Source of the DNA: an uncultured bacterium
Lineage (GTDB): Bacteria > Omnitrophota > Omnitrophia > Omnitrophales > Aquincolibacteriaceae
Assembly (NCBI GenBank): GCA_964420575.1
Contig: CAYQTU010000002.1
Coordinates: 18,534-82,533, forward strand
Length of the DNA stretch: 64,000 bases
Direction: 5' to 3'
The notes beneath the pieces were generated by a model. That model searched no databases, was not told the origin of the DNA, and saw only the letters and a list, made by a program, of their open reading frames with translations. The translations under genes were made by a program, and so were the position numbers. This document shows positions 1-64,000 of the stretch, one piece after another. How positions within the stretch are numbered: the stretch's first letter is position 1; the number at the start of each line of letters is the position of its first letter.

Positions 1-248
1 ATATTCTTTGCACAGATCTGACCATGCCAAAGATGCATGGCGATGAGTTCATCAAAATATTAAAAGCTTCACCTGAATACTCTTCAATCAAAATTTACAT
101 TGGCACAACTGGGGATCATTATGCGAATAATCGATTCCTTGCGGTGGGTGTGCGAGAAGTAATAAACAAGCCATTTGATCTCACGGGGCTTACTCTTGCG
201 ATGAGGCGATGGGCAGCCTGGGCAAATGAATTAAAGGAGACTAAGTAA
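1..248 (+). CDS. response regulator receiver domain protein, 5'-truncated by window edge
   Basis: In-frame translation from nt 3 reads ILCTDLTMPKMHGDEF..., closely paralleling the second receiver domain of the 6296..7093 protein (VLCTDLKMQEIDGDEL... KPVNLTDFLAALQRW); stop at 246-248. Confidence 0.7.
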   Translation, partial: ILCTDLTMPKMHGDEFIKILKASPEYSSIKIYIGTTGDHYANNRFLAVGVREVINKPFDLTGLTLAMRRWAAWANELKETK

Positions 249-251
249 AGA

Positions 252-644
252 ATGCCAGAAGCAGAGATCAAAAAATTACTGATCGTAGAAGATGATCCAG
301 GCGTGCTTGAAATGACCAGCGATCATTTCAAAGGAAAAGGATATGTGGTTCTGACCGCGAATAATGTCGAAGAGGGTTGGCGGACAGCTTATCGAGAGAG
401 GCCAGATGGCGTTTTGCTCGATTACAACTTACCCGATCATACTGGTGAAGAATTACTCAAACGGATAAAGAAAAATCTACCTCATATCCAAGTCGTTATT
501 ATTTCAGCCTGCGATGATGAGAAGATTAAAGAACAGCTCATGAAATCGGGGGCTGCTGCTTTTTTTGAAAAAGGTGATTGTTCAATTTCTAATGTGGAAA
601 AAAATATTAAAAAGTTGTTAGATGAGGCGGGAAAGATTAAATGA
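252..644 (+). CDS. CheY-like response regulator receiver (stand-alone)
   Basis: LLIVEDDPGVLE... acidic pocket, LLDYNLPDHTGEEL phosphoacceptor region, conserved K near C-terminus; 130 aa with no output domain. Confidence 0.85.
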   Translation: MPEAEIKKLLIVEDDPGVLEMTSDHFKGKGYVVLTANNVEEGWRTAYRERPDGVLLDYNLPDHTGEELLKRIKKNLPHIQVVIISACDDEKIKEQLMKSGAAAFFEKGDCSISNVEKNIKKLLDEAGKIK

Positions 645-1084
645 ATATAGTGTCATGCGACCATTGCCGGGATACGGAATATGTATTGGAATACCCGCTC
701 GAAAATACCTTACTCCAAAATGGCATCCACATGACCGATATTCCTCCGGATATTTTCAAAAAAATTCCTGTCGAATTACTACGCTACTGCCATTGTAATG
801 TTAGGATCCTTTTTTTCCCTCGCCAGATTAAAGCGATACATTGTTCAGGATGCGAAGACACGACGTGGCAGTTTTCTGAAAAAGCGAAACAAAAAGGATA
901 TTATTCGAAAAAGGTTCGAGATTTAAGCAGGAATGATCTTAAAAGTCTTCCCTGTGATTATTTTGAGCGTTGCCCATGCACAATTGATGAGCAAGGTTTC
1001 CGAGGGACAAAGCGTAAAAAAGCATTAAATGAGATTTTTGAATCTTTGAAGATCAGAATACCCAGATTCGGGTTTGGATTTTAA
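641..1084 (+). CDS. hypothetical Cys-rich protein
   Basis: 147-aa ORF overlapping upstream stop (ATGA); multiple CxxC/HC motifs; no recognisable family. Confidence 0.5.
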   Translation: MNIVSCDHCRDTEYVLEYPLENTLLQNGIHMTDIPPDIFKKIPVELLRYCHCNVRILFFPRQIKAIHCSGCEDTTWQFSEKAKQKGYYSKKVRDLSRNDLKSLPCDYFERCPCTIDEQGFRGTKRKKALNEIFESLKIRIPRFGFGF

Positions 1085-1164
1085 AGATTTATAGGCGTTA
1101 AAAGTGAAGCGTATCAGCCGATAATTTAGAGAGGTTAACTTTAAAAAGGTGGTCCATCGGCCGG

Positions 1165-1404
1165 ATGGAAAACATCGAGGAACAGGTAATAAAGATCATT
1201 GCGAGTCAACTTGAGCTACCTATCGAGAAAGTCAAACTCGAATCTCGTTTTGTGGAAGATTTAGGGATGGACAGCTTAGATAGCGTGGAGATCGTTATTG
1301 CTCTGGAAGAGTCATTTGGACGCCAAATTCCAGACATTGAAATTGAGAGGATGAAGCGAGTTGGCGATATGGTGAAATACCTGAAGCTACATCCCGAATC
1401 ATAA
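1165..1404 (+). CDS. acyl carrier protein
   Basis: 79 aa; canonical ACP phosphopantetheine attachment motif LGMDSLDSVEIVIALEESF; RBS AAAAGGTGG upstream. Confidence 0.85.
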   Translation: MENIEEQVIKIIASQLELPIEKVKLESRFVEDLGMDSLDSVEIVIALEESFGRQIPDIEIERMKRVGDMVKYLKLHPES

Positions 1405-1418
1405 AGGAAATCCGACCG

Positions 1419-1835
1419 ATGGAACAGAATCGTAAAGAACCAATCAAGATACTTTTTGTAGATGATGAAAGTGAAATTACAGAATTCCTCAATGATTTTT
1501 TTAGAGACAAAGGATATAAGCCTTATGTTGCCGGCACGGGTGAAAAAGCTATCGAACTTGTACATACGCAAAATCCAAACGTTGTTCTGCTTGATATACG
1601 GTTAACAGGGAGTCCAGGAAAAAATGACGGCATCGAACTGCTCAACGAAATAAAACAGTATGATGCCAAAATTAAAGTGATTATGGTTACCGGAGTCGAA
1701 GATTCATTCATTATAAACAAGGCTATGGAACTTGGGGCAAGCGATTATATTACTAAGCCGCTAAGCCTAGATTATCTCGAGAATACAGTAATCGCTAAAG
1801 TTCAAGAAGCTCTTTCGTCAAAACCGATCGCCTAG
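1419..1835 (+). CDS. CheY-like response regulator receiver (stand-alone)
   Basis: ILFVDDESEI..., VLLDIRL phospho-Asp region, MVTG...KP; 138 aa. Confidence 0.85.
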   Translation: MEQNRKEPIKILFVDDESEITEFLNDFFRDKGYKPYVAGTGEKAIELVHTQNPNVVLLDIRLTGSPGKNDGIELLNEIKQYDAKIKVIMVTGVEDSFIINKAMELGASDYITKPLSLDYLENTVIAKVQEALSSKPIA

Positions 1836-1857
1836 TTATAAAATTTTTAGATATGAA

Positions 1858-2085
1858 TTGGTAAAATTTGGTAGAAATACTATGACGAGTCCATGGTTTA
1901 CTATCGGACAAATTGCAAAGCATCTTCAAGTTTCGCGTGAGAAGATATACATCCTATGCCGGCAAGGGAAAATGCCTGCCTTCAAAGTTGGAGGCCAATG
2001 GCGTTTTGACGTGGAAGAAATTGATGCTTGGGTTAGACAATCAAGACAAAAGCAAAAAAGAAGCCATAACCTTAAAAGGAAATAA
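1858..2085 (+). CDS. excisionase/MerR-family helix-turn-helix DNA-binding protein
   Basis: TIGQIAKHLQVSREKIYILCRQGKMPAFKVGGQWRFDVEEIDAWV matches excisionase-type HTH (HTH_17-like) pattern. Confidence 0.6.
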   Translation: MVKFGRNTMTSPWFTIGQIAKHLQVSREKIYILCRQGKMPAFKVGGQWRFDVEEIDAWVRQSRQKQKRSHNLKRK

Positions 2086-2469
2086 TTGATGGTTAAAAAA
2101 AAGAAAATTCTTGTGATTGACGACGAAGAAATACTGACTCGAACATTTGTGAAGTTGTTGGAAAAAAGTGGCTATGATGCGTTTTTTGTTAAAACAGGTG
2201 ACGACGCTATCGAGATCTTTAAAGAAGTGGATTTTGATCTGATAATTTGTGATATGAGAATGCCGGGTATGAATGGATGTGAAACCTTAAAAGGCATTCG
2301 ATCAATGTTAAAAGAACAAAATAAAAAATATCCGCCAGAAATAGTGGTGACGGGTTATGCAGATGAAGATCTAGAACGGCAAGTTAAAGAATTACATCCC
2401 GCCGTTTATATGCATAAACCCTTCGATATTAACGAGCTTCTGAATCACGTTAAAAGGTTTATTTTATGA
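2086..2469 (+). CDS. CheY-like response regulator receiver (stand-alone)
   Basis: ILVIDDEEIL..., LIICDMRMPGMNG, HKPFDINEL; 127 aa. Confidence 0.85.
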   Translation: MMVKKKKILVIDDEEILTRTFVKLLEKSGYDAFFVKTGDDAIEIFKEVDFDLIICDMRMPGMNGCETLKGIRSMLKEQNKKYPPEIVVTGYADEDLERQVKELHPAVYMHKPFDINELLNHVKRFIL

Positions 2470-3455
2470 AATTTCTGGGCATTGTGCATTCATACGAAAA
2501 AGAAATTGATTTGTTAAAAAAGGCTATTGATAAGGAACAAGGCAATTGGTCCGCATATCAGCAGAAGGTTAATCAAATAATAAATTCAGTATTTGGTCTT
2601 TGTTGGGAATTTGAACGGCAGCATGCTGACAATGAAACGAAACTATACAAATTAAAACGATTGTTTAATAAGAATTTTATGCATTATTTCAGGCTCGGTC
2701 GATTGGGCAAGATGGTCATTGACAAGCCGTATGGCTATCATGGCGATTTTTATATTATTGATGAAATTTATAGAAATAAGGCCGCAACGTCGGGATTGGA
2801 AAGATGCCTAGATAATTATTTTCTTGAAACACCGGCATCTATCGCGACAAGAAACCGAAAGGAAGATTTTAAATCATACTTGAAAGAAATTATTGATAGC
2901 ACATCTTCAAACGAAATTCGCATAATGGATCTTGCGTCTGGTCCATGTCGCGATATCAAAGAATTGCTTGAAGAATATAAATCGGTTAGCGTTCCTATAA
3001 TCTTTGATTGTGTTGATCATGATCCTAATGCGATTGATTACGGCAAAAAAATATTAAGTGCTATCGACGCTAATGGAACCTCAATTAACTTTATTCAAAA
3101 AAATGCTATGAGGGTTGCTTTAACTAAATCAATCGAAAATTATTTTTGTTATAAATATGACGTAATTTTTTCTACGGGATTATTCGATTATCTCGATGAG
3201 CGTATTGCCACCCCTTTAATAAGAAATTTAAGAAAGATTCTAAAAAAAAATGGATTGCTCATAATTTCAAACTATCGGGACAAATGGGCTAATCCCTCTC
3301 GGCATTATATGGAATGGGGAGGCGGGTGGGAATTAATCTATCGAACAGAAGAACAATTTATTCAGTTATTTAAAGACGCTGGATTTAAGAATAATGAGTT
3401 ATCTTTAAAGTATGAACCTCAAAAAATAATGCAATATCGATTCGCAAGGAATTAA
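2466..3455 (+). CDS. class I SAM-dependent methyltransferase-like protein
   Basis: Motif I-like IRIMDLASGPCRDIKEL followed by acidic-loop FDCVDHD and motif IV-like DVIFSTGLFDYL; gene overlaps the histidine kinase gene start region (operonic). Confidence 0.5.
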   Translation: MKFLGIVHSYEKEIDLLKKAIDKEQGNWSAYQQKVNQIINSVFGLCWEFERQHADNETKLYKLKRLFNKNFMHYFRLGRLGKMVIDKPYGYHGDFYIIDEIYRNKAATSGLERCLDNYFLETPASIATRNRKEDFKSYLKEIIDSTSSNEIRIMDLASGPCRDIKELLEEYKSVSVPIIFDCVDHDPNAIDYGKKILSAIDANGTSINFIQKNAMRVALTKSIENYFCYKYDVIFSTGLFDYLDERIATPLIRNLRKILKKNGLLIISNYRDKWANPSRHYMEWGGGWELIYRTEEQFIQLFKDAGFKNNELSLKYEPQKIMQYRFARN

Positions 3456-3457
3456 AT

Positions 3458-5785
3458 TTGACCCCCGCGCAACATTATTTCACATCCGCGCTTATCACAG
3501 CTTTGGCCGCGTTCATTTTCGCGATATTTGTTTTTAAAAATTCACCAAATAGAAAATTGGCACATCATTTTATTTGGTATGCGCTCTGTATATCTCACTG
3601 GAGTTTTTTTGTTTTTGCTTGCACTTCTGTGTCAAACCATAAGCTTTCATACTTGTTGGCGCAAATATGTCATTTTATCGGCGTTTTTATACCCGTGGCT
3701 TTTTTACATTTTGTATATGTCCTAATGAATGATGAATCAAAAATTTTACGGCGAATTATAAAAATCTCATACGTAATTGTTGGATTGATATCATTGTGTA
3801 TTCTTATCAGGCCGCAACTTTTTATTACTGATGTTGTTCCAAAGCTAACGTTCTCATTTTTCCCAAATCCTGGACCACTATTCTATCTATGGACGGCTTT
3901 GTTTGTACTGCTTGTTCTGGTCGCTTTGATAGCCTTGTTTTTAGAAGCGAAAACAAAAAGCGGTGGCGAAAAGAAAAGAATATTATTTTTTTTAATCGCA
4001 AACTCACTTGGCTATCTAGGAGGAATCGGTTGTTTTTTTCCAGTTTATAACATTAGCGCGTTTCCGTTCCCCTACGGTATTTGGGGAGTGTTTTTTTTCG
4101 TCTGTGTTACTTTTTATGCCGTCCTCCGCTATCAGTTCATTGATGTTGAAATTATCGTCAAGAAGACATTGATTTTTGCTGGAGTGTTTTCTTTTATATT
4201 TGGGGTTCTTGCATTCGTACTCTTTTTTGCCATAGACATTTTGCAGCAACGCTTTGGAGGATCGCTGCGTTGGTGGTTGTTAGCAGTAACCACAGGTATT
4301 GTGGTATTTACAAGCAGAAAAGTAGAATTATTTCTTGTGGATGCGACTGACAAATATTTGTTTCAAAAAAAGTTTGATTATCGAAAAATTTTGAAGCATG
4401 CCAGTGATGGACTTTCGAGAGTCAATAGTCTGAAATACCAATTGGAGCTAGTAACTCACTTTTTGACATTGCGAACTCGAATAAGATCAGCAGCCATTTA
4501 TATCAGGGAAAATGGTGCGCCTGATTTTGTTCTTAAATCCTCTCGTTGCTTTGAAGGGGCGACATCATTTCCGACTCAACTATCCTTCGATTCCCAAATT
4601 ATTATGTATCTTAAAAAGGAAAGAACTAAACCATTTCTTGAACGATATGACATCGAGAATCAGAGCCGTAAGTATCAAAAAAACAGCTCCATGTTTCGCT
4701 ATGATTTGCTCGAGTTGAGAGATGAGATGCACAAGCTAAATGCCTATTTGGTTATTCCCAGTTTTTATCAAGATGAGTTGCAGGGTGTCCTCGTGCTTGG
4801 CGAGAAGCGTTCTGAAGAACCTTATAATGAGGAAGACATTAACCTCTTCCAGACGATCGCACAGGAGTCTGCGATTGCATTTGAGAATGCCCGCAAGCAC
4901 GATAAGTTAGTCGAACAGCATGAAGAAATGAAGCGCATTAACGAGGAACTCAGAAGAACACAGGAGGAAGTCATCCAGGCTAAGGAGGCCGCTGCGGTGG
5001 CTGCCATTTCAGCAGGCATTAGTCATGAGGTAAATAACGCTATTGTTGGTTTAACTGGCGCTATTGCAGAAATCAAGACCGTTTTCAATGGCGTTCGTAA
5101 AAGTATGATCGAATGGTTCCGATCCGGAGAAGCTGTGCCTGAGCGTCAGAAATACGACATCTTCATGAATTTAAAGTTAGCGACCGAGCATTTGACCTAC
5201 GCCAAAAACGCTAGTCACTATATCGAAGATGTCGTTCAAACTTTGAGTCAGATCGCTAAAGGCAAGAACGCGAAAATGACCAGGATTTCGCCCCGTATCT
5301 TTCTTAAAAATGCTGTCAGCGCGAGCATTCTTAGAACCTATGGGGACCGTGTGCGTAGCGAGGCTCTTGAAAATCCTCCCGAGCTTGATATGGAGAAGGA
5401 TATTCCTGCCATTAAAGGGCATACGGCTCTTCTCGATTCTGTATTTGTGAATCTCTTTAAAAATGCCATCTATGCCATGAAAGGTATTTCGCCCAAGAAA
5501 ATTAAAATTACCGCCATGGCCGATCCAGATGATAAAAGTATGGTTCGCATTGAATTTTCGGATAATGGCTGCGGAATCCCGCCGGAAGTGCTTCCAAAAA
5601 TATTCGATTATGGAGTCACTACCAAAGGAGAGCATGGTGAGGGGAAAGGCCTTTATAATGTTAAAATGATTATCGAGGAGCAGCACAAGGGAAAGATCGA
5701 TGTTCAAAGCGAAGTTGGGAAGGGTACGACATTTATTATTAGACTTCCTGTTTGGCAGGATGAGGAAGAGGACGAGGAAGAATGA
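3458..5785 (+). CDS. sensor histidine kinase, polytopic membrane N-terminus + GAF-like + HisKA + HATPase_c
   Basis: About 8 hydrophobic helices in aa 1-300; GAF-like region; H-box AISAGISHEVNNAIVGLTG; ATP-lid FSDNGCGIP...GEGKGLY...GKGTTFIIRLP; start codon TTG at 3458 per ORF track. Confidence 0.85.
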   Translation: MTPAQHYFTSALITALAAFIFAIFVFKNSPNRKLAHHFIWYALCISHWSFFVFACTSVSNHKLSYLLAQICHFIGVFIPVAFLHFVYVLMNDESKILRRIIKISYVIVGLISLCILIRPQLFITDVVPKLTFSFFPNPGPLFYLWTALFVLLVLVALIALFLEAKTKSGGEKKRILFFLIANSLGYLGGIGCFFPVYNISAFPFPYGIWGVFFFVCVTFYAVLRYQFIDVEIIVKKTLIFAGVFSFIFGVLAFVLFFAIDILQQRFGGSLRWWLLAVTTGIVVFTSRKVELFLVDATDKYLFQKKFDYRKILKHASDGLSRVNSLKYQLELVTHFLTLRTRIRSAAIYIRENGAPDFVLKSSRCFEGATSFPTQLSFDSQIIMYLKKERTKPFLERYDIENQSRKYQKNSSMFRYDLLELRDEMHKLNAYLVIPSFYQDELQGVLVLGEKRSEEPYNEEDINLFQTIAQESAIAFENARKHDKLVEQHEEMKRINEELRRTQEEVIQAKEAAAVAAISAGISHEVNNAIVGLTGAIAEIKTVFNGVRKSMIEWFRSGEAVPERQKYDIFMNLKLATEHLTYAKNASHYIEDVVQTLSQIAKGKNAKMTRISPRIFLKNAVSASILRTYGDRVRSEALENPPELDMEKDIPAIKGHTALLDSVFVNLFKNAIYAMKGISPKKIKITAMADPDDKSMVRIEFSDNGCGIPPEVLPKIFDYGVTTKGEHGEGKGLYNVKMIIEEQHKGKIDVQSEVGKGTTFIIRLPVWQDEEEDEEE

Positions 5786-6294
5786 TCCGGCAATTAATGG
5801 TGCTTGATAAGACGGGCGATATGGTTAAACACATCACTAAAGTGTTTACAGGGTTTATTCGAGGTTATCAAGTATTTCATGTTACCGATACCGATGAAGC
5901 GATCGCCCTAGCAAAGAAGCAGATGATAGACGTAGTCATCGTCAACGGTGAGGCATCTTTATCGGCGGATGCCATGAAAGTTCTAAAAGACAAGATCTAT
6001 CCTAAACCTAAAATTGTGTTATTGCTAGAACCAAACTTACTTGATACCCTTCCGGGGCTTGAAGGCAAGGCCGATTGTGTTATTAATTCTTCCAATTTTC
6101 GATCTTCTAAATTGCGGCGCACTATTATTGATTTGGCGCACAAGAAGTACATGGAAGAATACGAGCGTGAAAAAAAGGAGATCGTTGATCAAAAACATCA
6201 AGCCCAAATTGTCGAGCAAGAATTCGATGCAATTTGCGAGGAATTGAAGCAAAAATACGGGGATAAGCCGAAGGATTCGGAAGAGGAGAAATAA
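5782..6294 (+). CDS. degenerate receiver-like domain protein (phosphoacceptor Asp replaced by Asn) with C-terminal coiled-coil
   Basis: Receiver-like fold (LMVLDKTGDM...IDVVIVNGE...KPKIVLLLEP) but the beta3 position reads VIVNGE rather than D; overlaps HK stop (ATGA). Confidence 0.55.
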   Translation: MIRQLMVLDKTGDMVKHITKVFTGFIRGYQVFHVTDTDEAIALAKKQMIDVVIVNGEASLSADAMKVLKDKIYPKPKIVLLLEPNLLDTLPGLEGKADCVINSSNFRSSKLRRTIIDLAHKKYMEEYEREKKEIVDQKHQAQIVEQEFDAICEELKQKYGDKPKDSEEEK

Positions 6295-6295
6295 A

Positions 6296-7093
6296 ATGGG
6301 GAAAGAAAACGCGTATTCCGTACTGCTTTTGGATGATGAGATCATGGTTATTCGTCCTCTTGAAAGAGCGCTTAAAGCTAAAGGCTTTATCGTTTGGGGA
6401 ACCACGGATACGGAAGAAGCGGTTCATCTTGTTGAAGGGCACCGACCGAGCGTAGCGTGTATCGATCTTCATATGCCAAAAGTGAACGGTATTGAAGTGA
6501 TCAAAAAAATGCGGCAAATCATGCCCGACATTCGCATAGTTGTTGTTACGGGACATTTGGCAGAATTCCAAGAGGCGGTAGGAAGCCTTAATCTGCGAGT
6601 TGTTGAAAAAACTTCCCGCGTTGCACGAGAACTCGAAGCGGTCATTGCTGAGGAGCTGGAGCTTTCAAGGAAGGATCTTGATGGTCTCAAGACCCGCGAA
6701 AAGGTCAAGACCAAGCTCAGAGTTCTTTTTGTCGATGATGAAGCGGAGCAAGCCGATTTTAGTTGCGAAATAGTTACCTCTAGCGGCGCTGAGGCAGAAG
6801 CCGCGCACTCCCCGGAAGAAGCTATGGAGAAGATTCGGAATTTTAAACCAAACGTTCTGTGCACTGATCTTAAAATGCAGGAGATAGACGGCGACGAGCT
6901 GATTCGCAGGGCAAAAGCGTCCCCCGATAATTCCTGTATTAAATTGTATGTGGGGATGACCGGATTCTTTCACGAAAAAGAACGTTTATTGAATGCCGGT
7001 GCTGCCGAAGTGTTAACAAAGCCTGTCAATCTCACGGATTTCCTTGCCGCTCTCCAGAGGTGGGAAGAATTGATCGCCGGCCGTTCAAAATAA
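6296..7093 (+). CDS. tandem double receiver domain response regulator
   Basis: Two REC domains: VLLLDDEIMV...ACIDLHMPKVNG...VVVTGH and VLFVDDEAEQ...LCTDLKMQEIDGDEL...TKP. Confidence 0.85.
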   Translation: MGKENAYSVLLLDDEIMVIRPLERALKAKGFIVWGTTDTEEAVHLVEGHRPSVACIDLHMPKVNGIEVIKKMRQIMPDIRIVVVTGHLAEFQEAVGSLNLRVVEKTSRVARELEAVIAEELELSRKDLDGLKTREKVKTKLRVLFVDDEAEQADFSCEIVTSSGAEAEAAHSPEEAMEKIRNFKPNVLCTDLKMQEIDGDELIRRAKASPDNSCIKLYVGMTGFFHEKERLLNAGAAEVLTKPVNLTDFLAALQRWEELIAGRSK

Positions 7094-8479
7094 AGACGGA
7101 TTTGTAACGAGGAAAAAGTTAGTAGGTTCCGCAGGCGAGTAATTCCTGAACGAATAGCCAAGCGACATATCGCAGTAGATGGTATCTTCCCGGTCGATAT
7201 CCGGGTAATTGTGCCGCTCTCCAAGCTGGGCCCCAATTTTTCCATTCATTCCTTTGACAAGTAAATACCCGGGATTTTTTCCTTCCCATATCTTTTCTTT
7301 CAGCGGCGTGCTTCCTACGGTTGCTCCCTGTGGCATTGAATGAGTGCCCATGTTGGCTTGCCCCATAAAGAAACGCTGTTTTTCCAATCCGATTTTAAGC
7401 CAGGGATAAAAAGTCATTCCGAACCTGGCGCTATAATCATAAATCCCGCGCTCCGATCCTTTTGTGATCTGTGCATTCAGGCCGGAATTGAATGGTTCAC
7501 CGCGGAAGAACTGATCCATCGAGACCCCTACGCATTCGGCCAGACGTTCGAGTTTATCGATGGGGAAATTAAGGACCATCCCTTTCATGACTCTATCCAA
7601 ATCTCTCGGCGGAAGACCCGCTAGGAGCGCCACCTCACTCAATGGGATGGGCTTCTCGGGATCCGGCGATAACCAGATGCGAACCTGTTCAATGAGTGCG
7701 GGAATATCGAGATTCTCGCTTGTGAATCGTTTTGAACGGGGCATTTTTTTATCGTAGGCCAATACCGCTGTTGGGCTAAAACTTATAAGGATTTCCGCTT
7801 CGCGGTCTTTAGAAAGATTGACGATCGAATGTTCAACGCCTCCATTAAAAAGCACCGGCTGTCCGGCCATAATTTCTTCCGTTTCATTTTCCTCCGATAA
7901 AATTTTGATTCGTCCATTCATGTTCGCAAGATGAATGGTTATTGGTTTCGGAAGTTTTAAGCCAGTTATCGTTTTCCCCGGGGCGATCAGGAATGATGCC
8001 GCGAAAAAGTCCACCAGACTTTCAACCGGTGGGGTATGGACAATCACCCGGAAATCCGGCGATTCGGTATTTGGGTATTTGAAAAGCGTTTGTAAGTGTA
8101 AAAAAACACCATGCTTTGCATAGTCTTTTACTTCTTTTTCCGGAGGCATTGCCGCTTTCGTGATAAAAAAGTTGCCATAAAATTCTTCCCGCGCCATCTG
8201 AAAAAAATCATCAAGATTTGTATCTACCGCATGGGCCAGTTGCTTCACTTTTTGGGGGGTTGTAGTGAGCTGATGTGATGCACTCATTCGGATAATCGAC
8301 CCTTCCGAGATCCCAGTTTTCGTGGCGATTTGGATGTATTTGATTCGCTTTTGCCGGCTGATCGCCCAAAGCGCTCTTCCCACGGAAAATGTCTTTTGCC
8401 GCGGGAGCCGCGGGTTTTTTCTGAAGAATTCCTTTTGATAGTCCTTCCAGATCCTCGAGTACATACCTTTACTATACAT
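7085..8479 (-). CDS. XRE-family HTH / cupin-domain transcriptional regulator
   Basis: N-terminal HTH (IKYIQIATKTGISEGSIIRMSASHQ), central cupin-like beta region (GRIKILSEENETEEIMAGQPVLFNGGVEHSIVNL), second HTH-like segment (PLSEVALLAGLPPRDLDRVM); only long minus-strand ORF in this region. Confidence 0.7.
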   Translation of the reverse strand: MYSKGMYSRIWKDYQKEFFRKNPRLPRQKTFSVGRALWAISRQKRIKYIQIATKTGISEGSIIRMSASHQLTTTPQKVKQLAHAVDTNLDDFFQMAREEFYGNFFITKAAMPPEKEVKDYAKHGVFLHLQTLFKYPNTESPDFRVIVHTPPVESLVDFFAASFLIAPGKTITGLKLPKPITIHLANMNGRIKILSEENETEEIMAGQPVLFNGGVEHSIVNLSKDREAEILISFSPTAVLAYDKKMPRSKRFTSENLDIPALIEQVRIWLSPDPEKPIPLSEVALLAGLPPRDLDRVMKGMVLNFPIDKLERLAECVGVSMDQFFRGEPFNSGLNAQITKGSERGIYDYSARFGMTFYPWLKIGLEKQRFFMGQANMGTHSMPQGATVGSTPLKEKIWEGKNPGYLLVKGMNGKIGAQLGERHNYPDIDREDTIYCDMSLGYSFRNYSPAEPTNFFLVTNPSLF

Positions 8480-8585
8480 GATAAATTCTTAAATTGCAAT
8501 TTAGAGTGATAAATCAGCGTATATATTCAAGGGCCCAATTATTTGACTAACGCAAACTGATCGAGCATAGTTAGGTTAGAAGGAG

Positions 8586-9077
8586 GTGATGAAAATGGAG
8601 ATAACGGAAGCGAAACAAGGAGAAGCTGGAGTGGGAGAAAGCCATCGTATAAAGTCATATATTAGTCATAATTCTCGTATTTATGGCGGTGGCTTATTTA
8701 AACCCTTAGCAACGGCTAACAAGAAGATGGAAGATTTAGCTCATAGAGCGGCCATCATGAAAGCGTGGTTCGATAACCGGATGTGCTTAATTCTCATGCT
8801 TATTGAAATTCCGCGCTTCAAGGATCTGCGTACGATGCTGAAAAACGAGATGTTCCTGGAAGACATTGAACGTCATTTTATCGAATCGGGTGCTGCTGCC
8901 TATTTCCGGAACGCGTTTCGATATTTGCGGTGTTATTTTGGAGCTTATCCATGCGTAAAAAGACGTCAATCGGAAAAGGCCATTGAAATGATTGGACGGA
9001 TTTATCACGCCATGGGTTATGAGTTCCATTATTCGACCGGTCGCAGGCCGGTCCTAGCGCAAGCGCTTATTGCTTAA
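8586..9077 (+). CDS. hypothetical protein
   Basis: 163-aa ORF with RBS-like GGAGGTGA upstream; no family recognised. Confidence 0.5.
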   Translation: MMKMEITEAKQGEAGVGESHRIKSYISHNSRIYGGGLFKPLATANKKMEDLAHRAAIMKAWFDNRMCLILMLIEIPRFKDLRTMLKNEMFLEDIERHFIESGAAAYFRNAFRYLRCYFGAYPCVKRRQSEKAIEMIGRIYHAMGYEFHYSTGRRPVLAQALIA

Positions 9078-9256
9078 AACTTTAAAGCCGGCTTACTGCC
9101 GGCAGAAAAGGAGAATACAAGATGAACGGTAAATCGAAAAATAAACGGAAAGGATCCTTGATGTGGCACGTGGCCCTTCGTTACCGTTGGCTGCGCCGGA
9201 ACTGGAGTTATGTGCAGAGGATCATGTCAACGGAGCGCGAGATCGGAGGCGAGCTT

Positions 9257-9707
9257 CATGCGTGTTAATCAAGCGGACTTAACTTCTGATAAGCCCGTAT
9301 GGAGGAAAGATTTTTTAACCGTCGAATGGAACGGCCGGACTTTTCCCATCATGAGTTTTTACATGATCCACAAGGTCACCAAGCAGTTTTTGAATATCCT
9401 TGAATCGGATCAAGAAAGCAATGAAGACGAGAAAGTCCGGAGCTTCACTCCTCTCATGAATTGGTATCAGAATTTAAGTCAGTCTGTTCAGAATCTTTTT
9501 GCATCCGAGCTTTGGTGCGAATCCTTTAATGCGTGGCTTGCGATGCAGCGCTGGTGGTGGGAGGACGATGAGGTGAGTCGGTATGAAGCGATCCTGAAGT
9601 ACCACAAATTACGTCTTATTCTCAATCTTGATGAGCTTTTTGCGGGGCGCGCTGTAGCGGAAGAAGTGAAACAAGAAGGAGTTCGGAGTTTAGCAGTAAG
9701 TCGATAA
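9257..9707 (+). CDS. hypothetical protein
   Basis: ATG at 9257 preceded by GGAGG (9244-9248); in-frame with ORF-track 9210 start; Trp-rich C-terminal half. Confidence 0.5.
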
Positions 9708-9811
9708 ATCCCTGAATAGGGATCCGCCAGGATACTGGCGGAGGCAAACCCGCCGAAAGGCGGGGACGCAAAACCACGGATCTAAATCTTCCTTAAGGGG
9801 GATAAGATGGC

Positions 9812-9853
9812 CGGGTTACCGATGAGAAAAACGGTAACCCGGTTTTTTATTTG
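9812..9853 (+). terminator. rho-independent terminator
   Basis: CCGGGTTACCG-loop-CGGTAACCCGG 11-bp stem followed by TTTTTTATTT. Confidence 0.7.
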
Positions 9854-9896
9854 AACGGGAAATCGGAAAAATGAATGGGAGAGGACCCTTTTTAAA

Positions 9897-10112
9897 ATGT
9901 CTCAAGCGGAAGATTTGAAAAAGATCGTTGAAGCGCTTGTTCTCGAGAAGAACAAGACCGCTGCTGAAGTCCGGGATGCCGCTCGGGAGGGCCAAGAAGC
10001 GGTTGAGCGGATGCAGCGTTCCGTTTATCGCTTATACGATCTCGTCAGCAAACTATCGGAAAAACTCCTTCGCGTTGCCGGAGAATTCCAGAAAGAAGGG
10101 AATGCCCAATGA
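9897..10112 (+). CDS. hypothetical small coiled-coil protein
   Basis: 71-aa ORF overlapping the next gene by ATGA; heptad-like sequence. Confidence 0.45.
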   Translation: MSQAEDLKKIVEALVLEKNKTAAEVRDAAREGQEAVERMQRSVYRLYDLVSKLSEKLLRVAGEFQKEGNAQ

Positions 10113-10507
10113 TTCACGACCTAAAAGATCTTCGCGCCAAAAATAGCGCTGCCTATGACCTTATGGTGGAATTTTTGACAAGCGCCCGTGGTTCCAACCG
10201 GTTCTATGCGATCCGGAAATTTATGGAGCATCTTCTCCAGGAATGTTCCGAGAAGGAGATGGAAGCGGTGGATTTGAATGAAGTATTTCAGTTCGCTTTT
10301 TTCGGGTCCCATCTTTTGGTGATCCCTAAGGATCCTTTTGGGGATAACGATTTGCTGGTTTTGAAGAATTTTCGGGGAACTCATGATTTTGAATCCGAGC
10401 GGATTGTATTTTCGGAAGATTCTTTTAAAGTCGAGCCTTCGTTTTCGCTCAAGGACTATATCAAACGCTGTCTTTTAAGAGGAATTAACCGTGGATTTCT
10501 TTGTTAG
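10109..10507 (+). CDS. hypothetical protein
   Basis: 132-aa ORF translationally coupled to 9897..10112. Confidence 0.5.
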   Translation: MIHDLKDLRAKNSAAYDLMVEFLTSARGSNRFYAIRKFMEHLLQECSEKEMEAVDLNEVFQFAFFGSHLLVIPKDPFGDNDLLVLKNFRGTHDFESERIVFSEDSFKVEPSFSLKDYIKRCLLRGINRGFLC

Positions 10508-10843
10508 GTTTGGGACGGATAAGAAACGGGGAAAGTGGCGAAAAAGTCTTCCGGCCGAAGGCCCTGGTAGTTGCGCTCTGGCTGAGTTCGCGCTGCCTAG
10601 CTGCTTTCCCTCTACTTTCAAGCCTAACTGATCAAATTTGAGTTGTAAAGTTGCTGGGAACAAAAAATCGCATAAATTTTCTATAGATTTTAAAGGGAGT
10701 ATAAGGGGTCCGGTGCCTTATTTGCCGTAGAGTGCTTGGAAAAATAAAAATAAGTTAGTAAAAAATTTGAAAAATTCAAAGGTGTCGGGTATACTTCGAA
10801 ACGCTTTCGGAAGTTTTCGAGATAAAAGATTTCCCGAAAGCTA

Positions 10844-10908
10844 ACTCAGCCAAATAGACTCAGCCAGCAGTTCAAATAAACTCAGCCAACAAAATTAGAC
10901 TCAGCCAG
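10844..10908 (+). repeat. four direct repeats of ACTCAGCCA(A/G) in leader of giant gene
   Basis: Copies at 10844, 10858, 10880, 10899 (14-22 bp spacing), each followed by A-rich sequence; a fifth copy in inverse orientation (CTGGCTGAGT) at 10578-10587. Confidence 0.7.
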
Positions 10909-10988
10909 AGCGGAAGCGGTCCGCATTATTAAGGAGCGTTTAGCTTCTTAAGGGCTAATTAAAACTTTCGTTCTTCACAGGATTTCTT

Positions 10989-13900
10989 GTGAAGACTATT
11001 GGCTGGCTGAGATTCCGATTTGCGTTCAGGCTTATTTCTCTCGTTTTAATCCTAAGCCTCATTTCTTCGGATATTCTCTGGGCAAATCCCGTCTCCATGG
11101 TTCCATCTGCGGGGCAATCCGTCTATTCGCCGGGAACGGGTCTTGAGGGTTTTGCCCGTTTAAACGAATCCACTCGCTCCGATCAAAAAGATAAATCCCC
11201 GATTATCTACCACATTCAAGACGCGCATGCGGTCTTTGAAGCTCAACAAAACCTGGCGAAGATTGTTGAGGCGCTTATTCAGAAGGAAGGCATTGATCTT
11301 GTTTTGGTGGAAGGCGGTGCCGGGAATGTCAGCCTGACTTCTTTAAGGAGTCTAGCTTGGAAAAAAGTCCGTAAGCGCGTTGGCGAATCTTTTCTAAGGC
11401 AAGGAAAGATTACTGGCGAAGAATTCCTCGAACTTTCAAGCGATTATCCTTTTGAGCTTTATGGGATCGAAGACCCCGCGCTTTACCGCCAGAACCTGGA
11501 TGTTTTCTTAAGCGGCATCAGCAAAAAAGAGAAACTCTCAAAAGAGCTTGGGCGTCTTGATAGCGCTTTTTCGTCCCTGGAGTCATCCATTTATCCTTCC
11601 CGGTTTCGGGATCTCGAGGAACTGCGTTTGGCATGGCGGTTCGGGAAAGGAGATTTTCAGGTTTATCTCAATACCCTTCGCAAACTCATCAATGAATCTA
11701 AAGTCCCCGCGCATGATCTCCTGGAATGGCGTAAGCTCGGCAACTCCGAAACTGTGCGCTCCATTGACGCAGAGAAATTCCTGAAAGAGATAAACGTCCT
11801 TGAATCCAGACTCAGGGAGTCATTGCTTAATACTCAAGCGAAAAGGTTGTGGCGAGCACAGGAACACTTGAGGCTTCTCGGCCGTCTTTTTTCTTTCGAA
11901 CTCACTTCGGATGAGTACGCGCTTCTTAACGGTCAGCAGCATTTTGATTTAAAAAAGACTGGAGCCGATATCGAGCGTTTAATCCAGGATTCAGTGCATC
12001 TCCGAAAATCCTTCGCGTTTCTTCGCTCCGAATTCCCGGAATTTCTCAAGTTCTACGATCTTGCCCGGAAACGCGATAAAGCATTTATCAAAAATATTAA
12101 CTCTATCCTTCGGGAAAAACGGGAACGAAAAGTCATTCTTATCACCGGCGGTTTCCATTCGAAACATCTAGGAGCTTTGCTTAAAGAAGAGGGCATCTCC
12201 CGTATTTTAATCTCTCCCGAAATCACGGGAGCCAGTAAAAACATTGATTCTGATTACGCAAAGATTTTACGGGCGAAATCGAAATCCACGCTTCGCGCGC
12301 CGGCAACTTTGGGAAGCCCCTTCTATCCTGAACTCAAAATAACATTGGGGCGTGAGCAGGCAAAGGAACTCGGGGGGCATATCAAGCAGCTCATCAGTTT
12401 ACTGAATGTCGATCATCTGATGGCACCGGCTGCCTCGAAATCCGTTCTCCTTCGTTCCGAGCTTCGCATGGAATTATTCAATCATCTTGGTACATTTTTC
12501 GCTTTATCCAATAATGGGACGGCAGTCCATTGGATAGTCATAGGGAGCGCGGGTATCCTGGGTATCGGGATACTCGCGTTTCTCCTATCCAAGTGGAAGA
12601 AAAAACATAAAGCTACCCATCAAAATCCAGTTTTATTAGCTGATTCCGAGTATTCAAGCGACACGGAGCTTTCTTCTGATGAAAACAACGCCGATGAAGC
12701 CTTTGCAAACTTCGAAGCGACACTTGGTCACGCGGCTACTCCCGCGCAGGCATTTGCTTTTGAAAGCGGCCGGTTCTTCGGTTCAAGTTTTCCCGTCGCT
12801 TCTCAGGACCAGCATCTTCCGCCTCCGCCTCAGGAACTTCCTCTGCCGGTTCCGTTAAACGCGATCCCGGCGGATCTTGATCAAAAGGGAAAAACCGTGT
12901 TTGTGCTTCGTGAAGTTTTGCAGGCGATGGAAACGATGGATTCGACCATGCGCGGCCACCAGAAAGAATCCGCGGAACGCGCGATTCGCCGTGTCGTTTC
13001 GGAGGGGGACGGCACCCTCGATCACAGACGGTTCAGACAGTATCTCGAGGAAGACATTCATCAGTTTTTCGGGACTATCTTTCGGGAGATGCAGAAGCTT
13101 TCAACTACGCACAGAGAAACCGGAAATTATCAAGTCTCGGAGGAGATTGAAAAAGCGTTTCCCCGGTTCCCGCGCTATGTGAAATCCATTCTTAGCGAAA
13201 ACCCTGGTCTTAGCGAGGATGTTGAAGTCAGAGGGCTCATGAACCGGATCTCCGCGAAGCTTGGCGCAAGACCGCCCGTCGCAGAAGACCTCGGCGATTA
13301 CGTGGAACGTTCCTTTTCTCGGATCATGGAAGAGCGCGCTCAAACTCGGATGCCGGTTCTTCCCGTAGTCGAAACTCCCAAGCCCGCTCCTAAGAAGACC
13401 GTGGACCTTGGAAGAATTCAAGGACAGTTGCGGGATGTTCAAAGAATGCGGGAACGTTTTGAGGCGGATCAAATCAGTCTTCATGTGGAACTTACGCAAC
13501 TCGAGACGGAGTACCGGGAGCTTCAGGAAAGCATGGAGGATGCGAGACAAAAGAATGACACCGTGATACAGGAGGCGTTAGGCCCCTCCATTGACGCTTA
13601 TGAGAGCCGCATTCAACTTCTCCGGCATAACGATGGGGAGATAAAGGACCGTCTTCGCCAGATCAAAGGCGAGGAAGCGAAATTATCCGAGGAGCTGGAT
13701 GAGGCGACCGGGAGATCGGAACTGCGTGAGTTTCTTTCTTTCCCGATTGTATTTTCCTCGCTCGGGACCGGACTTCTCATGCTAACGGCTCTTTATCTGA
13801 CTAAGATCAATAGAGCCATACACCGGATCAGGGAGCTTACGGTAAAGAGCGGCAGGAGCTGGCCCTTTACATGGAAACAAGTCTTTGATGAAACCGTTCA

Positions 13901-16900
13901 TCTCAAAAAGGAGGAGAAACTCAGCATTTTTGACGGAACCTCGGAGCCTCCCGCTCAAGGGTTTGCCGGGTTTGGGGTATTTCTCGGCTGGGTCATTGGC
14001 GGTTGGGCTCTTTATCAGGCATATCACGGATGGGGTTGGAACACGGCTAAGATTCTACGCGGCGAGGGCGATAGCGCGTTTACTTTCGGGGGCTTGCTCT
14101 GGTGCCTTGAAATCTTTGCCGCGCCTATCGTTGGCGCGATCGTAGCTCCATTTTTAGCGTTCTTGGGAACTATCGCGATCAATCGCGGGAGAATGATTGC
14201 CCGCATTCTCAAATTCCCATTCGACTACGAAAAAGTTTTAGAACTTCATCTATCTGACTTTCATGCATATCACCAGCCTTTCTTGAAAAAAGCAGCCCGG
14301 TTTCTTTCCCACATGAAAAGCTCTACTCTTGAAACGATCCTTCGTGGCTGGTTCGATCGCGGGGAGGATGAAAAACTCAAAGCCGTTTTGGAGAAAAACG
14401 TTTGGTCCGGCGAAAATTACGCGCTCATTGCCCGGTTCCGGGACGAATTCGGTCTTAAGGAAGCGAAGAAAGCGCTTTTTACTGCCGCTGGCGAGGAGTT
14501 TGGGGGAAGACTTCTCCAAATCATTGATACGTTTAAAGCGGGGCTTATCGCGAAGAAGGTGAGCGGTGCTGGAATATTAAAGGACGTGATCCTCGAGGTC
14601 TTGAAGACCGAGAAAGAAAAACACATGGCGACGTACTGGATGACGCAGCTTATGTCCGATCCCGCGACTCCGTGGAACGCGGGTTTCGATAAAGTAAAAG
14701 CTTATTACGCGGTCCGGAAACGCGTGGATGTCTTGAAAACCGACGCCGCAAAAAAGTTCGGGCTCGATAAGGAGGATCTGGCTCAGGTTGATGCTCACAT
14801 CGGGAAATGGCGGGAGCGAATTCTCGCTCCGGAAAATAAGGTAACGGAACCTTCATGGGTGTGGTCGCTTATCTCGGAACTTCTCGGGAAAATCATCGCC
14901 CGTTCATCTACAAAAGTTTGGTTCATGCACATCCTCGAAAAATCCCATAGCTTGAACGCACCGTTTTTTGCACCGGCCAGGCAGCGGGAGCTGCTTTCGA
15001 GGCTTGACTGGCTCATTAATTACGAGATCGCGAAAAGCGATGTTTGGGCATCTGCGAGCGAATCTGAAAAGTCCGTTCTTTTAAGCGAGATGACGAGTCT
15101 TGAAGCTTTCCTTAAAGAAAACGGGGTGGATTACTCAATAGCTCTTCCGGATACTTTCACGAAAATCAAGGCTCTGAGTGCGCCAGAGCGGATCATGGTT
15201 CTTCGTGCCTTTAGAGGCCTGAATCCATCGGTCTACAAAAAAGATCCTCAGGCGGCGGGCCGTGCTTTTCAGCTTTTAGCGGACAAAGAAATACTGCGGG
15301 GGAGACTTGCCGCGAATAACGGATCGGCGGGGAGCATTCGCGAGCTTGAAGCGAGACTTGCCGTGCAAACTCCTGAGGACATTCAAACCCTTAAGAGTTG
15401 TTACGGCGTTCTCGCTGAAAAAGCGGACGCGAAAGCGCAGGGTGTTTTACTCGCGCTTGCCGCTCGCGCTCCTCCCGCGGTACTTCCTGTTTTTCTTAAG
15501 TCCTCGGATCATCTTGTGAGTTATTACGCGGCCCATCCCAAGGGCCGGGATTACGACAACCTTCCACTGTTGGCCGATGAATACCGGAAACGTTACGGCA
15601 GTCTTTTTTCCCTGAACGGGATTCTTCTTAATATCCTTACCGATCCCTCAAAACCTCAAGCTGTAAGAATTGAGGAAGCCGGGAAAACCATCGCGGGACA
15701 AGTCTTGGTCCGGATGGGATTTCCCGAAAACACGATCGGGGTCTGGGACAGCGTGAGCCCCGAGGAAATCATCCATGCGGTCGGGTACGAGGTCTTAAGG
15801 TATTCGGAAGAAAAGAAATCCGACGACGAGGAGAAACGAAGTTATTTCAGTCCCGAAGAAATCCGAGGCGAGGGCGAGAGATTCCTTCCGGCGCGGACCC
15901 GAAACCCGGTCGTGCGGAAAGCTCTCGAGAAAATGGGCCGGTTCGGTCTTTACAGCCACTGGGAAAGCGCAAGGCCCGCCTATTACCTTCAGTTTCTTGA
16001 AGACACGAAGGGTCTTGATCCCGAGTTCTTTAAACCCGGTGAAAAGGTTCGGGCCTCTTACGACGGCGAGTTCGTTTCTCCGAGGCGCGCAGGTTCTCTT
16101 GCTCCCATCAAAGATCCCATTCAGACCATGAAAGGCCTGATTCGAAATCTCCGGGACCGTTATCCGAATATTTACGACAATTTCATTGGTCCGAAGCGCG
16201 AGATCCTTGCCGGGAAACCTCTCGAGGATTTCATCACCGACGAGAAGAGTTTAATGTCCGTTGCCGGTCAGTTCCGCAAGAAAGTCGCGGATTGGCCTCT
16301 CTCCGAGGATGAACGCGTTGAAATGATGATACTTATTTATCAGGTGGCCTTTTCAAGCTCTCTTCAGCCTGTGCTAGGGAAATCCTCCGAGACGGAAGAA
16401 ACGAGGTACTGGCAGGACACTTTAAAAGCGTTTCAATCGGCAAGCGGTCTTAAGAAACAATCGGAGCTTTACCGAAACGTCACGGCCCGGATCAAGAAAC
16501 GAATCGATGAACTCATTGAGGAGGCCGGAGCGGGCCGCGAGGGAGTCGTTCAGTTTGTTTTGACGCGTGGTAGCGTCTCCGATTTCTTCAGGGGCGAGAT
16601 ATCGGAAGACTGCACTTCAGAGTTATGGAACATGCATTTTACGGACACGGTCGGTCTTCCGACCGATCCCGCGTTTTTATCGTTCCGTCTTGTCGAGAAC
16701 GGACGATGGATCGGAAACGCATACGCAATCGTGTTAAAAGACTCTTCCGGGAAATTCATTTTTTATCTGGATAACATTCCGGTCATGCTCAGGCACCCCG
16801 CGACAACCGTTCAGGTTAAATCCGATAAACTGATCCAGAATTTCTTCAAACAGTTGAAACCCGTTCTCGAGAACGCGGGCTTCGATTATTTCGTGATCGC

Positions 16901-19900
16901 GAACGATCCGTCCTCCCGCGCCAATCTCAGGACGTCCATAAAAGCGCTCGGCGGATCGGCAGAAACGAAGACCGTAACAAAACCCGGTGGATTCGGCGGG
17001 CAAAGCGAGTTCGGCGTATCAAGCGAATACATTCAAGGTCTCGGGACGTTATCTTCCTCGATTTCCGCGGCCGGCACCTGGATCACTCTCGATAACCGCT
17101 CGGCGCAGGCGCAGAAAAGCAAAGCGGAGCTTACCGCCCTTGAAAAACAGATTCAGGCGATGGAAGAAGACCGGAAACGCCTCGCGGCGCTCAAGGCCGA
17201 AAAAACGGGTCGCGCGAATCATCTTAAGACCGTTCTTCAAACGATCTCGCAGGGCTCGAAACGCGCGACAGCGCAGGCGCTTAATGAAGCGGCGCAAAAA
17301 GAAGAACTCGAAGCCGAGAGACTTTCCATCGAAACAAGAACGCTTGAAGAACAGGTGAAAGCGGTCCGGGGCCGTCTTACCGGGCTAAGGAATGAAGTAG
17401 CGCAAAGAAGCGAATTGAGAATGCCGGCTCTTTTAGCGCAATCGTTATTTCCTGATCTGTCTCCTGGGTTATTGCTCTTCGGACTCTGCGCCCTTCTTTT
17501 CGGCGGTCTCATAGTGATCCTCATCATTGACTGGTATAGCGAGCAAGTGAAGCGGGATGAGGAATATACCCGCTCCCTTGAAAGACATTCCGATGATTTT
17601 AGATACACTCTAAGACCGATTAATGAAACTCCCGGATGGATGAAGCATCCTCTCGTCGTCGAAGTTGGTGAGCTTTTCAAAACGGTTCTCGCGAATGTCT
17701 CTGCCGAGATCCGGGAACTCGTTCCACACCGCATTTTTTTACCGATCATGGGTTGGAGTATGGACCTTTCAAAAGAGGTCGTTAATGTCCTTTCCACGGC
17801 CCGGATCGTGCTTCTTGCCCTTAAGGAAAAAGGCTCGCTTATCCCGTTTCTAAAAGAGCAGCCTTACTATCAGAAATTCAAGGAGGAGGCCTCCGCGTTA
17901 GGTCTTGATCCCGAGTTTGATAAGCCGGGTCTTGTCTCGGAATTCGAGCTTTCCCGGCATAACGGCACAAAGATTTCTTTTGCGCTCGAAGTATCGGAAC
18001 GCACAGCGGACGATTTATTGCGCGGCGATATCAGCCGCGATTGCACCGGGCTTGGCGCGCACGCCGCGTTTTACGAAACAATCCCGCAATTTTTGCTCGA
18101 TCCCGGGTTCATTGATCTGAAACTCAGGATGCATGGAAGATGGGTGGGAAACGTTTACGTGATCGCGATGAAACGGGAAGGGAAACCCGTTCTTGTCATT
18201 GACGCCGTACAGCTGCATCCCAGTTTTGTGCTGTGGCCGATTCGTCCGGCGACGATTGCCGATGAAGCGGTGAAGCAGGTGACGGAATGGGCGAAAACGA
18301 AGAACTTCCAAGCTGTGTATATGAGCCGATTCATTTCAAACTTCTTTTATCTATACGACCATTTCGATCCGAAATACCCGCCCCAAAAAACCGAGATCGA
18401 GAAACTCGGAGGATTCAAGCACCTGAAAGCGCTCGGGCTTTGGGACGCGGACACTCGCCGCAATCAATACATCGAAACGTTTTCTCCGCACTGGAACGAA
18501 CCGCTAAGAGTGGACGCAAATAGCGCTCACCAGACACTTCTCCTTCGTCCTATTTGGAGCGCCGAAGCTCCAGCCCGTTCCGAAATGCGGACGGATAAGG
18601 TGTGGGATCTTGACGGATTCCATTTCGAAGTTCCGGAAAGCGATTTGAAGGGACTCCGCGGTGTGGAGGCGGAAAAGGAATCCAAGAATCAGAACCTGCT
18701 TTTGCGCGCTCTTGCGAGCAAGGAACTCGGTCTTTCGGCGGCGCTCAAGGAAGCGGTTCTTGATCCCGCCACGAAAATCCGGGTAAGAATCCATGACGAG
18801 ACAAAAACGGAACGCATTTATAAATTCATCATCGTTCGTCCCGACGGCCGCCGGAATTTCATTCTGGAAATCAATCCAAGAGGCGGGAAGTTCCATCCCT
18901 ATACCGAAGAGCTGAATCTTGTGGATACTGCGCTTATGACGGCCACGGATTCAACTGGGGAGGTGGATCTTCGGGATATTTTCACCAAGTTCGGGGAGCC
19001 GCCCGATCCTAAACTTCACGTGATCCCGTCCTTCGGAACCCTTTATGCACAGGAAATCCACAAGCACGGGTATGTGGACCAGGGCATGAAGATATTCGAT
19101 CTTACGATTAAGGACCATCCCACTCCGTCTATCCGGATCGCGACGAAAGCAAAGAACGCTTCCGAATTCTCGGGCGCAAAAGTGATTTATGATTTTAATT
19201 GGCAGAAGACGCCGTATGTTTTGGCTGTTTATTCTCCGGGAGCGGAGGTTTCGTTATCCGAACCTAGTACACCAATTCCTTCTGAAACCGTTGTTGTAGA
19301 AGCGCCGGTGAAAGCGGAAGCTCCAGAAGATTTAAGTCCGGTGAGCGTGCCGGAGCCTCCAGAGCCCGAAACTCCGGAGCCTGCGGCCGCAGTTGCTCAA
19401 AGCGCGGGAACAGCGGGAGTGTTGGGAGCGGGTGCCGCTTTCATCAAAGCGATCCTTGCCAAGAAACGGGAATCGTTATTTAAGGCCTCCATCCAGAAGA
19501 TTGAAAGAATCGGAAGCGATATTCTCGGGATTGCCCGGAAAGCCAAGGAAGCGGTAGAAACTGCTGTGGAACCCTCAGACCTTGACCGGCTGGAAGCCGA
19601 GCTTGCGTCTTCAGCAAGCGCGATTGACGAAGGCCTCGCCAAGCTCGAAGCGGAAGTCGCCAAATACAAAGACGGTTCGAAGGAAAGAACGGAACTTGAC
19701 GCTCTGAAACAAAAAATCAGCGGAGAAATCGAAGCGCTTAAGGAAGCGGATATTGCTCGCGAGGCTGCGGTTCAAGCGACAGATGATCACGCTAAAGCGG
19801 AGGAAATCTCCCAGGCCTTGGCCGAGGAATCCAGGAAATTAACCGCTCTGAAATCTCAGACTGATAAGGCCCGTGAAGAACTCGAGCGTTTAGAGCAAAA

Positions 19901-22900
19901 GACGCGGGATTTCACTACCCAGGAAAAGAAACGCAATGACCTGCTTAAAACCGTGGAGGAATTAAGCGCGCGGATCCGGGGAGAGGAAGAAACCCTTGCC
20001 GCTCTTAGCGAAAAAACCACGCAGGCCGAACGTGATCTGGAAGTCAAGAGATCCCAAGGGGAGACTCTCGCCCGGGAACTCGCCAGCCAGGAGTCCCGGC
20101 TTAAAGCGCTCCAAGCGGACCAGGAACAAGCGAGAACCGAGCTGACTGAAATCCTTTCGAAACTCAAATCCGCGAAACGCAGAGCTTCGGATTTAGCGAG
20201 AAAAACGAAGCAACTCGAAGAAATTTCGCGAAAGACCGAAGAAAAAGACCGGAAACTTTCCGCGAAAAACGATGAGCTTTCAAAAGCCGATCAAGCTCTG
20301 ACCGAAAAACAAAGATCTCTTCAGGCCCTCGATGAGACGTTAGCGGCTCGTGGCAGGGAAATCGCGGCCTTGGAAGAAAAAGCGGCAGGTCTTCGAACCG
20401 AAACCGAGGCGCTCGAACGGAGAAAAGAAACGCTTTCGAAATCGACTGAGGAGCTTGGCACGATGCAGTCCGAGGTATCCGCTGCCGAAGCCGAGCTTTC
20501 AGGGATCCGAAAACAGTACGAGGACGCAAAAGCCGAGTATGAGCGTGTTCTCGCGCTTAGCCGGGAGGAGCGCGGTAACCTAGCAACCATTCAGGCCGAA
20601 CTTTCAAAAGCACAGGAAGCGGCGCAGGCGATGGAAACGAAATTATCCGATCTGAAGGAGCAGGAGCGGAAAAGAGAAGCGCTACTTCGTCAAATCGCCG
20701 AGGCTGAAAGAGAGCTTGAAGTAAAGGCCGCTTCCTTAAAAGAGATAAACGCGGAACTTTTAAAACTCGATTCGAAGAAAACGGAGCAAATTCAAGACTC
20801 GGAAAAAACGGACTCTGAAATCGCGGCAAAAGCCGCGGAGCTTACCCAAGTCAAGGCGGAGACGGCAAAGCTTCAGAGCGACCTCGAAACTTTAAGAGGA
20901 AACATCGCATCGCTTCTGGGTGACATCGAAGCTAAAAAGCGGGAGGCCGCCGCTTTAGAAGAGGAAAAAGTCCGGCTGCTTGGGGAAGCGAAATCCATTG
21001 AAGAGAAAAACCGGGAGATTGAGGAAGCCCGGAGAAAATTAGAGGCCGAGCAAGCCGAAAGAACCAAGGCCGAGCAGGCGCTTGCTGAGGAACAAAGAAA
21101 AGCAAGTGATACGGCTCAGGGTCTTAAGACAGTCGGGGAACGTTTGAAACAGACTGTTCGTGATATCGCGGACCGCGAGACAAAAATCGCGGGTCTTACG
21201 TCTGAGGTTGAGACTGAGAAAGCGAAGACAAGACAGGCCGAGGCCGGGAAATCCCAAGCCGAGGCCGAGCGCGAGCAGCTTGAAGCGGATCTCACGCATG
21301 CACAGCAGGAGAAAAATGTTTTAGAGGAAGCTTTACGACAGGCCCAGAAAACTTCAAAAGCGACCGGAACTACCGATTCCGTGCTGGAAGGGCGGGAGAG
21401 CCTCGAAGCCCTTCTTTCGGAACTTCCCGAAAGTTTATGGCAGCTTCTCGGGCGTCATTTTCCGGGGCAGCATCAAACTTCCTTTCAACTCACGGTAAGT
21501 TCTGTCGCGAATGAACTCGCTAACGCGTGGAGCCGGAGCCCATTTTTCAGACGCATCATAAAAAATCTCGTGCTTTACCGTTCTCTTTATGTCTGGCTTC
21601 AAAAACAACCGTTCTATCGAGAGTTTAAGAAGGAAGCGGAAAAACTCGGGGTAAAATCCGATTTCGATAAACCGGGGGAATGGATCCGTTTTAATATTCC
21701 GGGCGATTCCGAAGGCTATTCTCTCGAACTTTCCAAAAGGGACGCGGAATATCTTCTTCGCGGATTCATGTCCGGGGACTGCACGAACTGCGGTCCCGGT
21801 TATGTGACAGGCTCATTCCTGACCGCTACCGCAAGCCACATCGTCGATCCCGGTTTCTTTAACTTCAAGATCTTGAGGAACGGCGAGTGGGTCGGGAATG
21901 TCTACGTGATGGCGATCCGCGAGAAAAATAAACCAGTGCTCGTAATCGATGCGATGCAGATTCCGTGGCAGAGCGCTTCTCCTCTTTTCATTCCTTTTGA
22001 TTTATCGCAGAGCAAGTTCCCGATCGTAAGTGAGAAGGACGCGATCACGTTGGCGGACGCGGTGATTCGTGCGCTGTCCGAATACTCCTCAAAAGCCGGG
22101 TTCCAGGAGCTTTGGCTCTCGAGCTTCGTTTCCAATTTCAGCGCGCTCAAACATCATTTCTATGGCGCTAACCAAGATGAATTTGATAAGCGCGTAACCG
22201 GGGAAGCGAAGATCGGCGGCTGGAGTGCGTTAAAAGCGCTCGGGTACGAAGGTCATCCTTATGTGGAATCTATTGGGAACCCCGAAGCGAAGAAAGTCTG
22301 GGAAGCGGAGGAAGTGCCGCCTCCAACTCAAGTTGAACCGCCAAAAGTCACTCCATCCACTCCAGAACAGCCCGTTAAAGGAACCCAGAATATTAAAGGT
22401 CTTGTTCAGCAGATAAGAGAAAGCGTCATGTTCTCGTACGGGAACATTGTCCCTCGCGGCATGGAATTCGTCGTGAAAGCACCGGGAGCCGGAGTACGGT
22501 GGATCGCTTTTGATGAAACGGCCAATGAATGGAGACTTTACGAGAAAGCGAATGGCAGAACCGAGAGTTATCCCTTATTTGAGATAGGAAGCGGTGTTCG
22601 CCAGCAATCCGGAACTCTCAATCTTTCAGTCATTGCTGTGGAACGCGGCGGAAAGAGGATTCCTGTCATCAGATTCTTGATGCTTCCGCCCATTAAACCC
22701 GGAATTCTTGAAACGCACGTTGAAGAAGGCGGAGCTATTTTCGAGGAATCGGGTGAGATGAAAGTAATGCCTTTTACGAAGAAAGGCTTCATCGTGGACG
22801 ATTCCCGTGGCGCGTTCTTTGTCCATCCGGGCGGAGACCAAGGTCTTGATTCGAAGGAAAATATCTCATTGCCACTTTCGAATCATTATGACGTGAGCCG

Positions 22901-25900
22901 TTCAAGGTTCCCGACCGCGAAATTCATTCTTGGGTGGCACACGAACCCCGGAGGAGAGCCCGCGCTTCACTCCGAAGAAGAAAACGAGATAATCCGTTCC
23001 AATGTCGAAGGCTTCCAGCTTGTCGCGAGCCCAAAGGGTATTTCTCTTGTCAGGTATTACAAAGAGGGAGAAGCATGGAAGAAAAGAACCCTTTTCACGA
23101 AAACACTGAATGAGGATTGGGCGAGCGATCTTGAAGCGGCGTTACAGGCGGAACTGGACGACAACGTTAATTTCTCGGCATCCGGGTTCCAGTTAAAGCT
23201 GGAGGACCGGAAGCTTCTTGACGTGGCTCTTGAGGAAGGCTCCAAATCCGCGTCACGGAACATCAAACCCGAGATCGAAAGACTACGATTTGACCTGACC
23301 ACTTATTACGAACTTGTGCCGGAGTCGCTACTCTCGTTTATTCAAGATTCGGATTTTAAGCTTGTCGTGGTTCGTCCCAAAACCCCAAGGGGAGAAAGAG
23401 CGCCTCCCATGGGTCTTGGCGTGTATCTCGGAAAACCGGGGCGTGATGTGTTCGCATCATTCAACGTCGCTCCGAAGGAAGACGCGGATGGTTTCGATGT
23501 CACAATTTATGTTGGAAATGGTATTTACGAACTTGCCGGTGAAAAAGAACGCCTTGAAATCATCGCGCACGAGCTTTATCAAGCTTTTAAGGTTGTCAGC
23601 GCCCAAAATCCAAGGAAATATCAGGCTGACATCGATCTTGAGATCAAGATCGATCAGGAAATCCGAAACGCCGAAGCGTGGGAGGCCCGGATTCCGAATG
23701 AGGAACGAGCGGACCTCGGTTTGATCGGCGGCGTGGCGAATAGAACGAACGCGCATGTCCGGGCCCGCGCATTTGCCCGGTTGCTTGGTTCAAAAAGCTC
23801 GGACGGTGTCGGGACGACTTATACCGCGCTTCTCAGGAACGCATGGGCGCTTGCCCGTAGGTTCTCAGGGAACGTTTCTCAAGAGGATACTCTAAATCCC
23901 GTTCCGCCCGTTTCTCACGATGCGTTTCGTTATACCCAGGACAGTTATCAGAATGTGGTGAGCCCGGAAAGTCTCAAGACTCTTTTTGAGATGAGCGCCT
24001 ACGTTCATGAGAACAAAGAAGAAGACCTCCTTCAATTTTTAGATCGAAAGATCGAGGATGGGAAACGCGTTCTTCTTTTCAACACGAACGCTCCGACCCC
24101 TTGGATTTTGAAGGACCTCAGGAAGATCGTCGAAGGTCTTTCCGCGGAAGGGAAACTCGGGACGCTTTATATCGATTTGCCGCCCGAAAGCCAGCGCTTA
24201 ATCGATGAATTTTTGCGGACCGGGCAAAGCTCCGAGAAACTTTCGAAAATTCTCGCGACCCGTTTCCCGGTCTTTCTCCCGCGCGAGTTTCAAAGACCCG
24301 ATTTGTACGAAAATCTTCTGCGCGCGGTTTACGAATTCAATCTTGAGGCGCGTGATTCGCAGAAAATAAAGGTGGTTGCTTATTACCGGGGCCGGATGCT
24401 TCCGTCCATGCCGGGACCGGGACAGGTTCCAGGCCGGCCGGGCAATGTTCCGCAGCCACCCGCTGGGTTCCCATTTGGGAACGCCGGTGAAAACGAGTTT
24501 CCCGCCGTGATGCCGCGGATGAACGAGCTGCCGTTCGCTCAAGGGATGTCTCTTCCTCCGCTTCCGCTTACGCCGGGGGTGAGAGAAGCGTTTAGCAGCG
24601 CTCTCTCTGAAGCCGGGAGGAATCAAGGGATTGCAATATTCATAAAACCTTTGGATGAGTTTCTGCCGGAGGATCTTGTCAGGAATCCGGAAGTCGCTTC
24701 CATTCTTCAGATCGATAAATACACAGGATTCGGTCCTGAGAAACCCGAGAATAAACTCGCGCTTTATATGTCGGAGCAAGCCTCTCCGAACCAGAAATCC
24801 TTCGCACTTCCCATTGGTTCGGAAGCGCCGTTCTATGAGGAATCCATTAATCCCGGCCTTCCTGGAGGAATGCGTTTTAATGAGTTTAACGCGTACCCGG
24901 ACCTGATCCTGAGCACGGCGGGAGACGGAGAAGATACGTTTGAACCCACTCCCGACGAGCTTGTTCCCGACGAAATCGCGCCGCTTGTTCCGGTAGGGAG
25001 CCGTTCCGAACTCAGGTTGCAAACGACACCGGCCGCTATAAAAGCTCTTCATGAAAGAAAAGCGGCCATTCGTGAGCTTTCGCGGATCGGGGAGCCTGCT
25101 GTGGGTCCTTTGATCGAGGCTCTCAATTTCCCGAGCGTATCTGTGCAACTGGGCGCAATCCAAGCGCTTGGCGCGATTGGAAGCGCGCGGGCCGTGAACC
25201 CCATAAACCATGTTGCCCAGGCCGCCGCATTAAAAGACGCGGCTCGGCTCGCGGTCGAGGAGATAAAAAGCAAGACGCCCGTGCCATCGAAGCGGGAACC
25301 GAACCATCATCAGCCGGTTCCTCAAATCCCGTCCGGGCGTTCCATTTATTCTTCCTTTAACAGTACTCGTTCCGACGAATTTATCCGTGTTCTTTTGAAA
25401 GCCGCTCCGATTGCCCTTGATATCGATGCCGAGACATTGATCCGGAAAGAACACGGGCGACTTTCTCTTTCCGGCTGGGGATTCGTGGAAGCCATTAAGT
25501 CTCTTGAGCGGAAACTTCCGGACGAGCTTTTGGGGCGGATACAGATCCGTGTGATCAATCTGAATCCCGAACTTCGCGAGGAAGAGATTCGGCGCGCGTT
25601 TGGAATCACGCCGGAACTTCAGAGCCTGATCCGGATCGAGAATGTGCCCGTCCGCCACCGCGCGTTTAAAGGTCTTGGAAATTTCCTCGAGAAAACAGCG
25701 CTTAAGATCGGTTCTGAGAAAAACCAGGCGCTTTGGAAAGACAGTCTCGACATTCTGGTGGAGAACCCGCGGCCAAGCGAAGTAATCGACGGCAGAAAGC
25801 TGTTCCTTACGGCGCTGCTTCATAAAACGCTTCGTTCCAGGATTTCGGAGGCTCTGAAAGCCGTCGTCGTCCGGTTGCTTCACGAACTCGGGGAAAGCTC

Positions 25901-26006
25901 GTTCATGGCCCCGGTTCATTTCAGTTCCGAGAACCGGAGCGCGCTTGGCCTTGAGTTTGTCGCGGAGCTGGACCGGGTCAATAAGCTTCTGGCGACAATG
26001 GCATAG
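10989..26006 (+). CDS. giant 5005-aa secreted/membrane-anchored multidomain protein
   Basis: Single uninterrupted frame of 15,018 nt; GTG start. N-terminal signal-peptide-like MKTIGWLRFRFAFRLISLVLILSLISSDILWANP. Several internal TM helices; Pro-rich linkers; a triplicated ~170-aa module with G-x-S-x-DCT / DPxF / NGxWVGNxYV motifs; coiled-coil of ~680 aa; C-terminal HEAT/PBS-lyase-like repeats (PAVGPLIEALN...VQLGAIQALGAIGSARAV). Minus-strand ORFs inside are short. Confidence 0.8.
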   Translation: MKTIGWLRFRFAFRLISLVLILSLISSDILWANPVSMVPSAGQSVYSPGTGLEGFARLNESTRSDQKDKSPIIYHIQDAHAVFEAQQNLAKIVEALIQKEGIDLVLVEGGAGNVSLTSLRSLAWKKVRKRVGESFLRQGKITGEEFLELSSDYPFELYGIEDPALYRQNLDVFLSGISKKEKLSKELGRLDSAFSSLESSIYPSRFRDLEELRLAWRFGKGDFQVYLNTLRKLINESKVPAHDLLEWRKLGNSETVRSIDAEKFLKEINVLESRLRESLLNTQAKRLWRAQEHLRLLGRLFSFELTSDEYALLNGQQHFDLKKTGADIERLIQDSVHLRKSFAFLRSEFPEFLKFYDLARKRDKAFIKNINSILREKRERKVILITGGFHSKHLGALLKEEGISRILISPEITGASKNIDSDYAKILRAKSKSTLRAPATLGSPFYPELKITLGREQAKELGGHIKQLISLLNVDHLMAPAASKSVLLRSELRMELFNHLGTFFALSNNGTAVHWIVIGSAGILGIGILAFLLSKWKKKHKATHQNPVLLADSEYSSDTELSSDENNADEAFANFEATLGHAATPAQAFAFESGRFFGSSFPVASQDQHLPPPPQELPLPVPLNAIPADLDQKGKTVFVLREVLQAMETMDSTMRGHQKESAERAIRRVVSEGDGTLDHRRFRQYLEEDIHQFFGTIFREMQKLSTTHRETGNYQVSEEIEKAFPRFPRYVKSILSENPGLSEDVEVRGLMNRISAKLGARPPVAEDLGDYVERSFSRIMEERAQTRMPVLPVVETPKPAPKKTVDLGRIQGQLRDVQRMRERFEADQISLHVELTQLETEYRELQESMEDARQKNDTVIQEALGPSIDAYESRIQLLRHNDGEIKDRLRQIKGEEAKLSEELDEATGRSELREFLSFPIVFSSLGTGLLMLTALYLTKINRAIHRIRELTVKSGRSWPFTWKQVFDETVHLKKEEKLSIFDGTSEPPAQGFAGFGVFLGWVIGGWALYQAYHGWGWNTAKILRGEGDSAFTFGGLLWCLEIFAAPIVGAIVAPFLAFLGTIAINRGRMIARILKFPFDYEKVLELHLSDFHAYHQPFLKKAARFLSHMKSSTLETILRGWFDRGEDEKLKAVLEKNVWSGENYALIARFRDEFGLKEAKKALFTAAGEEFGGRLLQIIDTFKAGLIAKKVSGAGILKDVILEVLKTEKEKHMATYWMTQLMSDPATPWNAGFDKVKAYYAVRKRVDVLKTDAAKKFGLDKEDLAQVDAHIGKWRERILAPENKVTEPSWVWSLISELLGKIIARSSTKVWFMHILEKSHSLNAPFFAPARQRELLSRLDWLINYEIAKSDVWASASESEKSVLLSEMTSLEAFLKENGVDYSIALPDTFTKIKALSAPERIMVLRAFRGLNPSVYKKDPQAAGRAFQLLADKEILRGRLAANNGSAGSIRELEARLAVQTPEDIQTLKSCYGVLAEKADAKAQGVLLALAARAPPAVLPVFLKSSDHLVSYYAAHPKGRDYDNLPLLADEYRKRYGSLFSLNGILLNILTDPSKPQAVRIEEAGKTIAGQVLVRMGFPENTIGVWDSVSPEEIIHAVGYEVLRYSEEKKSDDEEKRSYFSPEEIRGEGERFLPARTRNPVVRKALEKMGRFGLYSHWESARPAYYLQFLEDTKGLDPEFFKPGEKVRASYDGEFVSPRRAGSLAPIKDPIQTMKGLIRNLRDRYPNIYDNFIGPKREILAGKPLEDFITDEKSLMSVAGQFRKKVADWPLSEDERVEMMILIYQVAFSSSLQPVLGKSSETEETRYWQDTLKAFQSASGLKKQSELYRNVTARIKKRIDELIEEAGAGREGVVQFVLTRGSVSDFFRGEISEDCTSELWNMHFTDTVGLPTDPAFLSFRLVENGRWIGNAYAIVLKDSSGKFIFYLDNIPVMLRHPATTVQVKSDKLIQNFFKQLKPVLENAGFDYFVIANDPSSRANLRTSIKALGGSAETKTVTKPGGFGGQSEFGVSSEYIQGLGTLSSSISAAGTWITLDNRSAQAQKSKAELTALEKQIQAMEEDRKRLAALKAEKTGRANHLKTVLQTISQGSKRATAQALNEAAQKEELEAERLSIETRTLEEQVKAVRGRLTGLRNEVAQRSELRMPALLAQSLFPDLSPGLLLFGLCALLFGGLIVILIIDWYSEQVKRDEEYTRSLERHSDDFRYTLRPINETPGWMKHPLVVEVGELFKTVLANVSAEIRELVPHRIFLPIMGWSMDLSKEVVNVLSTARIVLLALKEKGSLIPFLKEQPYYQKFKEEASALGLDPEFDKPGLVSEFELSRHNGTKISFALEVSERTADDLLRGDISRDCTGLGAHAAFYETIPQFLLDPGFIDLKLRMHGRWVGNVYVIAMKREGKPVLVIDAVQLHPSFVLWPIRPATIADEAVKQVTEWAKTKNFQAVYMSRFISNFFYLYDHFDPKYPPQKTEIEKLGGFKHLKALGLWDADTRRNQYIETFSPHWNEPLRVDANSAHQTLLLRPIWSAEAPARSEMRTDKVWDLDGFHFEVPESDLKGLRGVEAEKESKNQNLLLRALASKELGLSAALKEAVLDPATKIRVRIHDETKTERIYKFIIVRPDGRRNFILEINPRGGKFHPYTEELNLVDTALMTATDSTGEVDLRDIFTKFGEPPDPKLHVIPSFGTLYAQEIHKHGYVDQGMKIFDLTIKDHPTPSIRIATKAKNASEFSGAKVIYDFNWQKTPYVLAVYSPGAEVSLSEPSTPIPSETVVVEAPVKAEAPEDLSPVSVPEPPEPETPEPAAAVAQSAGTAGVLGAGAAFIKAILAKKRESLFKASIQKIERIGSDILGIARKAKEAVETAVEPSDLDRLEAELASSASAIDEGLAKLEAEVAKYKDGSKERTELDALKQKISGEIEALKEADIAREAAVQATDDHAKAEEISQALAEESRKLTALKSQTDKAREELERLEQKTRDFTTQEKKRNDLLKTVEELSARIRGEEETLAALSEKTTQAERDLEVKRSQGETLARELASQESRLKALQADQEQARTELTEILSKLKSAKRRASDLARKTKQLEEISRKTEEKDRKLSAKNDELSKADQALTEKQRSLQALDETLAARGREIAALEEKAAGLRTETEALERRKETLSKSTEELGTMQSEVSAAEAELSGIRKQYEDAKAEYERVLALSREERGNLATIQAELSKAQEAAQAMETKLSDLKEQERKREALLRQIAEAERELEVKAASLKEINAELLKLDSKKTEQIQDSEKTDSEIAAKAAELTQVKAETAKLQSDLETLRGNIASLLGDIEAKKREAAALEEEKVRLLGEAKSIEEKNREIEEARRKLEAEQAERTKAEQALAEEQRKASDTAQGLKTVGERLKQTVRDIADRETKIAGLTSEVETEKAKTRQAEAGKSQAEAEREQLEADLTHAQQEKNVLEEALRQAQKTSKATGTTDSVLEGRESLEALLSELPESLWQLLGRHFPGQHQTSFQLTVSSVANELANAWSRSPFFRRIIKNLVLYRSLYVWLQKQPFYREFKKEAEKLGVKSDFDKPGEWIRFNIPGDSEGYSLELSKRDAEYLLRGFMSGDCTNCGPGYVTGSFLTATASHIVDPGFFNFKILRNGEWVGNVYVMAIREKNKPVLVIDAMQIPWQSASPLFIPFDLSQSKFPIVSEKDAITLADAVIRALSEYSSKAGFQELWLSSFVSNFSALKHHFYGANQDEFDKRVTGEAKIGGWSALKALGYEGHPYVESIGNPEAKKVWEAEEVPPPTQVEPPKVTPSTPEQPVKGTQNIKGLVQQIRESVMFSYGNIVPRGMEFVVKAPGAGVRWIAFDETANEWRLYEKANGRTESYPLFEIGSGVRQQSGTLNLSVIAVERGGKRIPVIRFLMLPPIKPGILETHVEEGGAIFEESGEMKVMPFTKKGFIVDDSRGAFFVHPGGDQGLDSKENISLPLSNHYDVSRSRFPTAKFILGWHTNPGGEPALHSEEENEIIRSNVEGFQLVASPKGISLVRYYKEGEAWKKRTLFTKTLNEDWASDLEAALQAELDDNVNFSASGFQLKLEDRKLLDVALEEGSKSASRNIKPEIERLRFDLTTYYELVPESLLSFIQDSDFKLVVVRPKTPRGERAPPMGLGVYLGKPGRDVFASFNVAPKEDADGFDVTIYVGNGIYELAGEKERLEIIAHELYQAFKVVSAQNPRKYQADIDLEIKIDQEIRNAEAWEARIPNEERADLGLIGGVANRTNAHVRARAFARLLGSKSSDGVGTTYTALLRNAWALARRFSGNVSQEDTLNPVPPVSHDAFRYTQDSYQNVVSPESLKTLFEMSAYVHENKEEDLLQFLDRKIEDGKRVLLFNTNAPTPWILKDLRKIVEGLSAEGKLGTLYIDLPPESQRLIDEFLRTGQSSEKLSKILATRFPVFLPREFQRPDLYENLLRAVYEFNLEARDSQKIKVVAYYRGRMLPSMPGPGQVPGRPGNVPQPPAGFPFGNAGENEFPAVMPRMNELPFAQGMSLPPLPLTPGVREAFSSALSEAGRNQGIAIFIKPLDEFLPEDLVRNPEVASILQIDKYTGFGPEKPENKLALYMSEQASPNQKSFALPIGSEAPFYEESINPGLPGGMRFNEFNAYPDLILSTAGDGEDTFEPTPDELVPDEIAPLVPVGSRSELRLQTTPAAIKALHERKAAIRELSRIGEPAVGPLIEALNFPSVSVQLGAIQALGAIGSARAVNPINHVAQAAALKDAARLAVEEIKSKTPVPSKREPNHHQPVPQIPSGRSIYSSFNSTRSDEFIRVLLKAAPIALDIDAETLIRKEHGRLSLSGWGFVEAIKSLERKLPDELLGRIQIRVINLNPELREEEIRRAFGITPELQSLIRIENVPVRHRAFKGLGNFLEKTALKIGSEKNQALWKDSLDILVENPRPSEVIDGRKLFLTALLHKTLRSRISEALKAVVVRLLHELGESSFMAPVHFSSENRSALGLEFVAELDRVNKLLATMA

Positions 26007-26018
26007 GAAAGGGATGAC

Positions 26019-27824
26019 ATGATTACCATGGAGAAGAAGAAACCGGAGAATGGTATTTCTGAGGAAGATAAGATCTATTTAAACGTTATCGAGAAAGCGG
26101 CTTTTGAAGGGTTTGCGAAACTCATCGATCCGGTCACGGAATTCCCGGTGGATATTGCGTCCGTTACGGGCGGGAATCTCGAATGGGATTATAAAAATCC
26201 GTATCGCAGCAAAACCTCTCCCACCAATATCGCGCTTGGATTCTTGTATGTATTGCTCGCTTGCGAAAGAGGCTTTATCAGTTGGGTAAAGACATACGAA
26301 CACGCGCTTCGGATGTTTGGGATGCTCAGGCTTTTGGAAACGTTCGAAGGATTTCATTACAACTGGTATTACCTAAACGGGAAAAGCGAGACGGTGCCTG
26401 TCGTGACGTATAACCGTTTTATCTCGTCGGTAGATAACGGCAACCTCGATATTGCGCTTATGATCGTCGCGGAATATTTCAAGAACTCGACTCTCGCGAA
26501 AAAAATACATAAACTGCTTGTAAACAGGGACTACCGTTTCTTTTTTGATAAGAACCCGAGCCGGCCGGGAAATCAAATGATAAGCGTGGGGTTTGACGCA
26601 CGGAAGGAGCAGTTCACTCCCTCCGATTACTCGGTTTTTAATACAGAAGCGCGAATGATGGTTCTGCTTTCGGTTTTGAAGGACCATGTTCCGGAATCCG
26701 CGTGGAAAAAACAATCTAGGCTTGTACGTACTTACAAAACCACGGAAGGAGAAATTATTCCAGTCGTGGCTCCTTGGGGCGGCAATCTCTTTGAAGGACT
26801 CTTTGCGGATGAACTGATTGGGGGAGATAGAATTGCGCCGAAAGCGTTTCTTTCGAATGCGCTTAATTTAATCAAAATCCATCAGGATTACGGGAAACGA
26901 ATCTCGGAATCCGGGATTTGGGGGATCTCAAATGGGGAAGTGCCGGGAGAGGATCGTTACGAGATGGCGGGAGTAAGAGACATTGCTTACAGCCAGTTCC
27001 CCGGCGAGTTCGTTACACCGTACTCGACTTTTCTTGCGCTTAAATACGATACCGCTGCTGCCATAGAAAATTTGAGGAAGATGGAAGAGCTGAATCCCGA
27101 TAGCTTTAACCGGAATTTCGGGTTTGTCGATTCCCTCGATCCCAAGACCGGCGTAATTAACCGAAACATTCTGAGCCTTGATAAAGGAATGGAATGTTTG
27201 GCGCTTGGGAATTTCCTGAACGCTATGGATGGAAAGAAAAGGACTTCCGATTATTTCCAGGATTATTTGAAAAACTGTCTTTGGCGCGAGAAAGCGGAAA
27301 AACTTTTGAAGGATGAAGAACGCCATCCTTCGTTTCAGGCGCTATCGGTTACGGGAAAACGCACGAAAAGAATCCAAGCGTCCTTTGTGATCTATATCCT
27401 TGGCCTTGAACGGGAGATCGTATCTTTTAAGGGCGAGGGAAAAGCGAAGGCCGAGTTTGAAATCGTTGGAAATCAAAGCAATAAAACACTGTGTGTGCTC
27501 TATGACGTCAGTGAGCGGTATTCTTTCTCGGGGATCTCACTTCGGATGACGGAAATTGGCATCGAACCTTTTGAGAATCTTCTTTTTACAATAAAAGGCA
27601 ATGAAAGACTCGGGATTCCAAAAACCATAAAAGTGGATCTCAAATGGAAAGGCGAGCTGATTCAATTCGGACATTTTCCAATAACGAAAGACTGGACCAC
27701 TGCGAGCCTTTCTTGTCCCTCGTATCCGAAGAGGCTGGATGAAATCTCCTTTGTCTTTGAGAATTCGGCAGTGGGAGACGATTTAAGTGGGGAGATTTAT
27801 ATACAAGCGCTGGCTTTGAAATGA
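26019..27824 (+). CDS. putative glycoside-hydrolase-like protein (six-hairpin / glucoamylase- or DUF3131-like)
   Basis: 601 aa; motifs SPTNIALGFLYVLLACERGFISW, GFHYNWYYLNG, GFVDSLDPKTG...LSLDKGMECLALGNFLNAM reminiscent of (alpha/alpha)6-barrel glycosidases; family assignment untested. Confidence 0.4.
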   Translation: MITMEKKKPENGISEEDKIYLNVIEKAAFEGFAKLIDPVTEFPVDIASVTGGNLEWDYKNPYRSKTSPTNIALGFLYVLLACERGFISWVKTYEHALRMFGMLRLLETFEGFHYNWYYLNGKSETVPVVTYNRFISSVDNGNLDIALMIVAEYFKNSTLAKKIHKLLVNRDYRFFFDKNPSRPGNQMISVGFDARKEQFTPSDYSVFNTEARMMVLLSVLKDHVPESAWKKQSRLVRTYKTTEGEIIPVVAPWGGNLFEGLFADELIGGDRIAPKAFLSNALNLIKIHQDYGKRISESGIWGISNGEVPGEDRYEMAGVRDIAYSQFPGEFVTPYSTFLALKYDTAAAIENLRKMEELNPDSFNRNFGFVDSLDPKTGVINRNILSLDKGMECLALGNFLNAMDGKKRTSDYFQDYLKNCLWREKAEKLLKDEERHPSFQALSVTGKRTKRIQASFVIYILGLEREIVSFKGEGKAKAEFEIVGNQSNKTLCVLYDVSERYSFSGISLRMTEIGIEPFENLLFTIKGNERLGIPKTIKVDLKWKGELIQFGHFPITKDWTTASLSCPSYPKRLDEISFVFENSAVGDDLSGEIYIQALALK

Positions 27825-27990
27825 GCGCGCGGAACTTGTAAACACGGCAAGATAGTTCAAAAGATCGTCCTCAATGCAGAACGCTAAAAATTACAAGAGC
27901 CGGGAGGGGAAAGGCGGATGCTTATTTCGATGAATAAGTTCATTTTTCGGGTTCGAAAATTGATGAATTCATCACTGATCTCGACGGGGT

Positions 27991-28230
27991 TTAACCTTCT
28001 TCTTCCATCTTTTTTAGTAATTCCCATTTCAAAAGGCCAAGGCTTTTCGCGATCAGTCCGATTTTATGCAAGGTGACCGACGCCTCGCCTCGTTCTATTC
28101 TCCCTTGATAACTGCGGTCCACACCTACATGATCGGCGAACGCCTCCTGGCTGAATCGTTTCTCGATTCGTAGCTTCCGGACGGTGCTTCCAAACTTTCT
28201 TTCTTCTTCACCCACGTTCCTTCTTTTCAT
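27991..28230 (-). CDS. XRE-family HTH transcriptional regulator
   Basis: VRKLRIEKRFSQEAFADHVGVDRSYQGRIERGEASVTLHKIGLIAKSLG is a canonical Cro/C1-type HTH. Confidence 0.8.
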   Translation of the reverse strand: MKRRNVGEEERKFGSTVRKLRIEKRFSQEAFADHVGVDRSYQGRIERGEASVTLHKIGLIAKSLGLLKWELLKKMEEEG

Positions 28231-28267
28231 AGCGTGTATGGTGAGCGAATGTTTTATTTATGTCCAC

Positions 28268-28325
28268 GGACTATAATCCTTCATGTTGCAGGAAGGTTTG
28301 CGGGATCACATCAAGGACTATAATC
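28268..28325. promoter_or_regulatory. two direct copies of GGACTATAATCC in divergent XRE/LacI intergenic region
   Basis: GGACTATAATCC at 28268-28279 and 28314-28325; each contains a TATAAT -10 hexamer; located between minus-strand XRE gene and plus-strand LacI gene. Confidence 0.5.
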
Positions 28326-28389
28326 CGTTGAAAATACGTAATAAACACGTTACTTTTTATTTATCGTTACTAAGTCAGCGAGGATTGAT

Positions 28390-29475
28390 ATGAGCGAAGA
28401 ATCGAGATTTCAAAGCCCGAAAAAAAGACCATCGATGAAAGACGTGGCCCGCGAGGCTGGCGTTTCAACGATGAGCGTAACCCGCTTCCTGAACACCCGG
28501 AAGCGAATGGAACTAAGTCCCGAAACGCGGGCGAGGATTGAGCTTGCAATCCAGAAACTCGCGTATGCGCCGAGTCCTTTCGCGAGGAAGCGAAACGCCC
28601 GGGAAAAATACACCTTCGGGTTATTAACCTCTCTGTCCAAAGAGATCATGAAATCCGGCTATCACATGGGAATCCTGGGCGGGATCGTGGATCGGGTATT
28701 TCAGACGGGGCATGCGATCAAGTTCTTTCATTACGCGAATCGTCCTTATGAAAGGCTGGAAGAAATCCTTTATGAGCAGGGGGTGGACGGTCTTCTTATC
28801 ATCACCTGGAGAATGGAACCCTCGCTTGTGCGGCTCGTTGGGAAAAGCCCGGTCGATCTGCCTCTTATTATTTTCAATGATTATACTGAAGAACTTAAAA
28901 CCAATATTCTTTATACAGACGTTCGGACCGGCATGAAAACCGCCGTTTCATATCTCGTGAGCAAAGGGTATTCGAAAATCGGTCTGATCAAAGCTCCGTC
29001 TGAACTTCTTTTCCAAAACGGAGGTGAATCCGAGATGCTTCCCTCCATGGATATTCAGGAAAAACACAAAGGGTTTCTTGCCGCTTTAAAGGAATACTCT
29101 CTTTTAAAGAAACAGTCCTGGATCCGGGAATGTCCGACTTATAAAGAATCGGACGCTTATACCGTGATGAAAAAATGGATTCAGACGGGAAATCTTCCCG
29201 AGGCCATTATTTGCACGAATGACGAGATGGCCTTAGGCGCGCTAAAGGCCTTAAAAGAGGCGAAACTCTGGTGCCCTGAGAAGATCGCTCTCATGGGTTT
29301 TGACGATATTGACCGGGGCCGATGCATTTCTCCGTCGCTTACGACGATGCGTCAGCCGCTTCATCAGATGGGCTCTGACGCTGTGGATTCATTGATTGAC
29401 CGGATCCAGTTCCCGGAGCATAAACCAATCCAGAAGCGATACGACGCGGAACTGGTTCCCAGGCAAACGGCATAG
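28390..29475 (+). CDS. LacI-family transcriptional regulator
   Basis: N-terminal HTH MKDVAREAGVSTMSVTRFLN plus periplasmic-binding-protein-like sugar-binding core; 361 aa. Confidence 0.9.
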   Translation: MSEESRFQSPKKRPSMKDVAREAGVSTMSVTRFLNTRKRMELSPETRARIELAIQKLAYAPSPFARKRNAREKYTFGLLTSLSKEIMKSGYHMGILGGIVDRVFQTGHAIKFFHYANRPYERLEEILYEQGVDGLLIITWRMEPSLVRLVGKSPVDLPLIIFNDYTEELKTNILYTDVRTGMKTAVSYLVSKGYSKIGLIKAPSELLFQNGGESEMLPSMDIQEKHKGFLAALKEYSLLKKQSWIRECPTYKESDAYTVMKKWIQTGNLPEAIICTNDEMALGALKALKEAKLWCPEKIALMGFDDIDRGRCISPSLTTMRQPLHQMGSDAVDSLIDRIQFPEHKPIQKRYDAELVPRQTA

Positions 29476-29600
29476 CAGTTTTTTCAAAGTGTCTTGTTCT
29501 ATAAAATTTTAACAGGAGTTATTGGCGTCAAGCCGGAAGGTGTCACCGTAAGTGAATTGCGTTGCGGGACTACCTGGAGATTCCGAGGAGGTATCCGTGA

Positions 29601-30002
29601 ATGACCGCGGATGCAAGGATAGAAAACTCAATACGAAAACAAGAGCTGAAAGGCGGTTTTGGATTGGAGCGTTGCGCGAACCCGAACTGCTCGCAGGTGC
29701 TTTATGAGAAATCCCAGGCTTACTGGAAGCACGCTCCCCGCAGGATGGTTTGCGGTGAATGCGAAAGGGACGTCATATTCCAGGGCACGGCATTCGCATC
29801 GAGCAACATGGGCGAGATTATTTATGTGTATTGGTGTGATTTCTGCAAAAGCGAATATCACGTGCGTATCCCTCTCGTGAAAAAATTCTGTTCCGTTTGC
29901 AAAATCGAATGGTACAAAAGCCGTAGTTTTCATTTGAGGGCCCCGCTTCCTCCTCACGATCCATCGTCCATCTCCTGCGCTCCTGCCACGATCATCGGTT
30001 GA
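29601..30002 (+). CDS. hypothetical double zinc-ribbon protein
   Basis: Four CxxC pairs (CANPNC, CGEC, CDFC, CSVC). Confidence 0.45.
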   Translation: MTADARIENSIRKQELKGGFGLERCANPNCSQVLYEKSQAYWKHAPRRMVCGECERDVIFQGTAFASSNMGEIIYVYWCDFCKSEYHVRIPLVKKFCSVCKIEWYKSRSFHLRAPLPPHDPSSISCAPATIIG

Positions 30003-30062
30003 TGGCTTAGTCGCGCTCGGTCAACCCCTTAATCCGCTAACCGTTAATTTTTTCCAAGCCAT

Positions 30063-30215
30063 CCGGCTTCCGCACCCGGGCATGCCGCCTTTTGGCCGCC
30101 TCTACACGCTTTTTCAGGTGTACGAACCGTTCGACTACGCTCCCTCGTCATATTTATTTTGCCTCGGGACCGTAGTCGAACGCTTCTAAGCCGGCATGCC
30201 GGGTGCGAATTCAAA
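30063..30215. repeat. long imperfect inverted repeat, candidate element boundary / recombination site
   Basis: TTCCGCACCCGGGCATGCCG...GAACCGTTCGACTACG (30063-30145) mirrored by CGTAGTCGAACG...CGGCATGCCGGGTGCGAA (30170-30212), asymmetric spacing; lies exactly where the + strand-only conjugation gene block begins. Confidence 0.5.
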
Positions 30216-30263
30216 GAAAAACTCCTTTTCCAACCTCTATTTTTAAAAAACAGAAAAAATATT

Positions 30264-30321
30264 TCTCAAAACCTACGAAAACCTATTCCGAACCCCCCTG
30301 TTTTGGCCCAATACTATGAGA
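30264..30321 (+). promoter_or_regulatory. conserved ~60-bp promoter-like element, copy 1 of 3
   Basis: TCTCAAAACCTACGAAAACCTATTCCGAA-N8-GTTTTGGCCCAATACTATGAG; near-identical copies at 47305-47365 and 52998-53063, all ~80-100 bp upstream of + strand genes. Confidence 0.6.
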
Positions 30322-30406
30322 GAACCTATAAATCAAAACGACCAGTCTTAAACCTGGTGCTACTTTTTTGGCCTTAAAGCCATAGACATAGAAAAGGAGA
30401 ACGACA

Positions 30407-30850
30407 ATGAAACGAGAACTGGACATCAGACGACGTGACTGTGCAATTTCCGTGAACTCGCAAAAGACCGTTTCCGGAAGTTTTTTGGCAAGATTGGGAA
30501 GGTTATTCGGTGCTGGCGTAAGTCTTGGTTTTGTGCTTTTTGTGGCCATAACCTCTTGCGCTTTGATGAACCGTGGTTCCAATTTTGCGTGGGCATCCTG
30601 GCAGGAGATGTGGAAAGAAGAAACACCGAAGCAGTCCCGGGAGATTGCGCTTCCGGTGCTGCCGAGCACCCGGAAAGCCCAACCCTATCGTCCGCAGGTT
30701 GTTGTGGCGCAGCAGCCATCCGTTATGGCTGCGGCGACCGTGAGACCTGTGGAGGATTACCGAATCGCGCAAGAGCGGCGCTTGCTTTTGAGCGATCTCT
30801 GGAGCCGTTTGAATCAGACGTTATCAACGGCCCGAAGTTTTTCGCGGTAA
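30407..30850 (+). CDS. hypothetical membrane protein
   Basis: RBS AAAGGAG 7 nt upstream of ATG; one TM helix (GAGVSLGFVLFVAITSCAL). Confidence 0.5.
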   Translation: MKRELDIRRRDCAISVNSQKTVSGSFLARLGRLFGAGVSLGFVLFVAITSCALMNRGSNFAWASWQEMWKEETPKQSREIALPVLPSTRKAQPYRPQVVVAQQPSVMAAATVRPVEDYRIAQERRLLLSDLWSRLNQTLSTARSFSR

Positions 30851-30946
30851 TCTTGATCGCAGGGTAAAAGGGGGAAGAGAGCAAATCTTCCCCCTTGCGG
30901 CGGTAAGCTTCTCCTTGGCGGGCCATTTCACAAGGAGGAGCTTCTA

Positions 30947-31711
30947 ATGAATCAACCGCCCGATAGCGAAAGTACCGCAATCGACGATTCTGACGATGAG
31001 TCAAAGATTATCACCCCGATTGAGTTAACGGATCGAGACATCGCGATTTTTAAATTGATCCACGAACACCGGTATTTGGCCTACGGCCAGATCCGGGAAG
31101 CGTTCTGGAAAGAGCGTTCGGAGTCGGCTAAAGCCTGTTACCGGCGGATCGAGCGGCTCATTAATTCAGGGTATCTTTCGAAAGGTTATTCCGGCCGAAA
31201 GAATCTGAACATCTATTTCGCGACCGAAAAATCCCTGGAGATCCTGAAAACTCGAAATCTCGATTCCGATATCCGACTTTATGAGCCCACCCCGTATTTC
31301 GATCGCTCCATCGACCATGATTTGAAAGTCGCAAGCGTAAGGATTTTCTTCCGGGAGTTTGGCCTGAGTGACTGGACCCCCGAAAGGGTGTTAAGGGAAC
31401 GCGATCATTTCTTTCGCGTCCCGGACGGTGTTTTGAATATTCGCGGGAAAAAGCTCGCAATCGAGTTCGAAAATCATCTGACGAAGAGCATGAAACGCTA
31501 TCAGGAAGTTTTTGATTATTACAGCGATCACAAGATCTATCTCCTGCTTCTCATGATTATCGACGGGGATACCAAGGACTGGCTCGTTCACGGAATGCGC
31601 TATAACGCCCAGAAGATCTGGATCACAACGTATCAGGAGCTGCTGAATGACAGGGAAGACACGCTTTTTGAAAATAAACGGGCCAGTTTCAAGCTGAGCC
31701 GGCTCTTTTAG
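30947..31711 (+). CDS. replication-relaxation (Replic_Relax) family protein
   Basis: 254 aa; N-terminal wHTH-like LTDRDIAIFKLIHEHRYLAYGQIREAFW...RRIERLINSGYL and C-terminal core HDLKVASVRIFF...VPDGVLNIRGKKLAIEFENH typical of this mobile-element family; RBS AAGGAGG. Confidence 0.55.
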   Translation: MNQPPDSESTAIDDSDDESKIITPIELTDRDIAIFKLIHEHRYLAYGQIREAFWKERSESAKACYRRIERLINSGYLSKGYSGRKNLNIYFATEKSLEILKTRNLDSDIRLYEPTPYFDRSIDHDLKVASVRIFFREFGLSDWTPERVLRERDHFFRVPDGVLNIRGKKLAIEFENHLTKSMKRYQEVFDYYSDHKIYLLLLMIIDGDTKDWLVHGMRYNAQKIWITTYQELLNDREDTLFENKRASFKLSRLF

Positions 31712-31719
31712 GGGGCGCG

Positions 31720-33540
31720 ATGCAAAAACCTCCTGTTAAAAGAGAACCGTTCCTCGTCCGTATGATCGGCGGGATTTTTGTGGGGATCCCTTTCGGGATT
31801 TCGAAGAGCATTCTGAATCTTTTGACGAGCCTTAAGCGTCCATCGCTTCAAAGACTGATCCCTGGGATACTTGTCTCGTTTTCGCTGTTTTGTGTTTTAA
31901 GGCTCGGCGCTCTTTTCGATCTGCTCGACCTTCTCTTTCAAAGCAGGCGGGTCGATCCCGGCTGGGCTGCGGGCGTGAAATTCGGGTTCTTTTTCCTGCT
32001 TTATCTCGTCATCACTCTCCCCGTTTTCCTGTGCTTTGCTTATTTGAATCAGGAAGCACGATTTTTCAAACAGGATCCAGTCAAACGAGACCCGTCTCCG
32101 GAACGGATGCGGTCTTTCCGCATGAAATCCGATTATCACAAGGTTTATCTGGGGTACGGCCTGAACCAGGAGAAACCTCTTTATCTCACCAACGACCAGC
32201 GCCTGATGCACTGCGAGGTGGTGGGAAGCACCGGCACCGGAAAAACGGAGTCCGTGCTTCTTCCGATGCTCGCCCATGACATCTCGCATGGGAAAGGCGC
32301 GATCATCATTGACGGAAAAGGGGACCTGGAACTCAGGGACAAGATCCGTTACATCGTCCATAAACAGAAGCGCGAGGATGACTTTTACTTCTTCTCGTTA
32401 AGCCATCCCCAAAAATCGAATACTTATAACCCGCTTTACCGCGGGAACCCCACGGAACTGAAAGACAAGCTCGTCAACAGCATGTCCTGGAGCGAGGAGT
32501 TTTACCGGCGCATGGCGGAACAAGCTGCGCTCACGCTTCTTAACGCCATCGCTTCCGCAGGCCGGAAACCCCGGTTTCGCGAGCTTCACGGCTATTTAAC
32601 GGACCTGCAAGCCTTACAAAAACTCTCGGATGAAACCAGGAGCCCGGTCCTGAAGGAAGACATTGGAAAAATGGTCACGGGTTTCAAGGACAATCACAAG
32701 TTTCTGGCCGGGTTAATATCCGATCTTTTCCTCACCTCAAGGAGCGAGTTCTCGGACCTTCTGGATACGGATGATCCCGATATCGATCTGCTTTCGCTTT
32801 ACGAGAATAACCAAATCTGCTATTTCGCGCTCGATCTTCAGAAATACGCGGATACTTCGCGGCGTCTCGGCCGGATGATCATCCAGGATATCCGTGCCGC
32901 TTCGAGCCATATCGTGTCCCATCTTACGGCTTACCGCCGTCATTTCTTCCCGGTGTTTATCGATGACGCCTCGAGTTTTTTGGAGCTTAATTTCATCGAT
33001 TTCCTGAATAAATGCCGGGCGAGCGGATATGCCGTTACGATTCTCCATCAATCCCTGGGGGACCTTGTTTACCGGGGGATGTCCAATTTCCAACAGCAGG
33101 TGGTCGAGAACACCAATATCAAGGTCATTTTGCGCCAGGATGATCCCTTTTCCGTGGAGAAGTTCGTGAAAATCGCCGGGACGCGCCGCACCATGATCGC
33201 GACTTACCAGACGCAGGAACAAATCCTTGGAAAAGGACTGACCGGCGCGGGCTCCGTTCGCGAAGGCCAGACTTTCCGCATCGAGCCGGACCTGATCCGG
33301 GGCCTTAAACGCGGCGAGGCCGCCTTGATCTGGAAAAACCCGTCTTTGTTGACCGATCATATTAAACTCGATTTCTTCGGGTACTCGAGTTATCCGGAAG
33401 AACCGTCCTCAAAAGACAACGGGGAGAAGATTCCAAAGAAAAAACGTGCAATAAAAACTCTCACCGAAGAAAAGGAGAAAACTCATGAGGAGATCAAAAA
33501 TCCGCTTGATATCATCAATCAATTAGAAAAAGAGAAATGA
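31720..33540 (+). CDS. type IV secretion coupling protein (VirD4/TraD/TraG-like ATPase)
   Basis: N-terminal TM helices, Walker A VVGSTGTGKTES, Walker B-like region FFPVFIDDASSFL, 606 aa. Confidence 0.8.
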   Translation: MQKPPVKREPFLVRMIGGIFVGIPFGISKSILNLLTSLKRPSLQRLIPGILVSFSLFCVLRLGALFDLLDLLFQSRRVDPGWAAGVKFGFFFLLYLVITLPVFLCFAYLNQEARFFKQDPVKRDPSPERMRSFRMKSDYHKVYLGYGLNQEKPLYLTNDQRLMHCEVVGSTGTGKTESVLLPMLAHDISHGKGAIIIDGKGDLELRDKIRYIVHKQKREDDFYFFSLSHPQKSNTYNPLYRGNPTELKDKLVNSMSWSEEFYRRMAEQAALTLLNAIASAGRKPRFRELHGYLTDLQALQKLSDETRSPVLKEDIGKMVTGFKDNHKFLAGLISDLFLTSRSEFSDLLDTDDPDIDLLSLYENNQICYFALDLQKYADTSRRLGRMIIQDIRAASSHIVSHLTAYRRHFFPVFIDDASSFLELNFIDFLNKCRASGYAVTILHQSLGDLVYRGMSNFQQQVVENTNIKVILRQDDPFSVEKFVKIAGTRRTMIATYQTQEQILGKGLTGAGSVREGQTFRIEPDLIRGLKRGEAALIWKNPSLLTDHIKLDFFGYSSYPEEPSSKDNGEKIPKKKRAIKTLTEEKEKTHEEIKNPLDIINQLEKEK

Positions 33541-33585
33541 AAATAACCGCTATTTAAAAGAGTTTCATAAGCGTTCGAGTTGCAA

Positions 33586-33633
33586 GGGGAGAGCACTGGG
33601 TTTCGATCCGGCCGCTCTCCTCTTTTTTATTTT
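33586..33633 (+). terminator. rho-independent terminator
   Basis: GGGGAGAGC...GCTCTCC stem followed by TTTTTTATTTT. Confidence 0.65.
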
Positions 33634-33728
33634 CAGCCCGGAAAAAGGAGGTGATTTTGGCAAAGAAAAAAGCTTCAGCAGTTTCATAAATGTTTCAAAA
33701 AACCAATAAATCCAAAAGGAGAAAGACA

Positions 33729-34241
33729 ATGAATACCAAGAAAGAAAGCACCAAACACAGCGACAAGATCATCAAGGACGTTCCGCGTTTCGAGAACGAT
33801 ATTTACCGCGTCAGTTCGTGGACCGGTAAGGACGGAGCGTCCTTTTTGGATCTTCACGTGTATTACAAGAAGAACGGGGAGTTCACAAAAACGAAGGAAG
33901 GGATGAACGTCCGCTCGGACTTCCGCAAGGAAATCGCGGAAGCTCTTGTGGCCGCGAAATCCGCTCCGGCGCTTTCCCTTCCCGCCGAAGGCAAGAACTG
34001 TGAAACGGTTCTCGTGACAAGCGTCTCGATTTCCGAAACCGAGCAGTACCAGGTTTCGAAAGTCCGCGGTCCGAAGAACAGTTTCGTGCGGATCTCGTAC
34101 GCCTTCAAGGGGGACGAAGGAAACTTCATCCCGAATGGCAAGAAAGCCCTGTCCATTCTGGAGTCTTCCGTGGAAGGCGTGGTGGAGGCCCTCAAAAGCC
34201 CGGAAGCCGAGCCTGCGAAGGCGGCCGTTCACGCCGCTTAA
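33729..34241 (+). CDS. tandem PC4/YdbC-like putative ssDNA-binding protein
   Basis: ATG at 33729 after RBS AAAAGGAGAAAG. Two repeats resembling the PC4 fold signature: IYRVSSWTGKDGASFLDLHVYYKKNGEFTKTKEGMNV and YQVSKVRGPKNSFVRISYAFKGDEGNFIPNGKKALSI. Confidence 0.45.
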   Translation: MNTKKESTKHSDKIIKDVPRFENDIYRVSSWTGKDGASFLDLHVYYKKNGEFTKTKEGMNVRSDFRKEIAEALVAAKSAPALSLPAEGKNCETVLVTSVSISETEQYQVSKVRGPKNSFVRISYAFKGDEGNFIPNGKKALSILESSVEGVVEALKSPEAEPAKAAVHAA

Positions 34242-34268
34242 TTCGCGCGGTATCAACCGGAAACTTAA

Positions 34269-34312
34269 GGGAGAGGTGGTTTTAACAAAACCGCTTCTCC
34301 CTTTTTGTTTTT
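34269..34312 (+). terminator. rho-independent terminator
   Basis: GGGAGAGGTGGTTTT-AAC-AAAACCGCTTCTCCC stem then TTTTTGTTTTT. Confidence 0.6.
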
Positions 34313-34495
34313 CAAGGAGGAGGTGATTTTTGTGCGGCTCATCATTCGCAAGCAGGATGAACTAAAACACGCCCATCTGATCCAGCGTTTCAAGCGCTTC
34401 GGCTGGGAAGTGATCGTGAAATGAATATCGGAACATGGGCGGGAAGTAACGCGTTCATTCCCGCCCATGTCTTCTACCGGGAAAGGAGTAGTCGT

Positions 34496-34726
34496 ATGAC
34501 GCGTTGTATTCGTTGCAAGAAAAGAATCAAAAGGAACGGTTATCAAATTTCTATCGTAAGACGGACAAGATCCGCGAACATTTTTAAGCCCGTATTTTTT
34601 TGGCACAGGGTTCTTGTCTCATTTTTGTGCTGGGCTTGCGTTCAAAATCCGGTCCGAATTGACAGGTTATTCAACCCAAAAGAAAAAAAGCAGGCTCTGA
34701 AACTTGCCCGGCTACGGGACTGGTAA
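34496..34726 (+). CDS. hypothetical small basic Cys-containing protein
   Basis: ATG 34496 preceded by GAAAGGAG; the ORF-track start (34421) would run through a perfect 11-bp hairpin (34433-34470), so the downstream start is preferred. Confidence 0.4.
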   Translation: MTRCIRCKKRIKRNGYQISIVRRTRSANIFKPVFFWHRVLVSFLCWACVQNPVRIDRLFNPKEKKQALKLARLRDW

Positions 34727-34740
34727 AGGAGGTTTTAAAG

Positions 34741-35199
34741 ATGCTTACACGCAAAGAATTACTCGAAATCGTGAATGAATTGAACAGCCAGAACGCCGGC
34801 CGCCAGGTCGGATACATCTCAGGTTACCGCGATCAATGGTTCATCGGGGGTTATATCGGCAGGGATAACTCCGACCGTCAGGAACTCGAACTGCATTTTT
34901 GTCAGGGGAGGAATGTCGGCCGGATCAATTTCAACGGCGGGTACACGGTTACGTTGGATATTACCCGTTGCAAGAACCAGCAGGAGGTGTTCGAGGAATT
35001 CGAACTCCTCGATCATCACAAGCGCTGCGAGAAGGAGCGGGCGGAAGAGCGGCAGGCAAAACTCGATGCCCGCTGTTTACGCTGCGTCAATTTTCTCGGA
35101 AGACTTACGAGAAACTGCAAACCCTCTTCAGAGTGCGGCTACAAACGTACTCGCCGCCGCGTCAAAGAAGCCCTAGCCTCGGTTAACGCCGGCTCATGA
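34741..35199 (+). CDS. hypothetical protein
   Basis: RBS AAAGGAGG 8 nt upstream; 152 aa; C-terminal Cys pairs. Confidence 0.55.
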   Translation: MLTRKELLEIVNELNSQNAGRQVGYISGYRDQWFIGGYIGRDNSDRQELELHFCQGRNVGRINFNGGYTVTLDITRCKNQQEVFEEFELLDHHKRCEKERAEERQAKLDARCLRCVNFLGRLTRNCKPSSECGYKRTRRRVKEALASVNAGS

Positions 35200-35483
35200 C
35201 CGTTAACAGAAAGGAAACTCTTATGCAACTCACTCGCCTCACCAAAAAAATTCATGGCAGTACCGCCTATATCTTCACGCCGATTCAGCAGGAAACCGGG
35301 AAGCGGATCAAACTCTGGATCAAAGAGAAATGGACCCCGAGAGGAAGATTAACCGGTTTTGACGTTACGGACGCGCGGACGGGAAGGAAATACCAGGCTA
35401 GAACCGCGCACTGCGATTTAGAGGGCTGTATTTGCGATGCCGTCATTCTCGGTTATCCCTCCCGACCCGATCGCAAAAAATAA
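35196..35483 (+). CDS. hypothetical protein
   Basis: 95-aa ORF overlapping previous stop; alternative ATG at 35223 with AAAGGAAA RBS. Confidence 0.45.
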   Translation: MTVNRKETLMQLTRLTKKIHGSTAYIFTPIQQETGKRIKLWIKEKWTPRGRLTGFDVTDARTGRKYQARTAHCDLEGCICDAVILGYPSRPDRKK

Positions 35484-35516
35484 GCGTCGTCTCAAATCAA
35501 ACCTAAGGAGAAAGTT

Positions 35517-35873
35517 ATGAAACTAAGAAAAAGAGAACTCGCCACCGTGCTTGCCGCGCTTCGAATGTTTCAGGCCCGGCCATCCACCGAAACCGGTCAT
35601 TTTGAGGATGTCCGGCCGCTTGGCGCAAAAAAGATTGATGGTCTGTGCGAGCGTCTAAATTGCGGTGTTTGTATCGGAGGGCTCAGCCACCGTAAGAATA
35701 AGGTCTTAAAGATCGTGGTGCATATCGAGGAAGGAATCGTTCAGGCGGTATACGCGAACGTTCCAAAAGCGAACGTCAGTGTTTATGACACTGATCCCGA
35801 ATTTAGAGAACTCGAGAAAGAGAAAAGGAATTTGAAACGGGCCATTAAGGGATTAATCGACGTTCGTAAATAA
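35517..35873 (+). CDS. hypothetical protein
   Basis: RBS TAAGGAGAAAG; 118 aa. Confidence 0.55.
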   Translation: MKLRKRELATVLAALRMFQARPSTETGHFEDVRPLGAKKIDGLCERLNCGVCIGGLSHRKNKVLKIVVHIEEGIVQAVYANVPKANVSVYDTDPEFRELEKEKRNLKRAIKGLIDVRK

Positions 35874-35899
35874 ACCGCACCATTCATTTAGAAATTCAC

Positions 35900-35936
35900 C
35901 GGGCAGGGCCGTGAAAGCGTCCCTGCCTTTTTCATT
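35900..35936 (+). terminator. rho-independent terminator
   Basis: GGCAGGG-CCGTGAAAGCGT-CCCTGCC then TTTTTCATT. Confidence 0.6.
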
Positions 35937-35952
35937 AAAGGAGGGAGAGTTT

Positions 35953-36456
35953 ATGGAATATCCGAACCGCGAAACGCTTCAAGCGGAGCTTTACCAGGAC
36001 CTGAAAAAACTGCTTCTTGAATATCACTCCGGTCTTTTTGAAACGAAGAAAAAGGAGGATGAAGGGGAACTTCTTATCAAGAAACTTTATCTCGATTCGC
36101 AGGAGGGCTGCGTTCCCGACGAATTTATCGGGGAGGAACTTCTCTATGCCGTGAAAGAGAAGTTTTACGCGATTTTCAGCGTGATCCGGGACAAAGTAGC
36201 GGCGGATTATTTGCACAAGAAGAACATCCATTGCCCCCCGATTTCAATTCTCATTGAAGCCTCGTATGAGGATGTCACGTATGTCGTTGTCTTGTTTCAA
36301 AACGCAGTGATCTCGGAGTACAACGCGAAGGCCTGGAATTTCGTGTGGATTTCACCCGAGGAACTCCAAAAAGAAATGGCGGATCTCTTTTACAAGATGA
36401 GGGACCGCCTTAACCAGTATTTCGTCGAAGGCATTCGCTACGTTAAACAAAAATGA
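35953..36456 (+). CDS. hypothetical protein
   Basis: ATG 35953 with AAAGGAGGGAG RBS (ORF-track start 35911 overlaps the terminator hairpin). Confidence 0.55.
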   Translation: MEYPNRETLQAELYQDLKKLLLEYHSGLFETKKKEDEGELLIKKLYLDSQEGCVPDEFIGEELLYAVKEKFYAIFSVIRDKVAADYLHKKNIHCPPISILIEASYEDVTYVVVLFQNAVISEYNAKAWNFVWISPEELQKEMADLFYKMRDRLNQYFVEGIRYVKQK

Positions 36457-36486
36457 CCCTGCTCACTTTAAAAGGAGAACATTCCC

Positions 36487-37593
36487 ATGAAGAAACTTTA
36501 TACAGAGTACAAAGGCATTTACGTGCTTCAGGATCCGGGGGATCTCGCGGCCCTGAAACTTGATTCGTGCGTTGTTTCAAGGAAAAGACACCAGATTTAT
36601 ATCGCTCCGCTTGAGAATCTTCAAACAAAGCAGGTGGAGGACAAGCGTAGTTCCGGGTATTCCGACCCTGTTTTCGGATTTTACGCCGCGAAACCCGAAA
36701 GATTCCTCGTGATTAATGGCGAGCGCAAGAACTCGAAATTCTGCGATCTTTGCAAGGACCGGTTGCACGGGATCACCGGCAACTGTTTTAACTATGGGGC
36801 GAAACCAGGCGGCTGTTCTTTCCGTCCGGCAAAGGCTCCGGGGAAATTCAATATCTCGCTTGCCGGATGGAAGTATTTAAAGCCCTCGCGCGTCAATCAA
36901 TACTCACCCTTTAAGAAACCTTGGAGCGCGGAATACATCCATCTCGATTCGAAAATAATTAACCGGAACAAACGCGCCCTCGCCGCGCGCAATGATTTTT
37001 GGGGCCAGCTTGAGAAGAAGAAGGCGAAATATTGCGCCCGCTGCATCTTCAAAGGCCGCTGTTACATGAACAGCATGCGGATCGCAGAGCGCTGCATGGT
37101 CACGGTCGAGAAAACCGAGAAACGCTCTTTAGGGAAAATTCATTCGAGATTCGGAAGTGTTGAGGAGTTTTTGAACCGGCTTGCTTATTGCGGGAAGGAG
37201 ATCGTCTGCCGTCCGAAGGGCGAGAAGCGGAAAACGAGGTGGGTGGTCACGAAACCCGTAGGCCGTAACAAATTCCTCATTCGAAAAAGAAGCCGGCCTT
37301 TCAAAAGAGCGATCGTTTCAAAGACGAGAATCGAAAGAAACGTGGTTCCGGAAGCGTTGCCGTCGCTTGAGCGTGAGAAGATAGCGACTTTTGCCTGGTA
37401 CTTTTTCGAAAAGTACTGCGCGAAAGATCAGGACGCGTACCGGGGATACCGGGGCCGCACGATTCGTATTCTTTCGGTCACTCCGGTTCCTAGCGGCATC
37501 GAGGTGAGCTATTACCCTTACGGCTGGGGCACTCCAAGCATCTCTCGAAAACAATTCCATTCATTTAATGAGATTGTGAGTTTCGAGCGTTGA
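36487..37593 (+). CDS. Cys-rich hypothetical protein, paralog A of tandem pair
   Basis: 368 aa; RBS AAAGGAGAAC; conserved with 37622..38680 over whole length (KFCDLCKDRLHGITGNCFN / CSFRPA / KYCARCIFKGRCYMNSMRIAERCMVT). Confidence 0.7.
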   Translation: MKKLYTEYKGIYVLQDPGDLAALKLDSCVVSRKRHQIYIAPLENLQTKQVEDKRSSGYSDPVFGFYAAKPERFLVINGERKNSKFCDLCKDRLHGITGNCFNYGAKPGGCSFRPAKAPGKFNISLAGWKYLKPSRVNQYSPFKKPWSAEYIHLDSKIINRNKRALAARNDFWGQLEKKKAKYCARCIFKGRCYMNSMRIAERCMVTVEKTEKRSLGKIHSRFGSVEEFLNRLAYCGKEIVCRPKGEKRKTRWVVTKPVGRNKFLIRKRSRPFKRAIVSKTRIERNVVPEALPSLEREKIATFAWYFFEKYCAKDQDAYRGYRGRTIRILSVTPVPSGIEVSYYPYGWGTPSISRKQFHSFNEIVSFER

Positions 37594-37621
37594 TTCACAT
37601 TCAAACCAAAGGAGAACCAAG

Positions 37622-38680
37622 ATGGAAAAAGTTTATACGGAGATCGATGGGACTTATGTTTTTCCGAAGCCCCGCGACCTTAGATCCCTCAAGCCTGATT
37701 CGTGCGCGGTACGGATCATGAAGGATAAACCCTGCGTGATTCCATTGAAAAATCTTCAGGGGAAGGAGGTCGAGAATGGGAACCGGCACGGCTATTCTTG
37801 CGTGTGGGGATATCACGACGATAAGAGCGATCCTTACATCGTCATGAACGGCGAGAAAAAGAAACCGAAGTTCTGCGATTTCTGTAAGGACCGTTTGAGC
37901 GGGATTACCGGCAATTGCCTGAACCGGGCCGTTAAACCCTCAGGATGTTCGTTCCAGCCGGCGGATGATTTGAAGCCTTTTGAGATCAATTTGACGGGCT
38001 GGAAGAAACTCCGTGCGATCGATCTCAACGAACGGACTCCTTTTTTAAAACCGTACATGGGCGGTGTTTCTTTTGATCCGAAACTCATCAAACAAAACCG
38101 AAAAATCCGGATGATCGCGAGGCACCTCCCGGAATATCAGGAACGGAAGCTCGAGAAATACTGTTCCCGCTGTATTTTTCAGGGAACTTGTTATCTCTAT
38201 AGCACTAAAGTGGCCGAGCACTGCATGGTCACCGAGGAAAAGACCATAAAAGGGTGTTTGGTGCAGATTCGGCGGCGGTTTGGGAACGTCGATGAATACC
38301 TCGGAATGCTTGCTTACTGCGGCGGCAAATTGACGTACAAACCCGAGGGGCAACCCCAAGAATCGGAATGGCGGGTCTCGCAGCCTTTCAGCAAGAAACA
38401 GTATGAGATCGTCGGGTCTTATTCCGGGTATAGCGGTTCGAAAGCACCAAGAAAACTCGTCGAGGATTCCGTAACGCCCGTTCGTGTTCCGACACGGAAT
38501 CGTGAAAAGATCGCGGCCCTCGCCTGGTATTACCTGGATCACTATCCTTTTCACCGGCTCTGGATTTCGCTTAAACAGGGGGGTATTGAAGCGACGCATC
38601 AAGTGCACGGCCACAACCGTTTCTTCCGCGCTGAGGTTTTTACGTCCTTCAACGAGATCCATTACTTCTTCTGTCGTTAG
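37622..38680 (+). CDS. Cys-rich hypothetical protein, paralog B of tandem pair
   Basis: 352 aa; RBS AAAGGAGAACC; KFCDFCKDRLSGITGNCLN / CSFQPA / KYCSRCIFQGTCYLYSTKVAEHCMVT. Confidence 0.7.
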   Translation: MEKVYTEIDGTYVFPKPRDLRSLKPDSCAVRIMKDKPCVIPLKNLQGKEVENGNRHGYSCVWGYHDDKSDPYIVMNGEKKKPKFCDFCKDRLSGITGNCLNRAVKPSGCSFQPADDLKPFEINLTGWKKLRAIDLNERTPFLKPYMGGVSFDPKLIKQNRKIRMIARHLPEYQERKLEKYCSRCIFQGTCYLYSTKVAEHCMVTEEKTIKGCLVQIRRRFGNVDEYLGMLAYCGGKLTYKPEGQPQESEWRVSQPFSKKQYEIVGSYSGYSGSKAPRKLVEDSVTPVRVPTRNREKIAALAWYYLDHYPFHRLWISLKQGGIEATHQVHGHNRFFRAEVFTSFNEIHYFFCR

Positions 38681-38733
38681 TCCTTTCACTTAATTTCAAA
38701 TCCATCACAAAAAACCAAGGGAGAAAACTGTTT

Positions 38734-39780
38734 ATGAATACCGTCGATTTAGTGAAAATCCTGAAACAATGTTTCCAGGCGAATGTCACGCCTCTTATCT
38801 GGGGTCAGCACGGGATCGGGAAAAGCCAGATCGTGCAGGCCCTCGCTTCTGAACTGAAATACGAATGCGTGGATCTCCGGCTTGGCCAGATGGAGGTTGG
38901 AGACCTGATCGGTCTTCCCTCAAAGGAGGAGGGAAGAACCGTATGGCTCAAGCCCTCCTGGTTCCCGAAAGAAGGAACGGTTGGGATCCTATTCCTCGAT
39001 GAGCTGAACCGTGCGCGGCTTGACGTGTTGCAAGCGATCTTTCAGCTTGTCTTGGAGAGGAGACTCCACACCCATCGTCTTCCGGACGGCTGGAAAATCG
39101 TGTGCGCTTCCAATCCTTCCGGGAGCGATTATTTCGTCAATGAACTCGATCCGGCGCTTCTTGATCGGTTTCTTCACATTCAGTTCCGGCCGGAACCCAA
39201 CGAATGGATCGGCTGGGGCAAGGACACCGGCAAAATCCGGGGAGAGATCCTCGATTTAATCGCGCGGTATACGCATCTTCTCGGAAGCCCCTCGAACGAG
39301 CTTCCTCTCGAAGTGCTTCCATCCCCGAGGTCCTGGGAGATGCTTTCCCGGATGTTGAACGGTCTTGAGGACCGGCTCTGGCTGCAATGCTCGATGGGTC
39401 TTGTGGGGAAGGAGGCGGCCATCGCGTTTATCGAGAGCCTAAAAAAGGATCAGGAGATCCCGATCAAAGCCGAGGAAATACTTTCGGATTACGCGAAAGT
39501 GAAAGCACGCGTTAAAAAATACTCGTCCGGGAAGAAGGCGCGTCTCGATCTTCTCAGGATCACGGGCGACGAGTTTTTAAGGATCCTCGCCAAGGAAGGG
39601 AAAGCAAAAGCGTTAAGCGCGAAAGAGAAAACGAATCTCGTGGATTTTCTCGATGAACTTCCCGTCGATCTCGCGTTTGCGCTCGTCAAGGAACTCGTCA
39701 AGATCCCGGAAGTGAACACGCTTCTTCATTCCCAGGAGAAATTCACGGAGAAGCTCGCGCAGGCCGCGCAAGCCTCTTAA
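38734..39780 (+). CDS. MoxR-like AAA+ ATPase (AAA_5)
   Basis: Walker A LIWGQHGIGKSQ, Walker B ILFLDELNRA, sensor region IVCASNP; 348 aa. Confidence 0.8.
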   Translation: MNTVDLVKILKQCFQANVTPLIWGQHGIGKSQIVQALASELKYECVDLRLGQMEVGDLIGLPSKEEGRTVWLKPSWFPKEGTVGILFLDELNRARLDVLQAIFQLVLERRLHTHRLPDGWKIVCASNPSGSDYFVNELDPALLDRFLHIQFRPEPNEWIGWGKDTGKIRGEILDLIARYTHLLGSPSNELPLEVLPSPRSWEMLSRMLNGLEDRLWLQCSMGLVGKEAAIAFIESLKKDQEIPIKAEEILSDYAKVKARVKKYSSGKKARLDLLRITGDEFLRILAKEGKAKALSAKEKTNLVDFLDELPVDLAFALVKELVKIPEVNTLLHSQEKFTEKLAQAAQAS

Positions 39781-39800
39781 ACGTACTTTTCAGAAATATA

Positions 39801-39830
39801 GGCGGGGATTTTTTTCCCCGCCTTTTTTCT
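39801..39830 (+). terminator. rho-independent terminator
   Basis: GGCGGGGA-TTTTTTT-CCCCGCC followed by TTTTTTCT. Confidence 0.65.
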
Positions 39831-39853
39831 GTCTACCCAAGGAGGAAAACCGC

Positions 39854-40237
39854 ATGGGTTATTACACGGATTTTACGGGCTCCATTGATTTACCGGGCAT
39901 TTCCGAAAAAGACACGCAGCATCTTGAAAACATCATTCGTCGTCATTTCCGGAACGCGGAAAGCGGAATCCGTCTTGAGAAAAACAAAGACGGCTGTTCC
40001 CTTGAGTTTTTTGCCAACTGGAAAAACTATAACGAGGAGTTCCAGCGGTTCGTGATGGCGGTTGTCCGGGCGTTTCCCAAAGCCGCAGCCGGCCGGATTG
40101 ATGCCTGCGGAGAGGATAGGGATGACAACTGGGCGCTCGAAGTCGGAGGTGGCAAAGTGATTTATATCAGCTACGAACAAGTCGCGAAAGATCGAACCGT
40201 CTATTTTGACGCAAAAGGAGGAAGACATCATGATTGA
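39854..40237 (+). CDS. hypothetical protein
   Basis: RBS CAAGGAGGAAAAC; 127 aa; between MoxR ATPase and VWA genes. Confidence 0.55.
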   Translation: MGYYTDFTGSIDLPGISEKDTQHLENIIRRHFRNAESGIRLEKNKDGCSLEFFANWKNYNEEFQRFVMAVVRAFPKAAAGRIDACGEDRDDNWALEVGGGKVIYISYEQVAKDRTVYFDAKGGRHHD

Positions 40238-41315
40238 GGAAATGGTCGTTTCACTGGTACAGACAAAACCGTTTTACGCGCATTTCATCCAGCAGATGAA
40301 CCGGATCGAGACGGAGAAGATCCCGACGCTTGGCGTGAATATAAAAGAGCGCATCAACCTCTATTTCAATCCGAAGTTTCTGGACCATCTCCGATTTGAC
40401 GAACGGGTCGCGTGTCTGGAGCACGAGGTACTGCATCTTTTGCATCTCCATCTTTTCCGGGGCGATGGCAAGAACCACCGGGTTTTCAATATCGCCTGCG
40501 ATCTTGCCATTAACACCTATATCGAGAACCTTCCGAAGATCGCGCTTTTCCCGAAACTCTTCGGGTTCGAGGAAGGCCAAACCGCGGAATGGTATTACAA
40601 GAAATTAATCGAGAACTCGGAGAAGCTCGCAGCAAAGATCGCGAAGGCGGGAGAATCCTTCCTTGACGATCACGAACTTTGGAAAGACTCGGAAGGAGAT
40701 CCCGAGTATCAGCAGGAATTTTTAAGGCGCGCCATCAAGATCTCGCTTGATGAAACGCAGGACTACGGTTCTTTGCCTGGGAACATGAGCGAGGAACTGA
40801 AGGAATTCCTGAAAGGCTCCCGCGTGAATTGGAAGAGCGTGCTTGAGCGATTTTTGATTCACGCCACGCTTGTCCGTTCGATTTTCTCGAGGAAACGTCC
40901 GAACCGGAGGTTCGAGGAGTTCCCGGGCGAAAAAGTGGAACAGAAACTCAAGCTCCTGATCGGGCTTGATACGAGCGGGAGCGTAAGCGACTGTGACCTC
41001 GCGCTTTTCTTCGCCGAGATCGAGAAAATCAAAGCGCTCGGCATGGACATCACGGTCGCTGAGTGCGACACAGAGATCGGAAACGTTTACCGCTACAAAA
41101 CACGGCCGAAAGCCGTATCGGGCCGCGGCGGCACGAGTTTCCGGCCGGTCTTTGATTTGGCCGAAAAACTCCGGCCCGATGCCGTTCTTTATCTCACGGA
41201 TGGAGAAGGCGCTTATCCGGAACGTTCGAAGTATTCGACGCTCTGGTGTCTTACTCCGGACGGGAATTTCTCGGGCTCATTCGGCAAAGTCCTGAAACTT
41301 CCGCAGAAAAAATAA
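40230..41315 (+). CDS. putative metallopeptidase-like N-domain + VWA (MIDAS) domain protein (DUF2201-type MoxR partner)
   Basis: ATG 40230 with AAAGGAGG RBS. N-terminal HExxH-like LEHEVLHLLHLHLF, C-terminal MIDAS motif LIGLDTSGSVSD plus conserved GGTSF...YLTDGEG. Confidence 0.65.
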   Translation: MIEEMVVSLVQTKPFYAHFIQQMNRIETEKIPTLGVNIKERINLYFNPKFLDHLRFDERVACLEHEVLHLLHLHLFRGDGKNHRVFNIACDLAINTYIENLPKIALFPKLFGFEEGQTAEWYYKKLIENSEKLAAKIAKAGESFLDDHELWKDSEGDPEYQQEFLRRAIKISLDETQDYGSLPGNMSEELKEFLKGSRVNWKSVLERFLIHATLVRSIFSRKRPNRRFEEFPGEKVEQKLKLLIGLDTSGSVSDCDLALFFAEIEKIKALGMDITVAECDTEIGNVYRYKTRPKAVSGRGGTSFRPVFDLAEKLRPDAVLYLTDGEGAYPERSKYSTLWCLTPDGNFSGSFGKVLKLPQKK

Positions 41316-41386
41316 GCAGCTCACGGCAATTAACCGGATCGGGCGGGAATGAATTCTCGTCCTTCCATTTTTAAGGAGACGATCTT

Positions 41387-41599
41387 ATGAAACCGCTTAG
41401 CGTGAAAGGATTAGTCGAGGTTCTTGGCGTGTTGTGCGGGCAGGGAGCCATCAAAAAAGACTTTGAAGTGTGGCTTGCTTCGGATGAAGAGGGTAATAGT
41501 TTCAGTCCGCTTCTTAACGAAACCAAGATCAGTATCGGAGTCGAAGACGGGAAAATCATTTTTTATCCGTCCTCGGCGCATGAAGTAACGGAACTTTAA
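41387..41599 (+). CDS. hypothetical protein
   Basis: RBS TTAAGGAGACG; 70 aa. Confidence 0.5.
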   Translation: MKPLSVKGLVEVLGVLCGQGAIKKDFEVWLASDEEGNSFSPLLNETKISIGVEDGKIIFYPSSAHEVTEL

Positions 41600-41621
41600 C
41601 TGAAATTTATGGGAGGAACCT

Positions 41622-42263
41622 ATGAGCAGAACACCATCTCCAAGATCGAGATCTGAAATGATTGATTTTCTCGAAAATCATTTCAGATATCCCACGATGA
41701 ATTCGTGGAACCGCGCGACAAGTTACGCTCGGAATATCAAGATCCACCGGCTCGGTCTGGATCGGGATACCGAAAGCCGCTGCTTCGAAATGCTTGGAAT
41801 CGAAGAAGCTTTCGAAGATTTTTCCGGCGTGCTTCGTGAGTTCGCCATCCGCCATGATTATGAGTGGCAGATCGGTCAAAACGGACGAAGCGGAGGGTAT
41901 CTGGTCCTTTACCGTGGAGGGAAGAGGGATTCTGGCCACAAAACGCGGTGTAATGTTTGCCGGATCCCGACGTGGTACGAGACCGAACAGCCGTGTCATG
42001 TGAGCGGCTGTCAAGGAACTCTCGAGATCGTCAAATCGCCTGTTTTGGAAGTTTATACGCAGCCCGGATTAGGAGTTGATGACGATCGGGATTACGAGTC
42101 CATGAATTACGATGATCTCCGTAAGCGGGTGCTTTTGATCAAGGACTTTGACGAGACCTGCGAGCGCGCGGTGAAAGCGTTCGTGGATTTCGCACGGTCT
42201 CACAAAATCGCGGAAGAGGAGATCATGGTTCCGAAGACCGTGAAAGTCCCGGTCGAAATCTGA
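41622..42263 (+). CDS. hypothetical zinc-ribbon protein
   Basis: RBS GGGAGGAACC; RCNVCRIPTWYETEQPCHVSGCQG Cys cluster. Confidence 0.55.
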   Translation: MSRTPSPRSRSEMIDFLENHFRYPTMNSWNRATSYARNIKIHRLGLDRDTESRCFEMLGIEEAFEDFSGVLREFAIRHDYEWQIGQNGRSGGYLVLYRGGKRDSGHKTRCNVCRIPTWYETEQPCHVSGCQGTLEIVKSPVLEVYTQPGLGVDDDRDYESMNYDDLRKRVLLIKDFDETCERAVKAFVDFARSHKIAEEEIMVPKTVKVPVEI

Positions 42264-42349
42264 GCTTCCAACCGATCGTTTCAATACCCTCTCGGGATGC
42301 AATAACGCATCTCTTCATTTCAATTCCAATCTTACGAAGGAGGACACTC

Positions 42350-42739
42350 ATGAACGAATGCGATATGGCCTGCGACATTTTAAGAAAAACGAAGGACGGG
42401 GATGACCTGTCTCCGGAACATCTTTGGCTCGTGGAGAACGCGGTCAACGGATTTTTGAACGAGAAAGGGCAGGAAAAGTTCCGTGAGCTTTACGCGGAAG
42501 TATCGTCCGGAAAGTACCGGAAACCCTATCTCCACGATATCGAGTTTCTGACCATCAGCCATGAGGGATTTGTTCATTGGCGCGGCAAGCATGTGGAGCA
42601 TTACGACATCTCGTTTGCATTCTCGGAGAAAGGGCGGGAAGCCGCGCTTGAGCTTGCCAAGCGGTGCCGGTACTTGGAGCAAAAGGACATCGAGGTGAAC
42701 GCGACAAACGTTATCTGGCGCTGGAGTAAATTCCAATAA
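42350..42739 (+). CDS. hypothetical protein
   Basis: RBS GAAGGAGGACACTC; 129 aa. Confidence 0.55.
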   Translation: MNECDMACDILRKTKDGDDLSPEHLWLVENAVNGFLNEKGQEKFRELYAEVSSGKYRKPYLHDIEFLTISHEGFVHWRGKHVEHYDISFAFSEKGREAALELAKRCRYLEQKDIEVNATNVIWRWSKFQ

Positions 42740-42776
42740 AAGCATTCACGATTTAAACGAAAGAAAAAATCAACGC

Positions 42777-42812
42777 AAGAGAAGCGACTTCGGCCTCTTC
42801 TCTTTTTTATTT
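42777..42812 (+). terminator. rho-independent terminator
   Basis: AAGAGAAG...CTTCTCTT stem with GC-rich inner stem then TTTTTTATTTTT. Confidence 0.6.
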
Positions 42813-42828
42813 TTAAAGGAGGTTTCCG

Positions 42829-43290
42829 ATGGGATTTGACATTGTTGGGCACGATCCAAAAACAGAAAAAGGCGAATATTTCAGGAATAACGTCTGGTGG
42901 TGGCATCCGTTATGGGGGTTTGTATCCAAACATTGCCGGGACATTCTGACCCCTCAAGAGATCGAAGCCGGATCCTTTAATAACGGCACGCTTATTCCCG
43001 CAAGAAAAGCGCGTTTGATCGGGCTTCGCCTCAGGTTCCTGCTCGATCAAAAAGAAGTGAAAGAGTTCGAGGAGGAATACAGAAAACACCTCGATTCACT
43101 GCCGGATGAGCCCTGCGATCTTTGCGCGGGCACGGGGAAACGTTACGACGAATTCGTGAAAGGGGATTGCAACGGCTGTGGGGGCAAAGGGAAGAAACGT
43201 CCCTGGGTCACGAACTATCCGTTTAAGGAAGAAAACGTAAAAGATTTCGCGGATTTCGCGATCGAATCCGGAGGGTTCAGGATTTGTTAA
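42829..43290 (+). CDS. hypothetical protein with DnaJ-type CxxCxGxG zinc-finger repeats
   Basis: CDLCAGTGKRYDEFVKGDCNGCGGKGKK; RBS AAAGGAGG. Confidence 0.55.
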   Translation: MGFDIVGHDPKTEKGEYFRNNVWWWHPLWGFVSKHCRDILTPQEIEAGSFNNGTLIPARKARLIGLRLRFLLDQKEVKEFEEEYRKHLDSLPDEPCDLCAGTGKRYDEFVKGDCNGCGGKGKKRPWVTNYPFKEENVKDFADFAIESGGFRIC

Positions 43291-43332
43291 AACGTAAGTA
43301 ATCGCAACATTTCAATATTTCAAAACTACGGA

Positions 43333-43370
43333 AAAGCGGGACGCGTGAAAGTGCGCGTTCCGCTTTTTCT
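43333..43370 (+). terminator. rho-independent terminator
   Basis: AAAGCGGGACGCG-TGAAAGTG-CGCGTTCCGCTTT then TTTCTCTTC. Confidence 0.55.
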
Positions 43371-43390
43371 CTTCTAGGAGGAAAAATCAA

Positions 43391-44011
43391 ATGGGATACA
43401 CACATTATTGGTATCGCAAGGACAGGGAAATAGAAGGGAAGATATTTGAGCGGATCGTCTCGGATTTCAGGAAATTACTGCCGGCGATTGAGAAACTCGG
43501 GATCGCACTTGCCGGCGGCAATGGATCAGGAGATCCCGTGATTGACGGCACTCTCGTTTGTTTCAACGGTTTTGAGAAGTGCGGCCATCCGGCGTCTTAC
43601 GAGCTTGGGATCGCATGGCCGTCTCAGAACGCCAAGGGTGTTGCGAATCCTTGGCGGGAAGATGTCGAAAGCGGGCATTGGTTTGGCGGCGCGACGATCG
43701 ATAAACGTACGTGTTCCGGGGATTGCAGCCACGAAACCTGCTGGTTTCCGCGGATTCTTCCGGAGGACCGTCACACCCGGTTCGATTCACACCCCACCGA
43801 AGAAGGCGGCAGCGGCTGGCACTTCAGTTTCTGCAAGACAGCCTACAAACCATATGACCTCGCGGTGACCGCGTTTCTTGTGATTGCGAAACATCATCTA
43901 AAAGAGAAACTCTCGGTCCAGTCGGACGGCGAGACCCAGCATTGGGCGGATGCCCGGATCCTGTGCGAACAGGTTCTCAGCTACGGCATCGGCTTCGAAC
44001 TGGACCGTTAA
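43391..44011 (+). CDS. hypothetical Cys/His-rich protein
   Basis: RBS TAGGAGGAAAAATC; 206 aa; CSGDCSHETCWF. Confidence 0.55.
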   Translation: MGYTHYWYRKDREIEGKIFERIVSDFRKLLPAIEKLGIALAGGNGSGDPVIDGTLVCFNGFEKCGHPASYELGIAWPSQNAKGVANPWREDVESGHWFGGATIDKRTCSGDCSHETCWFPRILPEDRHTRFDSHPTEEGGSGWHFSFCKTAYKPYDLAVTAFLVIAKHHLKEKLSVQSDGETQHWADARILCEQVLSYGIGFELDR

Positions 44012-44086
44012 AGTCAACCCATCCCTTAAACGAGCGGAAGGCGCTTTAGGGCGTCTTTCGCTTTTTCATTTGAAAGGAGCTTCGTA

Positions 44087-44254
44087 TGCATGAGGTGCTT
44101 ATGGAAACCGATGATCGCAGTTATTACACGGATCGTCTTACCGAGTTCACGGGAAAACCCCGGATTTTCTGGGCTCATGTCCCGTTCTCCGAACTCAAAC
44201 GAATCTTCGTGAGAAAGATCAAGGAAAAGGAGGAGGTGATCAGCCGTGAATGAA
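44087..44254 (+). CDS. hypothetical small protein (55 aa)
   Basis: ATG 44087 preceded by GAAAGGAG; not in ORF track because shorter than its length cutoff. Confidence 0.35.
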
Positions 44255-44393
44255 ACAGATTGGATCATTCTGCTTTTCATCGTCATTCCGGGGATCATTC
44301 TTTGCGCCGTCTTGGATACCCGGCGTGAGCAAAAAGAATTCAGGAAATGGCTAAGAGAGGGCAGATGGAAATTTGAAAAATTCAAGCACTGAA
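44247..44393 (+). CDS. hypothetical small membrane protein (48 aa)
   Basis: GTG start overlapping previous stop; hydrophobic WIILLFIVIPGIILCAVL. Confidence 0.3.
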
Positions 44394-44421
44394 AATCAAG
44401 AACATCAAAAAACAAATCCAA

Positions 44422-44454
44422 AACGCGAGGCCTTTCCGCCTCGCTTTTTCATTT
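44422..44454 (+). terminator. rho-independent terminator
   Basis: GCGAGGC-CTTTCC-GCCTCGC then TTTTTCATTTT. Confidence 0.65.
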
Positions 44455-44473
44455 TAAAGGAGGATATAAACCC

Positions 44474-45544
44474 ATGAAACTCGAAGAATTGGTCAAGACA
44501 CTCGAATCCGAAAAACTGAGGAAGTTCGATTATCTGGTGGACTCCCGCGATCTTTCGGCCGTTTCACAAGTCGGAGGTTCGCACGGGATTTCGTTCCGGG
44601 ATGCCGGAAAATTCCGGGAGTTATCCGAAACCACTCAATTCAACCTGCTGCGCGGCGCTCACCGTCAGATCGCGGATAAACTGGAGATCCCGGAAAAGTA
44701 TTACGATCGCCTTCTCCTGCATCCCGACGCCTGGGCCTTCAATGTGAACTGGTGGCTTGAGCGGGAGCCGAAGCATTTTCTGATGCGGACTTTTCAGGAG
44801 AAAAATGACGGTATGGGAATCATCCGGGCGCTTCTTTCGAATAGATACCGGGTGATCGATCACATGGACGCGCTTTTTACCGCTCTTGAGGAACTCCGGA
44901 AGTTTTCGGGGGTCCGCGTCGAATCCTGCGATCTTACCGAAGACCGGATGTATTTGCGGGTGAGTCATCCCGGGATTCGTGCCGAGATAAAACCGGGCGA
45001 TGAAATACTTGCCGGGATGATCCTCGCCAATTCGGAAACCGGGATCGGCAAACTCTATGTGAAACCCCGGCTTCTTCGTCTGGTCTGCAAAAACGGATTG
45101 GTGACGGATCTCGGGGTGGAGCAGGTTCATCTCGGGAAAAAACTTTCCGAGGAGTTTCTTTACTCGGATGAAACCCAGCGTCTCGAAAACGAGCTTCTTT
45201 TTCGGAAGATCAAGGACATGGTCCGCTCTATTTTCTCGCCGGACACGTTTCAGAAACTCGTCGATCTTCTTCGCGAGTCCGCTGAAGTGCGCGTTCTCGA
45301 ACCTGAGAAAGCGGTCAAGAATATCGTCACCCGTTATGTCCTTCGGGAAACTCAAAAAGAAGAGATCCTCCGGAGTTTCATTGACGGCGGCGATTCCTCC
45401 AAGTACGGCCTGATCCAGGCCGTGACGCACGCTGCTCACGCGGAAACTGATCCAAATGAAGCGTCTCGAATTGAGGCGATTGGCGGTGAGATTCTCGAGA
45501 TGGACCCGGCTCGTTTCGAGGAGTTAGTTACGATTAAAGCCTAA
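44474..45544 (+). CDS. DUF932-family protein (conjugative-element/phage-plasmid-associated)
   Basis: 356 aa; RBS TAAAGGAGGATAT; pattern HRQIADKLEIPEKYYDRLL...PDAWAFNVNWWL...LSNRYRVIDHMD...GMILANSETGIGKLYVKPRLLRLVCKNG resembles DUF932; untested by search. Confidence 0.5.
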   Translation: MKLEELVKTLESEKLRKFDYLVDSRDLSAVSQVGGSHGISFRDAGKFRELSETTQFNLLRGAHRQIADKLEIPEKYYDRLLLHPDAWAFNVNWWLEREPKHFLMRTFQEKNDGMGIIRALLSNRYRVIDHMDALFTALEELRKFSGVRVESCDLTEDRMYLRVSHPGIRAEIKPGDEILAGMILANSETGIGKLYVKPRLLRLVCKNGLVTDLGVEQVHLGKKLSEEFLYSDETQRLENELLFRKIKDMVRSIFSPDTFQKLVDLLRESAEVRVLEPEKAVKNIVTRYVLRETQKEEILRSFIDGGDSSKYGLIQAVTHAAHAETDPNEASRIEAIGGEILEMDPARFEELVTIKA

Positions 45545-45636
45545 GATCTGCCGCATGCTCTGGCGGGGAGTTTTTATTCTCCCCGCCGGGGGTCCTCCCT
45601 GGATTTTTCAATTGCATCGAAAGTGAGGTGATAAAA

Positions 45637-46017
45637 ATGAGAGGTTACGTTCTTGGCGAGATGCGGAAAGCTTGGGCTTGGTATAAACGGATCGTTTCGT
45701 TTTTCGCGCAGTGGATATTTCAGATGTTTCTTCGTTTGTTTATTCTCTGCGTGACGCTCTATGTTCTGGGTGGCGGCTGCCTTTTAAAGTCCTATCAAAA
45801 TAGCGGAAAAGGATCTGAACCGCCCGTTTCAACTCCGCTTGGAAACGGTCCCACCAACACGGATTATGAGTTTAATTCGCGAGGAGCGGTTCCCATTTAC
45901 CGTGAAAGAAACGAAGGACTCCAGAGCCAGCTTCGAACCAGTCAGTCGCAAGTGCGATCGTGGGATTATACGATCAACTCGATTAAAAACGATATCGAGC
46001 GTTGGTTCCGGAAATGA
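45637..46017 (+). CDS. hypothetical membrane protein
   Basis: ATG 45637 after AGTGAGGTGA; TM helix FQMFLRLFILCVTLYVLGGGCLL. Confidence 0.5.
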   Translation: MRGYVLGEMRKAWAWYKRIVSFFAQWIFQMFLRLFILCVTLYVLGGGCLLKSYQNSGKGSEPPVSTPLGNGPTNTDYEFNSRGAVPIYRERNEGLQSQLRTSQSQVRSWDYTINSIKNDIERWFRK

Positions 46018-46025
46018 CGGGGATC

Positions 46026-46070
46026 GGGGAGAGGGGTTGCTCCCTCTCCCCGAAAAGCGCTCTTTTTTTT
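46026..46070 (+). terminator. rho-independent terminator
   Basis: GGGGAGAGGG-GTTGCT-CCCTCTCCCC then GAAAAGCGCTC-TTTTTTTT. Confidence 0.6.
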
Positions 46071-46289
46071 GCCCAAAATCAGCTAATAATTTCACGTTTT
46101 CCTATTGTGTTTCTCGCAATTTTGATCATCCCTCATCAACCTCAAAAAATGTTTCGGCCGCCCCTTGCAAAAAAGAATTTCATACATTACAGTTCCTTTG
46201 CCCAAATGGGCACCCTGAAAAAAGTCTTTTCTTTTTTCGGGACGTTTGCGGTGGGTGATATGAGGCATCCACGCATGACATAAAGAACC

Positions 46290-46620
46290 ACCTATAGTTG
46301 GAGGCGAGACGCAAGCGCGTCTCGACGTATGCAGACTATAACTCAAGGCCGTGTGAGTCTGGACACGGCAACGCGGAAGGGTTGTTCGCGTCAGAGTTGT
46401 AGTGTGCCTCCAATCCCTTTTCCCCTCAGTTCGATCTTCACTCCTGTTTAAGTCCTGACCCTGTCAGGCGTCTGATCCTGGCCTGAATTTTTCCATTCAG
46501 GAACCTTCTCTCTTTTTTCAATGTCGATCCCTATCTTGGGATTCCTTCCAATGGGCATGGTGTCTTCGCATACTTCGCGGCCTTAAAAATCTTTTTTCGT
46601 TTTTAAGGCCCTCATTTCTT
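46290..46620 (+). ncRNA. candidate structured noncoding RNA or oriT-like multi-hairpin locus
   Basis: No credible ORF. Nested long-range pairings (TGGAGGC 46297 / GCCTCCA 46406 enclosing hairpins GAGACGC-aagc-GCGTCTC, CCGTGT-gagtctgga-CACGG, ACGCG-gaagggttgtt-CGCGT); further hairpins CCTGAC/GTCAGG, CCTGAAT/ATTCAGG, 11-bp perfect IR GGCCTTAAAAA/TTTTTAAGGCC (46579-46610). Bracketed by its own terminator. Confidence 0.35.
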
Positions 46621-46623
46621 GAA

Positions 46624-46658
46624 ACGGGCAGCCCCTTTCCGGGTTGCCCGTTTTTTTT
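46624..46658 (+). terminator. rho-independent terminator
   Basis: ACGGGCAGCC-loop-GGTTGCCCGT 10-bp stem then TTTTTTTT. Confidence 0.7.
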
Positions 46659-46697
46659 CCTCATTCCAGTTCTTCGCACGGCGGAAAGGACACCGCC

Positions 46698-47306
46698 GTG
46701 TCTACAAAGAACGAAAACGAAGAACAGAATCAAAACCTTGCCGAGGAGGCTGGGGAAGAAAGAGAAGAACGAACCAAATCAAGAACAAGGGCGGTTGATT
46801 TCATGCGTGTGGAAGATACGCAAGGCCAAACTCTCACTCACTTTGAACTGAAAGTGAAAGAAAAGATCGCCTGTGTCCCGAGTCCTTTTGAAGAACTCGC
46901 CAGGAAGGAGGATGAGGAAAACCGGTCCGAAGAGGTTCGAAACACACTGAGGGACTTAGTGGAGAAGGCTTTGACCGAGAAACAGAAAGCCTGGTTCCAT
47001 CTTGCGTACGTGGAAGAACTCCCGGACTTTGAGATCGCGAAACGCCTCGGCGTTACGAAACGCCGGGTTTCGTCTCTTAGAGCCGAGGCCTTAAACGCCT
47101 TCAAGCGCGTTTATGAGAAAGAACGGCTCAAGCAATATCTGGACACCTGCGCTCTCACGGAAAAACAGAGGCTTGTGATCGAACTCCGCTTTGAGAAGCG
47201 GCTCTCCTATAAAGAGATCGCGGAACGGTTGGGAGTGACGGTTTGGGCCGTGGATGACGTTTTAAAACGGATCCGGAAAAATTTTTTCTCTCGGGAAAAT
47301 TCGTGA
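46698..47306 (+). CDS. transcriptional regulator with two tandem sigma-70 region-4-like HTH domains
   Basis: LTEKQKAWFHLAYVEELPDFEIAKRLGVTKRRVSSLRAEALNAFKRV and LTEKQRLVIELRFEKRLSYKEIAERLGVTVWAVDDVLKRIRKNF; no region-2 detected. Start taken as GTG 46698 (alternative ATG 46803) because the ORF-track start 46644 lies inside the upstream terminator. Confidence 0.6.
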   Translation: MSTKNENEEQNQNLAEEAGEEREERTKSRTRAVDFMRVEDTQGQTLTHFELKVKEKIACVPSPFEELARKEDEENRSEEVRNTLRDLVEKALTEKQKAWFHLAYVEELPDFEIAKRLGVTKRRVSSLRAEALNAFKRVYEKERLKQYLDTCALTEKQRLVIELRFEKRLSYKEIAERLGVTVWAVDDVLKRIRKNFFSRENS

Positions 47307-47365
47307 AACCTACGAAGACCTATTCCGAACAGGGTCGTTTTGGCCCAATACTATGAGGGGAGATG
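47305..47365 (+). promoter_or_regulatory. conserved ~60-bp promoter-like element, copy 2 of 3
   Basis: GAAACCTACGAAGACCTATTCCGAACAGGGTCGTTTTGGCCCAATACTATGAGGGGAGATG; begins immediately after the stop of the region-4 regulator gene and ~95 bp upstream of the pilin gene. Confidence 0.6.
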
Positions 47366-47461
47366 CCACCCATTCAAATTTATTTGTGAGCGTCGCGATT
47401 CGCGGCTACCCCAGGGGGTTTAAGGCAAATCCCCCCTCACCTTATGAGGAGGGTAAAGAAC

Positions 47462-47779
47462 GTGAATGGAAAAAGTATTGGTCCAAAAATTCAAAAACTG
47501 GCCCTGTTCGGATTGCTCCTGTTGATCCGGGCACAGGTCGCGTACGCGGAAGCGACCTCGGAATCGGATTTAGGATCGTTTCTCGAGGGTGTCGGTGATT
47601 TTCTGATCCGAACGGTCGGTCCCGCCGTGCTCGTGATCGGGGTCGGAGTGGCCGGGGTCGGGATGGCGCTTGGCGATGAGCGCGCCATGCAGCGCGGCGC
47701 GCTTGCCGCGGGCGGCGGCGCTCTCATTTTGCTTTCCCGCGCGATTCTCGATTTCATCACGCACATCGCGCATTTTTAG
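47462..47779 (+). CDS. VirB2/TrbC-like conjugative pilin precursor
   Basis: GTG 47462 8 nt after GAGGAGGG; signal peptide ...LLLLIRAQVAYA|EA, two hydrophobic helices (TVGPAVLVIGVGVAGVGMALG; AAGGGALILLSRAILDFI). Confidence 0.6.
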   Translation: MNGKSIGPKIQKLALFGLLLLIRAQVAYAEATSESDLGSFLEGVGDFLIRTVGPAVLVIGVGVAGVGMALGDERAMQRGALAAGGGALILLSRAILDFITHIAHF

Positions 47780-47790
47780 GAGGTTTTGAA

Positions 47791-48069
47791 GTGAAAACGC
47801 TGAAAGGTTTCACGAAAATTCAAAGCAAGAACAAGATCCTCGGGCTCGAGTTCCTTGATCTTTTGATCCTGCTTCTTGTTTATCTGGTGGTGTTCGTTTT
47901 CTCCGCGAACCTTCTCCTCAACCTCGCGCTCGTGGCGGGAGCCTATTTTATTTTACGGCTCTACAAAAAAGGGAAGGCCCCGCACTGGGCGGGTTCTGTG
48001 ATCCGGTTCTTGCTAAAGCCCCGGAAATACGTTTTATGCCGGGAAAAAGAAGAGGAGCTTCCCCGATGA
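47791..48069 (+). CDS. VirB3/TrbD-like small membrane protein
   Basis: GTG after GGAGG; 92 aa with one or two TM helices; position between pilin and VirB4-like ATPase with 4-nt overlap. Confidence 0.45.
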   Translation: MKTLKGFTKIQSKNKILGLEFLDLLILLLVYLVVFVFSANLLLNLALVAGAYFILRLYKKGKAPHWAGSVIRFLLKPRKYVLCREKEEELPR

Positions 48070-50579
48070 AAACGAGTCTTCTCACTAAAACTCGGGACCT
48101 CATCCAGCGGGAGAATAGTCCCTCGTTTCTGCGTCAGATCGATCTTTATGACATTGAGGACGGAATTCTGCTTGGGGTAAGCGGCAGCATGGCTCGCGGG
48201 TTCTGGTTTGGCGGAAAGGATGTACTGCTTTCAAGCGAGGCCGAGATCGAGGATTTCGAAAGAAAGATGCGAAAGTTCTTAAACGCGCTCCCGGAAGGAG
48301 CAACTCTCCATTTCGTGGTCCGATCCGGGACTGGGGATGAAGACTCACTCAAGCAATACGCCTCTTCGATTCAAAGCGGAGTTTCGCTTGGAAAAACCTT
48401 TCTTGACGCGAAACTCGGCGCGTACCGGAAACATCCTCTTTTGAAAAAGGAAGTTTTTTTGTTTGTGGTGATCCATCCGAAGACGAGAAAACCGCGTTCC
48501 TCGTTTCTTCCGGATCTGTCCGTCGCATTCGGGAAAAAAGCGCACCGCCTCTCCGAACTTGAATACTCCGCATCGAGAGAAACGCTTCACGCGCTTACGA
48601 CCGAGATCGAGGAAAGTTTCCGTACGCTCGGTTTCGATATGCGCGCGCTTTCCGACCCAGAACTCACCAAGTACTTGTATGAGTTCCTGAACCCGTTTTA
48701 TTCGAAGGAATTCGTTCCCTTCGAGAAAGCCAATTTTAAAGCGAGCGACTCTGACCCGGCGAGCCTCAGAAGCCGTCTTTCGCTTCATCCTCCGCGTCTT
48801 GGGTACGAGTATTTCTATCTCGACCACTATTTTTACCGGGCATTGAATCTCGTCCGTTTGCCTGACTCCACGACTCTTAAATCCATGAAAGATTTCGAGC
48901 GCTCGCTCGGTAACGATTATTTCCTTACGGTCACTTTCGAGGTTCCCGATCAGGACCGCGAGAAATCGGAGATCCGGCGGTACGGGAACTTCGCGAGAGC
49001 GAAAACCTTTTACTCCCGAGCGAAGGATCATGACGCGCTCGCGCAAGCCGGGGAAACGGACGAGCTTTTGACGGAGATTGCCCAAAGCGCGGACAAGCTC
49101 TTTTACGTTTCGTTTTCCGTGATGGTGCGTGCCGAGACCTTGGGAGAAAGCGTCCGGTCTTCCAGGCAGGCGCTTCGTGCTTTCCGGGATCTCGGGGACG
49201 CTCAGGGGATCGAGGACCACATGAATCACGACCGTTTATTTCTTTCGTTTTTGCCGCTTCAGGGCGATGAAAACCCGCTCGCGTTCATAGTTCGTTCCGA
49301 AGTCCTAACGCATCTTCTTCCGCTTCAGGCGAGCTGGCGAGGGACGGACCGGATCGGGCTGCTTCTCAAGACTTACCGTAACGAACCGCTCCGCCTCGAT
49401 CTTTTCGATTCGAAGCTTCAGGCGAAACACAGCGTAATGCTCGGCACGACCGGGAGCGGAAAGAGTTTTTTTACGAACCACTTACTCCTTCATTTCCTGA
49501 TTGAGTCTCTGGATCATGAAGTGATCGTGATCGACCTGGGCGGCAGTTACCGGAAACTGGCCGGAGTTCTGGGCGGGTCTTATCTCGAAGTAGAATGCTC
49601 GGAAAAATACGCGTTAAACCCTTTTCCTGCCAAGGCAGTTCTTTTCCCGGACGGAGGAGCGGACGCGACTTTCATTCAGTTCCTGAAGGAACTGCTCAGG
49701 CAGATGATCGCCCCGAGACGGGAATGGTCCTCAAGCGAGAAGATGATCCTTGAACGGGCGATTCTGGAAGTCTACCGGAATATTGGTGCCCAGGATGCCC
49801 CGCTTCTCGGGGACATCGAAAAATGCCTTCGCAATTTCCAGATCGGGGATGAGGAGGACCGCAAGAAAGCGTATCAGTTCGCGAAAGAACTTACGCTTTT
49901 CACGGAAGGCGAGTACGGGAAGATCCTTAACCGATGCGGGGTCTTTGATTTTAATTCGCGGTTCACGGTTTTCGATCTCCGGAAGATTTCGCAATACCCC
50001 GAGCTTCAGGAGATCCTGCTGCTCATTATTCCGTTCGCGCTTCGCCGTAAATTCGAGAACTTGAATCTAAAGAAGATCCTCGTTTTGGACGAATGCTGGC
50101 AGCTTCTGAAAGACAGTCAGGGGACGGATCTTGTCGAGACCTTCTACAGGACCGCCCGGAAAATGAACGCCGCGGTTTGCTCGATCTCTCAAAACCCAGC
50201 GGATTTTCTCGAGGCGTCCATCGCGAGCGTCATGATCAATAACTCTCCGGTTAAATACATCCTTCGGCTCAAGGAAGGCCACGGGAAACTCTCGCTTTTC
50301 GGGCTGAACGAAAACGAGATCAAAGCGGTCGGGGAGCTTGAGGTGAGACCGGGCCGGTACTCGGAAGTGTTTATCAAATTCGACGATCGAAGCGTCATTG
50401 CCCGTCTTGAGCCAAGCGCTCTCGAGTATTGGGCCGCCACGACGGACGCTCTGGATTTGGCAGAGGAAACCCGGCTCCGGAAAGAACATCCGGATTATCC
50501 GCCGATCAAGATCCTCGAAACGCTTTCCCGGGAGTTTCCAAACGGCGTTAAGAAATCAAACGAGGCGGATCATGTCTGA
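48066..50579 (+). CDS. VirB4/TrbE/CagE-like type IV secretion ATPase
   Basis: ATG 48066 after GAGGAG; Walker A MLGTTGSGKSFF, Walker B ILVLDECWQLL, ~840 aa, conserved C-terminal region. Confidence 0.9.
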   Translation: MKTSLLTKTRDLIQRENSPSFLRQIDLYDIEDGILLGVSGSMARGFWFGGKDVLLSSEAEIEDFERKMRKFLNALPEGATLHFVVRSGTGDEDSLKQYASSIQSGVSLGKTFLDAKLGAYRKHPLLKKEVFLFVVIHPKTRKPRSSFLPDLSVAFGKKAHRLSELEYSASRETLHALTTEIEESFRTLGFDMRALSDPELTKYLYEFLNPFYSKEFVPFEKANFKASDSDPASLRSRLSLHPPRLGYEYFYLDHYFYRALNLVRLPDSTTLKSMKDFERSLGNDYFLTVTFEVPDQDREKSEIRRYGNFARAKTFYSRAKDHDALAQAGETDELLTEIAQSADKLFYVSFSVMVRAETLGESVRSSRQALRAFRDLGDAQGIEDHMNHDRLFLSFLPLQGDENPLAFIVRSEVLTHLLPLQASWRGTDRIGLLLKTYRNEPLRLDLFDSKLQAKHSVMLGTTGSGKSFFTNHLLLHFLIESLDHEVIVIDLGGSYRKLAGVLGGSYLEVECSEKYALNPFPAKAVLFPDGGADATFIQFLKELLRQMIAPRREWSSSEKMILERAILEVYRNIGAQDAPLLGDIEKCLRNFQIGDEEDRKKAYQFAKELTLFTEGEYGKILNRCGVFDFNSRFTVFDLRKISQYPELQEILLLIIPFALRRKFENLNLKKILVLDECWQLLKDSQGTDLVETFYRTARKMNAAVCSISQNPADFLEASIASVMINNSPVKYILRLKEGHGKLSLFGLNENEIKAVGELEVRPGRYSEVFIKFDDRSVIARLEPSALEYWAATTDALDLAEETRLRKEHPDYPPIKILETLSREFPNGVKKSNEADHV

Positions 50580-50699
50580 GGCGGTAGCGGAACGGCACAA
50601 ACGATGGATCGGAAGAATTCGCCGGAGACTGTTTCTCCGGTTCTTTTTGGGGGTTCTGATAATTAGCCTTGGATTTTTACTTTTATTTGGGAGGTAATT
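50571..50699 (+). CDS. hypothetical small membrane protein (42 aa)
   Basis: ATG 50571 overlapping VirB4 end; RRRLFLRFFLGVLIISLGFLLLFG. Confidence 0.3.
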
Positions 50700-50700
50700 T

Positions 50701-51468
50701 ATGAGGAAATCATCAAGGATTCTATTTCTGGCGCTCTTTTTACTGAGCGCCGCGATTCCGAGATCTTACGCGCTCATCGTGAACGATCCAATTCACACCG
50801 CGGTCAATCAGCTTCAAAACTCGATCCTTCAAACCGAGTGGGCGAAACAGATTGCGCTCGCGATCGAGCATCTCAACCAGCTCACGAATCAAACTATGGA
50901 GATCTTCCGGTTTCATTCGGGGCTGGATGAGATTTTAAATTCCATCATCGGCGATCCTTTACGGAATCTTCTCGGGCAGGGCACCACGAATTTGCAGAAC
51001 GCTTTCAGAGATCTCGGCCTTACCGGTTCTCAAATCCAGATCGTGCAGGGAGCGACCGGTCCAGAAGACATCCGTTTCGCTTTGGAGGATCTCACCGGGA
51101 AAATCCCGGAAACGGACGCGAAACCCTACCTCGCGTTTGACGAGATGCAGGTGGTGGACGCCTTCGATCTCGCCCGGCAGATCCGGCAGGCGGGAGACAC
51201 GACGCGCACTGCCGCAACCCAGATCGCGGATGAGGCCGTGACCGCAAGCCCGAAAGGGGCTGTGCGCCTCCAGGCGCAGGCCATGTCCCAGCTCATGGTG
51301 CTCAGTCAACAGAACCAGGAAGCCATGGCGAAACTGCTTGAACTTGAAGCCACAAAAATCTCTCAGGTCACGCGCGAAGAAAAACGCGTGGAAACGGAAC
51401 GCCTCAAATTCATGGAAGACGCCGGCGATTACGCGGACGGTATTGCCCGGGCGTTTATAGGAGCGTAA
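50701..51468 (+). CDS. secreted alpha-helical protein, possible VirB5/TrbJ-like
   Basis: Signal peptide MRKSSRILFLALFLLSAAIPRSYA; helical/coiled content; position after VirB4. Confidence 0.35.
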   Translation: MRKSSRILFLALFLLSAAIPRSYALIVNDPIHTAVNQLQNSILQTEWAKQIALAIEHLNQLTNQTMEIFRFHSGLDEILNSIIGDPLRNLLGQGTTNLQNAFRDLGLTGSQIQIVQGATGPEDIRFALEDLTGKIPETDAKPYLAFDEMQVVDAFDLARQIRQAGDTTRTAATQIADEAVTASPKGAVRLQAQAMSQLMVLSQQNQEAMAKLLELEATKISQVTREEKRVETERLKFMEDAGDYADGIARAFIGA

Positions 51469-51475
51469 TTATTTT

Positions 51476-52336
51476 ATGGCTGGTTTCTTTAGCGCAAACG
51501 AAGGGTTCCTCTTCACGAATGTGTTGCAGATCCCGAATCTTTTCGAGCAGCCGTATCAGACCATGTCACGGATCGGGTTTATCCTGCTTTCGATCCTTTT
51601 CATCGTGGCGATCCTTCATGAGAATTTTCAGGCGCTTAAAGGCAAGTCCGATTACACGGGCCTTTTCATCCGGGTCCTCTTAGTCGTCGGGCTTCTCATT
51701 CTTTACGAGCGGTTCTTCATCTGGATCGTGTACGGCTCGGATCTTGTGTCGAACGCGATCATGCCGCATGAAGAATTCCAGGAAGTCATTAAAGCGTTCC
51801 TCAAACAACCGTTGAGCTGGAAAACTGCGTGGAAATTCGATCTAAGACTTACCGCCACGGTCCTAAATTACGTGACCTACGCGATTGCCGGGGCGCTCCT
51901 TGGCGCGATTATGATGCTCCGGTTTCTGCTTTTGTCGTTCCTGTATGTTGTCGGCCCGATCGTGATCTCGGCGGGGATCTATAAAGGGACCGCTCAGGGC
52001 CTAAACGCCTGGCTTAAAAGTCTCGTCTCCATTTCCTCATGGAATATTTTTCTCGCGGTTCTCATGAAAGTCGTCTCCGTCATGAATCTGACCGCGATCT
52101 ATCTCACGGAAGAAAGCAATTTCATGATGATCCTCGCCGCGAACGTGCTTTTTATCGTGCTCTTTGTGCTCGTCCCGCTTCTTTCCAACCAGTTCGTTTC
52201 CGGGGGGAACCTGGGCGGTCTTGGCTCCATCGCGCTGGGCGCGTTTACCGCGGTAGCGACCCGTTACATCATTCCTAAATCGCCTTCATCCTCAAAACCT
52301 CAAACCCCAACCGGGCAAGGAGCCGGTTACAAATGA
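51476..52336 (+). CDS. polytopic membrane protein, possible VirB6/TrbL-like
   Basis: 286 aa with >=5 hydrophobic helices; C-terminal Ser/Pro/Gly tail; T4SS operon position. Confidence 0.45.
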   Translation: MAGFFSANEGFLFTNVLQIPNLFEQPYQTMSRIGFILLSILFIVAILHENFQALKGKSDYTGLFIRVLLVVGLLILYERFFIWIVYGSDLVSNAIMPHEEFQEVIKAFLKQPLSWKTAWKFDLRLTATVLNYVTYAIAGALLGAIMMLRFLLLSFLYVVGPIVISAGIYKGTAQGLNAWLKSLVSISSWNIFLAVLMKVVSVMNLTAIYLTEESNFMMILAANVLFIVLFVLVPLLSNQFVSGGNLGGLGSIALGAFTAVATRYIIPKSPSSSKPQTPTGQGAGYK

Positions 52337-52980
52337 AAACTCGATTCCACGAAAGACTCGAGACCATGAAACGCCGTTATTATGAGGTGTTCGGAGATCT
52401 GGAAGCGCAAGTCGAATTCCTGAAACTCATCAGTCTTTTTTTGCTCGCGCTTCTTTTTTTCACGATCTTTGGCGCTTTTCTGCTCGCGAAACGGCCGCCG
52501 GTGGTGATCCGGGTAAATGAGGTGGGACGAGCCGAAGCGATTCACGATCTTGAGCAGAATAACGCTCCGAGCGATTTCGAGCTTTTCGATTTCTCAAAGA
52601 CTTTCACGAAAAGATTCCGGGAACTCAACTCCTATACGCTTGCAAACGATACCGCCGAGGCCTGGAACCGCATGACGACGCGGTATCGGAAAGTCGCGGA
52701 CCGGGATCTTGTGGACTCCGGATTCTTCGCGAAATTCCATGATACCGGTCTTTACACGCATATCGAGTTCAAGGAAGAATCGATCGACCGGAATACTCCG
52801 GAATACGTGAAAATCGCGCTGATCGGGGTGCGGACCATCCTCAATTACAACGACCGGGATTATAAGGAATCGAGTCTCTTTAAAGCCGAGCTGCTTTTAA
52901 AGAAGGTTCCGAGAAGCAAAGAGACGCCTTGGGGCGTCCTTGTCGAAGACTACCGCGAAATCCTCCTCAATAAACTCTAA
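52333..52980 (+). CDS. VirB8/TrbF-like bitopic protein
   Basis: Cytoplasmic N-term, single TM (LISLFLLALLFFTIFGAFLLA), periplasmic ~150-aa domain; 4-nt overlap with upstream gene. Confidence 0.5.
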   Translation: MKTRFHERLETMKRRYYEVFGDLEAQVEFLKLISLFLLALLFFTIFGAFLLAKRPPVVIRVNEVGRAEAIHDLEQNNAPSDFELFDFSKTFTKRFRELNSYTLANDTAEAWNRMTTRYRKVADRDLVDSGFFAKFHDTGLYTHIEFKEESIDRNTPEYVKIALIGVRTILNYNDRDYKESSLFKAELLLKKVPRSKETPWGVLVEDYREILLNKL

Positions 52981-52997
52981 AAATCTTCGTTTTTTTT

Positions 52998-53063
52998 CTC
53001 AAAACCTACGAAAACCTATTCCGAAACACCCCGTTTTGGCCCAATACTATGAGGGGAGATGTA
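52998..53063 (+). promoter_or_regulatory. conserved ~60-bp promoter-like element, copy 3 of 3
   Basis: TCTCAAAACCTACGAAAACCTATTCCGAAACACCCCGTTTTGGCCCAATACTATGAGGGGAGATG, ~85 bp upstream of the VirB9-like gene. Confidence 0.6.
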
Positions 53064-53144
53064 CCGGTCTCCCGGGGGCCATTCGGGCCCTTCAAGATGA
53101 CTTGGTTTCTCATCCCCTCCATTTACATAAGGAGCGGGGAATCC

Positions 53145-54170
53145 ATGAGAAAACCAAATCAAATCTTTAGTTTTGCGGTGCTTGCCGCATTCGTCCTTGT
53201 TCATGCTTATTCTCTTTCCGCCTCGGAGATCAAAGACCCGCAGTCAAATGATGAGCCCGCAGTTCAGGAAGAAAAACAGGACTCGCTAAAAGATCGCCAG
53301 CATTTCAACAAGCTCAAGCGCAGCACGCAGAATATCTACAAAGTGACCATGCGTTCTACGGTCGCCTTCAAACTTCAAACCGCGCTTGGGTACGTCTCTA
53401 CGATCGATCTTCCGGAAAAAGCCCTCAAGGTGTTCGTGGGAGACCAGGAGCTTTATAAAGTCGAGGTCTATGAAAAACAGGTCCTCATAAAACCCATTAC
53501 GGATGAGTTGGATGCGAAAACGAATCTCGTGATCATTACCGCTTCCACGCGTCTTGCGTTCGATGTTTCGGTCGGCCCTCCGGATACTGCCGATTTTGTG
53601 CTCGATTTCCGGCTTCCTCAGGATGACGAAACGCTCGTCCATAACGCGTTTGAGGAAAAGATCCAGGAAAAGGTTGAGGAACTCCAAACCGAGTTCCGGA
53701 AAAAAGAAGAAAAACTCGGAGAGAAGGCCGAGGTGCTTTCCGAAGAGAAGATCAAGGAGAAGGTGGCAAGCGGTGCCCGCGCGCTTGATCTCAAAAAATC
53801 CAAGGCCGAGTCCGAGGTGCAGCTTAATCTGCTTTCGCTTTCCCAGGTTGGAAACAAGCTCTATCTTCGTTTCTCGGTCCTGAATTATTCAAAAACACCA
53901 TACCGCGTTCTTAAAACCTTCGTGGGAATCCAGACCTACGAGAAGAAATTCCTCGGCAAGAAAGAATCCGGGATCATCGAAATCCCCTCCGAACTCAAAC
54001 TCGCTTCAGTCATTAATCCGGACAGCTATGAGTACGGGGTTCTTGTGTTCGATTACCGCGCGATGGGGAAGGATGAAAAACCCGTGCTCCGGCTCCTGGA
54101 AGATACGCCAGCGGCCGGTTCTTCAAAACCCCGGAATTTCGAAATCAAAGGATTCGAGTGGTTCAAATGA
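53145..54170 (+). CDS. VirB9/TrbG/CagX-like outer-membrane T4SS component
   Basis: ATG 53145 after AAGGAG; signal peptide MRKPNQIFSFAVLAAFVLVHAYS; N-domain pattern VAFKLQTALGYVSTIDLPEKALKVFVGDQELYKVEVYEKQVLIKP...TNLVIITASTRLAFDV. Confidence 0.6.
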   Translation: MRKPNQIFSFAVLAAFVLVHAYSLSASEIKDPQSNDEPAVQEEKQDSLKDRQHFNKLKRSTQNIYKVTMRSTVAFKLQTALGYVSTIDLPEKALKVFVGDQELYKVEVYEKQVLIKPITDELDAKTNLVIITASTRLAFDVSVGPPDTADFVLDFRLPQDDETLVHNAFEEKIQEKVEELQTEFRKKEEKLGEKAEVLSEEKIKEKVASGARALDLKKSKAESEVQLNLLSLSQVGNKLYLRFSVLNYSKTPYRVLKTFVGIQTYEKKFLGKKESGIIEIPSELKLASVINPDSYEYGVLVFDYRAMGKDEKPVLRLLEDTPAAGSSKPRNFEIKGFEWFK

Positions 54171-55147
54171 AGGAAAGGATAGAAATGTTTAAGAAAAAAC
54201 CAGAAAAGAAACCGGACGATTTAACGCCTCCGCCGGAACAGGAATTTTTCGATGAACCGAAGCGCGTGAATAAAGCGGCGGGGTTCGTTCAGGATCTGTT
54301 TGAGAAGAAACGGTTCCGTGTTGCATTCGTAATCGCCGGAGTTTTCATCCTTTCAGTGCTTCTTTTCTATAAACCGTCCCCCAAACATATCGAGAGGCCA
54401 GTTCCTCAGCCGGAAGAGAACCGGATCGTTATCACGAGCCAGTCCATGGAACGCGCGATCGATTCCTCTGCGAAAGGGAAGACCTCGCGTGTTAAGCAAA
54501 TCGAATCCCGCCAAAATCTTTCTCAAAAACGCAAATTCACGAGCGAAATGGCAGTCTTCATCGAAAAGGCCGAAAAACCAAGACCGGAACTCTCTTCTCA
54601 GGGACGTACTGTTGATGTGAAGCTCGGTATCCCTTCCGGGACGAAGATTCCGGCACTTTTGAGCGAGCGGATCTTTTCGTTCAATGTCGCCGCTCCCGTG
54701 ACGGCAGTGCTTACCAAAGATTTCAGCCTCAAAAATCAAGTTTTGATCCCCCAAGGTTCCCGGTTCCTGGGGGAAGTGAACGTCGTGAAATCGGTGGACC
54801 GGGTGAACGTTCGATTTGATCTTTTGATCTTTCCGGATGGACGCGAGCTTCGCATCCGGGCGATCGCTCTTTCCGAGGATGGTTCGGGCGGGATTAAAGG
54901 AAAAGTGGATAAACACACCGACACGAAAGTCCTCAAGGCCATTGGGGAGACCCTGCTTGCCGGCGCTTCTCTTTTTGTCGGCGGGAGAAGCCAGGACGCC
55001 TACAGCCTTGAAGATCAGATGCGTGTCAATCTCGCGGACAATCTCACGAATCAGGCGTCGCAGGACTTACGAAGCGTCAAAGTGGACAAGAGCATTACGG
55101 TCGATTCCGGGATCAACATCCAGGTAATGCTTCTCGAAGCAATTTAA
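54158..55147 (+). CDS. VirB10/TrbI-like T4SS protein
   Basis: Cytoplasmic N-term, TM (FVIAGVFILSVLLFY), Pro-rich linker, C-terminal barrel pattern GTKIPALLSERIFS...VTAVLTKD...LIPQGSRFLGEV...RFDLLIFPDGREL...GSGGIKGKVDKH. Confidence 0.7.
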   Translation: MVQMKERIEMFKKKPEKKPDDLTPPPEQEFFDEPKRVNKAAGFVQDLFEKKRFRVAFVIAGVFILSVLLFYKPSPKHIERPVPQPEENRIVITSQSMERAIDSSAKGKTSRVKQIESRQNLSQKRKFTSEMAVFIEKAEKPRPELSSQGRTVDVKLGIPSGTKIPALLSERIFSFNVAAPVTAVLTKDFSLKNQVLIPQGSRFLGEVNVVKSVDRVNVRFDLLIFPDGRELRIRAIALSEDGSGGIKGKVDKHTDTKVLKAIGETLLAGASLFVGGRSQDAYSLEDQMRVNLADNLTNQASQDLRSVKVDKSITVDSGINIQVMLLEAI

Positions 55148-55171
55148 TCAAACAAGGAGGAGTACAAAACA

Positions 55172-55420
55172 ATGAAGAAAAGATACGAAGGCGGATTCAA
55201 GGAAGTGAAGAAGGTGGCTGTGGTCGAGACGCGGGACGGTGAGGAACTGCATTTTACCAAAGTGGAAGTGGACGGAAAAATCCGGGGGGATATCCGGTAT
55301 TTCACAGCTCGGGAAGGACAATCGATGATGCCGGGAAGACGGGGGATCCTGATTCCTGAAAATCCGAAAACGTTTCAGGAGAACGTTGAAAAACTGATCA
55401 AGAGTCTTTCGGAAAAGTAG
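55172..55420 (+). CDS. hypothetical protein
   Basis: RBS AACAAGGAGGAG; 82 aa. Confidence 0.5.
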   Translation: MKKRYEGGFKEVKKVAVVETRDGEELHFTKVEVDGKIRGDIRYFTAREGQSMMPGRRGILIPENPKTFQENVEKLIKSLSEK

Positions 55421-55473
55421 ACAAGGACCGGTGAAAGATCATGTTCGAATCTAAAAGGGAGGAATCGCTCGTG

Positions 55474-56826
55474 ATGAAAAAGGGTAACGTGTGGGGTGTC
55501 GCCGTAACGCTTTTTGCGGTCGTTTTGTTTTCCGCGAATGCTTTCAACGCCGCAGCGGCGGATGTCGCCCTTTCGCCGGAGCAGTTTGGGTCCCTTTTAA
55601 CTCTCGATGAAGCCGTGGCAAGAGCGCTCAAAAACCACGCGGAAGTGAAACGGGCGGTTGCCCGGCTTCAAAAAGAGGAGTCCCTTTACAAAGGGGCCCT
55701 CGCAGAGTTTTTTCCCAAACTATCCGGCGAGATCACGTCCGCAGTCGCGACGGGCGATAAACATTTCGTGAATTACGTGGATACGGGGATTGAGCAGCCG
55801 ATTTTTCAGGGCGGGAAAGCGGTGGCGCAGAAACAGAAACAAAAGGCGATTGTTCAAAGCGAACAATTACGGTTGGAGCAGGCCAAACTCGATGTCGAAG
55901 CCGGCGTCCGGGTCTTGTACGCCGAGGTGCTTTCGGAAAAGGAACTGACCCGGATCGCGCAAGGCGAGGTCAAGGAACTTTCCACGCAGTATGAGCGGAT
56001 CAAGAAACTCGTCGAGCAGGAGGTTCTTCCTCGCTACGAATTTTTCAGGATGGAGACGCTTTTCCAGGGCGCGAAACAAGCGCTCGTCAAACACAAGGAA
56101 ACCTGCGATTACCTGTTTACGGTTCTTAAGGAAACGATCGGGATCGGGGAAGGAGAATCCCTGGATCTGGAACCTCTCGGGGATTTCCAGGAACTTGACG
56201 AGAACGCGCTTTCCTATCTTACAAGCGCCCGCAAAAGCGATCCGGTCTATAAACTCCGGGACCTCAAGATCCGCGAAAAAGAGTATGAGAAAAAGGAGCT
56301 TTCCGCCGACCGGTATCCGCACTTAAGCCTTACCGCGAAATGGAACGAGGCGAGCGATGTTTTCGTGGACACAAACCGCGTGATGGTTGGTTTTGTCGGG
56401 AAATGGAACATCTGGGATTTCGGCAGGCTCGGTTCGAAGATCAACGCGAAATCTCATGAGATCGAGGAAATGAAATGGGAAGGCGAACTTCAGGTGAAAA
56501 AACACGAACGCGGGATTCGCGAGGCGTTTCACGAGGCCCGCGCCGTCCGCGAAAAGATCAGGTTAACGGAAGCGCTCATCCGCGAACGCGAGGAACTCTA
56601 TAAAAACGAAAAGACAAGATTGATCGCCGGGGAAAAAGGCTCCGGAGAATTGATCGATTCCTTTATGGCGCTCGAGGAAGCGAAGATCAAAAACGTGCAG
56701 GCGGTGGCCGAATACCGCGTTCTTCTCGTGAAACTTGAGAAAAAAGCGAATTTCGAAACGGAATCGCAAGGTTCCGAGACCGAAATGCCGGTTCCGCCCT
56801 TCGACTCCGGGGAGGTGGAGGAATGA
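55474..56826 (+). CDS. TolC-family outer membrane efflux protein
   Basis: ATG 55474 after GGGAGG; signal peptide MKKGNVWGVAVTLFAVVLFSANAFNAAAA; two OEP-like repeats with coiled-coil character. Confidence 0.7.
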   Translation: MKKGNVWGVAVTLFAVVLFSANAFNAAAADVALSPEQFGSLLTLDEAVARALKNHAEVKRAVARLQKEESLYKGALAEFFPKLSGEITSAVATGDKHFVNYVDTGIEQPIFQGGKAVAQKQKQKAIVQSEQLRLEQAKLDVEAGVRVLYAEVLSEKELTRIAQGEVKELSTQYERIKKLVEQEVLPRYEFFRMETLFQGAKQALVKHKETCDYLFTVLKETIGIGEGESLDLEPLGDFQELDENALSYLTSARKSDPVYKLRDLKIREKEYEKKELSADRYPHLSLTAKWNEASDVFVDTNRVMVGFVGKWNIWDFGRLGSKINAKSHEIEEMKWEGELQVKKHERGIREAFHEARAVREKIRLTEALIREREELYKNEKTRLIAGEKGSGELIDSFMALEEAKIKNVQAVAEYRVLLVKLEKKANFETESQGSETEMPVPPFDSGEVEE

Positions 56827-58409
56827 TGACGATCAAGATCCCCGTTCCCGGGTGGTTCAAGGACCCTAGAAAAAGAACGGGGCTTTTTCTTGGGACAGTG
56901 TTCGTGCTGACGCTTGCCGCCACTTATCTTGTGGCCTCCTCCGTTGTTATGACGGAAGACACGTTTCTTTTGAGCGCGGCATGGATCGCTGGCTTCGGGT
57001 TTCTCTTCTTTAACGTGGCCTATCTTTTTCTGACAAGCGCGGTGCATCCATTCCTTAAGACGCCTATCCTGAAAGAAGACTACGTGAAACGGTTCCCGAA
57101 AGTGGCGCTGGTTTATCCGATCCGCAATGAATCCTACGGGATGTCGCAGAGAATGCATTATTCGTTTTCCGGCAATAAATTCCATAACGTGGATCTGTGG
57201 ATTCTTTCGGATTCTGCCGAGGAGTTTTCGCCCTATGAAGCGAACCTTGTCGCGAAACTCGAAGCTCTTCATCCCGGCCGCGTGTTTTATAGAAGAAGAG
57301 CGCATCCGGTTGAGCGGAAACAGGGGAATATCGCCGAGTTTCTGCATTCGCATCCGGAGTATGACTACCTATATATATGCGACGCGGATGGAATGGTGCC
57401 CAAGGGGACGCTCCTTAAGCTACTCAGGAAAGCGGAACATCCCGAAAACCGGGATATCGCGATCTTTCAGGCGTTCGTCAGGATCGCGCACGCGACGACC
57501 TGGTACTCGCGCTTTGAAAGGATCGGAACGCAGTTTGCGCAGCGCCTGAACTTCGTCGCGGTTCAAGCGATATTCGGGCGCACTATCTCTTTCGGGCATC
57601 ATCATCTTGCCCGGAGAGAAGCGATTTCCAAGATCCGACTCCCCAAGGGACTGCTTTCGCACGATAACTGGGACACCGTTCGCCTGGATCAGATGGGATA
57701 CCGGGTCGCGTTTTGTCCGGATGTGGAGGCTTATGACGAAGCGCCCTCGAACTACCTTGAGGCGAAGGCAAGGGCGAGCCGCTGGGCACAGGGAACGCTT
57801 CAAGGCGTGCCCCTTATTTTTGAGCCGAACGTGTCGCTCGCTTCCCGGTTTCTCGCCGGCTACGGTATTTATCTTTACCTTTCGGATATCGTGTTCTTTT
57901 TTTGGGTGTTGCTCGGGCTCTTTTCACATTCCTTGGTCACCGGGGAACTGATCTATTTCCGGATCGATTCGCTCTGGATGAATTTTTTCTCGAATCAGAT
58001 CCTGAAATGGATCCTTCTGTTCAGTCTTGCGGTTGTTTTTCTGCATAAAGCCGTGATCGTGAAAACGTGGGAAGATGTCCGCCATTATCTTTATGAACTC
58101 GTTATCTCGACTTTGGTCACGCTCAATAACTTTATCTACAGCCCGCTCGCCATTCTGAGCATCCCTTTAAAGAAGCTGAACTGGCGGCCCATGGTGAAAA
58201 ACCCGTTCGCCACGGTAGATTTCGCCACCGCGGTCCGCTCGCTATGGATCGGGACCGTGTTCGGGCTCTTCGGTCTTTATTTTTGCACGAATCTCACGCC
58301 GTACTTCGTTTGGCAGATAACGCCCATTCTCATCAGTCTTATTTTTTCGATACCTGCAGTCTATTTCACAGCAAAATCAATTCCCGCGAAATTGAGAAGC
58401 TGGATTTGA
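56823..58409 (+). CDS. membrane glycosyltransferase family 2, OpgH/MdoH-like
   Basis: KQGNIAEF, YLYICDADGMV (D,D), DNWDTVR, RASRWAQGTLQ (QxxRW-type) plus N- and C-terminal TM helices; 4-nt overlap with TolC-like gene. Confidence 0.7.
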   Translation: MMTIKIPVPGWFKDPRKRTGLFLGTVFVLTLAATYLVASSVVMTEDTFLLSAAWIAGFGFLFFNVAYLFLTSAVHPFLKTPILKEDYVKRFPKVALVYPIRNESYGMSQRMHYSFSGNKFHNVDLWILSDSAEEFSPYEANLVAKLEALHPGRVFYRRRAHPVERKQGNIAEFLHSHPEYDYLYICDADGMVPKGTLLKLLRKAEHPENRDIAIFQAFVRIAHATTWYSRFERIGTQFAQRLNFVAVQAIFGRTISFGHHHLARREAISKIRLPKGLLSHDNWDTVRLDQMGYRVAFCPDVEAYDEAPSNYLEAKARASRWAQGTLQGVPLIFEPNVSLASRFLAGYGIYLYLSDIVFFFWVLLGLFSHSLVTGELIYFRIDSLWMNFFSNQILKWILLFSLAVVFLHKAVIVKTWEDVRHYLYELVISTLVTLNNFIYSPLAILSIPLKKLNWRPMVKNPFATVDFATAVRSLWIGTVFGLFGLYFCTNLTPYFVWQITPILISLIFSIPAVYFTAKSIPAKLRSWI

Positions 58410-58428
58410 AGAGGAGGAGCCAAAAGAA

Positions 58429-59496
58429 ATGAGTGACACACAGACGAACGAAAAACCCGAGAAAGACAAAAATAAAAACACGCAGGAGCCAGCTCTTTTT
58501 GAAGAGAAAACGGAGGGGGGCGGTAAATGGAAAACGAGAGTTTTCCTGATCCTTCTTATCCTGGGAGTGGGCCTTATTTTCTGGCCCAAGGGATACATCA
58601 AGGGAGAAGGGATTGTTCAAGCCGATCGGTTTGCGAGGATCGGGCTTACGAGTTCGGGGATTCTGAGGGAGCTGCTGCATAAGAAAGGGGATACGGTGAA
58701 GAAAGGAGAGTTGCTCGTGCGTTTCGAGAATCCGGAACTCTCCCGGAAATTCGAGGAACGGAAACTGAACCTCGAGATCCTGAATCACGATAAAACACGG
58801 CTTGAAAAGCAGGTTGAATTTCTCGCTAAAGACAAAGACCGGAAGAGCATTCTTTTCGAGAACGGAGTAATCGGCCGTCTTCAGTTCGATAAAGCCGCGC
58901 TGGATTATACCCAGGTCGCGGAAGAACTCAGTATGCGCTTAAAAGAGATCGAGTCGGTTGAAGGGGAAGTGAAATATTTGAAGGAAAGAGCGGAGTCACT
59001 TGAGCTTAAAGCGCCGTTTGACGGAATGCTTCTTACGGATCCCGGTATTACGATCGGGAATCTCTTGAAGGAAGGCGATTTTGTTTTGGAATTTGCGGAC
59101 CCGCGAAGTTTCTTTCTTGAAGTTCTTGTGTTTGAAAAGGAAGTGGAAAAGGTCGCGCCGGGAAACACCGTCACGGCCCGATTCCGTGCTTTTCCCTGGA
59201 AGACTTATTCCGGGGTTGTGACGGAGGTTGGTCCTCGCACCACCGATGAGATCGAGAAAGTTTTTAATGTGAAACACGTGGTCCCTTGCGAGATCAAATT
59301 GGATGAGTTCCCATCAAACGCGAAATACGGAATGCGTGCCTGGATCAAGATCAGCGGAAGACGCCGGATCTTGCAAAATAAGACGCCAGTAATCCAAAAA
59401 CCTTCTCAGGAGGAGCTTGCGAGATTCATCAATCCGAAGGCGCTCGATATGAAAGCTCCGGGTAAGGAGAAAGCAAACGATGTACCGGTTAAATAA
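58429..59496 (+). CDS. HlyD-family membrane fusion / periplasmic adaptor protein
   Basis: N-terminal TM, biotinyl/lipoyl-like hairpin TSSGILRELLHKKGDTVKKGELLVRFENPEL, coiled-coil, beta-barrel C-term. Confidence 0.75.
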   Translation: MSDTQTNEKPEKDKNKNTQEPALFEEKTEGGGKWKTRVFLILLILGVGLIFWPKGYIKGEGIVQADRFARIGLTSSGILRELLHKKGDTVKKGELLVRFENPELSRKFEERKLNLEILNHDKTRLEKQVEFLAKDKDRKSILFENGVIGRLQFDKAALDYTQVAEELSMRLKEIESVEGEVKYLKERAESLELKAPFDGMLLTDPGITIGNLLKEGDFVLEFADPRSFFLEVLVFEKEVEKVAPGNTVTARFRAFPWKTYSGVVTEVGPRTTDEIEKVFNVKHVVPCEIKLDEFPSNAKYGMRAWIKISGRRRILQNKTPVIQKPSQEELARFINPKALDMKAPGKEKANDVPVK

Positions 59497-59538
59497 AACA
59501 GCTTATTTATCAATTATTAAAAGGAGGGGGCATTACAC

Positions 59539-60336
59539 ATGAACGCAATTATTCTGGCAGCCGGTTTTGGAACGCGCCTTTATCCGTTGACCCAATTCAA
59601 ACCGAAAGCGCTTCTTGAAATCGGAGATAAAACCATCCTCGATCATTTGGTCGAGAAATTGGAAGCTTCTCCGGTCATTCAAAAGATCGTTTTAGTGACG
59701 AATGGAAGGTTTGCCGTCGATTTCATGGAATGGGCAAAGAAAAGGACCGCGTTGACTCGAAAACCGATCCGGATCGTTGAAAATAACGTGTACGAACCGG
59801 AAAAAAGATTGGGAGCGGTTCAGGACCTGCGGCTTGGAATGCAAGTCGAACGAAACCGCACGGCTGGTTATGTTGTTTTGTGCGGGGACAATTACTTTGA
59901 TTATCCGTTGACGCATTTCATTGGTCTTTACTGTACCGGGCACAGGAACGGCGCTTTCGTCGGACTTTATGACGTGAAAGACAAATCCGTCGCGACGCAA
60001 TACGGTGTCGTGGAAGTCGATCACACGGGACGTATTAAGGATTTTCAGGAAAAACCGGAAAATCCAAAATCAACGCAGGTAAGTGTCGGTGTCTACTACA
60101 TTCCGAATAAATTCCAAAGGTACGTTACGGAATACCTCGAAATCGAGAAACTGAATCCCGACAAGATCGGCGATTTTTTCGCGTGGCTTGCCAAAAAGGA
60201 AATTCTGCACGGCGTGGACTTTGACGGAGCCTGGTTTGATATCGGTTCAATCGAATCCTACGAAGAAGCGAGAGAGTATTTCGATACCAAGCGGTCTGCT
60301 GAATGCGCCTCAAAGGAGGGCAAGGGAAATGAATGA
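59539..60336 (+). CDS. sugar-phosphate nucleotidyltransferase (NTP_transferase family)
   Basis: MNAIILAAGFGTRLYPLTQFKPKALL signature G-x-G-T-R-L. Confidence 0.85.
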   Translation: MNAIILAAGFGTRLYPLTQFKPKALLEIGDKTILDHLVEKLEASPVIQKIVLVTNGRFAVDFMEWAKKRTALTRKPIRIVENNVYEPEKRLGAVQDLRLGMQVERNRTAGYVVLCGDNYFDYPLTHFIGLYCTGHRNGAFVGLYDVKDKSVATQYGVVEVDHTGRIKDFQEKPENPKSTQVSVGVYYIPNKFQRYVTEYLEIEKLNPDKIGDFFAWLAKKEILHGVDFDGAWFDIGSIESYEEAREYFDTKRSAECASKEGKGNE

Positions 60337-61513
60337 AAAAAATAGTCTCGTGAAAAAGGGGGAGGAAATAGCGAAAAGATCGGCGGAATACCGCGAGCTT
60401 TTCACTCAGATTTCGACACTGATTGAGGAAGGAAGAAAAGCCGCGGTTCGTCAGATTAATACGACGCTGATTGCGACTTATTGGATGATCGGGATGAGGA
60501 TTGTTGAATTTGAGCAGGGAGGCAAGGAAAGGGCCGCTTATGGGGAAGAGACCTTACGAAATCTCGCTGGGGAGCTTTCGAAGAAGTACGGCAATGGATT
60601 CAGCTTCCCACAGCTTAAAAATATACGTCAGTTCTATTTGGTGTATCGACAAGATGGGTTTAAACCATCCAGTCAGGTAGCACTCCAAAAAGGCTACACA
60701 CTGTGTAGCCAATTTCCCTACCTTCTTAGAGAAATAAACACCCATTTCACTCTTTCATGGTCTCATTACCGGCTCCTTATGCGAATAGAAGATCCTTACA
60801 AGCGCTCTTTTTATGAAAAATTGAGTGTTCAGAATCATTGGTCGGTCCGACAGCTCGACCGGGAAATCAATGCGCTGCTTTATGAAAGAACAGCTCTATC
60901 GAAACGTAAGGATATTGTGCTTGCTCGAGCCAATGAGAACCCGATTGTCGCAAGACCTGAAGATGAGGTTAAAGATTCCTATGTTTTAGACTTTCTCGGG
61001 CTTAAAAAAGATTACGCGGAATCCGATCTAGAGGATGCGTTGATCCGCCATCTTGAGAATTTCCTCCTTGAACTTGGCCGGGGTTTTGCGTTTGTTGCTC
61101 GTCAGAAAAGATTTGCCGTAGACGGCGACGAATACCGGATCGATTTGTTGCTCTACAACATCCTCTTGAAGGCCTATATAGTTCTGGAGCTGAAACTTAC
61201 CAAGTTCACTCATGCCCACGCCGGCCAAACGAATTTCTATGTCAATTGGGTAAAAGACAACGTTCTGCCGCAAGCGGAAAATGATCCGATCGGCATTATC
61301 CTCTGTTCTGACAAGAACAATACGACCGTCAGGTACGCGACCGGCGGCCTCAATAACAAGATTTTTGTCTCCAAATACCAGCTTCAATTACCAAAACCGG
61401 AAGAACTCGAAAGAGAGCTTGAACGCGGGAAGCAGCTATTCTTGCAAAATCACGTTAACCGTGAGGCCGGTCTCGATCAGAAAGCCCAAGAGAAGCGGGA
61501 GAAAGAGCAATGA
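60329..61513 (+). CDS. YhcG/DUF1016-type PD-(D/E)xK nuclease family protein
   Basis: ATG 60329 after AAAGGAGGG; N-terminal helical domain (LSWSHYRLLMRIEDPYKRSFYEKLSVQNHWSVRQLDREI) and C-terminal restriction-endonuclease-like core (RIDLLLYNILLKAYIVLELK). Confidence 0.7.
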   Translation: MNEKNSLVKKGEEIAKRSAEYRELFTQISTLIEEGRKAAVRQINTTLIATYWMIGMRIVEFEQGGKERAAYGEETLRNLAGELSKKYGNGFSFPQLKNIRQFYLVYRQDGFKPSSQVALQKGYTLCSQFPYLLREINTHFTLSWSHYRLLMRIEDPYKRSFYEKLSVQNHWSVRQLDREINALLYERTALSKRKDIVLARANENPIVARPEDEVKDSYVLDFLGLKKDYAESDLEDALIRHLENFLLELGRGFAFVARQKRFAVDGDEYRIDLLLYNILLKAYIVLELKLTKFTHAHAGQTNFYVNWVKDNVLPQAENDPIGIILCSDKNNTTVRYATGGLNNKIFVSKYQLQLPKPEELERELERGKQLFLQNHVNREAGLDQKAQEKREKEQ

Positions 61514-62151
61514 GAAAGATGATTTTTTTGATCCTGTGTTTTATCACGGTTGCCGGATGTGCGGCGCCTAAGCTCCCGGGAAAACCAGATATCGATAGTT
61601 CGCTCCATTCGGATCAGAGGCTATCGGTTGGGGTGGCGAATACCATAGATGAAAGAGACAGTGAAAAAATAGGAATGATCGGCGCGGCAGCCGTCATTGT
61701 TAAGAAAAGCGATCTCGCTGACTTAGTGGGAAACCGTTTGATTCGCTACATCAATGAAAAAATTGGCCTCGATGTGGAACGCGTCCAGCTCAATGAAACA
61801 GATTCCATAAAATTGATCACGACTAGAAAAAAGATGAAAGGCGTCATTATTTTGAAAATCAAGTCACTTAGCATATTTGCGGCGGGGGCTTTAACTCATC
61901 CCATTGAAGCAAAAATGATCCTTGAACTGACCGTTCTGGATGAAACCGGCCAAAAAGTTTATCAAAGGATAGCGAATGGTCACCATAAACAGCAGGTGAC
62001 GATTCCCATAACCGAAGAAACAACGAAAGCTCTTGTTGAATCGGTTATTAAAACGGCGCTGAGGCAATACGGCGAAGACCCGGATTTGAAAAAAATAATC
62101 GCCAAATTCAAATATGGAACTATTGGCGGAGTGATCGCCAGCATTTTTTAG
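61510..62151 (+). CDS. lipoprotein, hypothetical
   Basis: Lipobox ITVAGC at N-terminus (MRKMIFLILCFITVAGCAAP). Confidence 0.6.
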   Translation: MRKMIFLILCFITVAGCAAPKLPGKPDIDSSLHSDQRLSVGVANTIDERDSEKIGMIGAAAVIVKKSDLADLVGNRLIRYINEKIGLDVERVQLNETDSIKLITTRKKMKGVIILKIKSLSIFAAGALTHPIEAKMILELTVLDETGQKVYQRIANGHHKQQVTIPITEETTKALVESVIKTALRQYGEDPDLKKIIAKFKYGTIGGVIASIF

Positions 62152-62219
62152 AAAAACAAAACAAGGCCTATTCTAAATTTAAACACGGGAAAGGTAATTC
62201 AAAGAAAGGAGTAAGTAAA

Positions 62220-62819
62220 ATGAGACAGAAATTCACGATTGGTATTTTGGCGGGTTTGATGGTCGCGGCCTTCGCGGTTCAATCGCAAGCGATGGCGGCC
62301 GCGGAAGAATTGGTTATCGCTGATTTCAATACGGGTGACAAACCTAATAATATCGGGGGTGATTTCGGCGTATGGAATAAGGATCCGGATGACTCAACGC
62401 AGAAATCCGAAATGAAATTTGAGTCGGATGATACATTGGGTGATAGTACTGGTTATTCGATTCGCTTGGACTATGATGTGGACTCTCCGAATCCTGCATA
62501 TAACGGGTTCTGGATGAAGCTGAACGGCGTGGATGCGACTCCCTATAATTCTCTGACGTTTTATGTGAAAGGGGATACGAAAGCAGGATTCACGAGGCGG
62601 GTAAAGATCGAATTGAAGGATAAGAGCAACAAACCTTCAGCCTACATTGTTGGAAATATCACGGACCAATGGCAAAAGGTTTCAATCCCGTTTGATAAAA
62701 TTCGTCACATTCAGGATTGGAATTCGCTCAACGAATTCGTAATTGTTTTTGATGATCTGAATTCAAATCCTAAAACGGGAACAATTTTTATTGATCAGAT
62801 TGCTTTTTCAAAAGAATAA
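62220..62819 (+). CDS. secreted beta-sandwich protein, possibly carbohydrate-binding (CIA30/CBM11-like)
   Basis: Signal peptide MRQKFTIGILAGLMVAAFAVQSQA; motif GFWMKLNGVDATPYNSLTFYVKGD resembles CIA30-type domains; weak. Confidence 0.4.
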   Translation: MRQKFTIGILAGLMVAAFAVQSQAMAAAEELVIADFNTGDKPNNIGGDFGVWNKDPDDSTQKSEMKFESDDTLGDSTGYSIRLDYDVDSPNPAYNGFWMKLNGVDATPYNSLTFYVKGDTKAGFTRRVKIELKDKSNKPSAYIVGNITDQWQKVSIPFDKIRHIQDWNSLNEFVIVFDDLNSNPKTGTIFIDQIAFSKE

Positions 62820-62913
62820 GTTGGCTCTACTGTAAAGTAGATGACAGGCAATGCCGTCTCTAAGTACAATACGACGATAAATCCTTTTTTATGATAAGAA
62901 TAGAGAGACGGTT

Positions 62914-63123
62914 ATGAGGATTCCTTCTGGATCAATAGAACTGCATGAGGCAGCTCAAAAATACGGTCTTACTTGGGGTGGATTACGGAAAGCCATTGAT
63001 AGAAAACGTCTCAAGGGTTTCAAGATCGGCTTGACATGGTTTACTACTACGAAAGAAGTGAAACAGTATCTAGAGAAGCGAAATGTGGATAAGATCCCAT
63101 TGAAGTACAGGAAAAAAGCTTGA
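62914..63123 (+). CDS. excisionase-like HTH protein (putative recombination directionality factor)
   Basis: LHEAAQKYGLTWGGLRKAIDRKRLKGFKIGLTWFTTTKEVKQYLEKR resembles Xis/HTH_17 pattern; located just upstream of the serine recombinase gene. Confidence 0.45.
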   Translation: MRIPSGSIELHEAAQKYGLTWGGLRKAIDRKRLKGFKIGLTWFTTTKEVKQYLEKRNVDKIPLKYRKKA

Positions 63124-63144
63124 GGGAGCAAAAATTTTTTGATA

Positions 63145-63169
63145 GTATGTGTCTATCAAATAGACACAT
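63145..63169. promoter_or_regulatory. perfect 11-bp inverted repeat TATGTGTCTAT-caa-ATAGACACATA
   Basis: Direct reading of sequence; sits between the Xis-like gene and the recombinase gene. Confidence 0.6.
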
Positions 63170-63478
63170 AAGATAAGCGAAAATTGGTCTAAGAAGAACC
63201 CCGGCTTCAGAAATTTCCTCTTTGGGGCGCATTTAAAACGCTTCCCAAGGGGGTGGGCAACATGGGAGATCATAAGATCTCTCGACCGGGACAAGAGACC
63301 AAAAAGACAAGATTACAAAAAAGAAAAAAGCTCCAAAAAGTCGAGGTTTTGCTCAGATGTGAAGGAGAGCGATCCACTGAAAATGAATCTAATGATAAGA
63401 AAAATTCAAAAAACTCTTGTGAGACGATCGAATCCTTTCGCGACTTTATCTATTATTGGGCATTGGAGGTTGCGATAA

Positions 63479-64000
63479 ATGAACAACACAAGAACAACGG
63501 CTATTTATTGCCGGGTATCGACGGAAATTCAACGGGAAAGAGAAACGATTAATACTCAGAAAAAAAGGCTCGGGGATTTTTGTGAACGACAAGGTTTTAA
63601 TCCATTCGAACAATATATTGATGACGGATTCTCTGGAGGGGATCTGGATCGTCCTGAAATGACAAGATTGTTAAAGGATATCAAAGGCGGGAAAGTTGGA
63701 ATTGTGCTTGTTACTGAACCTTCACGGTTAAGTAGGGACTCGGGCGATAATAGTCACTGGATAGGGATATTCGAAGAGTTTGATATTGAATTTTATGCCA
63801 TAAATTATGGACTTAGGATTAAGCGAAACGAAAATGGCGGGTATAAAAATCCAATTTTGAAAACAGGCAATTTTATATCCGAATCGGAAAGAGATAACAT
63901 TCGGAATCGAGTGAGTTTCGCAATGTATCAAAGAACTAAAGAGGGAAAGTGGAATGGCGGAGTTGTTCCTTTTGGATATACAACCTTTCATGAAGAAGTA
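63479..64000 (+). CDS. large serine recombinase (resolvase/invertase catalytic domain), 3'-truncated by window edge
   Basis: MNNTRTTAIYCRVSTEIQRE... with catalytic-Ser motif Y-x-R-V-S-T-x-x-Q, then DDGFSGGDLDRPEMTRLL and LVTEPSRLSRD conserved blocks. Confidence 0.85.
   Translation, partial: MNNTRTTAIYCRVSTEIQRERETINTQKKRLGDFCERQGFNPFEQYIDDGFSGGDLDRPEMTRLLKDIKGGKVGIVLVTEPSRLSRDSGDNSHWIGIFEEFDIEFYAINYGLRIKRNENGGYKNPILKTGNFISESERDNIRNRVSFAMYQRTKEGKWNGGVVPFGYTTFHEEV

Follow-up and report, generated by a model that had tools for sequence, protein, structure and literature searches.

What do two adjacent genes for cysteine-rich proteins contribute to the conjugative element that carries them? The question is raised by a 64,000-nucleotide stretch of Omnitrophota DNA (hereafter the window, to which all coordinates refer; features lie on its plus strand unless stated otherwise). 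An initial annotation had described the two genes as tandem collinear paralogues of no recognizable family, and had taken their duplication as a mark of a specificity-determining or anti-defence function.

Tandem paralogues in a conjugative element

Gene A (36487..37593, 368 aa) is the ancestral-type Cys-rich member and gene B (37622..38680, 352 aa) the derived paralogue, with exactly the ends and lengths first reported. Both assignments draw on the ORFs, charge and AlphaFold models, together with the family alignment for A and with BLASTP and phylogeny for B. The ribosome binding sites claimed for the two genes were also found: AGGAG Shine-Dalgarno sequences are located at 36473..36477, 9 nucleotides 5' of the ATG of A, and at 37610..37614, 7 nucleotides 5' of the ATG of B. 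A full-length BLASTP comparison of the two proteins gave 39% identity and 57% positives (E 3e-90), a collinear paralogy far above chance. The alignment contains every shared sequence block quoted in the annotation, although the measured identity falls short of the roughly 45% estimated by eye. Relative to the closest sister element, dN/dS was 0.10 for A and 0.16 for B, with 0.03 for the neighbouring ATPase gene, so A and B are real genes under purifying selection. Their evolutionary rate is close to that of the coupling protein, and they change three to five times faster than the adjacent ATPase.

The pair is situated between the genes for a Replic_Relax relaxase and T4CP (30947-33540) and the VirB4/B6/B9/B10 genes (48036-55147), and the view that it lies inside the element is therefore correct. 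A terminator-like hairpin with a 17-bp stem and a T run (34267..34303), predicted by consensus scan only, probably delimits the beginning of the A/B transcription unit. Based on synteny, an ORF of 152 aa (34741..35199) is conserved upstream in the same co-directional block. Another of 181 aa (35911..36456) is placed directly 5' of the Cys-rich gene in eight of the nine distinct Omnitrophota elements, and its end overlaps the start of the Cys-rich gene in two elements (L001 and L005).

The mirrored A and B clades (bootstrap 82% and 95%) go back to a single duplication. It is confined to one sub-lineage, and the tandem pair has been retained in every sampled descendant element. The two copies differ in charge. 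Protein A has a pI of 10.0, with 76 K+R versus 33 D+E, whereas B, with a pI of 9.3, is the less basic copy and has no counterpart of the insert at residues 312-333 of A; the core family ranges from pI 9.3 to 10.1. Mean net charge is +36 in the A clade, +29 in single-copy members and +19 in the B clade, and the gap between the clades is concentrated in residues 236-292 and 312-333. The first of these regions, a beta-rich basic segment in A (37192..37362) delimited by charge comparison across clades, has a mean net charge of +13.4 in the A clade, +14.2 in single-copy proteins and +4.6 in the B clade. An ancestral basic C-terminal surface has been kept in A and lost in B, which suggests an A-B hetero-oligomer that would have replaced an ancestral homo-oligomer.

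Two Cys4 sites in a narrowly distributed family

Relatives of A and B are few: 24 clusters in a set of 5.8 billion proteins and 33 representatives in another of 1.84 billion, with occurrence in 7 of 185,579 GTDB species. They are unnamed basic proteins of about 350-400 aa, seen only in mobile or mobile-looking contexts, and all named sources are Omnitrophota MAGs. The initial annotation had proposed looking for homologues in ICEs and plasmids; tblastn with A found none in 72,556 plasmid records. The same program found none in 50,697 phage records with A and the distant member P0042 as queries, and IMG/VR scans with subgroup alignments returned no family relatives.

The statement that no family could be recognized held across Pfam (at E<=10), NCBIfam, PHROGs and PADLOC, none of which matched A or B. 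Pfam searches with 29 diverse relatives gave insignificant matches only, among them zf-HC5HC2H_2 (E 0.018) and Zn_ribbon_HMPTM (E 0.038), in one member each. Family profiles compared with PDB sequences retrieved chance antibody matches or nothing, and searches with A, B and their relatives gave no sign of an HTH or of a known DNA-binding domain. Structure prediction, also proposed in the annotation, yielded compact AlphaFold models (pLDDT 84 for A and 83 for B) that are confident except at the Cys loops and identical in the order of secondary structures and domains. The predicted architecture comprises SH3-like beta-barrel modules, an alpha-helical hairpin and the two Cys4 sites described below, and is neither a propeller nor a P-loop fold. 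Foldseek found nothing at E<1e-3 in PDB and BFVD, the fold relatives of both models being limited to small SH3/Tudor-like barrels.

Nine cysteines are invariant in the core alignment of 25 members: C28, C86, C89, C100, C110, C183, C186, C192 and C203 in A numbering. When the alignment was widened to 29 sequences with identities down to 18-29%, the only four invariant columns were C183, C186, C192 and C203; C86, C89, C100 and C110 were at least 90% conserved in the distant relatives and C28 was lost among them. The conserved core therefore consists of eight cysteines in two Cys4 sites. In A, family alignments place putative metal site 1 at C86-x2-C89-x10-C100-x9-C110 (36742..36816) and putative site 2 at C183-x2-C186-x5-C192-x10-C203 (37033..37095). 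The core alignment gives C85, C88, C99 and C109 (37874..37948) and C181, C184, C190 and C201 (38162..38224) as the corresponding putative sites of B. The earlier count of at least eight conserved cysteines in two sites was right, but the cysteine of the LAYCG block (C235) did not belong among them: we rejected it as a ligand because its column varies between C, A, S and G in the 25 members.

Zinc had been suggested for both sites. The two Cys4 sets would fit that suggestion. At site 1 the first ligand, C86, is replaced by His in one distant subgroup (P0034, P0036, P0037 and P0041), a swap that favours zinc there. At site 2 the CX2CX5C spacing of the core family would suit an Fe-S cluster as well. 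A CX2CX5C-type [4Fe-4S] cluster is seen in EndoIII/MutY, Cas4/AddB and WhiB-like proteins, and the family could accordingly be imagined as an Fe-S DNA-processing enzyme (a nuclease, a glycosylase or a primase-like protein) with the cluster at site 2. The C183-x2-C186-x5-C192 motif followed by C203, weak Fer4_16 matches in three members (E 0.066), presumably anaerobic hosts and the maturation of metal centres by the MoxR-VWA relatives NorQ/NorD all point in that direction. However, the C186-C192 spacing, x5 in the core family, is 4-10 residues among distant relatives, the Fer4 matches are insignificant, there is no fold similarity to such enzymes, and an exchange of Cys for His, as seen at site 1, would be more usual for zinc. 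Neither an HhH-GPD nor a PD-(D/E)xK catalytic fold with its residues was found in the A/B family. The wide alignment of 29 sequences contains no invariant or catalytic-type residue other than cysteine, so no catalytic set is visible, and such a pattern fits a structural or binding protein. We therefore regard an Fe-S enzyme as very unlikely and the two putative metal sites as probably structural.

Among known metal sites, the closest likeness is to Cys4 zinc ribbons and treble clefs, which share a CxxC knuckle plus two cysteines, here present twice, the Cys/His swap and a very basic composition. They differ in that neither site has a CxxC knuckle in its second half, no zinc-finger Pfam match is significant and the surrounding fold has no detectable relative.

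Linkage to a MoxR-type ATPase and a metallopeptidase-VWA protein

Gene B is followed by a gene for a MoxR-type AAA+ ATPase (38734..39780), assigned by domain search, motifs and PDB relatives. It matched AAA_5 (E 2.9e-10), AAA_3 more weakly and bpMoxR only below threshold, and its closest solved relatives are the AAA domains of midasin, NorQ and CbbQ, with weak similarity (E 1e-5 to 6e-4). A bidirectional terminator-like hairpin directly 3' of this gene (39800..39823, no strand assigned; consensus scan only) separates it from the VWA gene. An ORF of 127 aa recognized by conserved synteny (39854..40237) comes next, and then a gene for a metallopeptidase-VWA protein of the N4 gp25 type (40206..41315; domain search, motifs and tblastn), whose TTG start is uncertain and which overlaps the 127-aa ORF. 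The VWA protein matched DUF2201_N (E 1.4e-24) and the VWA-like DUF2201 domain (E 2.8e-19), and contains an HEVLH zincin motif as well as DTSGS MIDAS and TDG motifs. The ATPase shows Walker A GQHGIGKS, Walker B ILFLDE and LLDRF. Judged from the Walker A/B, HExxH and DxSxS MIDAS motifs, which are intact in the window and several of which are kept in distant modules, both partners look active. This downstream linkage had gone unmentioned in the initial annotation.

The Cys-rich gene is linked to AAA_5 ATPase and DUF2201 metallopeptidase-VWA genes in 15 of the 17 informative loci. As a single or tandem copy it stands directly 5' of the AAA_5 gene in all nine distinct Omnitrophota elements, where the DUF2201 gene follows after a small ORF in all but L023; the 127-aa ORF is present in eight of them and was not detected in L023. 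Since these nine loci share ancestry, they count as about one synteny observation, and the independent evidence for linkage comes from six short metagenomic contigs. The linkage also occurs in distant relatives (18-29% identity) on contigs with a GC content of 0.32-0.50, in gene orders that differ: CYS-AAA5-VWA in L014, CYS-AAA5 in L010 and L025, VWA-CYS in L007, and AAA5-VWA with CYS about 6 kb downstream in L012. In L026 the order is CYS-AAA5-131aa-VWA-CYS, the 131-aa ORF occupying the position of the 127-aa ORF without detectable similarity to it. Inherited synteny alone does not readily explain a linkage that persists across such rearrangements. In L013 and L009, which represent the P0043/P0044-type subfamily (pI about 7-8.5), no ATPase or VWA gene was present within the flanks at hand. 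An origin of the distant contigs from N4-like phages was considered and dropped, as the giant ORF of L026 is a polyketide synthase and not a virion RNA polymerase.

The ATPase-VWA pair itself is far more widespread. In tblastn searches it was present in 428 phage and 98 plasmid records; the VWA protein retrieved gp25 homologues from those phages, for example in PhAPEC7 (E 8e-11), where the protein is annotated as similar to N4 gp25 and a gp24-like ATPase precedes it. An HMM search of three phage and plasmid neighbourhoods of the pair revealed no Cys-rich relative, which indicates that the pair does not require the family. ORFs beside the pair in Moorella phage MTATph1 and in a Chondrinema plasmid were tried as remote homologues and rejected (hhalign probability <1%).

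That the pair works without the Cys-rich family in N4-like phages and plasmids would agree with A and B being a stand-alone DNA-binding regulator or establishment factor, such as a transcription factor of the zinc-finger type or a nucleoid-like coat on incoming DNA, whose adjacency to the MoxR-VWA genes is inherited synteny. The strong basicity of the proteins, their two Cys4 sites and SH3-like barrels, their location in a block of small genes of no assigned function that separates the coupling protein gene from those of the T4SS, and a PC4-like ssDNA-binding gene nearby in sister elements are in keeping with this idea. We nevertheless hold it to be unlikely, as the AAA_5/DUF2201 linkage survives reordering and a drop to about 20% identity on unrelated contigs, and neither an HTH nor any other known DNA-binding domain was detected.

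The gene neighbourhood also bears on the proposal that A and B are specificity-determining or anti-defence paralogues delivered early to the recipient. Their place between the relaxase/T4CP and T4SS genes, their confinement to mobile contexts and their rate of evolution relative to the ATPase could be read in this way. Yet the gene belongs to the syntenic core of the element family and not to a variable accessory set (9/9 Omnitrophota elements), dN/dS values of 0.10-0.16 reflect purifying selection, and the one old duplication was co-retained with no repeated diversification. The metal sites are the most conserved parts of the family and no hypervariable surface was seen. PADLOC matched none of the module genes, whose context is a conjugation backbone, and no effector domain was found in the A/B-ATPase-VWA module. 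The duplication consequently lends no support to such a function, which we consider quite improbable.

A candidate third component of the module

The near-constant adjacency of the A/B family to the ATPase-VWA pair makes it probably the third component of that machine. We propose, with a probability of roughly 0.45, that A and B are metal-stabilized basic proteins that serve as adaptor or client and represent a lineage-restricted addition to the MoxR-VWA-peptidase module. The Cys4 sites would be structural, with zinc favoured at site 1, and the strongly positive surface probably binds nucleic acid, most plausibly the DNA of the element during or after transfer. The observed linkage suggests a physical interaction with the MoxR-VWA pair, which might take either of two forms: the Cys-rich protein could be an adaptor that guides both the VWA(MIDAS)-peptidase and the ATPase ring onto a target, or a client that is assembled, remodelled or metal-loaded by the chaperone pair.

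The intact zincin motif of the linked VWA protein raises a further option, in which the Cys-rich protein is a substrate or pro-protein of the HExxH peptidase, or a T4SS-exported protein, that the ATPase-VWA pair unfolds or presents. Peptidolytic processing has indeed been proposed for the MoxR/metallopeptidase-vWA pair of jumbo phages (Iyer et al. 2021; PMC7824862). However, neither A nor B shows an evident cleavage site, a signal or a disordered tail, and their models are compact; we judge this option, which is a sub-case of the client model and not a true alternative, to be highly improbable.

A more specific version of the adaptor/client proposal, and a distinctly unlikely one in our estimation, is an ATP-driven machine that acts on element DNA and strips or proteolyses DNA-bound proteins. 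The basic metal-site protein would recruit the machine to incoming or replicating element DNA, the targets might be a covalently attached relaxase or host nucleoid or defence proteins, and the A/B heteromer would constitute an asymmetric DNA-binding platform of a previously unseen fold. If true, this would reveal what the widespread, as yet uncharacterized N4 gp24/gp25-type module does on mobile elements. The ATPase and peptidase-VWA pair is among only 14 core genes of N4-like phages; jumbo phages carry it too, as do conjugative plasmids and ICEs in their backbones. A linked third protein as proposed here is a concrete candidate client or adaptor and a route into the function of the whole module, and a family without sequence or fold relative would add a new metal-binding architecture. 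The narrow distribution (few dozen clusters, uncultured hosts) limits this value.

Known systems offer partial precedents for a three-component module. In the ternary systems of Kaur et al. (2020, eLife; PMC7159879), a third linked component operates together with MoxR-vWA pairs. These systems share with the window a MoxR AAA+ gene, a vWA (MIDAS) co-chaperone and a further linked gene, and their vWA protein has an additional domain, which in the window is a zincin peptidase. In contrast, the third component here is not a VMAP, an inactive STAND, an FtsH or a beta-propeller protein. The modules belong to Omnitrophota conjugative elements and not to the defence islands of multicellular bacteria, they have no effector domain, and the ATPase of the window fits the bpMoxR model only sub-threshold. 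In ATV, the MoxR protein p618 binds four proteins of the virus, its VWA partner p892 and three others, and is stimulated by p892 and p387; DNA binding by this ATPase was ruled out, as p618 does not bind the viral DNA (PMC4124505).

N4 gp24/gp25 and the jumbo-phage pairs show the same succession of an AAA_5 ATPase and a protein with an N-terminal HExxH motif and a C-terminal VWA domain (PMC4193335; PMC7824862). They differ from the window in their neighbourhoods, those inspected having no Cys-rich relative, and the virion or tail assembly role proposed for them does not transfer to a conjugative element. A MoxR-VWA cluster with uncharacterized ORFs in a conjugative backbone is found in pCAR1 (ORF100-103), R478, Rts1, SXT and R391 (PMC2642839), but none of the 72,556 plasmid records searched contained a relative of A or B.

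NorQ/NorD and CbbQ/CbbO offer a last comparison, since the solved structures closest to the ATPase of the window include NorQ and CbbQ. Both of these ATPases act on a specific client enzyme; in NorQ/NorD, an ATPase ring and a VWA adaptor bring about metal-centre maturation of a linked client. The similarity is weak, however, the VWA partner in the window adds a peptidase domain, and the candidate client would be a small basic Cys-rich protein.

Tandem cysteine-rich genes, putative metal sites and predicted fold

Gene A (36487-37593, 368 aa) and gene B (37622-38680, 352 aa) lie in tandem on the + strand, with exactly the coordinates and lengths of the initial annotation, and the ribosome binding site proposed for each was found as an AGGAG Shine-Dalgarno sequence 9 nt 5' of the ATG of A and 7 nt 5' of that of B. 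The two proteins are certainly paralogues: BLASTP aligns them collinearly over their full length (39% identity, 57% positives, E 3e-90), although the identity is below the ~45% first estimated by eye. Neither has a Pfam match even at E<=10 nor any match in NCBIfam, PHROGs or PADLOC, as the earlier failure to recognise a family had indicated.

As had been supposed, the pair resides within a conjugative element, between a Replic_Relax relaxase gene (starting at 30947) and a coupling protein gene (starting at 31720) upstream and homologues of VirB4, VirB6, VirB9 and VirB10 (48036-55147). A block of small uncharacterised genes separates the coupling protein from A. B is followed by a MoxR-type AAA_5 ATPase gene (38734-39780), a 127-aa ORF (39854-40237, +), a gene for a DUF2201_N+DUF2201 metallopeptidase-VWA protein (40206-41315) and then by uncharacterised ORFs, DUF932, a sigma-70 region-4 protein and the VirB homologues. 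The ATPase, whose nearest solved relatives are midasin AAA domains, NorQ and CbbQ, has intact Walker A, Walker B and LLDRF motifs; the VWA protein carries HEVLH zincin and DTSGS MIDAS motifs. Two terminator-like hairpins, called by consensus match only (34267-34303 and 39800-39823), plausibly bracket a transcription unit comprising upstream small ORFs, A, B and the ATPase gene.

Nine cysteines are invariant in the core family: C28, C86-x2-C89-x10-C100-x9-C110 and C183-x2-C186-x5-C192-x10-C203 (numbering of A). In a wide alignment of 29 diverse relatives, C183, C186, C192 and C203 are the sole invariant columns, almost every sequence retains C86, C89, C100 and C110, and C28 is lost; hence, the conserved core consists of two Cys4 sites. 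The two sets thus stand from the initial proposal of at least eight conserved cysteines in two zinc sites, but the cysteine of its 'LAYCG' block (C235) varies within the family and was rejected as a conserved ligand. A and B are most conserved with each other at the metal sites (70% and 60% identity).

The site 2 spacing of the core family, CX2CX5C, recalls Fe-S motifs, and A and B could be imagined as Fe-S enzymes that process DNA. In distant relatives the CX5C interval ranges from 4 to 10 residues. At site 1, the first ligand, C86, is replaced by His in one subgroup (P0034, P0036, P0037 and P0041), a substitution that is more usual at zinc sites than at Fe-S sites. Moreover, cysteines are the only residues invariant in the wide alignment, a pattern that favours a structural or binding role over an enzymatic one. 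We consider the Fe-S enzyme improbable.

AlphaFold2 models built from family alignments are confident for both proteins (pLDDT 84.1 and pTM 0.55 for A; 82.9 and 0.61 for B) and predict an identical order of elements in them. An N-terminal domain resembling a beta-barrel is followed by Cys site 1 and an extended linker; a long helical hairpin then runs into Cys site 2; after this come a pair of helices, a beta unit of four strands, a further helix and, at the C-terminus, a beta unit of three strands with a terminal helix. Confidence is low mainly in the two Cys loops, as expected because the metal is not modelled, and in a short loop near residues 50-60. The family appears to represent a new metal-binding architecture.

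Association with the ATPase-VWA pair

All nine distinct Omnitrophota elements recovered have the Cys-rich gene directly 5' of the AAA_5 gene, and in every one except L023 the VWA gene comes next, past a small intervening ORF. Because these elements share ancestry, their synteny alone is weak evidence, and it might be incidental if A and B were a stand-alone DNA-binding regulator or establishment factor. Among distant relatives the linkage recurs on contigs, most of them short, of GC 0.32-0.50 and in varied gene orders: CYS-AAA5-VWA in L014 (CYS being the Cys-rich gene), CYS-AAA5 at the contig end in L010 and L025, VWA-CYS in L007, CYS-AAA5-131aa-VWA-CYS in L026, and AAA5-VWA with CYS about 6 kb downstream in L012. 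Only one subfamily, at L013 and L009, has no pair within the available flanks, and its members are less basic (pI about 7-8.5). The gene is thus linked to the pair at 15 of 17 informative loci. Persistence of linkage at about 20% identity and through changes in gene order usually signals a functional module, and we regard the stand-alone regulator as unlikely. On the L026 contig (16.6 kb, 37.6% GC) the module adjoins a polyketide synthase of >2415 aa with KS-AT domains (1-2970, -), so there it has no obvious phage or conjugative context.

The window VWA protein found tblastn matches in 428 phage and 98 plasmid records. Among the phage matches are N4-like phages, whose annotations name the two genes as homologues of N4 gp24 (ATPase) and gp25 (VWA). 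Both gp24 and gp25, middle genes of unknown function, belong to the set of 14 genes that forms the core of N4-like phages (PMC4193335). A MoxR-VWA cluster is conserved in pCAR1, R478, Rts1, SXT and R391 (PMC2642839), and Iyer et al. proposed a virion-assembly chaperone role for the MoxR plus N-terminal-metallopeptidase-vWA pair of group 2.2 jumbo phages (PMC7824862). In ATV, the only experimentally studied viral MoxR case, the ATPase p618 binds p892, its VWA partner, along with three further proteins encoded by the virus, but not DNA (PMC4124505). Kaur et al. described 'MoxR-vWA ternary systems' completed by a third linked protein of four types, but none of these resembles the Cys-rich family (PMC7159879). 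MoxR-vWA pairs accompanied by a third, linked protein are already known on mobile elements; the particular third component seen here is new, as are its fold and its occurrence with an N4 gp24/gp25-type pair.

Among 5.8 billion clustered proteins, 24 family clusters were found (39-100% identity), whose named sources are all Candidatus Omnitrophota MAGs, and a profile search of all 1.84 billion cluster representatives gave only 33 proteins at E<=1e-3, with identities of 18-29% for the distant members. Scanning GTDB with one genome per species (185,579 species) yielded seven loci, all in Omnitrophota or unnamed MAGs. Searches of 72,556 plasmid and 50,697 phage records found no relatives. Since three annotated phage/plasmid neighbourhoods carrying the pair that were inspected also had none, the family is a lineage-restricted addition to a widespread pair. 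Limited to a few dozen clusters from uncultured bacteria, with a proposed function read from sequence and context, it offers a testable handle on this uncharacterised module.

Duplication, charge and proposed role

The tandem pair occurs in six distinct elements and a single gene in three. A neighbour-joining tree, which places the A clade (82% bootstrap) and the B clade (95%) and leaves the position of the single-copy clade without resolution, shows mirrored branching of the two, pointing to a single duplication after which both copies were kept. In the comparison with the closest sister element, the only one in which dN/dS is reliable as synonymous sites are saturated in more distant ones, dN/dS was 0.10 for both A and the coupling protein, 0.16 for B and 0.03 for the ATPase. 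Both copies are constrained, yet evolve several-fold faster than the ATPase. The specificity or anti-defence role first suggested for these tandem paralogues found no positive support: they are a core syntenic gene under purifying selection, match no defence model and originate in a single old duplication, which leaves such a role hardly probable.

The largest difference between A and B is electrostatic. The mean net charge of residues 236-292 is +13.4 in the A clade, +14.2 in single-copy proteins and +4.6 in the B clade, B lacks a basic insert (312-333), and whole-protein means are +36, +29 and +19, respectively. Because the charge of A is like that of single-copy proteins and that of B is reduced, A retains the ancestral character and B is derived.

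We propose, with a probability of about 0.45, that A and B are the third component of a mobile-element MoxR-VWA-peptidase module, as a metal-stabilised, strongly basic and probably nucleic-acid-binding adaptor or client. An adaptor would take the VWA/peptidase and the ATPase to a target on DNA, whereas a client would be assembled or matured by the chaperone pair. The reading as a peptidase substrate or an exported protein amounts to a special case of the client model and, taken separately, is the least probable. In the tandem lineage, A and B would probably form a heteromer. Linkage, Cys4 sites, charge pattern, selection and the lack of known relatives are direct results of the analysis, from which the binding of metal and nucleic acid, the interaction with the ATPase and VWA proteins and the heteromer are inferred. 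The distant L026 module has two family members, one on either side of the ATPase-VWA genes and independent of the A/B pair, and a two-subunit arrangement may be a recurring solution.

Other genes of the element

A 181-aa ORF (35911-36456, +) and the 127-aa ORF accompany the module in eight of the nine distinct Omnitrophota elements, neither being detected in L023, and may be further components of it. The end of the 181-aa gene overlaps the start of the Cys-rich gene in L001 and L005, suggesting translational coupling. After the coupling protein, a 183-aa ORF (33690-34241, +) with no Pfam match resembles a 76-aa PC4-like (PF02229) ssDNA-binding gene of L003 (E 2.9e-7); a PC4 gene is present in the corresponding region of L001, L003 and L005. 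A 153-aa ORF (42829-43290, +), conserved in L018, encodes another small Cys-rich protein of the same block, with a weak, below-threshold match to the DnaJ CXXCXGXG-type zinc finger (E 0.008).

The sole Pfam match of a 5005-aa ORF (10989-26006, +) is a HEAT repeat near residue 4700. Giant ORFs also lie just upstream of the LacI/relaxase genes in sister elements (>3365 aa in L005; in L001, >1901 aa and containing RHS/YD repeats and Peptidase_S8), and may be cargo or a conserved part of the element family. No tyrosine recombinase homologue or tRNA was found within the 64-kb window; in L003, three tandem Phage_integrase genes (16593-19506) are inserted between the u206 and DUF932 homologues. RVT_1 reverse-transcriptase genes occur in L012, where one (8777-9814) immediately precedes the distant Cys-rich homologue, and inside sister element L006 (19161-20465).

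Directly after the VirB10 homologue, genes for a TolC-like outer-membrane protein, a GT2 glycosyltransferase and an HlyD-type membrane-fusion protein (55441-59496, +) may form a T4SS-associated export system or adjacent cargo. The GC content drops from about 0.51 to 0.40-0.46 at the gene for a YhcG-type PDDEXK nuclease whose N-terminal domain is DUF1016 (60188-61513, +), and the right end of the element may be close by. To the left of the element, the window encodes a HisKA_7TM histidine kinase together with response regulators (3458-7093, +); in L001 the same families lie to the right of the element (15388-21134), consistent with insertion into similar chromosomal neighbourhoods.

Follow-up and report, generated by a model that had tools for sequence, protein, structure and literature searches.

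Gene content of the module

The window (the whole 64,000-nucleotide stretch of DNA analyzed here) derives from the genome of an uncultured Candidatus Omnitrophota bacterium and contains three consecutive genes that we refer to as the module; these and the other features given with coordinates below are on the forward strand. The first gene (38734 to 39780) encodes a 348-amino-acid (aa) MoxR-type (AAA_5) AAA+ ATPase that is a homolog of phage N4 gp24, the second (39854 to 40237) encodes a 127-aa protein, and the third (40230 to 41315) encodes a fusion of a zincin metallopeptidase domain (DUF2201_N) to a VWA/MIDAS domain (DUF2201) and is a homolog of phage N4 gp25. All module proteins are predicted to be soluble and to lack signal peptides. 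The three open reading frames (ORFs) are real genes and not chance ORFs, because orthologs of 67 to 96% identity are present in eight other loci, with dN/dS values of 0.03 to 0.07.

The ATPase ORF carries intact Walker A (GQHGIGKSQ) and Walker B (LFLDELN) motifs, as an earlier note made from the sequence had described, and matches the Pfam AAA_5 profile above threshold (E = 2.9e-10; 40.7 bits versus a cutoff of 22). An AAA+ core (approximately residues 1 to 160) is followed by a family-specific C-terminal region of approximately 190 aa, and an alignment showed that the Walker A and B motifs (GIGKS and LDELN), the sensor-1 residue N127, R145, and R199 are conserved. The protein is not MoxR proper, as it scores 22.7 bits against Pfam AAA_3, below the cutoff of 27. 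Its nearest solved relatives by sequence are NorQ, CbbQ, and the AAA domains of Midasin, and its plasmid homologs carry the NCBI name "MoxR family ATPase."

The third gene carries the HExxH-like (HEVLHLLHLH) and MIDAS (DTSGS) motifs that the note had also pointed out. In its longest ORF, DUF2201_N matches residues 16 to 236 (Pfam; E = 1.4e-24; 87.6 bits versus a cutoff of 23.2) and DUF2201 matches residues 251 to 365 (E = 2.8e-19; 69.9 bits versus a cutoff of 26.4); the profiles that had been proposed as a check (AAA_5, PF13203, and PF09967) all score above their curated thresholds. The N-terminal domain has both the HExxH zincin motif and the zincin fold. Among homologs of 26 to 37% identity, the HExxH motif, another His, an Asp, and the full MIDAS (DxSxS, T, and D) are invariant, the complete MIDAS comprising D247, S249, S251, T302, and D324. 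In a 47-sequence alignment, the profile-confirmed residues H65, H69, H74, and D91 are invariant, and near-invariance is seen for E66 and for the D and two S of the MIDAS. All catalytic motifs of the ATPase and the zincin/VWA protein are intact. Neither the DUF2201 protein nor its profile had a sequence match among solved structures.

The longest form of the third ORF (369 aa) opens at TTG 40206, the first possible start codon. The true start is probably ATG 40230, which yields a 361-aa protein: this codon is placed 7 nt after an AAGGAGG site, it overlaps the stop codon of the 127-aa gene as ATGATTGA in a junction that is invariant in five related loci, and its equivalent is chosen by gene callers on related contigs. 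The 127-aa gene, which directly follows the ATPase gene in the order given by the note, is translationally coupled to the VWA gene and has an AAGGAGG ribosome-binding site of its own. The VWA gene begins 450 bp 3' of the ATPase gene here, whereas the two are adjacent or overlapping in homologous loci. Between the ATPase and 127-aa genes, a terminator scan identified a GC-rich hairpin (AGGCGGGGA...TCCCCGCCT) followed by a T-run (39800 to 39832). A hairpin and T-run are found at the same spot in four related loci (L004, L005, L007, and L008) and are missing from L006; the stems and loops differ in sequence across loci yet still pair. Judged by its sequence, the hairpin is probably an intrinsic terminator or attenuator that cuts expression of both downstream genes relative to the ATPase.

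The 127-aa protein is predicted to be soluble, with a double beta-alpha-beta-beta (ferredoxin-like) fold, and has no match in Pfam, NCBIfam, PADLOC, or PHROGs. It begins with MGY, as does the product of orf43391; a relationship between the two was rejected because BLASTP found no similarity. Directly 5' of the ATPase gene are two genes for Cys-rich basic paralogs, A (36487 to 37593; 368 aa) and B (37622 to 38680; 352 aa), which are 39% identical (E = 3e-90) and share eight invariant Cys in two CxxC...C...C clusters. Paralog A has a pI of 10.0 and 12 Cys and no match in Pfam or the PDB, and the paralog profile likewise has no solved-structure match. Just 5' of the paralog(s) in all related loci is a gene for a 181-aa protein without a family match (35911 to 36456), which heads the invariant block described below. 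Several further neighboring genes encode Cys/His-rich proteins.

Distribution of the pair in phages and plasmids

The ATPase/VWA pair is not new: it is of the same type as gp24/gp25 of phage N4 and has already been noted in jumbo phages. The ATPase matches phrog_1297 over residues 2 to 341 of 348 (E = 2e-66), the zincin/VWA protein matches phrog_1314 over residues 2 to 368 of 369 (E = 8.9e-70), and BLASTP relates the two to N4 gp24 (E = 1e-21, the ATPase) and gp25 (E = 4e-26). The earlier note had recognized a MoxR-VWA pair and missed both its N4 gp24/gp25 type and the jumbo-phage precedent (PMC7824862). The label of phrog_1314, "HNH endonuclease," is a misannotation, as the zincin/VWA protein has no HNH domain in Pfam, and the error has spread from there into many RefSeq phage records. 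The function of N4 gp24/gp25 is listed as "Unknown," and their neighbors in N4 are dCTP deaminase, rIIA/B, helicase, and DNA polymerase genes. We found no functional study in the literature on DUF2201, DUF932, Schitoviridae/von Willebrand, or MoxR/anti-defense.

The pair is present in 428 phage records (253 covering at least 80% of the query), including all N4-like groups sampled, and in 98 plasmid records (16 conjugative and 27 mobilizable). In a Moorella phage, ZC03, a Sphaerotilus plasmid, and pSYSA, the ATPase gene is adjacent to or overlaps the VWA gene; in one conjugative plasmid, they are 4.5 kb apart. The nearest relatives outside Omnitrophota (43 to 48% identity) adjoin DNA ligase, RuvB-like, 5'-3' exonuclease, and Prim-Pol genes, and in L016 and L017 the pair is found among DNA-metabolism genes and not structural genes. 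Outside this Omnitrophota lineage only the ATPase-VWA pair recurs, usually with no gene between. An exhaustive profile search with the 127-aa protein returned 59 distant relatives, which, in the contexts examined, sit in phage small-gene arrays without DUF2201. Because these contexts lack DUF2201 and the phage and plasmid pairs lack the middle gene, we rejected a general three-gene unit outside the Omnitrophota lineage; the "triad" of the earlier note is conserved in Omnitrophota elements and gives way elsewhere to the pair. The Cys-rich paralog family was not found outside Omnitrophota. The 127-aa gene and the Cys-rich paralogs are additions specific to this Omnitrophota lineage; the 127-aa protein may be a regulator or adaptor, and the paralogs may be clients or partners of the pair.

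Some copies of the pair are chromosomal or located in islands, with Sir2 and DUF262 genes as neighbors, a setting that would be consistent with defense. Under this reading, the module would be anti-phage or anti-invader cargo of the MoxR-vWA conflict type, with infection triggering release of the peptidase effector, as in VMAP/iSTAND ternary systems. Peptidase-vWA fusions in MoxR-vWA systems are predicted defense systems (PMC7159879; PMC12839542), plasmids of Sphaerotilus and Synechocystis have Sir2, DUF262, and toxin-antitoxin genes close to the pair, and mobile elements often bear defense cargo, with restriction-modification cassettes flanking the elements related to this one. Ternary conflict systems, whose third part is VMAP, iSTAND, FtsH, or a beta-propeller (Kaur et al. 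2020, PMC7159879), also resemble this locus in having a MoxR ATPase, a vWA protein with a fused effector (occasionally a metallopeptidase), and a third gene. However, the third gene here encodes a ferredoxin-like protein of 127 aa, and no VMAP, iSTAND, FtsH, or beta-propeller domain was found in this protein or in the neighbors. The ATPase scores 20 bits against bpMoxR, below the cutoff of 27; no PADLOC model matched the VWA or 127-aa protein, and the ATPase gave only an insignificant hit (E = 0.007). The peptidase here is N-terminal with intact catalytic motifs, whereas the fused effector peptidases described in conflict systems are mostly inactive. Furthermore, the pair counts among the core genes of lytic N4-like phages, unlike the ternary systems, and within the element family it is invariant and lies outside the variable cargo. 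With no PADLOC match and no ternary-system partner, we rejected defense as the main reading and consider it highly improbable, and the link to anti-phage systems drawn in the earlier note is not borne out.

The host element

The module is located on a conjugative element, as had been suggested, with T4SS and coupling-protein genes around it. It lies between genes for a Replic_Relax protein (30947 to 31711; Pfam Replic_Relax) and a type IV coupling protein (T4CP; 31720 to 33540; Pfam TrwB_AAD_bind, TraG-D_C, and T4SS-DNA_transf) on one side and the VirB2-B10 genes on the other. The latter follow a gene for a regulator with two sigma-70 region-4 domains (46644 to 55147 for the whole set, by Pfam) and comprise VirB2/TrbC, VirB3-like, VirB4, VirB6, VirB9, and VirB10; the T4SS parts present are T4CP, TrbC, VirB4/TraC, TrbL, CagX/VirB9, and TrbI/VirB10. 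A relaxase search returned only the Replic_Relax protein (31.1 bits versus a cutoff of 25.3) and no classical MOB relaxase. Within the window, no integrase domain (among the ORFs scanned), tRNA gene, or element end was found. Flanks differ between related loci, which argues for mobility, and a fixed chromosomal locus was rejected because the restriction-modification flanks of L004 differ from those of L006 and the cargo inside the element is variable. Mobility is thus favored but not proven, since no integrase was found. The window, L012, and L014 are all downstream of giant genes, and LacI is common to the window and L014, as a fixed locus would show. For Omnitrophota, the window documents a family of T4SS conjugative elements with a defined invariant core.

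Small genes of variable, cargo type surround the module, all on the same strand. We describe this region as a putative cargo or "establishment" (leading) part of the element, a label taken from its cargo type, since no integrase or ends were found. Among the variable cargo is a DUF932 gene (44474 to 45544; DUF932, E = 3.1e-07; phrog_1362, E = 1.9e-54) that is present in L006 and absent from L004, L005, and L009; in the phage-like contig L016, a DUF932 gene is approximately 3 kb 3' of the DUF2201 gene.

The position of the module 6 kb 5' of the pilin and T4SS genes raises the possibility that it is a particle-assembly chaperone/protease acting here on the conjugative pilus or T4SS. This reading follows Iyer et al. 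2021, who described, in group 2.2 jumbo phages, a MoxR AAA+ ATPase together with a vWA protein that carries a metallopeptidase at its N terminus and proposed that this pair, which has the same architecture, functions in virion assembly by processing structural proteins (PMC7824862). A conjugative element, however, makes no virion, and the module proteins are predicted to be soluble and without signal peptides, in contrast to pilin and T4SS parts, which reside in the envelope. In N4 and in L016/L017, the neighbors of the pair are DNA-metabolism genes and not structural ones, and L012 retains the module although no T4SS genes follow it within 7 kb. We therefore regard a role in particle assembly as the least credible of the readings considered here.

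Conservation and selection

The block of Cys-rich paralog(s), MoxR, 127-aa, and VWA genes is kept in all eight of the examined related elements that cover it, and the variable cargo around it includes RadC, UmuDC-like, PC4-like single-stranded DNA (ssDNA)-binding protein, DUF932, and restriction-modification genes. The earlier note had stated that its account would fall if the profiles did not support the VWA/metallopeptidase call or if the genes were not conserved together; the profiles match and the genes, along with the upstream paralogs, are co-conserved in every related Omnitrophota element examined that spans the block, so the account stands on both points. Across related loci, identity is 77 to 96% for MoxR and 67 to 93% for VWA, compared to 49 to 86% for T4CP, and the two genes have the lowest dN/dS values in the element (0.029 for MoxR and 0.069 for VWA). 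The ATPase/VWA pair is the slowest-evolving and most constrained part of the element. We asked if this conservation reflects recent exchange between elements. In the closest comparison, the dS of MoxR and VWA equals that of neighboring genes, and exchange was rejected for this pair of loci; in the other comparisons dS is saturated, so the rejection applies to the closest pair, and recent exchange could have contributed elsewhere.

These patterns bear on two further readings. In the first, the pair would be an anti-defense effector: proteolytic machinery brought in with the mobile DNA to degrade or inactivate immune proteins of the host, comparable to ArdC, the zincin from the leading regions of plasmids, but equipped with a dedicated AAA+ unfoldase. 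The RadC, UmuDC-like, DUF932, and ssDNA-binding protein cargo is typical of leading or establishment regions, the pair is beside a cytosine methyltransferase gene on a conjugative plasmid, and relatives of the 127-aa protein are in early-gene-like phage arrays. Known anti-defense genes, however, are typically patchy and fast evolving, whereas this pair evolves slowly, with the lowest dN/dS in the element, and is a core gene of N4-like phages. It also lacks the ssDNA-binding ArdC N-domain and is not mentioned in a survey of leading regions (PMC11541004). An anti-defense effector of this kind is unlikely, though a serious candidate.

In the second, the pair would be a maturation chaperone that folds, metal-loads, or processes the Cys-rich basic proteins, relaxosome components, or T4SS components, in the manner of metalloenzyme activation by NorQD/CoxDE/CbbQO or of tail assembly by the MoxR/VWA pair of Acidianus two-tailed virus. 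A Cys-rich paralog with the eight invariant Cys is always directly 5' of the ATPase gene in the Omnitrophota element family, several other neighbors are Cys/His-rich, the closest solved stand-alone ATPases are NorQ and CbbQ, and strong purifying selection fits an internal housekeeping role. Against this reading, the paralogs are confined to Omnitrophota (with a single copy in the divergent elements L012 and L014), while the pair is widespread without them; they evolve 3 to 5 times faster than the pair; and known metal-insertion pairs have no intact protease domain. We consider this role about as unlikely as the anti-defense one.

A possible role in mobile-element establishment

The earlier note had proposed an element-encoded module for maturation, defense, or anti-defense; it is element encoded, and the functional part of that proposal was too broad. 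Our preferred reading, which we hold tentatively and at a little under even likelihood, is that the pair consists of an ATP-driven remodeler, a MIDAS adaptor, and a zincin protease that act during establishment or replication of a mobile element. From gene identity, motifs, co-conservation, selection, and distribution, we infer complex formation, proteolysis, timing, and target as follows. The VWA domain would capture a client protein via its MIDAS metal site; the ATPase ring, docked on the VWA protein, would spend ATP to remodel or partly unfold this client; and the fused zincin domain would then cut it. The conserved hairpin 3' of the ATPase gene probably keeps ATPase levels high relative to VWA. 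The client would be a conserved protein of the cytoplasm, encoded by host or element, whose processing or removal would be needed as mobile DNA establishes itself and replicates. Such a client is the most likely because the pair is found on conjugative elements, on plasmids, and in phage DNA-metabolism regions and evolves most slowly in the element; a virion component or a fast-evolving immune protein is unlikely. The strong conservation would fit a client encoded by the element equally well. No other part of the element is as strongly conserved, so the pair probably works for mobile DNA on its way in and not in the assembly of virus particles.

A bolder and far less probable idea would make the pair a "DNA-entry protease" general to mobile elements, in which the zincin, assisted by the AAA+ ATPase, removes proteins that are bound covalently or tightly to mobile DNA as it enters or replicates. 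It might act on the relaxase-DNA adduct after conjugation, on host nucleoid proteins, or on ssDNA-binding proteins. If true, this idea would explain why conjugative elements and phage DNA-metabolism regions share the pair, as well as its strong conservation and ArdC/Spartan-like catalytic core; the basic Cys-rich proteins of Omnitrophota, as zinc proteins, would be DNA-targeting subunits; and the pair would be a bacterial and mobile-element counterpart of the eukaryotic Cdc48/p97 and Wss1/Spartan pair for DNA-protein-crosslink repair.

Comparison with known systems

MoxR-VWA pairs are known to remodel clients bound at the MIDAS, as in CbbQO, NorQD, and Rea1/Midasin (Snider and Houry 2006, summarized in PMC7159879). 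The module shares the logic of CbbQ/CbbO, NorQ/NorD, and Rea1 (Midasin), in which the MIDAS domain binds the client and the AAA+ ring remodels it. The VWA partners in those systems are large proteins without a peptidase, whereas an intact zincin domain is present here, and those systems are encoded beside their metalloenzyme clients, whereas the window contains no Rubisco, NOR, or CODH genes and no ribosome-assembly context.

ArdC (R388) and Spartan/Wss1/SprT resemble the DUF2201 protein in their small zincin core, where HExxH is accompanied by another His close by, and conjugative plasmids encode ArdC in their leading region. At the sequence level these zincins have no relationship to the DUF2201 protein, the likeness is confined to approximately 100 residues, and no ssDNA-binding ArdC-N domain is detectable here. 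Wss1 and Spartan work together with the AAA+ ATPase Cdc48/p97.

The pair of group 2.2 jumbo phages has the same domain architecture as the pair here, a likeness drawn from its description in words only, and its proposed virion role cannot apply to a conjugative element. The N4 gp24/gp25 pair shares the two-protein architecture, gene order, and strand, the conserved HExxH and MIDAS motifs, and a location outside the structural genes, at an identity of only 28 to 31%. Unlike in N4, the pair here is on a T4SS conjugative element of Omnitrophota, with an extra coupled 127-aa gene between its members, Cys-rich paralogs 5', and a hairpin after the ATPase gene. The N4-type pair is among the more widespread conserved phage gene pairs lacking an assigned function, and here it is fixed in a conjugative element from a distant phylum. 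That it is fixed and most constrained in such an element and keeps the company of DNA-metabolism genes in phages argues against virion assembly, the sole published functional proposal, and narrows the search to a function common to all incoming mobile DNA.

Gene structure and domains of the ATPase-VWA module

The earlier note claimed three open reading frames (ORFs) at 38734-41315, and all were found there on the plus strand. The first (38734-39780, +) encodes a 348-aa MoxR-type (AAA_5) ATPase with the Walker A motif GQHGIGKSQ and the Walker B motif LFLDELN; the second (39854-40237, +) encodes a 127-aa protein; and the third, a VWA/zincin ORF spanning 40206-41315 (+) in its longest form, carries the motifs HEVLHLLHLH and DTSGS. 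This last ORF was confirmed, but its probable start was moved from 40206 to the ATG at 40230. An AAGGAGG site lies 7 nt ahead of this ATG, inside the final codons (KGGRHHD) of the 127-aa gene, whose stop codon the ATG overlaps as ATGATTGA. The junction is the same in five related loci, and gene callers chose the equivalent start on related contigs. Because of this ribosome-binding site, the stop codon overlap, the invariant junction, and the gene-caller starts, the VWA protein is most likely 361 aa long and translationally coupled to the 127-aa gene.

Profile searches bore out the families proposed in the earlier note, each over its curated threshold: AAA_5 on the ATPase (E = 2.9e-10, 40.7 bits; cutoff, 22) and both DUF2201_N (E = 1.4e-24, 87.6 bits; cutoff, 23.2) and DUF2201 (E = 2.8e-19, 69.9 bits; cutoff, 26.4) on the third protein. 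MoxR proper (AAA_3) scored 22.7 bits on the ATPase, under its cutoff of 27; judged by sequence, this ATPase is of the broad MoxR/AAA_5 class, not MoxR proper. Its nearest solved relatives by sequence are the Midasin AAA domains, NorQ, and CbbQ, and Walker A, Walker B, the sensor-1 Asn (N127), R145, and R199 are conserved in its alignment. For the VWA protein (residues numbered from ATG 40230), alignment with phage and plasmid homologs of just 26-37% identity revealed invariant zincin residues (H65, E66, and H69 of the HExxH, together with H74, D91, and N95) and an invariant full MIDAS (D247, S249, S251, T302, and D324), and a 47-sequence alignment gave the same picture. The DUF2201_N domain was modeled alone (pLDDT, 86.5). 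Because the best structural matches of this model were all zincins with small catalytic cores, and nothing else, modeling supports a zincin fold for the N-terminal domain. Structural comparison of the model shows no close solved relative, and PDB sequence and profile searches with the VWA protein returned no match. Solubility predictions classed every module protein as soluble.

Conservation and selection

Gene neighborhoods upheld the proposed grouping of these genes with the Cys-rich paralogs upstream. In eight related Omnitrophota loci (L004-L008, L012/L013, and L014/L015), the order orf35911 (a 181-aa protein), Cys-rich paralog(s), ATPase, 127-aa gene, and VWA gene is kept, and the genes around this block come and go. 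Divergent elements have a single paralog, versus two in the window (36487-37593 and 37622-38680), and one or two added small genes after the ATPase gene; the one added in L014 is a homolog of orf43391 of the window. A gene of ~130 aa overlaps the VWA gene start in every related locus. A terminator scan placed a GC-rich hairpin with a trailing T-run after the ATPase gene (39800-39832). Of five related loci, four have such a hairpin too, with stem sequences that differ yet still pair; it probably lowers read-through into the 127-aa and VWA genes.

Amino acid identity of the related loci to the window is 77-96% for the ATPase and 67-93% for the VWA protein, compared with 62-89% for VirB4, 49-86% for the coupling protein (T4CP), 41-85% for Replic_Relax, 42-73% for the 127-aa protein, and 39-81% for the paralogs. 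Between the window and L004, the closest pair of loci, dS is equal across genes (0.65-0.9), and dN/dS is 0.029 for the ATPase, 0.069 for both the VWA protein and VirB4, and 0.10-0.155 for the remaining genes. Because dS is uniform while dN/dS is lowest here, purifying selection is stronger on the ATPase/VWA pair than elsewhere in the element, and the conservation of the pair between the window and L004 is not accounted for by recent exchange.

The host element

Metagenome-assembled genomes of Candidatus Omnitrophota encode the proteins most similar to the VWA protein (78-92% identity). Gene content places the module within a conjugative-type element: upstream are genes for a Replic_Relax protein (30947-31711) and the coupling protein (31720-33540), and downstream are a regulator with two sigma-70 region-4 domains (46644-47306) and VirB2/TrbC, VirB3-like, VirB4, VirB6, VirB9, and VirB10 genes (47444-55147). 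Searches of the 64-kb window turned up neither an integrase nor a tRNA gene. Element flanks are unlike one another among related loci, with LacI upstream in the window and in L014 and an Eco57I-like/XhoI cassette flanking L006, and the interior cargo varies (RadC, UmuD/UmuC-like, a PC4-like single-stranded DNA-binding protein, DUF932, and an inserted tyrosine-recombinase trio). With these differing flanks and changing cargo, the region looks like a putative mobile element whose cargo region is of the establishment type.

Further features were observed in and around the element. A 5005-aa giant ORF typical of Omnitrophota lies at 10989-26006 (+); giant genes have been described in this phylum (bioRxiv 10.1101/2023.11.21.568195). 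The type IV secretion system (T4SS)-element loci L012 and L014 likewise lie just downstream of giant genes, encoding an RHS/YD-shell protein with a Peptidase_S8 domain and a protein of >3365 aa. A 0.9-kb noncoding stretch upstream of the Replic_Relax gene contains a 21-nt inverted repeat (30124-30186; 90% complementary, 21-nt spacer), a candidate oriT or regulatory site. Three strong terminator-like hairpins with 14- to 17-bp stems and T-runs (34267-34303, 44032-44063, and 46621-46654) may split the cargo region into transcription units; by scan, terminator-like sites number 36 versus 21 ± 5.6 expected, and sigma-70-like promoters are rarer than expected (2 versus 8.6). Directly after VirB10, genes at 55441-59496 for an outer membrane efflux protein, a family-2 glycosyltransferase, and an HlyD-like membrane fusion protein could be either the right-hand flank or more cargo. 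A YhcG/DUF1016 PDDEXK nuclease gene (60188-61513) lies near the right end, and GC content falls to 0.35-0.40 at the window ends (1-4000 and 62001-64000), well under ~0.50. On the contig of L006 (L023, 16593-19506), the stretch between the orf43391 homolog and DUF932 holds a probable nested mobile element: an insertion of three tyrosine-recombinase genes in tandem, on the opposite strand. The divergent element L012/L013 keeps Replic_Relax, T4CP, a paralog, the ATPase, a 131-aa gene, and the VWA gene; no T4SS genes occur in the 7 kb downstream, where two-component regulator genes are found instead. Either L012/L013 is a derivative, mobilizable or decayed, or its T4SS genes lie elsewhere.

Proteins encoded beside the pair

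No Pfam, NCBIfam, PADLOC, or PHROGs entry matched the 127-aa protein. Its close relatives form a narrow family of 22 clusters, each at least 56% identical, and an exhaustive profile search found 59 distant relatives with the common signature MGYxTxFxG...WKNY...GE(x)3D(x)W; the two whose contexts were checked lie in phage-like small-gene arrays that lack DUF2201. The protein weakly resembles YubB/Api92 ferredoxin-like domains, a likeness for which a sequence search gave no support.

The Cys-rich proteins are paralogous (39% identity, E = 3e-90), confined to Omnitrophota, and without a match in Pfam or the PDB. Because they are basic (pI 9.3-10) and their two CxxC...C...C clusters together hold eight invariant cysteines, their sequences suggest zinc-binding proteins that are possibly nucleic acid binders. 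The pair might mature these co-encoded proteins or other element proteins, a role to which we give only a modest chance. Another Cys/His-rich protein, orf43391 (206 aa, 43391-44011), is encoded 2 kb downstream of the VWA gene; its 69% identical homolog in L014 (12331-12945) lies between the ATPase and 127-aa genes in L014/L015, so this gene changes position but remains near the module. DUF932 (44474-45544; phrog_1362, E = 1.9e-54) could be an accessory gene with loose linkage to the module: it accompanies the pair in the window, in L006, and on the phage-like contig L016 (13837-14610, ~3 kb downstream of the VWA gene), and is missing from loci L004, L005, and L009. Among the several small Cys-rich proteins of the cargo region is one of 153 aa (42829-43290) that has a weakly matched (E = 0.008) DnaJ-type CxxCxGxG zinc finger motif.

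Phage and plasmid relatives and a proposed mechanism

The pair is common to conjugative elements, plasmids, and phages. Full-length matches link the ATPase to phrog_1297, "ATPase" (E = 2e-66), and the VWA protein to phrog_1314 (E = 8.9e-70). The phrog_1314 label, "HNH endonuclease," is a misannotation, as profile search found no HNH domain in the VWA protein; it has spread to many RefSeq/GenBank phage records, including NC_008720 (N4 gp25), NC_048638, and OR602862. By tblastn, the VWA protein occurs in 428 phage records (N4-like, rV5-like, jumbo, and other phages) and 98 plasmid records (16 conjugative and 27 mobilizable). Simplicispira NZ_CP027670 is one example of a conjugative plasmid with the pair. 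The ATPase gene is directly upstream of the VWA gene, with nothing between, in Moorella phage MTATph1, Pseudomonas phage ZC03, a Sphaerotilus plasmid, and Synechocystis pSYSA. The prototype pair is gp24/gp25 of phage N4 (E = 1e-21 and 4e-26), which PMC2784036 lists as of unknown function; within the middle-gene region, its neighbors are genes for dCTP deaminase, rIIA/B, helicase, and DNA polymerase. Genes for the nearest non-Omnitrophota relatives (43-48% identity) are found on phage-like contigs, where adjacent genes encode DNA ligase, a RuvB-like ATPase, 5'-3' exonuclease, Prim-Pol, and ClpS.

A MoxR and metallopeptidase-vWA pair was reported in group 2.2 jumbo phages, with a proposed role in virion assembly (Iyer et al. 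2021, PMC7824862). Sharing across element types, DNA metabolism neighbors in phages, and the slowest evolution in the element argue against both virion assembly and a fast arms race. Service in pilus or particle assembly is accordingly a most improbable role for the pair, and action as an anti-defence protease has only a modest chance of being correct. Because of the same three observations, we tentatively favor as target a conserved cytoplasmic protein that needs processing when mobile DNA establishes or replicates.

In MoxR-VWA pairs such as CbbQO, NorQD, and Rea1/Midasin, the client is held at the VWA MIDAS site and the AAA+ ring remodels it. Because of this precedent, and because the VWA protein here bears an intact zincin domain, we propose that a client would be recruited via the MIDAS and that its ATP-driven remodeling would be coupled to cleavage by the zincin domain. 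In the simplest mechanism, the ATPase and zincin-VWA protein would be in effect a two-component AAA+ protease. Complex formation, proteolysis, timing, and target identity are points that we infer. By analogy to Cdc48/p97 with Wss1 or Spartan, such an AAA+-assisted protease might clear proteins bound to incoming DNA, although we consider this very unlikely.

Comparison with known systems

The earlier note also raised a defence role for the module. A PADLOC search of the pair returned no match; in contrast to MoxR-vWA ternary conflict systems, the pair lacks a VMAP, iSTAND, FtsH, or beta-propeller partner, and bpMoxR is under threshold in the ATPase. Membership in those systems was rejected on these grounds, which also count against the defence reading, and we hold it to be quite improbable that the pair is defence cargo. 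Nor is it a metalloenzyme activase pair or ArdC. In every defining feature tested, the pair belongs to the DUF2201 / N4 gp24-gp25 family, an already known kind of pair that is functionally uncharacterized; our literature search found no experimental study of any family member. The coupled 127-aa gene, the Cys-rich paralogs, and the hairpin are lineage-specific additions to it, and its presence in an Omnitrophota conjugative element informs on the function of the whole DUF2201 / N4 gp24-gp25 family.

Follow-up and report, generated by a model that had tools for sequence, protein, structure and literature searches.

Conjugative elements hold their transfer genes tightly off, and the decision usually runs via a protein repressor or an antisense RNA. 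The 64,000-nucleotide stretch of DNA analysed here (referred to as the window) carries such transfer genes, and it raises the question of what is encoded by the roughly 460 bases at 46199-46658 (+ strand), directly in front of a regulator gene, which the initial annotation, covering 46290-46660, had read as either a small RNA or an oriT or single-strand origin. To our knowledge, almost nothing is known on gene regulation or mobile elements in the host lineages concerned, which are poorly studied and mostly uncultured. The evidence presented below points to a large conserved sense-strand leader that would control a master regulator twice, at the level of termination and at that of translation.

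Analysis of the stretch 46199-46658 revealed a non-coding RNA locus. The earlier statement that it holds no credible ORF was borne out by 14-18 indels between clades with lengths that are not multiples of three. A covariance-model search against Rfam 15 yielded no family at or above the gathering threshold in 46199-46658. The sole Rfam match in the whole window was a c-di-GMP riboswitch at 9734-9824. A permissive Rfam search of 45900-46900 and six homologous loci only returned Phe_leader, suhB and L20_leader below threshold (all less than 30 bits), matches that are driven by the terminator of the locus.

About 17 distinct homologues, falling into four to five clades, were found in metagenomes and in MAGs labelled Omnitrophica or Harrisonbacteria. 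All of them are located between a conserved sigma70-like promoter (where included) and a gene for a regulator with tandem sigma-region-4 HTH domains, and a TrbC gene follows the regulator in every contig extending past it (all but L070, L072 and L073), with TraL and TraC genes after TrbC where contigs reach that far. The upstream neighbour is DUF932 in the window, and RadC and PC4 in relatives. A pattern scan of metagenomes yielded 43 loci, nine of which were real by nhmmer (only four of these being new sequences), and the remainder gave no covariance-model match. In viral contigs, the 12 loci recovered with a 16-mer pattern were all chance matches according to the covariance model, and a regulator-profile scan of viral contigs found nothing. 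A covariance model of the core domain detected nothing further, either in the rest of the window or in 354 kb of other loci, and blastn against the PLSDB plasmids gave no match.

The initial annotation had described the stretch as dense in nested inverted repeats, and all of the features it named are present, with small corrections to their coordinates. These are the long-range pair of TTGGAGG (46298-46304, the 5′ arm having been placed at 46297) with CCTCCAA (46407-46413), the CCTGAC/GTCAGG hairpin (46454-46468), the CCTGAAT/ATTCAGG hairpin (46482-46501), the perfect 11-bp inverted repeat (11-12 bp, 46579-46610), the TTGCAA-17-TACAGT promoter (46165-46193, and conserved) and the strong terminator given as 46624-46658 (stem-loop 46621-46654, T-run to 46658). 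The hairpins said to be enclosed by the long-range pair also exist, although not as three parallel hairpins, as one stem (46332-46344/46394-46406) bears the hairpins 46348-46369 and 46371-46391.

RNA folding of 46200-46665 on the + strand yielded -173.4 kcal/mol (z = -7.9, with 0 of 100 shuffles equal), and the - strand of the stretch folded with z = -3.95. Fold energy was nevertheless uninformative as a strand criterion because both DNA strands also folded better than shuffles, with z below -6 (-8.2 for the + strand and -6.1 for the - strand), and G·U and A·C counts were used instead. The core helices contained 41 G·U cells versus 4 A·C cells, so that the - strand would carry C·A mismatches. 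In the comparative alignment, the pairings were conserved through compensatory and G-U substitutions on the + strand, which argues for a + strand RNA rather than for an oriT or folded ssDNA. Across 11-15 sequences, about 97% of the cells were paired, and compensatory pairs exceeded both controls.

The core junction domain spans 46297-46414 (+ strand) and consists of P4 (46297-46304/46407-46414), P5 (46305-46324, with a variable tip), P6 (46332-46344/46394-46406), P7 (46348-46354/46363-46369) and P8 (46371-46377/46385-46391). With the hairpin 46305-46324 next to a P6 stem that itself bears two hairpins, the core thus forms a four-way junction containing a three-way junction. Folded alone it reached z = -5.0, and 97.4% of its 462 cells were paired, with five pairs changed on both sides, against 32-48% in slid controls. 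Its identity between clades amounted to 74-85%, compared with 59-62% for the adjacent coding sequence. Because P6, P7 and P8 are almost invariant, their support consists of G-U-consistent one-sided changes only.

On its 5′ side, the core is preceded by three hairpins. P1 (46199-46212, + strand) forms in every member with differing sequence (stems GCCC/GGGC, CCCA/UGGG, GCCCG/CGGGC, ACCCC/GGGGU or ACCGAU/AUCGGU), and the A/U-rich P2 (46214-46241, + strand; 10-11 bp) folds independently in each member, its arms CUGAAAAAAG/CUUUUUUCGG being replaced by CAGAAGAG/CUUUUCUG in L043 and L074. P3 (46248-46274, + strand), found with RNAalifold and in individual folds, has the conserved loop AUAU(G/A)AGG and one pair that occurs as UA in five, CG in three and UG in three members (RNAalifold pair types). 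The single-stranded junction that follows (46275-46296, + strand; AUGACAUAA...) is conserved, with GCAUGA(C/U)A in nearly all members, L020 included, and GCGUGACA in its place in L002.

Downstream of the core, a C/U-rich linker with clade-variable hairpins extends over 46415-46525 (+ strand). The two hairpins of the window in this region, 46454-46468 and 46482-46501, are confined to its own clade, whereas conservation holds for the other helices. The second gives way in clades B and C to UUCCGGA...UCCGGAA and a U4-6 tract, together resembling a weak terminator; this form, compensated as GC in seven and AU in six cases, is absent from clade A. The 3′ domain (46526-46578, + strand), conserved in clades A and B and more weakly in C and D, comprises P10 (46526-46543) and the conserved single strand CCUUCCAAUGGGCAUGGUGUCUUCGCAUACUUCGC, and is followed by the A/U hairpin P11 (46579-46610, + strand; GGCCUUAAAAA/UUUUUAAGGCC, 12 pairs), of which the closing pair is UA in 11, CG in two and UG in two members. 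The 3′ helices were 96.9% paired, with six compensatory pairs. Two pseudoknots noted by eye are not claimed: pairing of the P8 loop AGGGUU with linker AACCCU covaries in clades A and B and in L002, but fails in L043, L028, L003 and L020, and that of the P3 loop UGAGG with CCUCA lacks covariation in clade C.

The sigma70-like promoter upstream of the stretch (46165-46193, + strand) consists of TTGCAA (46165-46170) and TACAGT (46188-46193) around a 17-nt spacer, and places the predicted transcription start at about 46200. In the 12 of 12 aligned members covering it, CTTGAAA or CTTGCAA and a TAnnnT hexamer persist around a spacer of variable sequence. With 8 of 12 positions matching, it was missed by a strict consensus scan, and both the promoter and the terminator calls are based on a consensus that may not be that of the hosts.

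At the other end of the stretch, the stem-loop at 46621-46654 (14 bp, 8 of them G-C, with a 6-nt loop) and its U8 tract to 46658 have the properties of an intrinsic (Rho-independent) terminator on the + strand, with termination as the predicted function. The terminator is present in 16 of the 16 members covering the region, with GC-to-AU compensation in three of them, and hardly any variation is seen in its loop and 3′ arm, CCGGGUUG(C/U)CC. Folds of transcripts ending before the terminator 3′ arm revealed no conserved antiterminator helix, as the 5′ arm finds no more than a 4-bp GCCC partner in clades A and B and pairs at other sites in C and D. No promoter fits the 40 conserved nt that separate the terminator from the regulator start codon. 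A further terminator-like site was seen after traC, ahead of the following gene, at 50621-50641.

It is in these 40 nt that a partner for the core was found. The P7 5′ strand together with the P7 loop (46348-46363, + strand; GCCGUGUGAGUCUGGA) can pair with UCCAGUUCUUCGCACGGC (46665-46682, + strand), located between the terminator and the SD and immediately 5′ of the latter, yielding a long-range helix (referred to as LR) of 15-17 bp that spans about 300 nt. Among the approximately 450 12-mers of the leader, the P7-5′ 12-mer ranked first for pairing with the post-terminator region in seven of eight members, with a dG of -14 to -21 kcal/mol and z of -2.6 to -4.9. In alignment A10, 97.2% of the LR cells were paired and three pairs, with 11 cells, were compensatory, while slid controls reached 28-46% paired and no compensatory changes. 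By clade, the loop part of the pairing covaries in six forms (CUGG:CCAG, CUAG:CUAG, CUAG:CUGG, CGGAC:GUCCG, ACCGAAC:GUUCGGU and GGAU:GUCC), and a U-to-C change in L072 improves an LR pair at the cost of a broken P7 pair. For a putative switch helix, this comparative support is unusually clear.

The 3′ side of LR has a second possible partner. A local hairpin over the translation-initiation region (46677-46701, + strand; CACGGCGG[AAAGGACA]CCGCCGUG) shares its 5′ strand with LR, and includes the SD GGAAAGGA (46683-46690) and, inside its stem, the GTG start codon (46698-46700). When isolated, this region folded into a hairpin hiding either the SD or the start codon in 16 of 16 members, in spite of their differing sequences. 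In all members examined, LR (46348-46363 with 46665-46682) excludes both P7 and the SD/start hairpin. Minimum free energy folds of the read-through RNA kept P7 in three of four representatives and adopted LR only in L020.

The gene that starts at this GTG (46698-47306, + strand) encodes a 202-aa protein with two sigma70 region-4 HTH domains (Pfam Sigma70_r4 twice, E = 5e-19), and is most likely the gene controlled by the leader. Its AF2 model (pLDDT 75.7) only returned generic sigma region 4 matches with Foldseek, none of them at E <= 0.001. In the window, three promoter-like modules with tandem AACCTA repeats, at 30268-30322, 47306-47362 and 53000-53059, precede the relaxase/T4CP, trbC and virB9 gene groups.

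We therefore consider it probable that a cis-acting structured leader of about 460 nt gates synthesis of the tandem-HTH regulator at two levels. Transcription would begin around 46200 at the conserved sigma70-like promoter, and the RNA would fold into P1-P3, the four-way-junction core P4-P8 and the 3′ domain, after which the terminator at 46621-46658 is expected to stop most polymerases. As no promoter fits the 40 nt that follow, the regulator would be made only from read-through transcripts. In the presumed OFF state of this read-through RNA, the segment preceding the SD would close the local hairpin and hide the SD or start codon, and in the presumed ON state it would instead pair with the P7 5′ strand and loop, freeing the translation start. 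Since P7 and LR cannot form at once, the outcome would depend on how the core is folded, which a ligand, a protein or RNA polymerase would presumably determine. Judging from the repeated motif, the regulator would then probably activate the AACCTA modules. If this model holds, the locus would provide Rfam with a new structured RNA family, and P7, LR and the SD hairpin would offer an easily mutable switch for probing when such elements transfer.

A more specific version of this model, to which we give limited credence, is that the P4-P8 junction constitutes the sensor of a new riboswitch-like class, in which a metabolite, second messenger or host factor locks or opens P7, and that the competition of P7, LR and the SD hairpin over a 300-nt range, together with the terminator, decides whether a conjugative element of Omnitrophota or of candidate-phyla bacteria becomes committed to transfer. 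If true, this would make it the first known case of an RNA sensor with direct control over conjugation. Dual-platform riboswitch leaders likewise combine a conserved multi-helix junction with a subsequent intrinsic terminator and set SD accessibility by mutually exclusive pairings. However, no Rfam aptamer is matched here, the terminator has no conserved competing helix, and the switch helix of about 300 nt makes use of an internal hairpin (stem and loop) and not of an aptamer closing stem. RNA control of a transfer activator is also found in F-like plasmids, where a separate antisense transcript, FinP, represses traJ. There too, a hairpin loop initiates RNA pairing with the master activator of the transfer genes, at its 5′UTR and ribosome-binding region, whereas the partner here is encoded upstream in the same strand and belongs to the same transcript; it is predicted to open rather than occlude the ribosome-binding region.

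Among known conjugation systems, the prgQ leader of pCF10, an Enterococcus pheromone plasmid, has a comparable layout, as it also combines a promoter, a structured RNA of several hundred nt, a terminator and small regulatory genes, followed by T4SS genes (PMC8265641). Its IRS1/IRS2 terminators give rise to a short terminated RNA and rare extended transcripts, making termination a checkpoint of conjugation (PMC8265641). In pCF10, however, terminator formation is brought about by a countertranscript, anti-Q, and a pheromone-inhibitor peptide is encoded in the leader, whereas the leader at 46199-46658 is marked by a covarying long-range helix joining the core to the regulator ribosome-binding region; the two share no sequence similarity and belong to different host lineages. 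The iad-TTS-traE1 region of pAD1 we take to be similar to the pCF10 arrangement. On the - strand of our locus, where an antisense RNA of the anti-Q (pCF10) or mD (pAD1) kind would need a convergent promoter, a consensus scan (weak or non-sigma70 promoters being beyond its reach) detected no promoter-like site, and none was conserved in the alignment. Neither was a conserved leader peptide found here, unlike in pCF10.

A different role for the core would be that of a processive-antitermination RNA (conAn2, canT, put or EAR type) that binds the transcribing RNA polymerase in cis and lets it pass the terminator at 46621-46658 as well as later transfer-gene terminators. We hold this to be improbable as the main explanation, while it could coexist with a translational switch. 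conAn of pLS20 is a bipartite system composed of the conAn2 RNA and the ConAn1 protein, in which a large RNA element heading the conjugation operon, beside a small protein gene, acts on terminators (PMC8191782). The canT RNA of Tn916 acts in cis, measures about 340-450 nt, is predicted to form numerous stem-loops and sits between the element promoter and the terminators that insulate the conjugation genes (PMC11658703). The leader matches canT (341-452 nt active) and conAn2 (383-bp intergenic region) in size and position, and all three are large multi-hairpin RNAs near conjugation operon starts and upstream of terminators. The lack of a conserved competing antiterminator hairpin, the sequence-invariant core helices (as expected of an RNA contacting a conserved protein) and the terminator-like site after traC would also suit such a role. 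Yet trbC and virB9 have promoter-like modules of their own, so that long-range processivity is not obviously needed, and antitermination alone leaves the covarying LR, which points to a translational role, unexplained. Moreover, the gene for ConAn1, a PF17362 protein, precedes that of its RNA, whereas PF17362 matched neither the 126-aa upstream nor the 202-aa downstream protein here, and the leader adjoins, on its downstream side, a gene for a tandem sigma-region-4 HTH protein; the missing PLSDB match counts against this role as well. canT, compared by description only, differs in being processive on several terminators, in having no link to translational control and in belonging to a Firmicutes element. 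The leader is an RNA family distinct from the Gram-positive attenuation and antitermination leaders that it resembles. No covariation-supported fold is reported for canT in PMC11658703 or for conAn2 in PMC8191782, and none is known to have been published for canT. If our model of a two-level leader holds, it would be a structural counterpart to these elements of Firmicutes conjugation operons.

It also seems rather doubtful that the terminated 460-nt RNA is itself the product, acting in trans as a stand-alone sRNA on mRNAs of the element or host, possibly including the read-through mRNA of its own regulator via the P7 loop. A promoter of its own, a strong terminator, stabilising hairpins at either end and C/U-rich single strands would fit such an sRNA, and its P7 loop is complementary to the regulator 5′UTR, so that LR could in principle form in trans as well. 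On the other hand, the sole covarying target found lies 7-24 nt past its own terminator, in the same transcription unit, and no separate promoter serves the regulator gene. With the UGAGGGGAG motif shared by the 5′UTRs of trbC and virB9, the leader paired no better than shuffles (z -1.4 to +1.1), and trans pairing with the UGAGGGGAG of the trbC UTR was rejected. As no promoter fits the 40 nt past the terminator and the core covaries with the translation-initiation region of the regulator, a cis-acting leader describes the locus better than a free-standing sRNA. The RNA half of the original proposal therefore stands, and its oriT or single-strand origin half is not supported.

That the locus merely consists of DNA-level operators and promoters, possibly including a second internal promoter, with hairpins being incidental, is very unlikely. 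Two resemblances speak for it: 46238-46285 looks like the core of the repeated module (GGGACGTTTGCGGTGGGTGATATGAGGCATCCACGCATGAC in the leader, GGGTCGTTTTGGCCCAATACTATGAGGGGAGATGCCACCCATTC in the module), and TTTGCCCAAA occurs at both 46068 and 46197. The count of TTTGCCCAAA is not above chance, however, so that it was rejected as an enriched operator, and protein-DNA sites leave the compensatory changes, the G-U asymmetry and the covariation over 300 nt unexplained.

We see hardly any room for a structure formed in ssDNA, be it an oriT, a single-strand initiation site or an Frpo-like ssDNA promoter used during transfer. Both DNA strands do fold better than shuffles, as mentioned above, and the upstream neighbours (DUF932; RadC and PC4 in relatives) are of the leading-region type. 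Against this stand the 41 G·U versus 4 A·C cells, a strand asymmetry as expected for RNA, the conserved promoter and U-tract terminator, and the covariation of the structure with the ribosome-binding region. An oriT would have relaxase or accessory genes adjacent to it, and the sole relaxase-like gene (Replic_Relax) and the coupling protein T4CP of the window are found at 30947-33540, some 13-15 kb from the leader. The folds are multi-branched rather than one long hairpin mimicking the -35 and -10 boxes, and the conserved -35 and -10 boxes are arranged as in ordinary duplex DNA, ahead of the region that folds. Finally, a leader-peptide attenuator, in which ribosome position on an ORF from ATG 46329 (MQTITQGRV...) controls the fold, can be dismissed as most improbable and this small ORF was rejected, since its ATG and first ~19 codons, while kept in clades A-C, fall on the invariant helices P6-P8, the frame and C-terminus (24 to 42 aa) change with indels of 1-2 nt in the P8 loop, no SD precedes the ATG and the ATG is absent in L020.

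Upstream of the promoter, two further elements were seen on the + strand. A conserved box, T8-GCCCAAAATCAG-TAATAATTTCA (46063-46095), about 100 nt upstream of the -35 and kept in clades A, B and C, is a possible protein-binding site. Closer to the promoter, TTGATCATCCCTCATCAA (46122-46139) contains ATCA(T) repeats about 10 nt apart, which can also be read as an inverted repeat, and might hint towards a candidate operator; at this position, clade B carries GATCATGTTTTATCATT.

The inverted repeats listed in the initial annotation are all present in the sequence of 45400–47400, with corrected coordinates. On the + strand, the closing helix P4 pairs TTGGAGG (46298–46304) with CCTCCAA (46407–46413) and encloses both hairpin P5 (46305–46324) and a 13-nt stem, P6 (46332–46344/46394–46406), which bears hairpins P7 (46348–46369) and P8 (46371–46391); P4–P8 are referred to as the core. 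Downstream lie a CCTGAC/GTCAGG hairpin (46454–46468), a CCTGAAT/ATTCAGG hairpin (46482–46501), an A/T inverted repeat (P11; 46579–46610) and, as claimed, a strong intrinsic terminator (+ strand, 46621–46654, T-run to 46658; 14 pairs, 8 G-C), which was the strongest site in a scan of 44000–63000. The RNA fold of 46200–46665 (+) far exceeds chance (–173.4 kcal/mol, z = –7.9, 0 of 100 shuffles equal), with z = –3.95 for the – strand and z = –5.0 for the 128-nt core folded alone. The noncoding nature of the stretch (about 46018–46697, +) was borne out as well: homologues of the leader (the folded RNA of 46199–46658) share no conserved ORF, whatever its length, and 14–18 indels between clades are not multiples of three.

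Homologues were collected via protein searches with the downstream regulator, exact look-ups of contigs encoding regulator homologues and one metagenome DNA-pattern scan. This yielded a set of about 17 distinct intergenic variants, falling into clades A (window, L016), B (L001, L018, L024, L036/L045, L069–L071, L025), C (L002, L028, L043, L074, L003) and D (L020), plus one distant member (L072); the named records are MAGs labelled Omnitrophica and Candidatus Harrisonbacteria. The leader region lies directly 5′ of the regulator gene in every homologue, followed by trbC, a traL-like gene and traC wherever the contig reaches far enough. A core covariance model (R1) found exactly one copy in the window and no copy among 354 kb of unrelated loci, which took in every chance pattern match from the viral and metagenome scans, and it recovered the new member L074 at 126 bits. 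The family is small and shallow. Core identity of the window to clades B and C is 74–85%, versus 59–62% for the regulator CDS and 69% for traC, indicating that sequence constraint on the core exceeds that on the adjacent coding genes. In the distant relative L072 (2640–3060; also L073), where regulator identity is 38%, the leader is shorter (~370 nt) and retains only a P7-like hairpin (UGCCGUG...CACGGCAAUCCGGAGGAU), a terminator with the same 3′ arm, complementarity between P7 and the region before the Shine-Dalgarno sequence (SD), and an SD hairpin, which suggests that these four parts make up the minimal functional set.

The possible sigma70-like promoter noted upstream (46165–46193, +) has hexamers, CTTG(A/C)AA and TAnnnT at 17 nt, that are kept in every member that includes the region, while the spacer varies freely; they and the terminator are recognised by bacterial consensus, host-lineage signals being uncharacterised. 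Given this position, transcription is predicted to start at ~46200, at the foot of the 5′-terminal hairpin. Further upstream, a conserved block T8-GCCCAAAATCAG-TAATAATTTCA (46063–46095) and a conserved pair of ATCA(T) repeats ~10 nt apart (46122–46139) are candidate operator sites for control of the leader promoter. P1, P2 and P3 each form in every member with different sequences, and a conserved single strand, AUGACAUAA, separates P3 from the core. The P3 region also contains a segment, GGGACGTTTGCGGTGGGTGATATGAGGCATCCACGCATGAC (46238–46285), resembling the core GGGTCGTTTTGGCCCAATACTATGAGGGGAGATGCCACCCATTC of a repeated module at 47332–47375, which could reflect paralogy or a cryptic internal promoter.

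The compensatory changes proposed as a check were found both in the core and in the 3′ helices. Across 11 sequences, 97.4% of 462 core cells are paired and 5 pairs have changed on both sides; no shuffle matched the covariation score, and slid partners lowered pairing to 32–48%. This covariation is located in P4 and P5, P6–P8 being near-invariant with only G-U-compatible single steps, and thus too invariant for proof by covariation. The C/U-rich linker that follows is poorly conserved; in clades B and C it bears a hairpin (UUCCGGA...UCCGGAA, e.g. L001 3745–3790) with GC:7/AU:6 compensation and then U4–6, which looks like an additional weak terminator and is absent from the window's clade. The 3′ part then runs from P10 through a conserved single strand to the A/U hairpin P11 and the terminator; jointly, the mid hairpin, P11 and the terminator have 96.9% of cells paired, with 6 compensatory pairs. 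For an element of this kind, the terminator shows unusually little variation in its loop and 3′ arm, CCGGGUUG(C/U)CC.

Initially, the locus had been read as either an sRNA or an oriT / single-strand origin. An oriT is expected beside a relaxase or coupling-protein gene, and the window's sole relaxase-like gene and its T4CP gene lie ~13–15 kb from the leader, which argues against that part of the reading. Both DNA strands fold with z < –6, and fold energy alone does not discriminate between them. However, the core helices contain 41 G·U cells versus 4 A·C cells, and these G·U cells would become C·A mismatches if the opposite strand folded; taken with the conservation of the promoter and with the U-tract terminator, this leaves a + strand RNA as the only economical reading.

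Whether such an RNA stands free or acts on its neighbour is addressed by the 40 nt between the U-tract end (46658) and the regulator start codon (46698). These 40 nt are conserved in their turn, and no conserved promoter-like hexamer pair was found there in the alignment, so that the regulator would be expressible only by terminator read-through. A 12-mer from the P7 5′ strand (GCCGUGUGAG...) was tested against the 42 nt that follow the terminator: among ~450 leader 12-mers it paired best in 7 of 8 members and fourth best in L002, its duplex energies ranging from –14 to –21 kcal/mol (z between –2.6 and –4.9 versus shuffled targets). The resulting long-range helix, LR (46348–46363 with 46665–46682, +), ends one base short of the SD (GGAAAGGA, 46683–46690). 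LR runs through the entire P7 loop, and this loop part covaries: CUGG:CCAG in the window, CUAG:CUAG in L016 and clade B, CUAG:CUGG in L070, CGGAC:GUCCG in clade C, ACCGAAC:GUUCGGU plus UGG:CCA in L020, and GGAU:GUCC in L072. Despite 93% core identity, the window and L016 differ by a matched G-to-A and C-to-U in LR, and a U-to-C change in L072 breaks a P7 pair while turning the matching LR pair from G·U to G-C. The joint alignment has 97.2% of LR cells paired and compensatory change at 3 pairs (11 cells), versus 28–46% paired and zero compensatory cells in slid controls.

Folded alone, the post-terminator region forms a hairpin that hides the SD or start codon in 16 of 16 members, with differing sequences. 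In clades A and B, CACGGCGG pairs with CCGC(C/U)GUG, placing the start codon in the stem, and in clades C and D GGUUCUCC pairs with GG(A/G)GAA(C/U)C, placing the SD there; the equivalents are GUUGUUGUCC with GGACAACAAC in L003 and GUCCUCGC with GCGAGGAC in L072. Each of these hairpins takes its 5′ strand from within the 3′ strand of LR. As predicted structures, P7 and the SD/start hairpin are therefore compatible, while LR excludes both. Because the core and the regulator's ribosome-binding region are evolutionarily coupled in this way, we consider it fairly likely that the RNA is a cis-acting leader gating the regulator; the same coupling speaks against the free-standing sRNA, although LR could also act in trans.

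The leader encodes two checkpoints, the intrinsic terminator and the SD/start hairpin, the second of which would be opened by the covarying alternative helix LR at the expense of P7. Most transcripts would end at 46658. In read-through RNA, the exposed P7 loop might nucleate strand exchange into LR, freeing the SD and start codon (ON), while a core locked in its junction fold would keep P7 closed and the ribosome-binding region hidden (OFF). Minimum-energy folds of the read-through RNA keep P7 in the window, L001 and L043 and adopt LR in L020; this split suggests that both states are close in energy, as a switch needs, and makes the ON/OFF direction given above tentative. Our confidence in any particular input signal to the core is low. 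No conserved helix competing with the terminator was found, and passage might be either leaky and constitutive or favoured by an action of the core on RNA polymerase of the kind proposed for canT and conAn2. A segment spanning the P7 3′ strand and the next junction, CACGGCAAC (46364–46372), resembles the terminator 5′ arm ACGGGCAGCC (46623–46633) and could pair with the 3′ arm (46642–46650); this likeness shifts in parallel, with GCGGCAA in both places in L020 and AAUCC in both in L072.

Functionally, the closest systems are the leader/terminator checkpoints of Gram-positive conjugative elements: the prgQ leader of pCF10 with IRS1/IRS2 and the anti-Q countertranscript (PMC8265641), the conAn2 RNA and ConAn1 protein of pLS20 (PMC8191782), and canT of Tn916, a cis-acting RNA of 341–452 nt (PMC11658703). 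The leader is like these in position, size and association with terminators. However, there is no PF17362 protein beside it as in conAn and no sequence similarity among PLSDB plasmids, no conserved antisense promoter of the anti-Q kind was found, and the Rfam covariance-model search suggested initially matched it to no family, so that it belongs to none of the three. Moreover, a covariation-supported LR tying the core to translation initiation of a regulator is not described for prgQ, conAn or canT in the cited papers (PMC8265641, PMC8191782, PMC11658703). The leader also resembles riboswitches with tandem transcriptional and translational control, but without known ligand or the usual terminator-competing helix. 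On these grounds we assign it to the cis-regulatory leaders that control conjugation, distinct from prgQ, conAn and canT.

The surrounding conjugation module lies on the + strand and comprises a Replic_Relax protein (30947–31711), the T4CP (31720–33540), a DUF932 protein (44474–45544), a 126-aa protein without Pfam domain (45637–46017), the 202-aa regulator with two sigma70 region-4 HTH domains (GTG 46698–47306), TrbC/VirB2 (47444), a TraL-like protein (47791), TraC/VirB4 (48036–50579), TrbL/VirB6 (51476), CagX/VirB9 (about 53.1 kb) and TrbI/VirB10 (54158–55147). G+C is ~50% over this block versus 35–43% at the window ends. Upstream of the leader, the place taken in the window by DUF932 and small unknown genes is occupied in relatives by PC4-like (ssDNA-binding) and RadC genes (L018 1694–2467, L020 1136–2339, L022 2017–2460), a leading-region-like gene set. 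In the gap from traC to the next T4SS gene, a terminator-like hairpin, GCCGGAGACTGTTTCTCCGGT then TCTTTTT (50621–50641, +), may segment the transfer operon.

The regulator model has two sigma-region-4-like HTH units (residues 94–150 and 155–197) after a disordered, charged N-terminus, and matches in sequence and fold searches were confined to sigma region 4 and UPF0122 proteins. Near-identical promoter-like modules (+) stand in front of three gene groups, the relaxase/T4CP genes (module at 30268–30322), trbC (47306–47362) and virB9 (53000–53059). Each module reads (C)AAAACCTACGAA(A/G)ACCTATTCCGAA, then 6–7 nt, then GTTTTGGCCCAATACTATGAG; the window contains exactly three copies of TTTGGCCCAATA, all intergenic and on the + strand. 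Their tandem AACCTA repeats, ~10 nt apart, would suit binding by a tandem HTH protein, and where the regulators of relatives have diverged, the repeats are different while TTTTGGCCCAATACT does not vary. Judging from this motif, the modules are probably the regulon of the tandem-HTH regulator. No such module is present at the leader's own promoter, which would place the leader at the top of a cascade, and the T4SS genes would then not have to rely on read-through transcripts of the leader.

Between the regulator gene and trbC lies another conserved noncoding element (47307–47443; also in L016, L018, L020, L022, L024, L025, L002 and L043). In this element, UGAGGGGAGAU (~47354–47364) can pair with AUC(U/C)CCCCUCA (~47428–47438) around a variable hairpin, and CCCCUC within the latter strand doubles as an anti-SD to GAGGAGG, the SD of trbC. 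The element resembles a leader structure acting on translation of the pilin gene. Ahead of virB9 (53051–53120) is a comparable pair, formed by GAGGGGAGAUG and CAUCCCCUCC. Elsewhere in the window, a c-di-GMP-I-GGC riboswitch (RF03167; 9734–9824, +; 68.5 bits, gathering score 59) precedes a 132-aa ORF (10109–10507) and a giant 5005-aa ORF (10989–26006).
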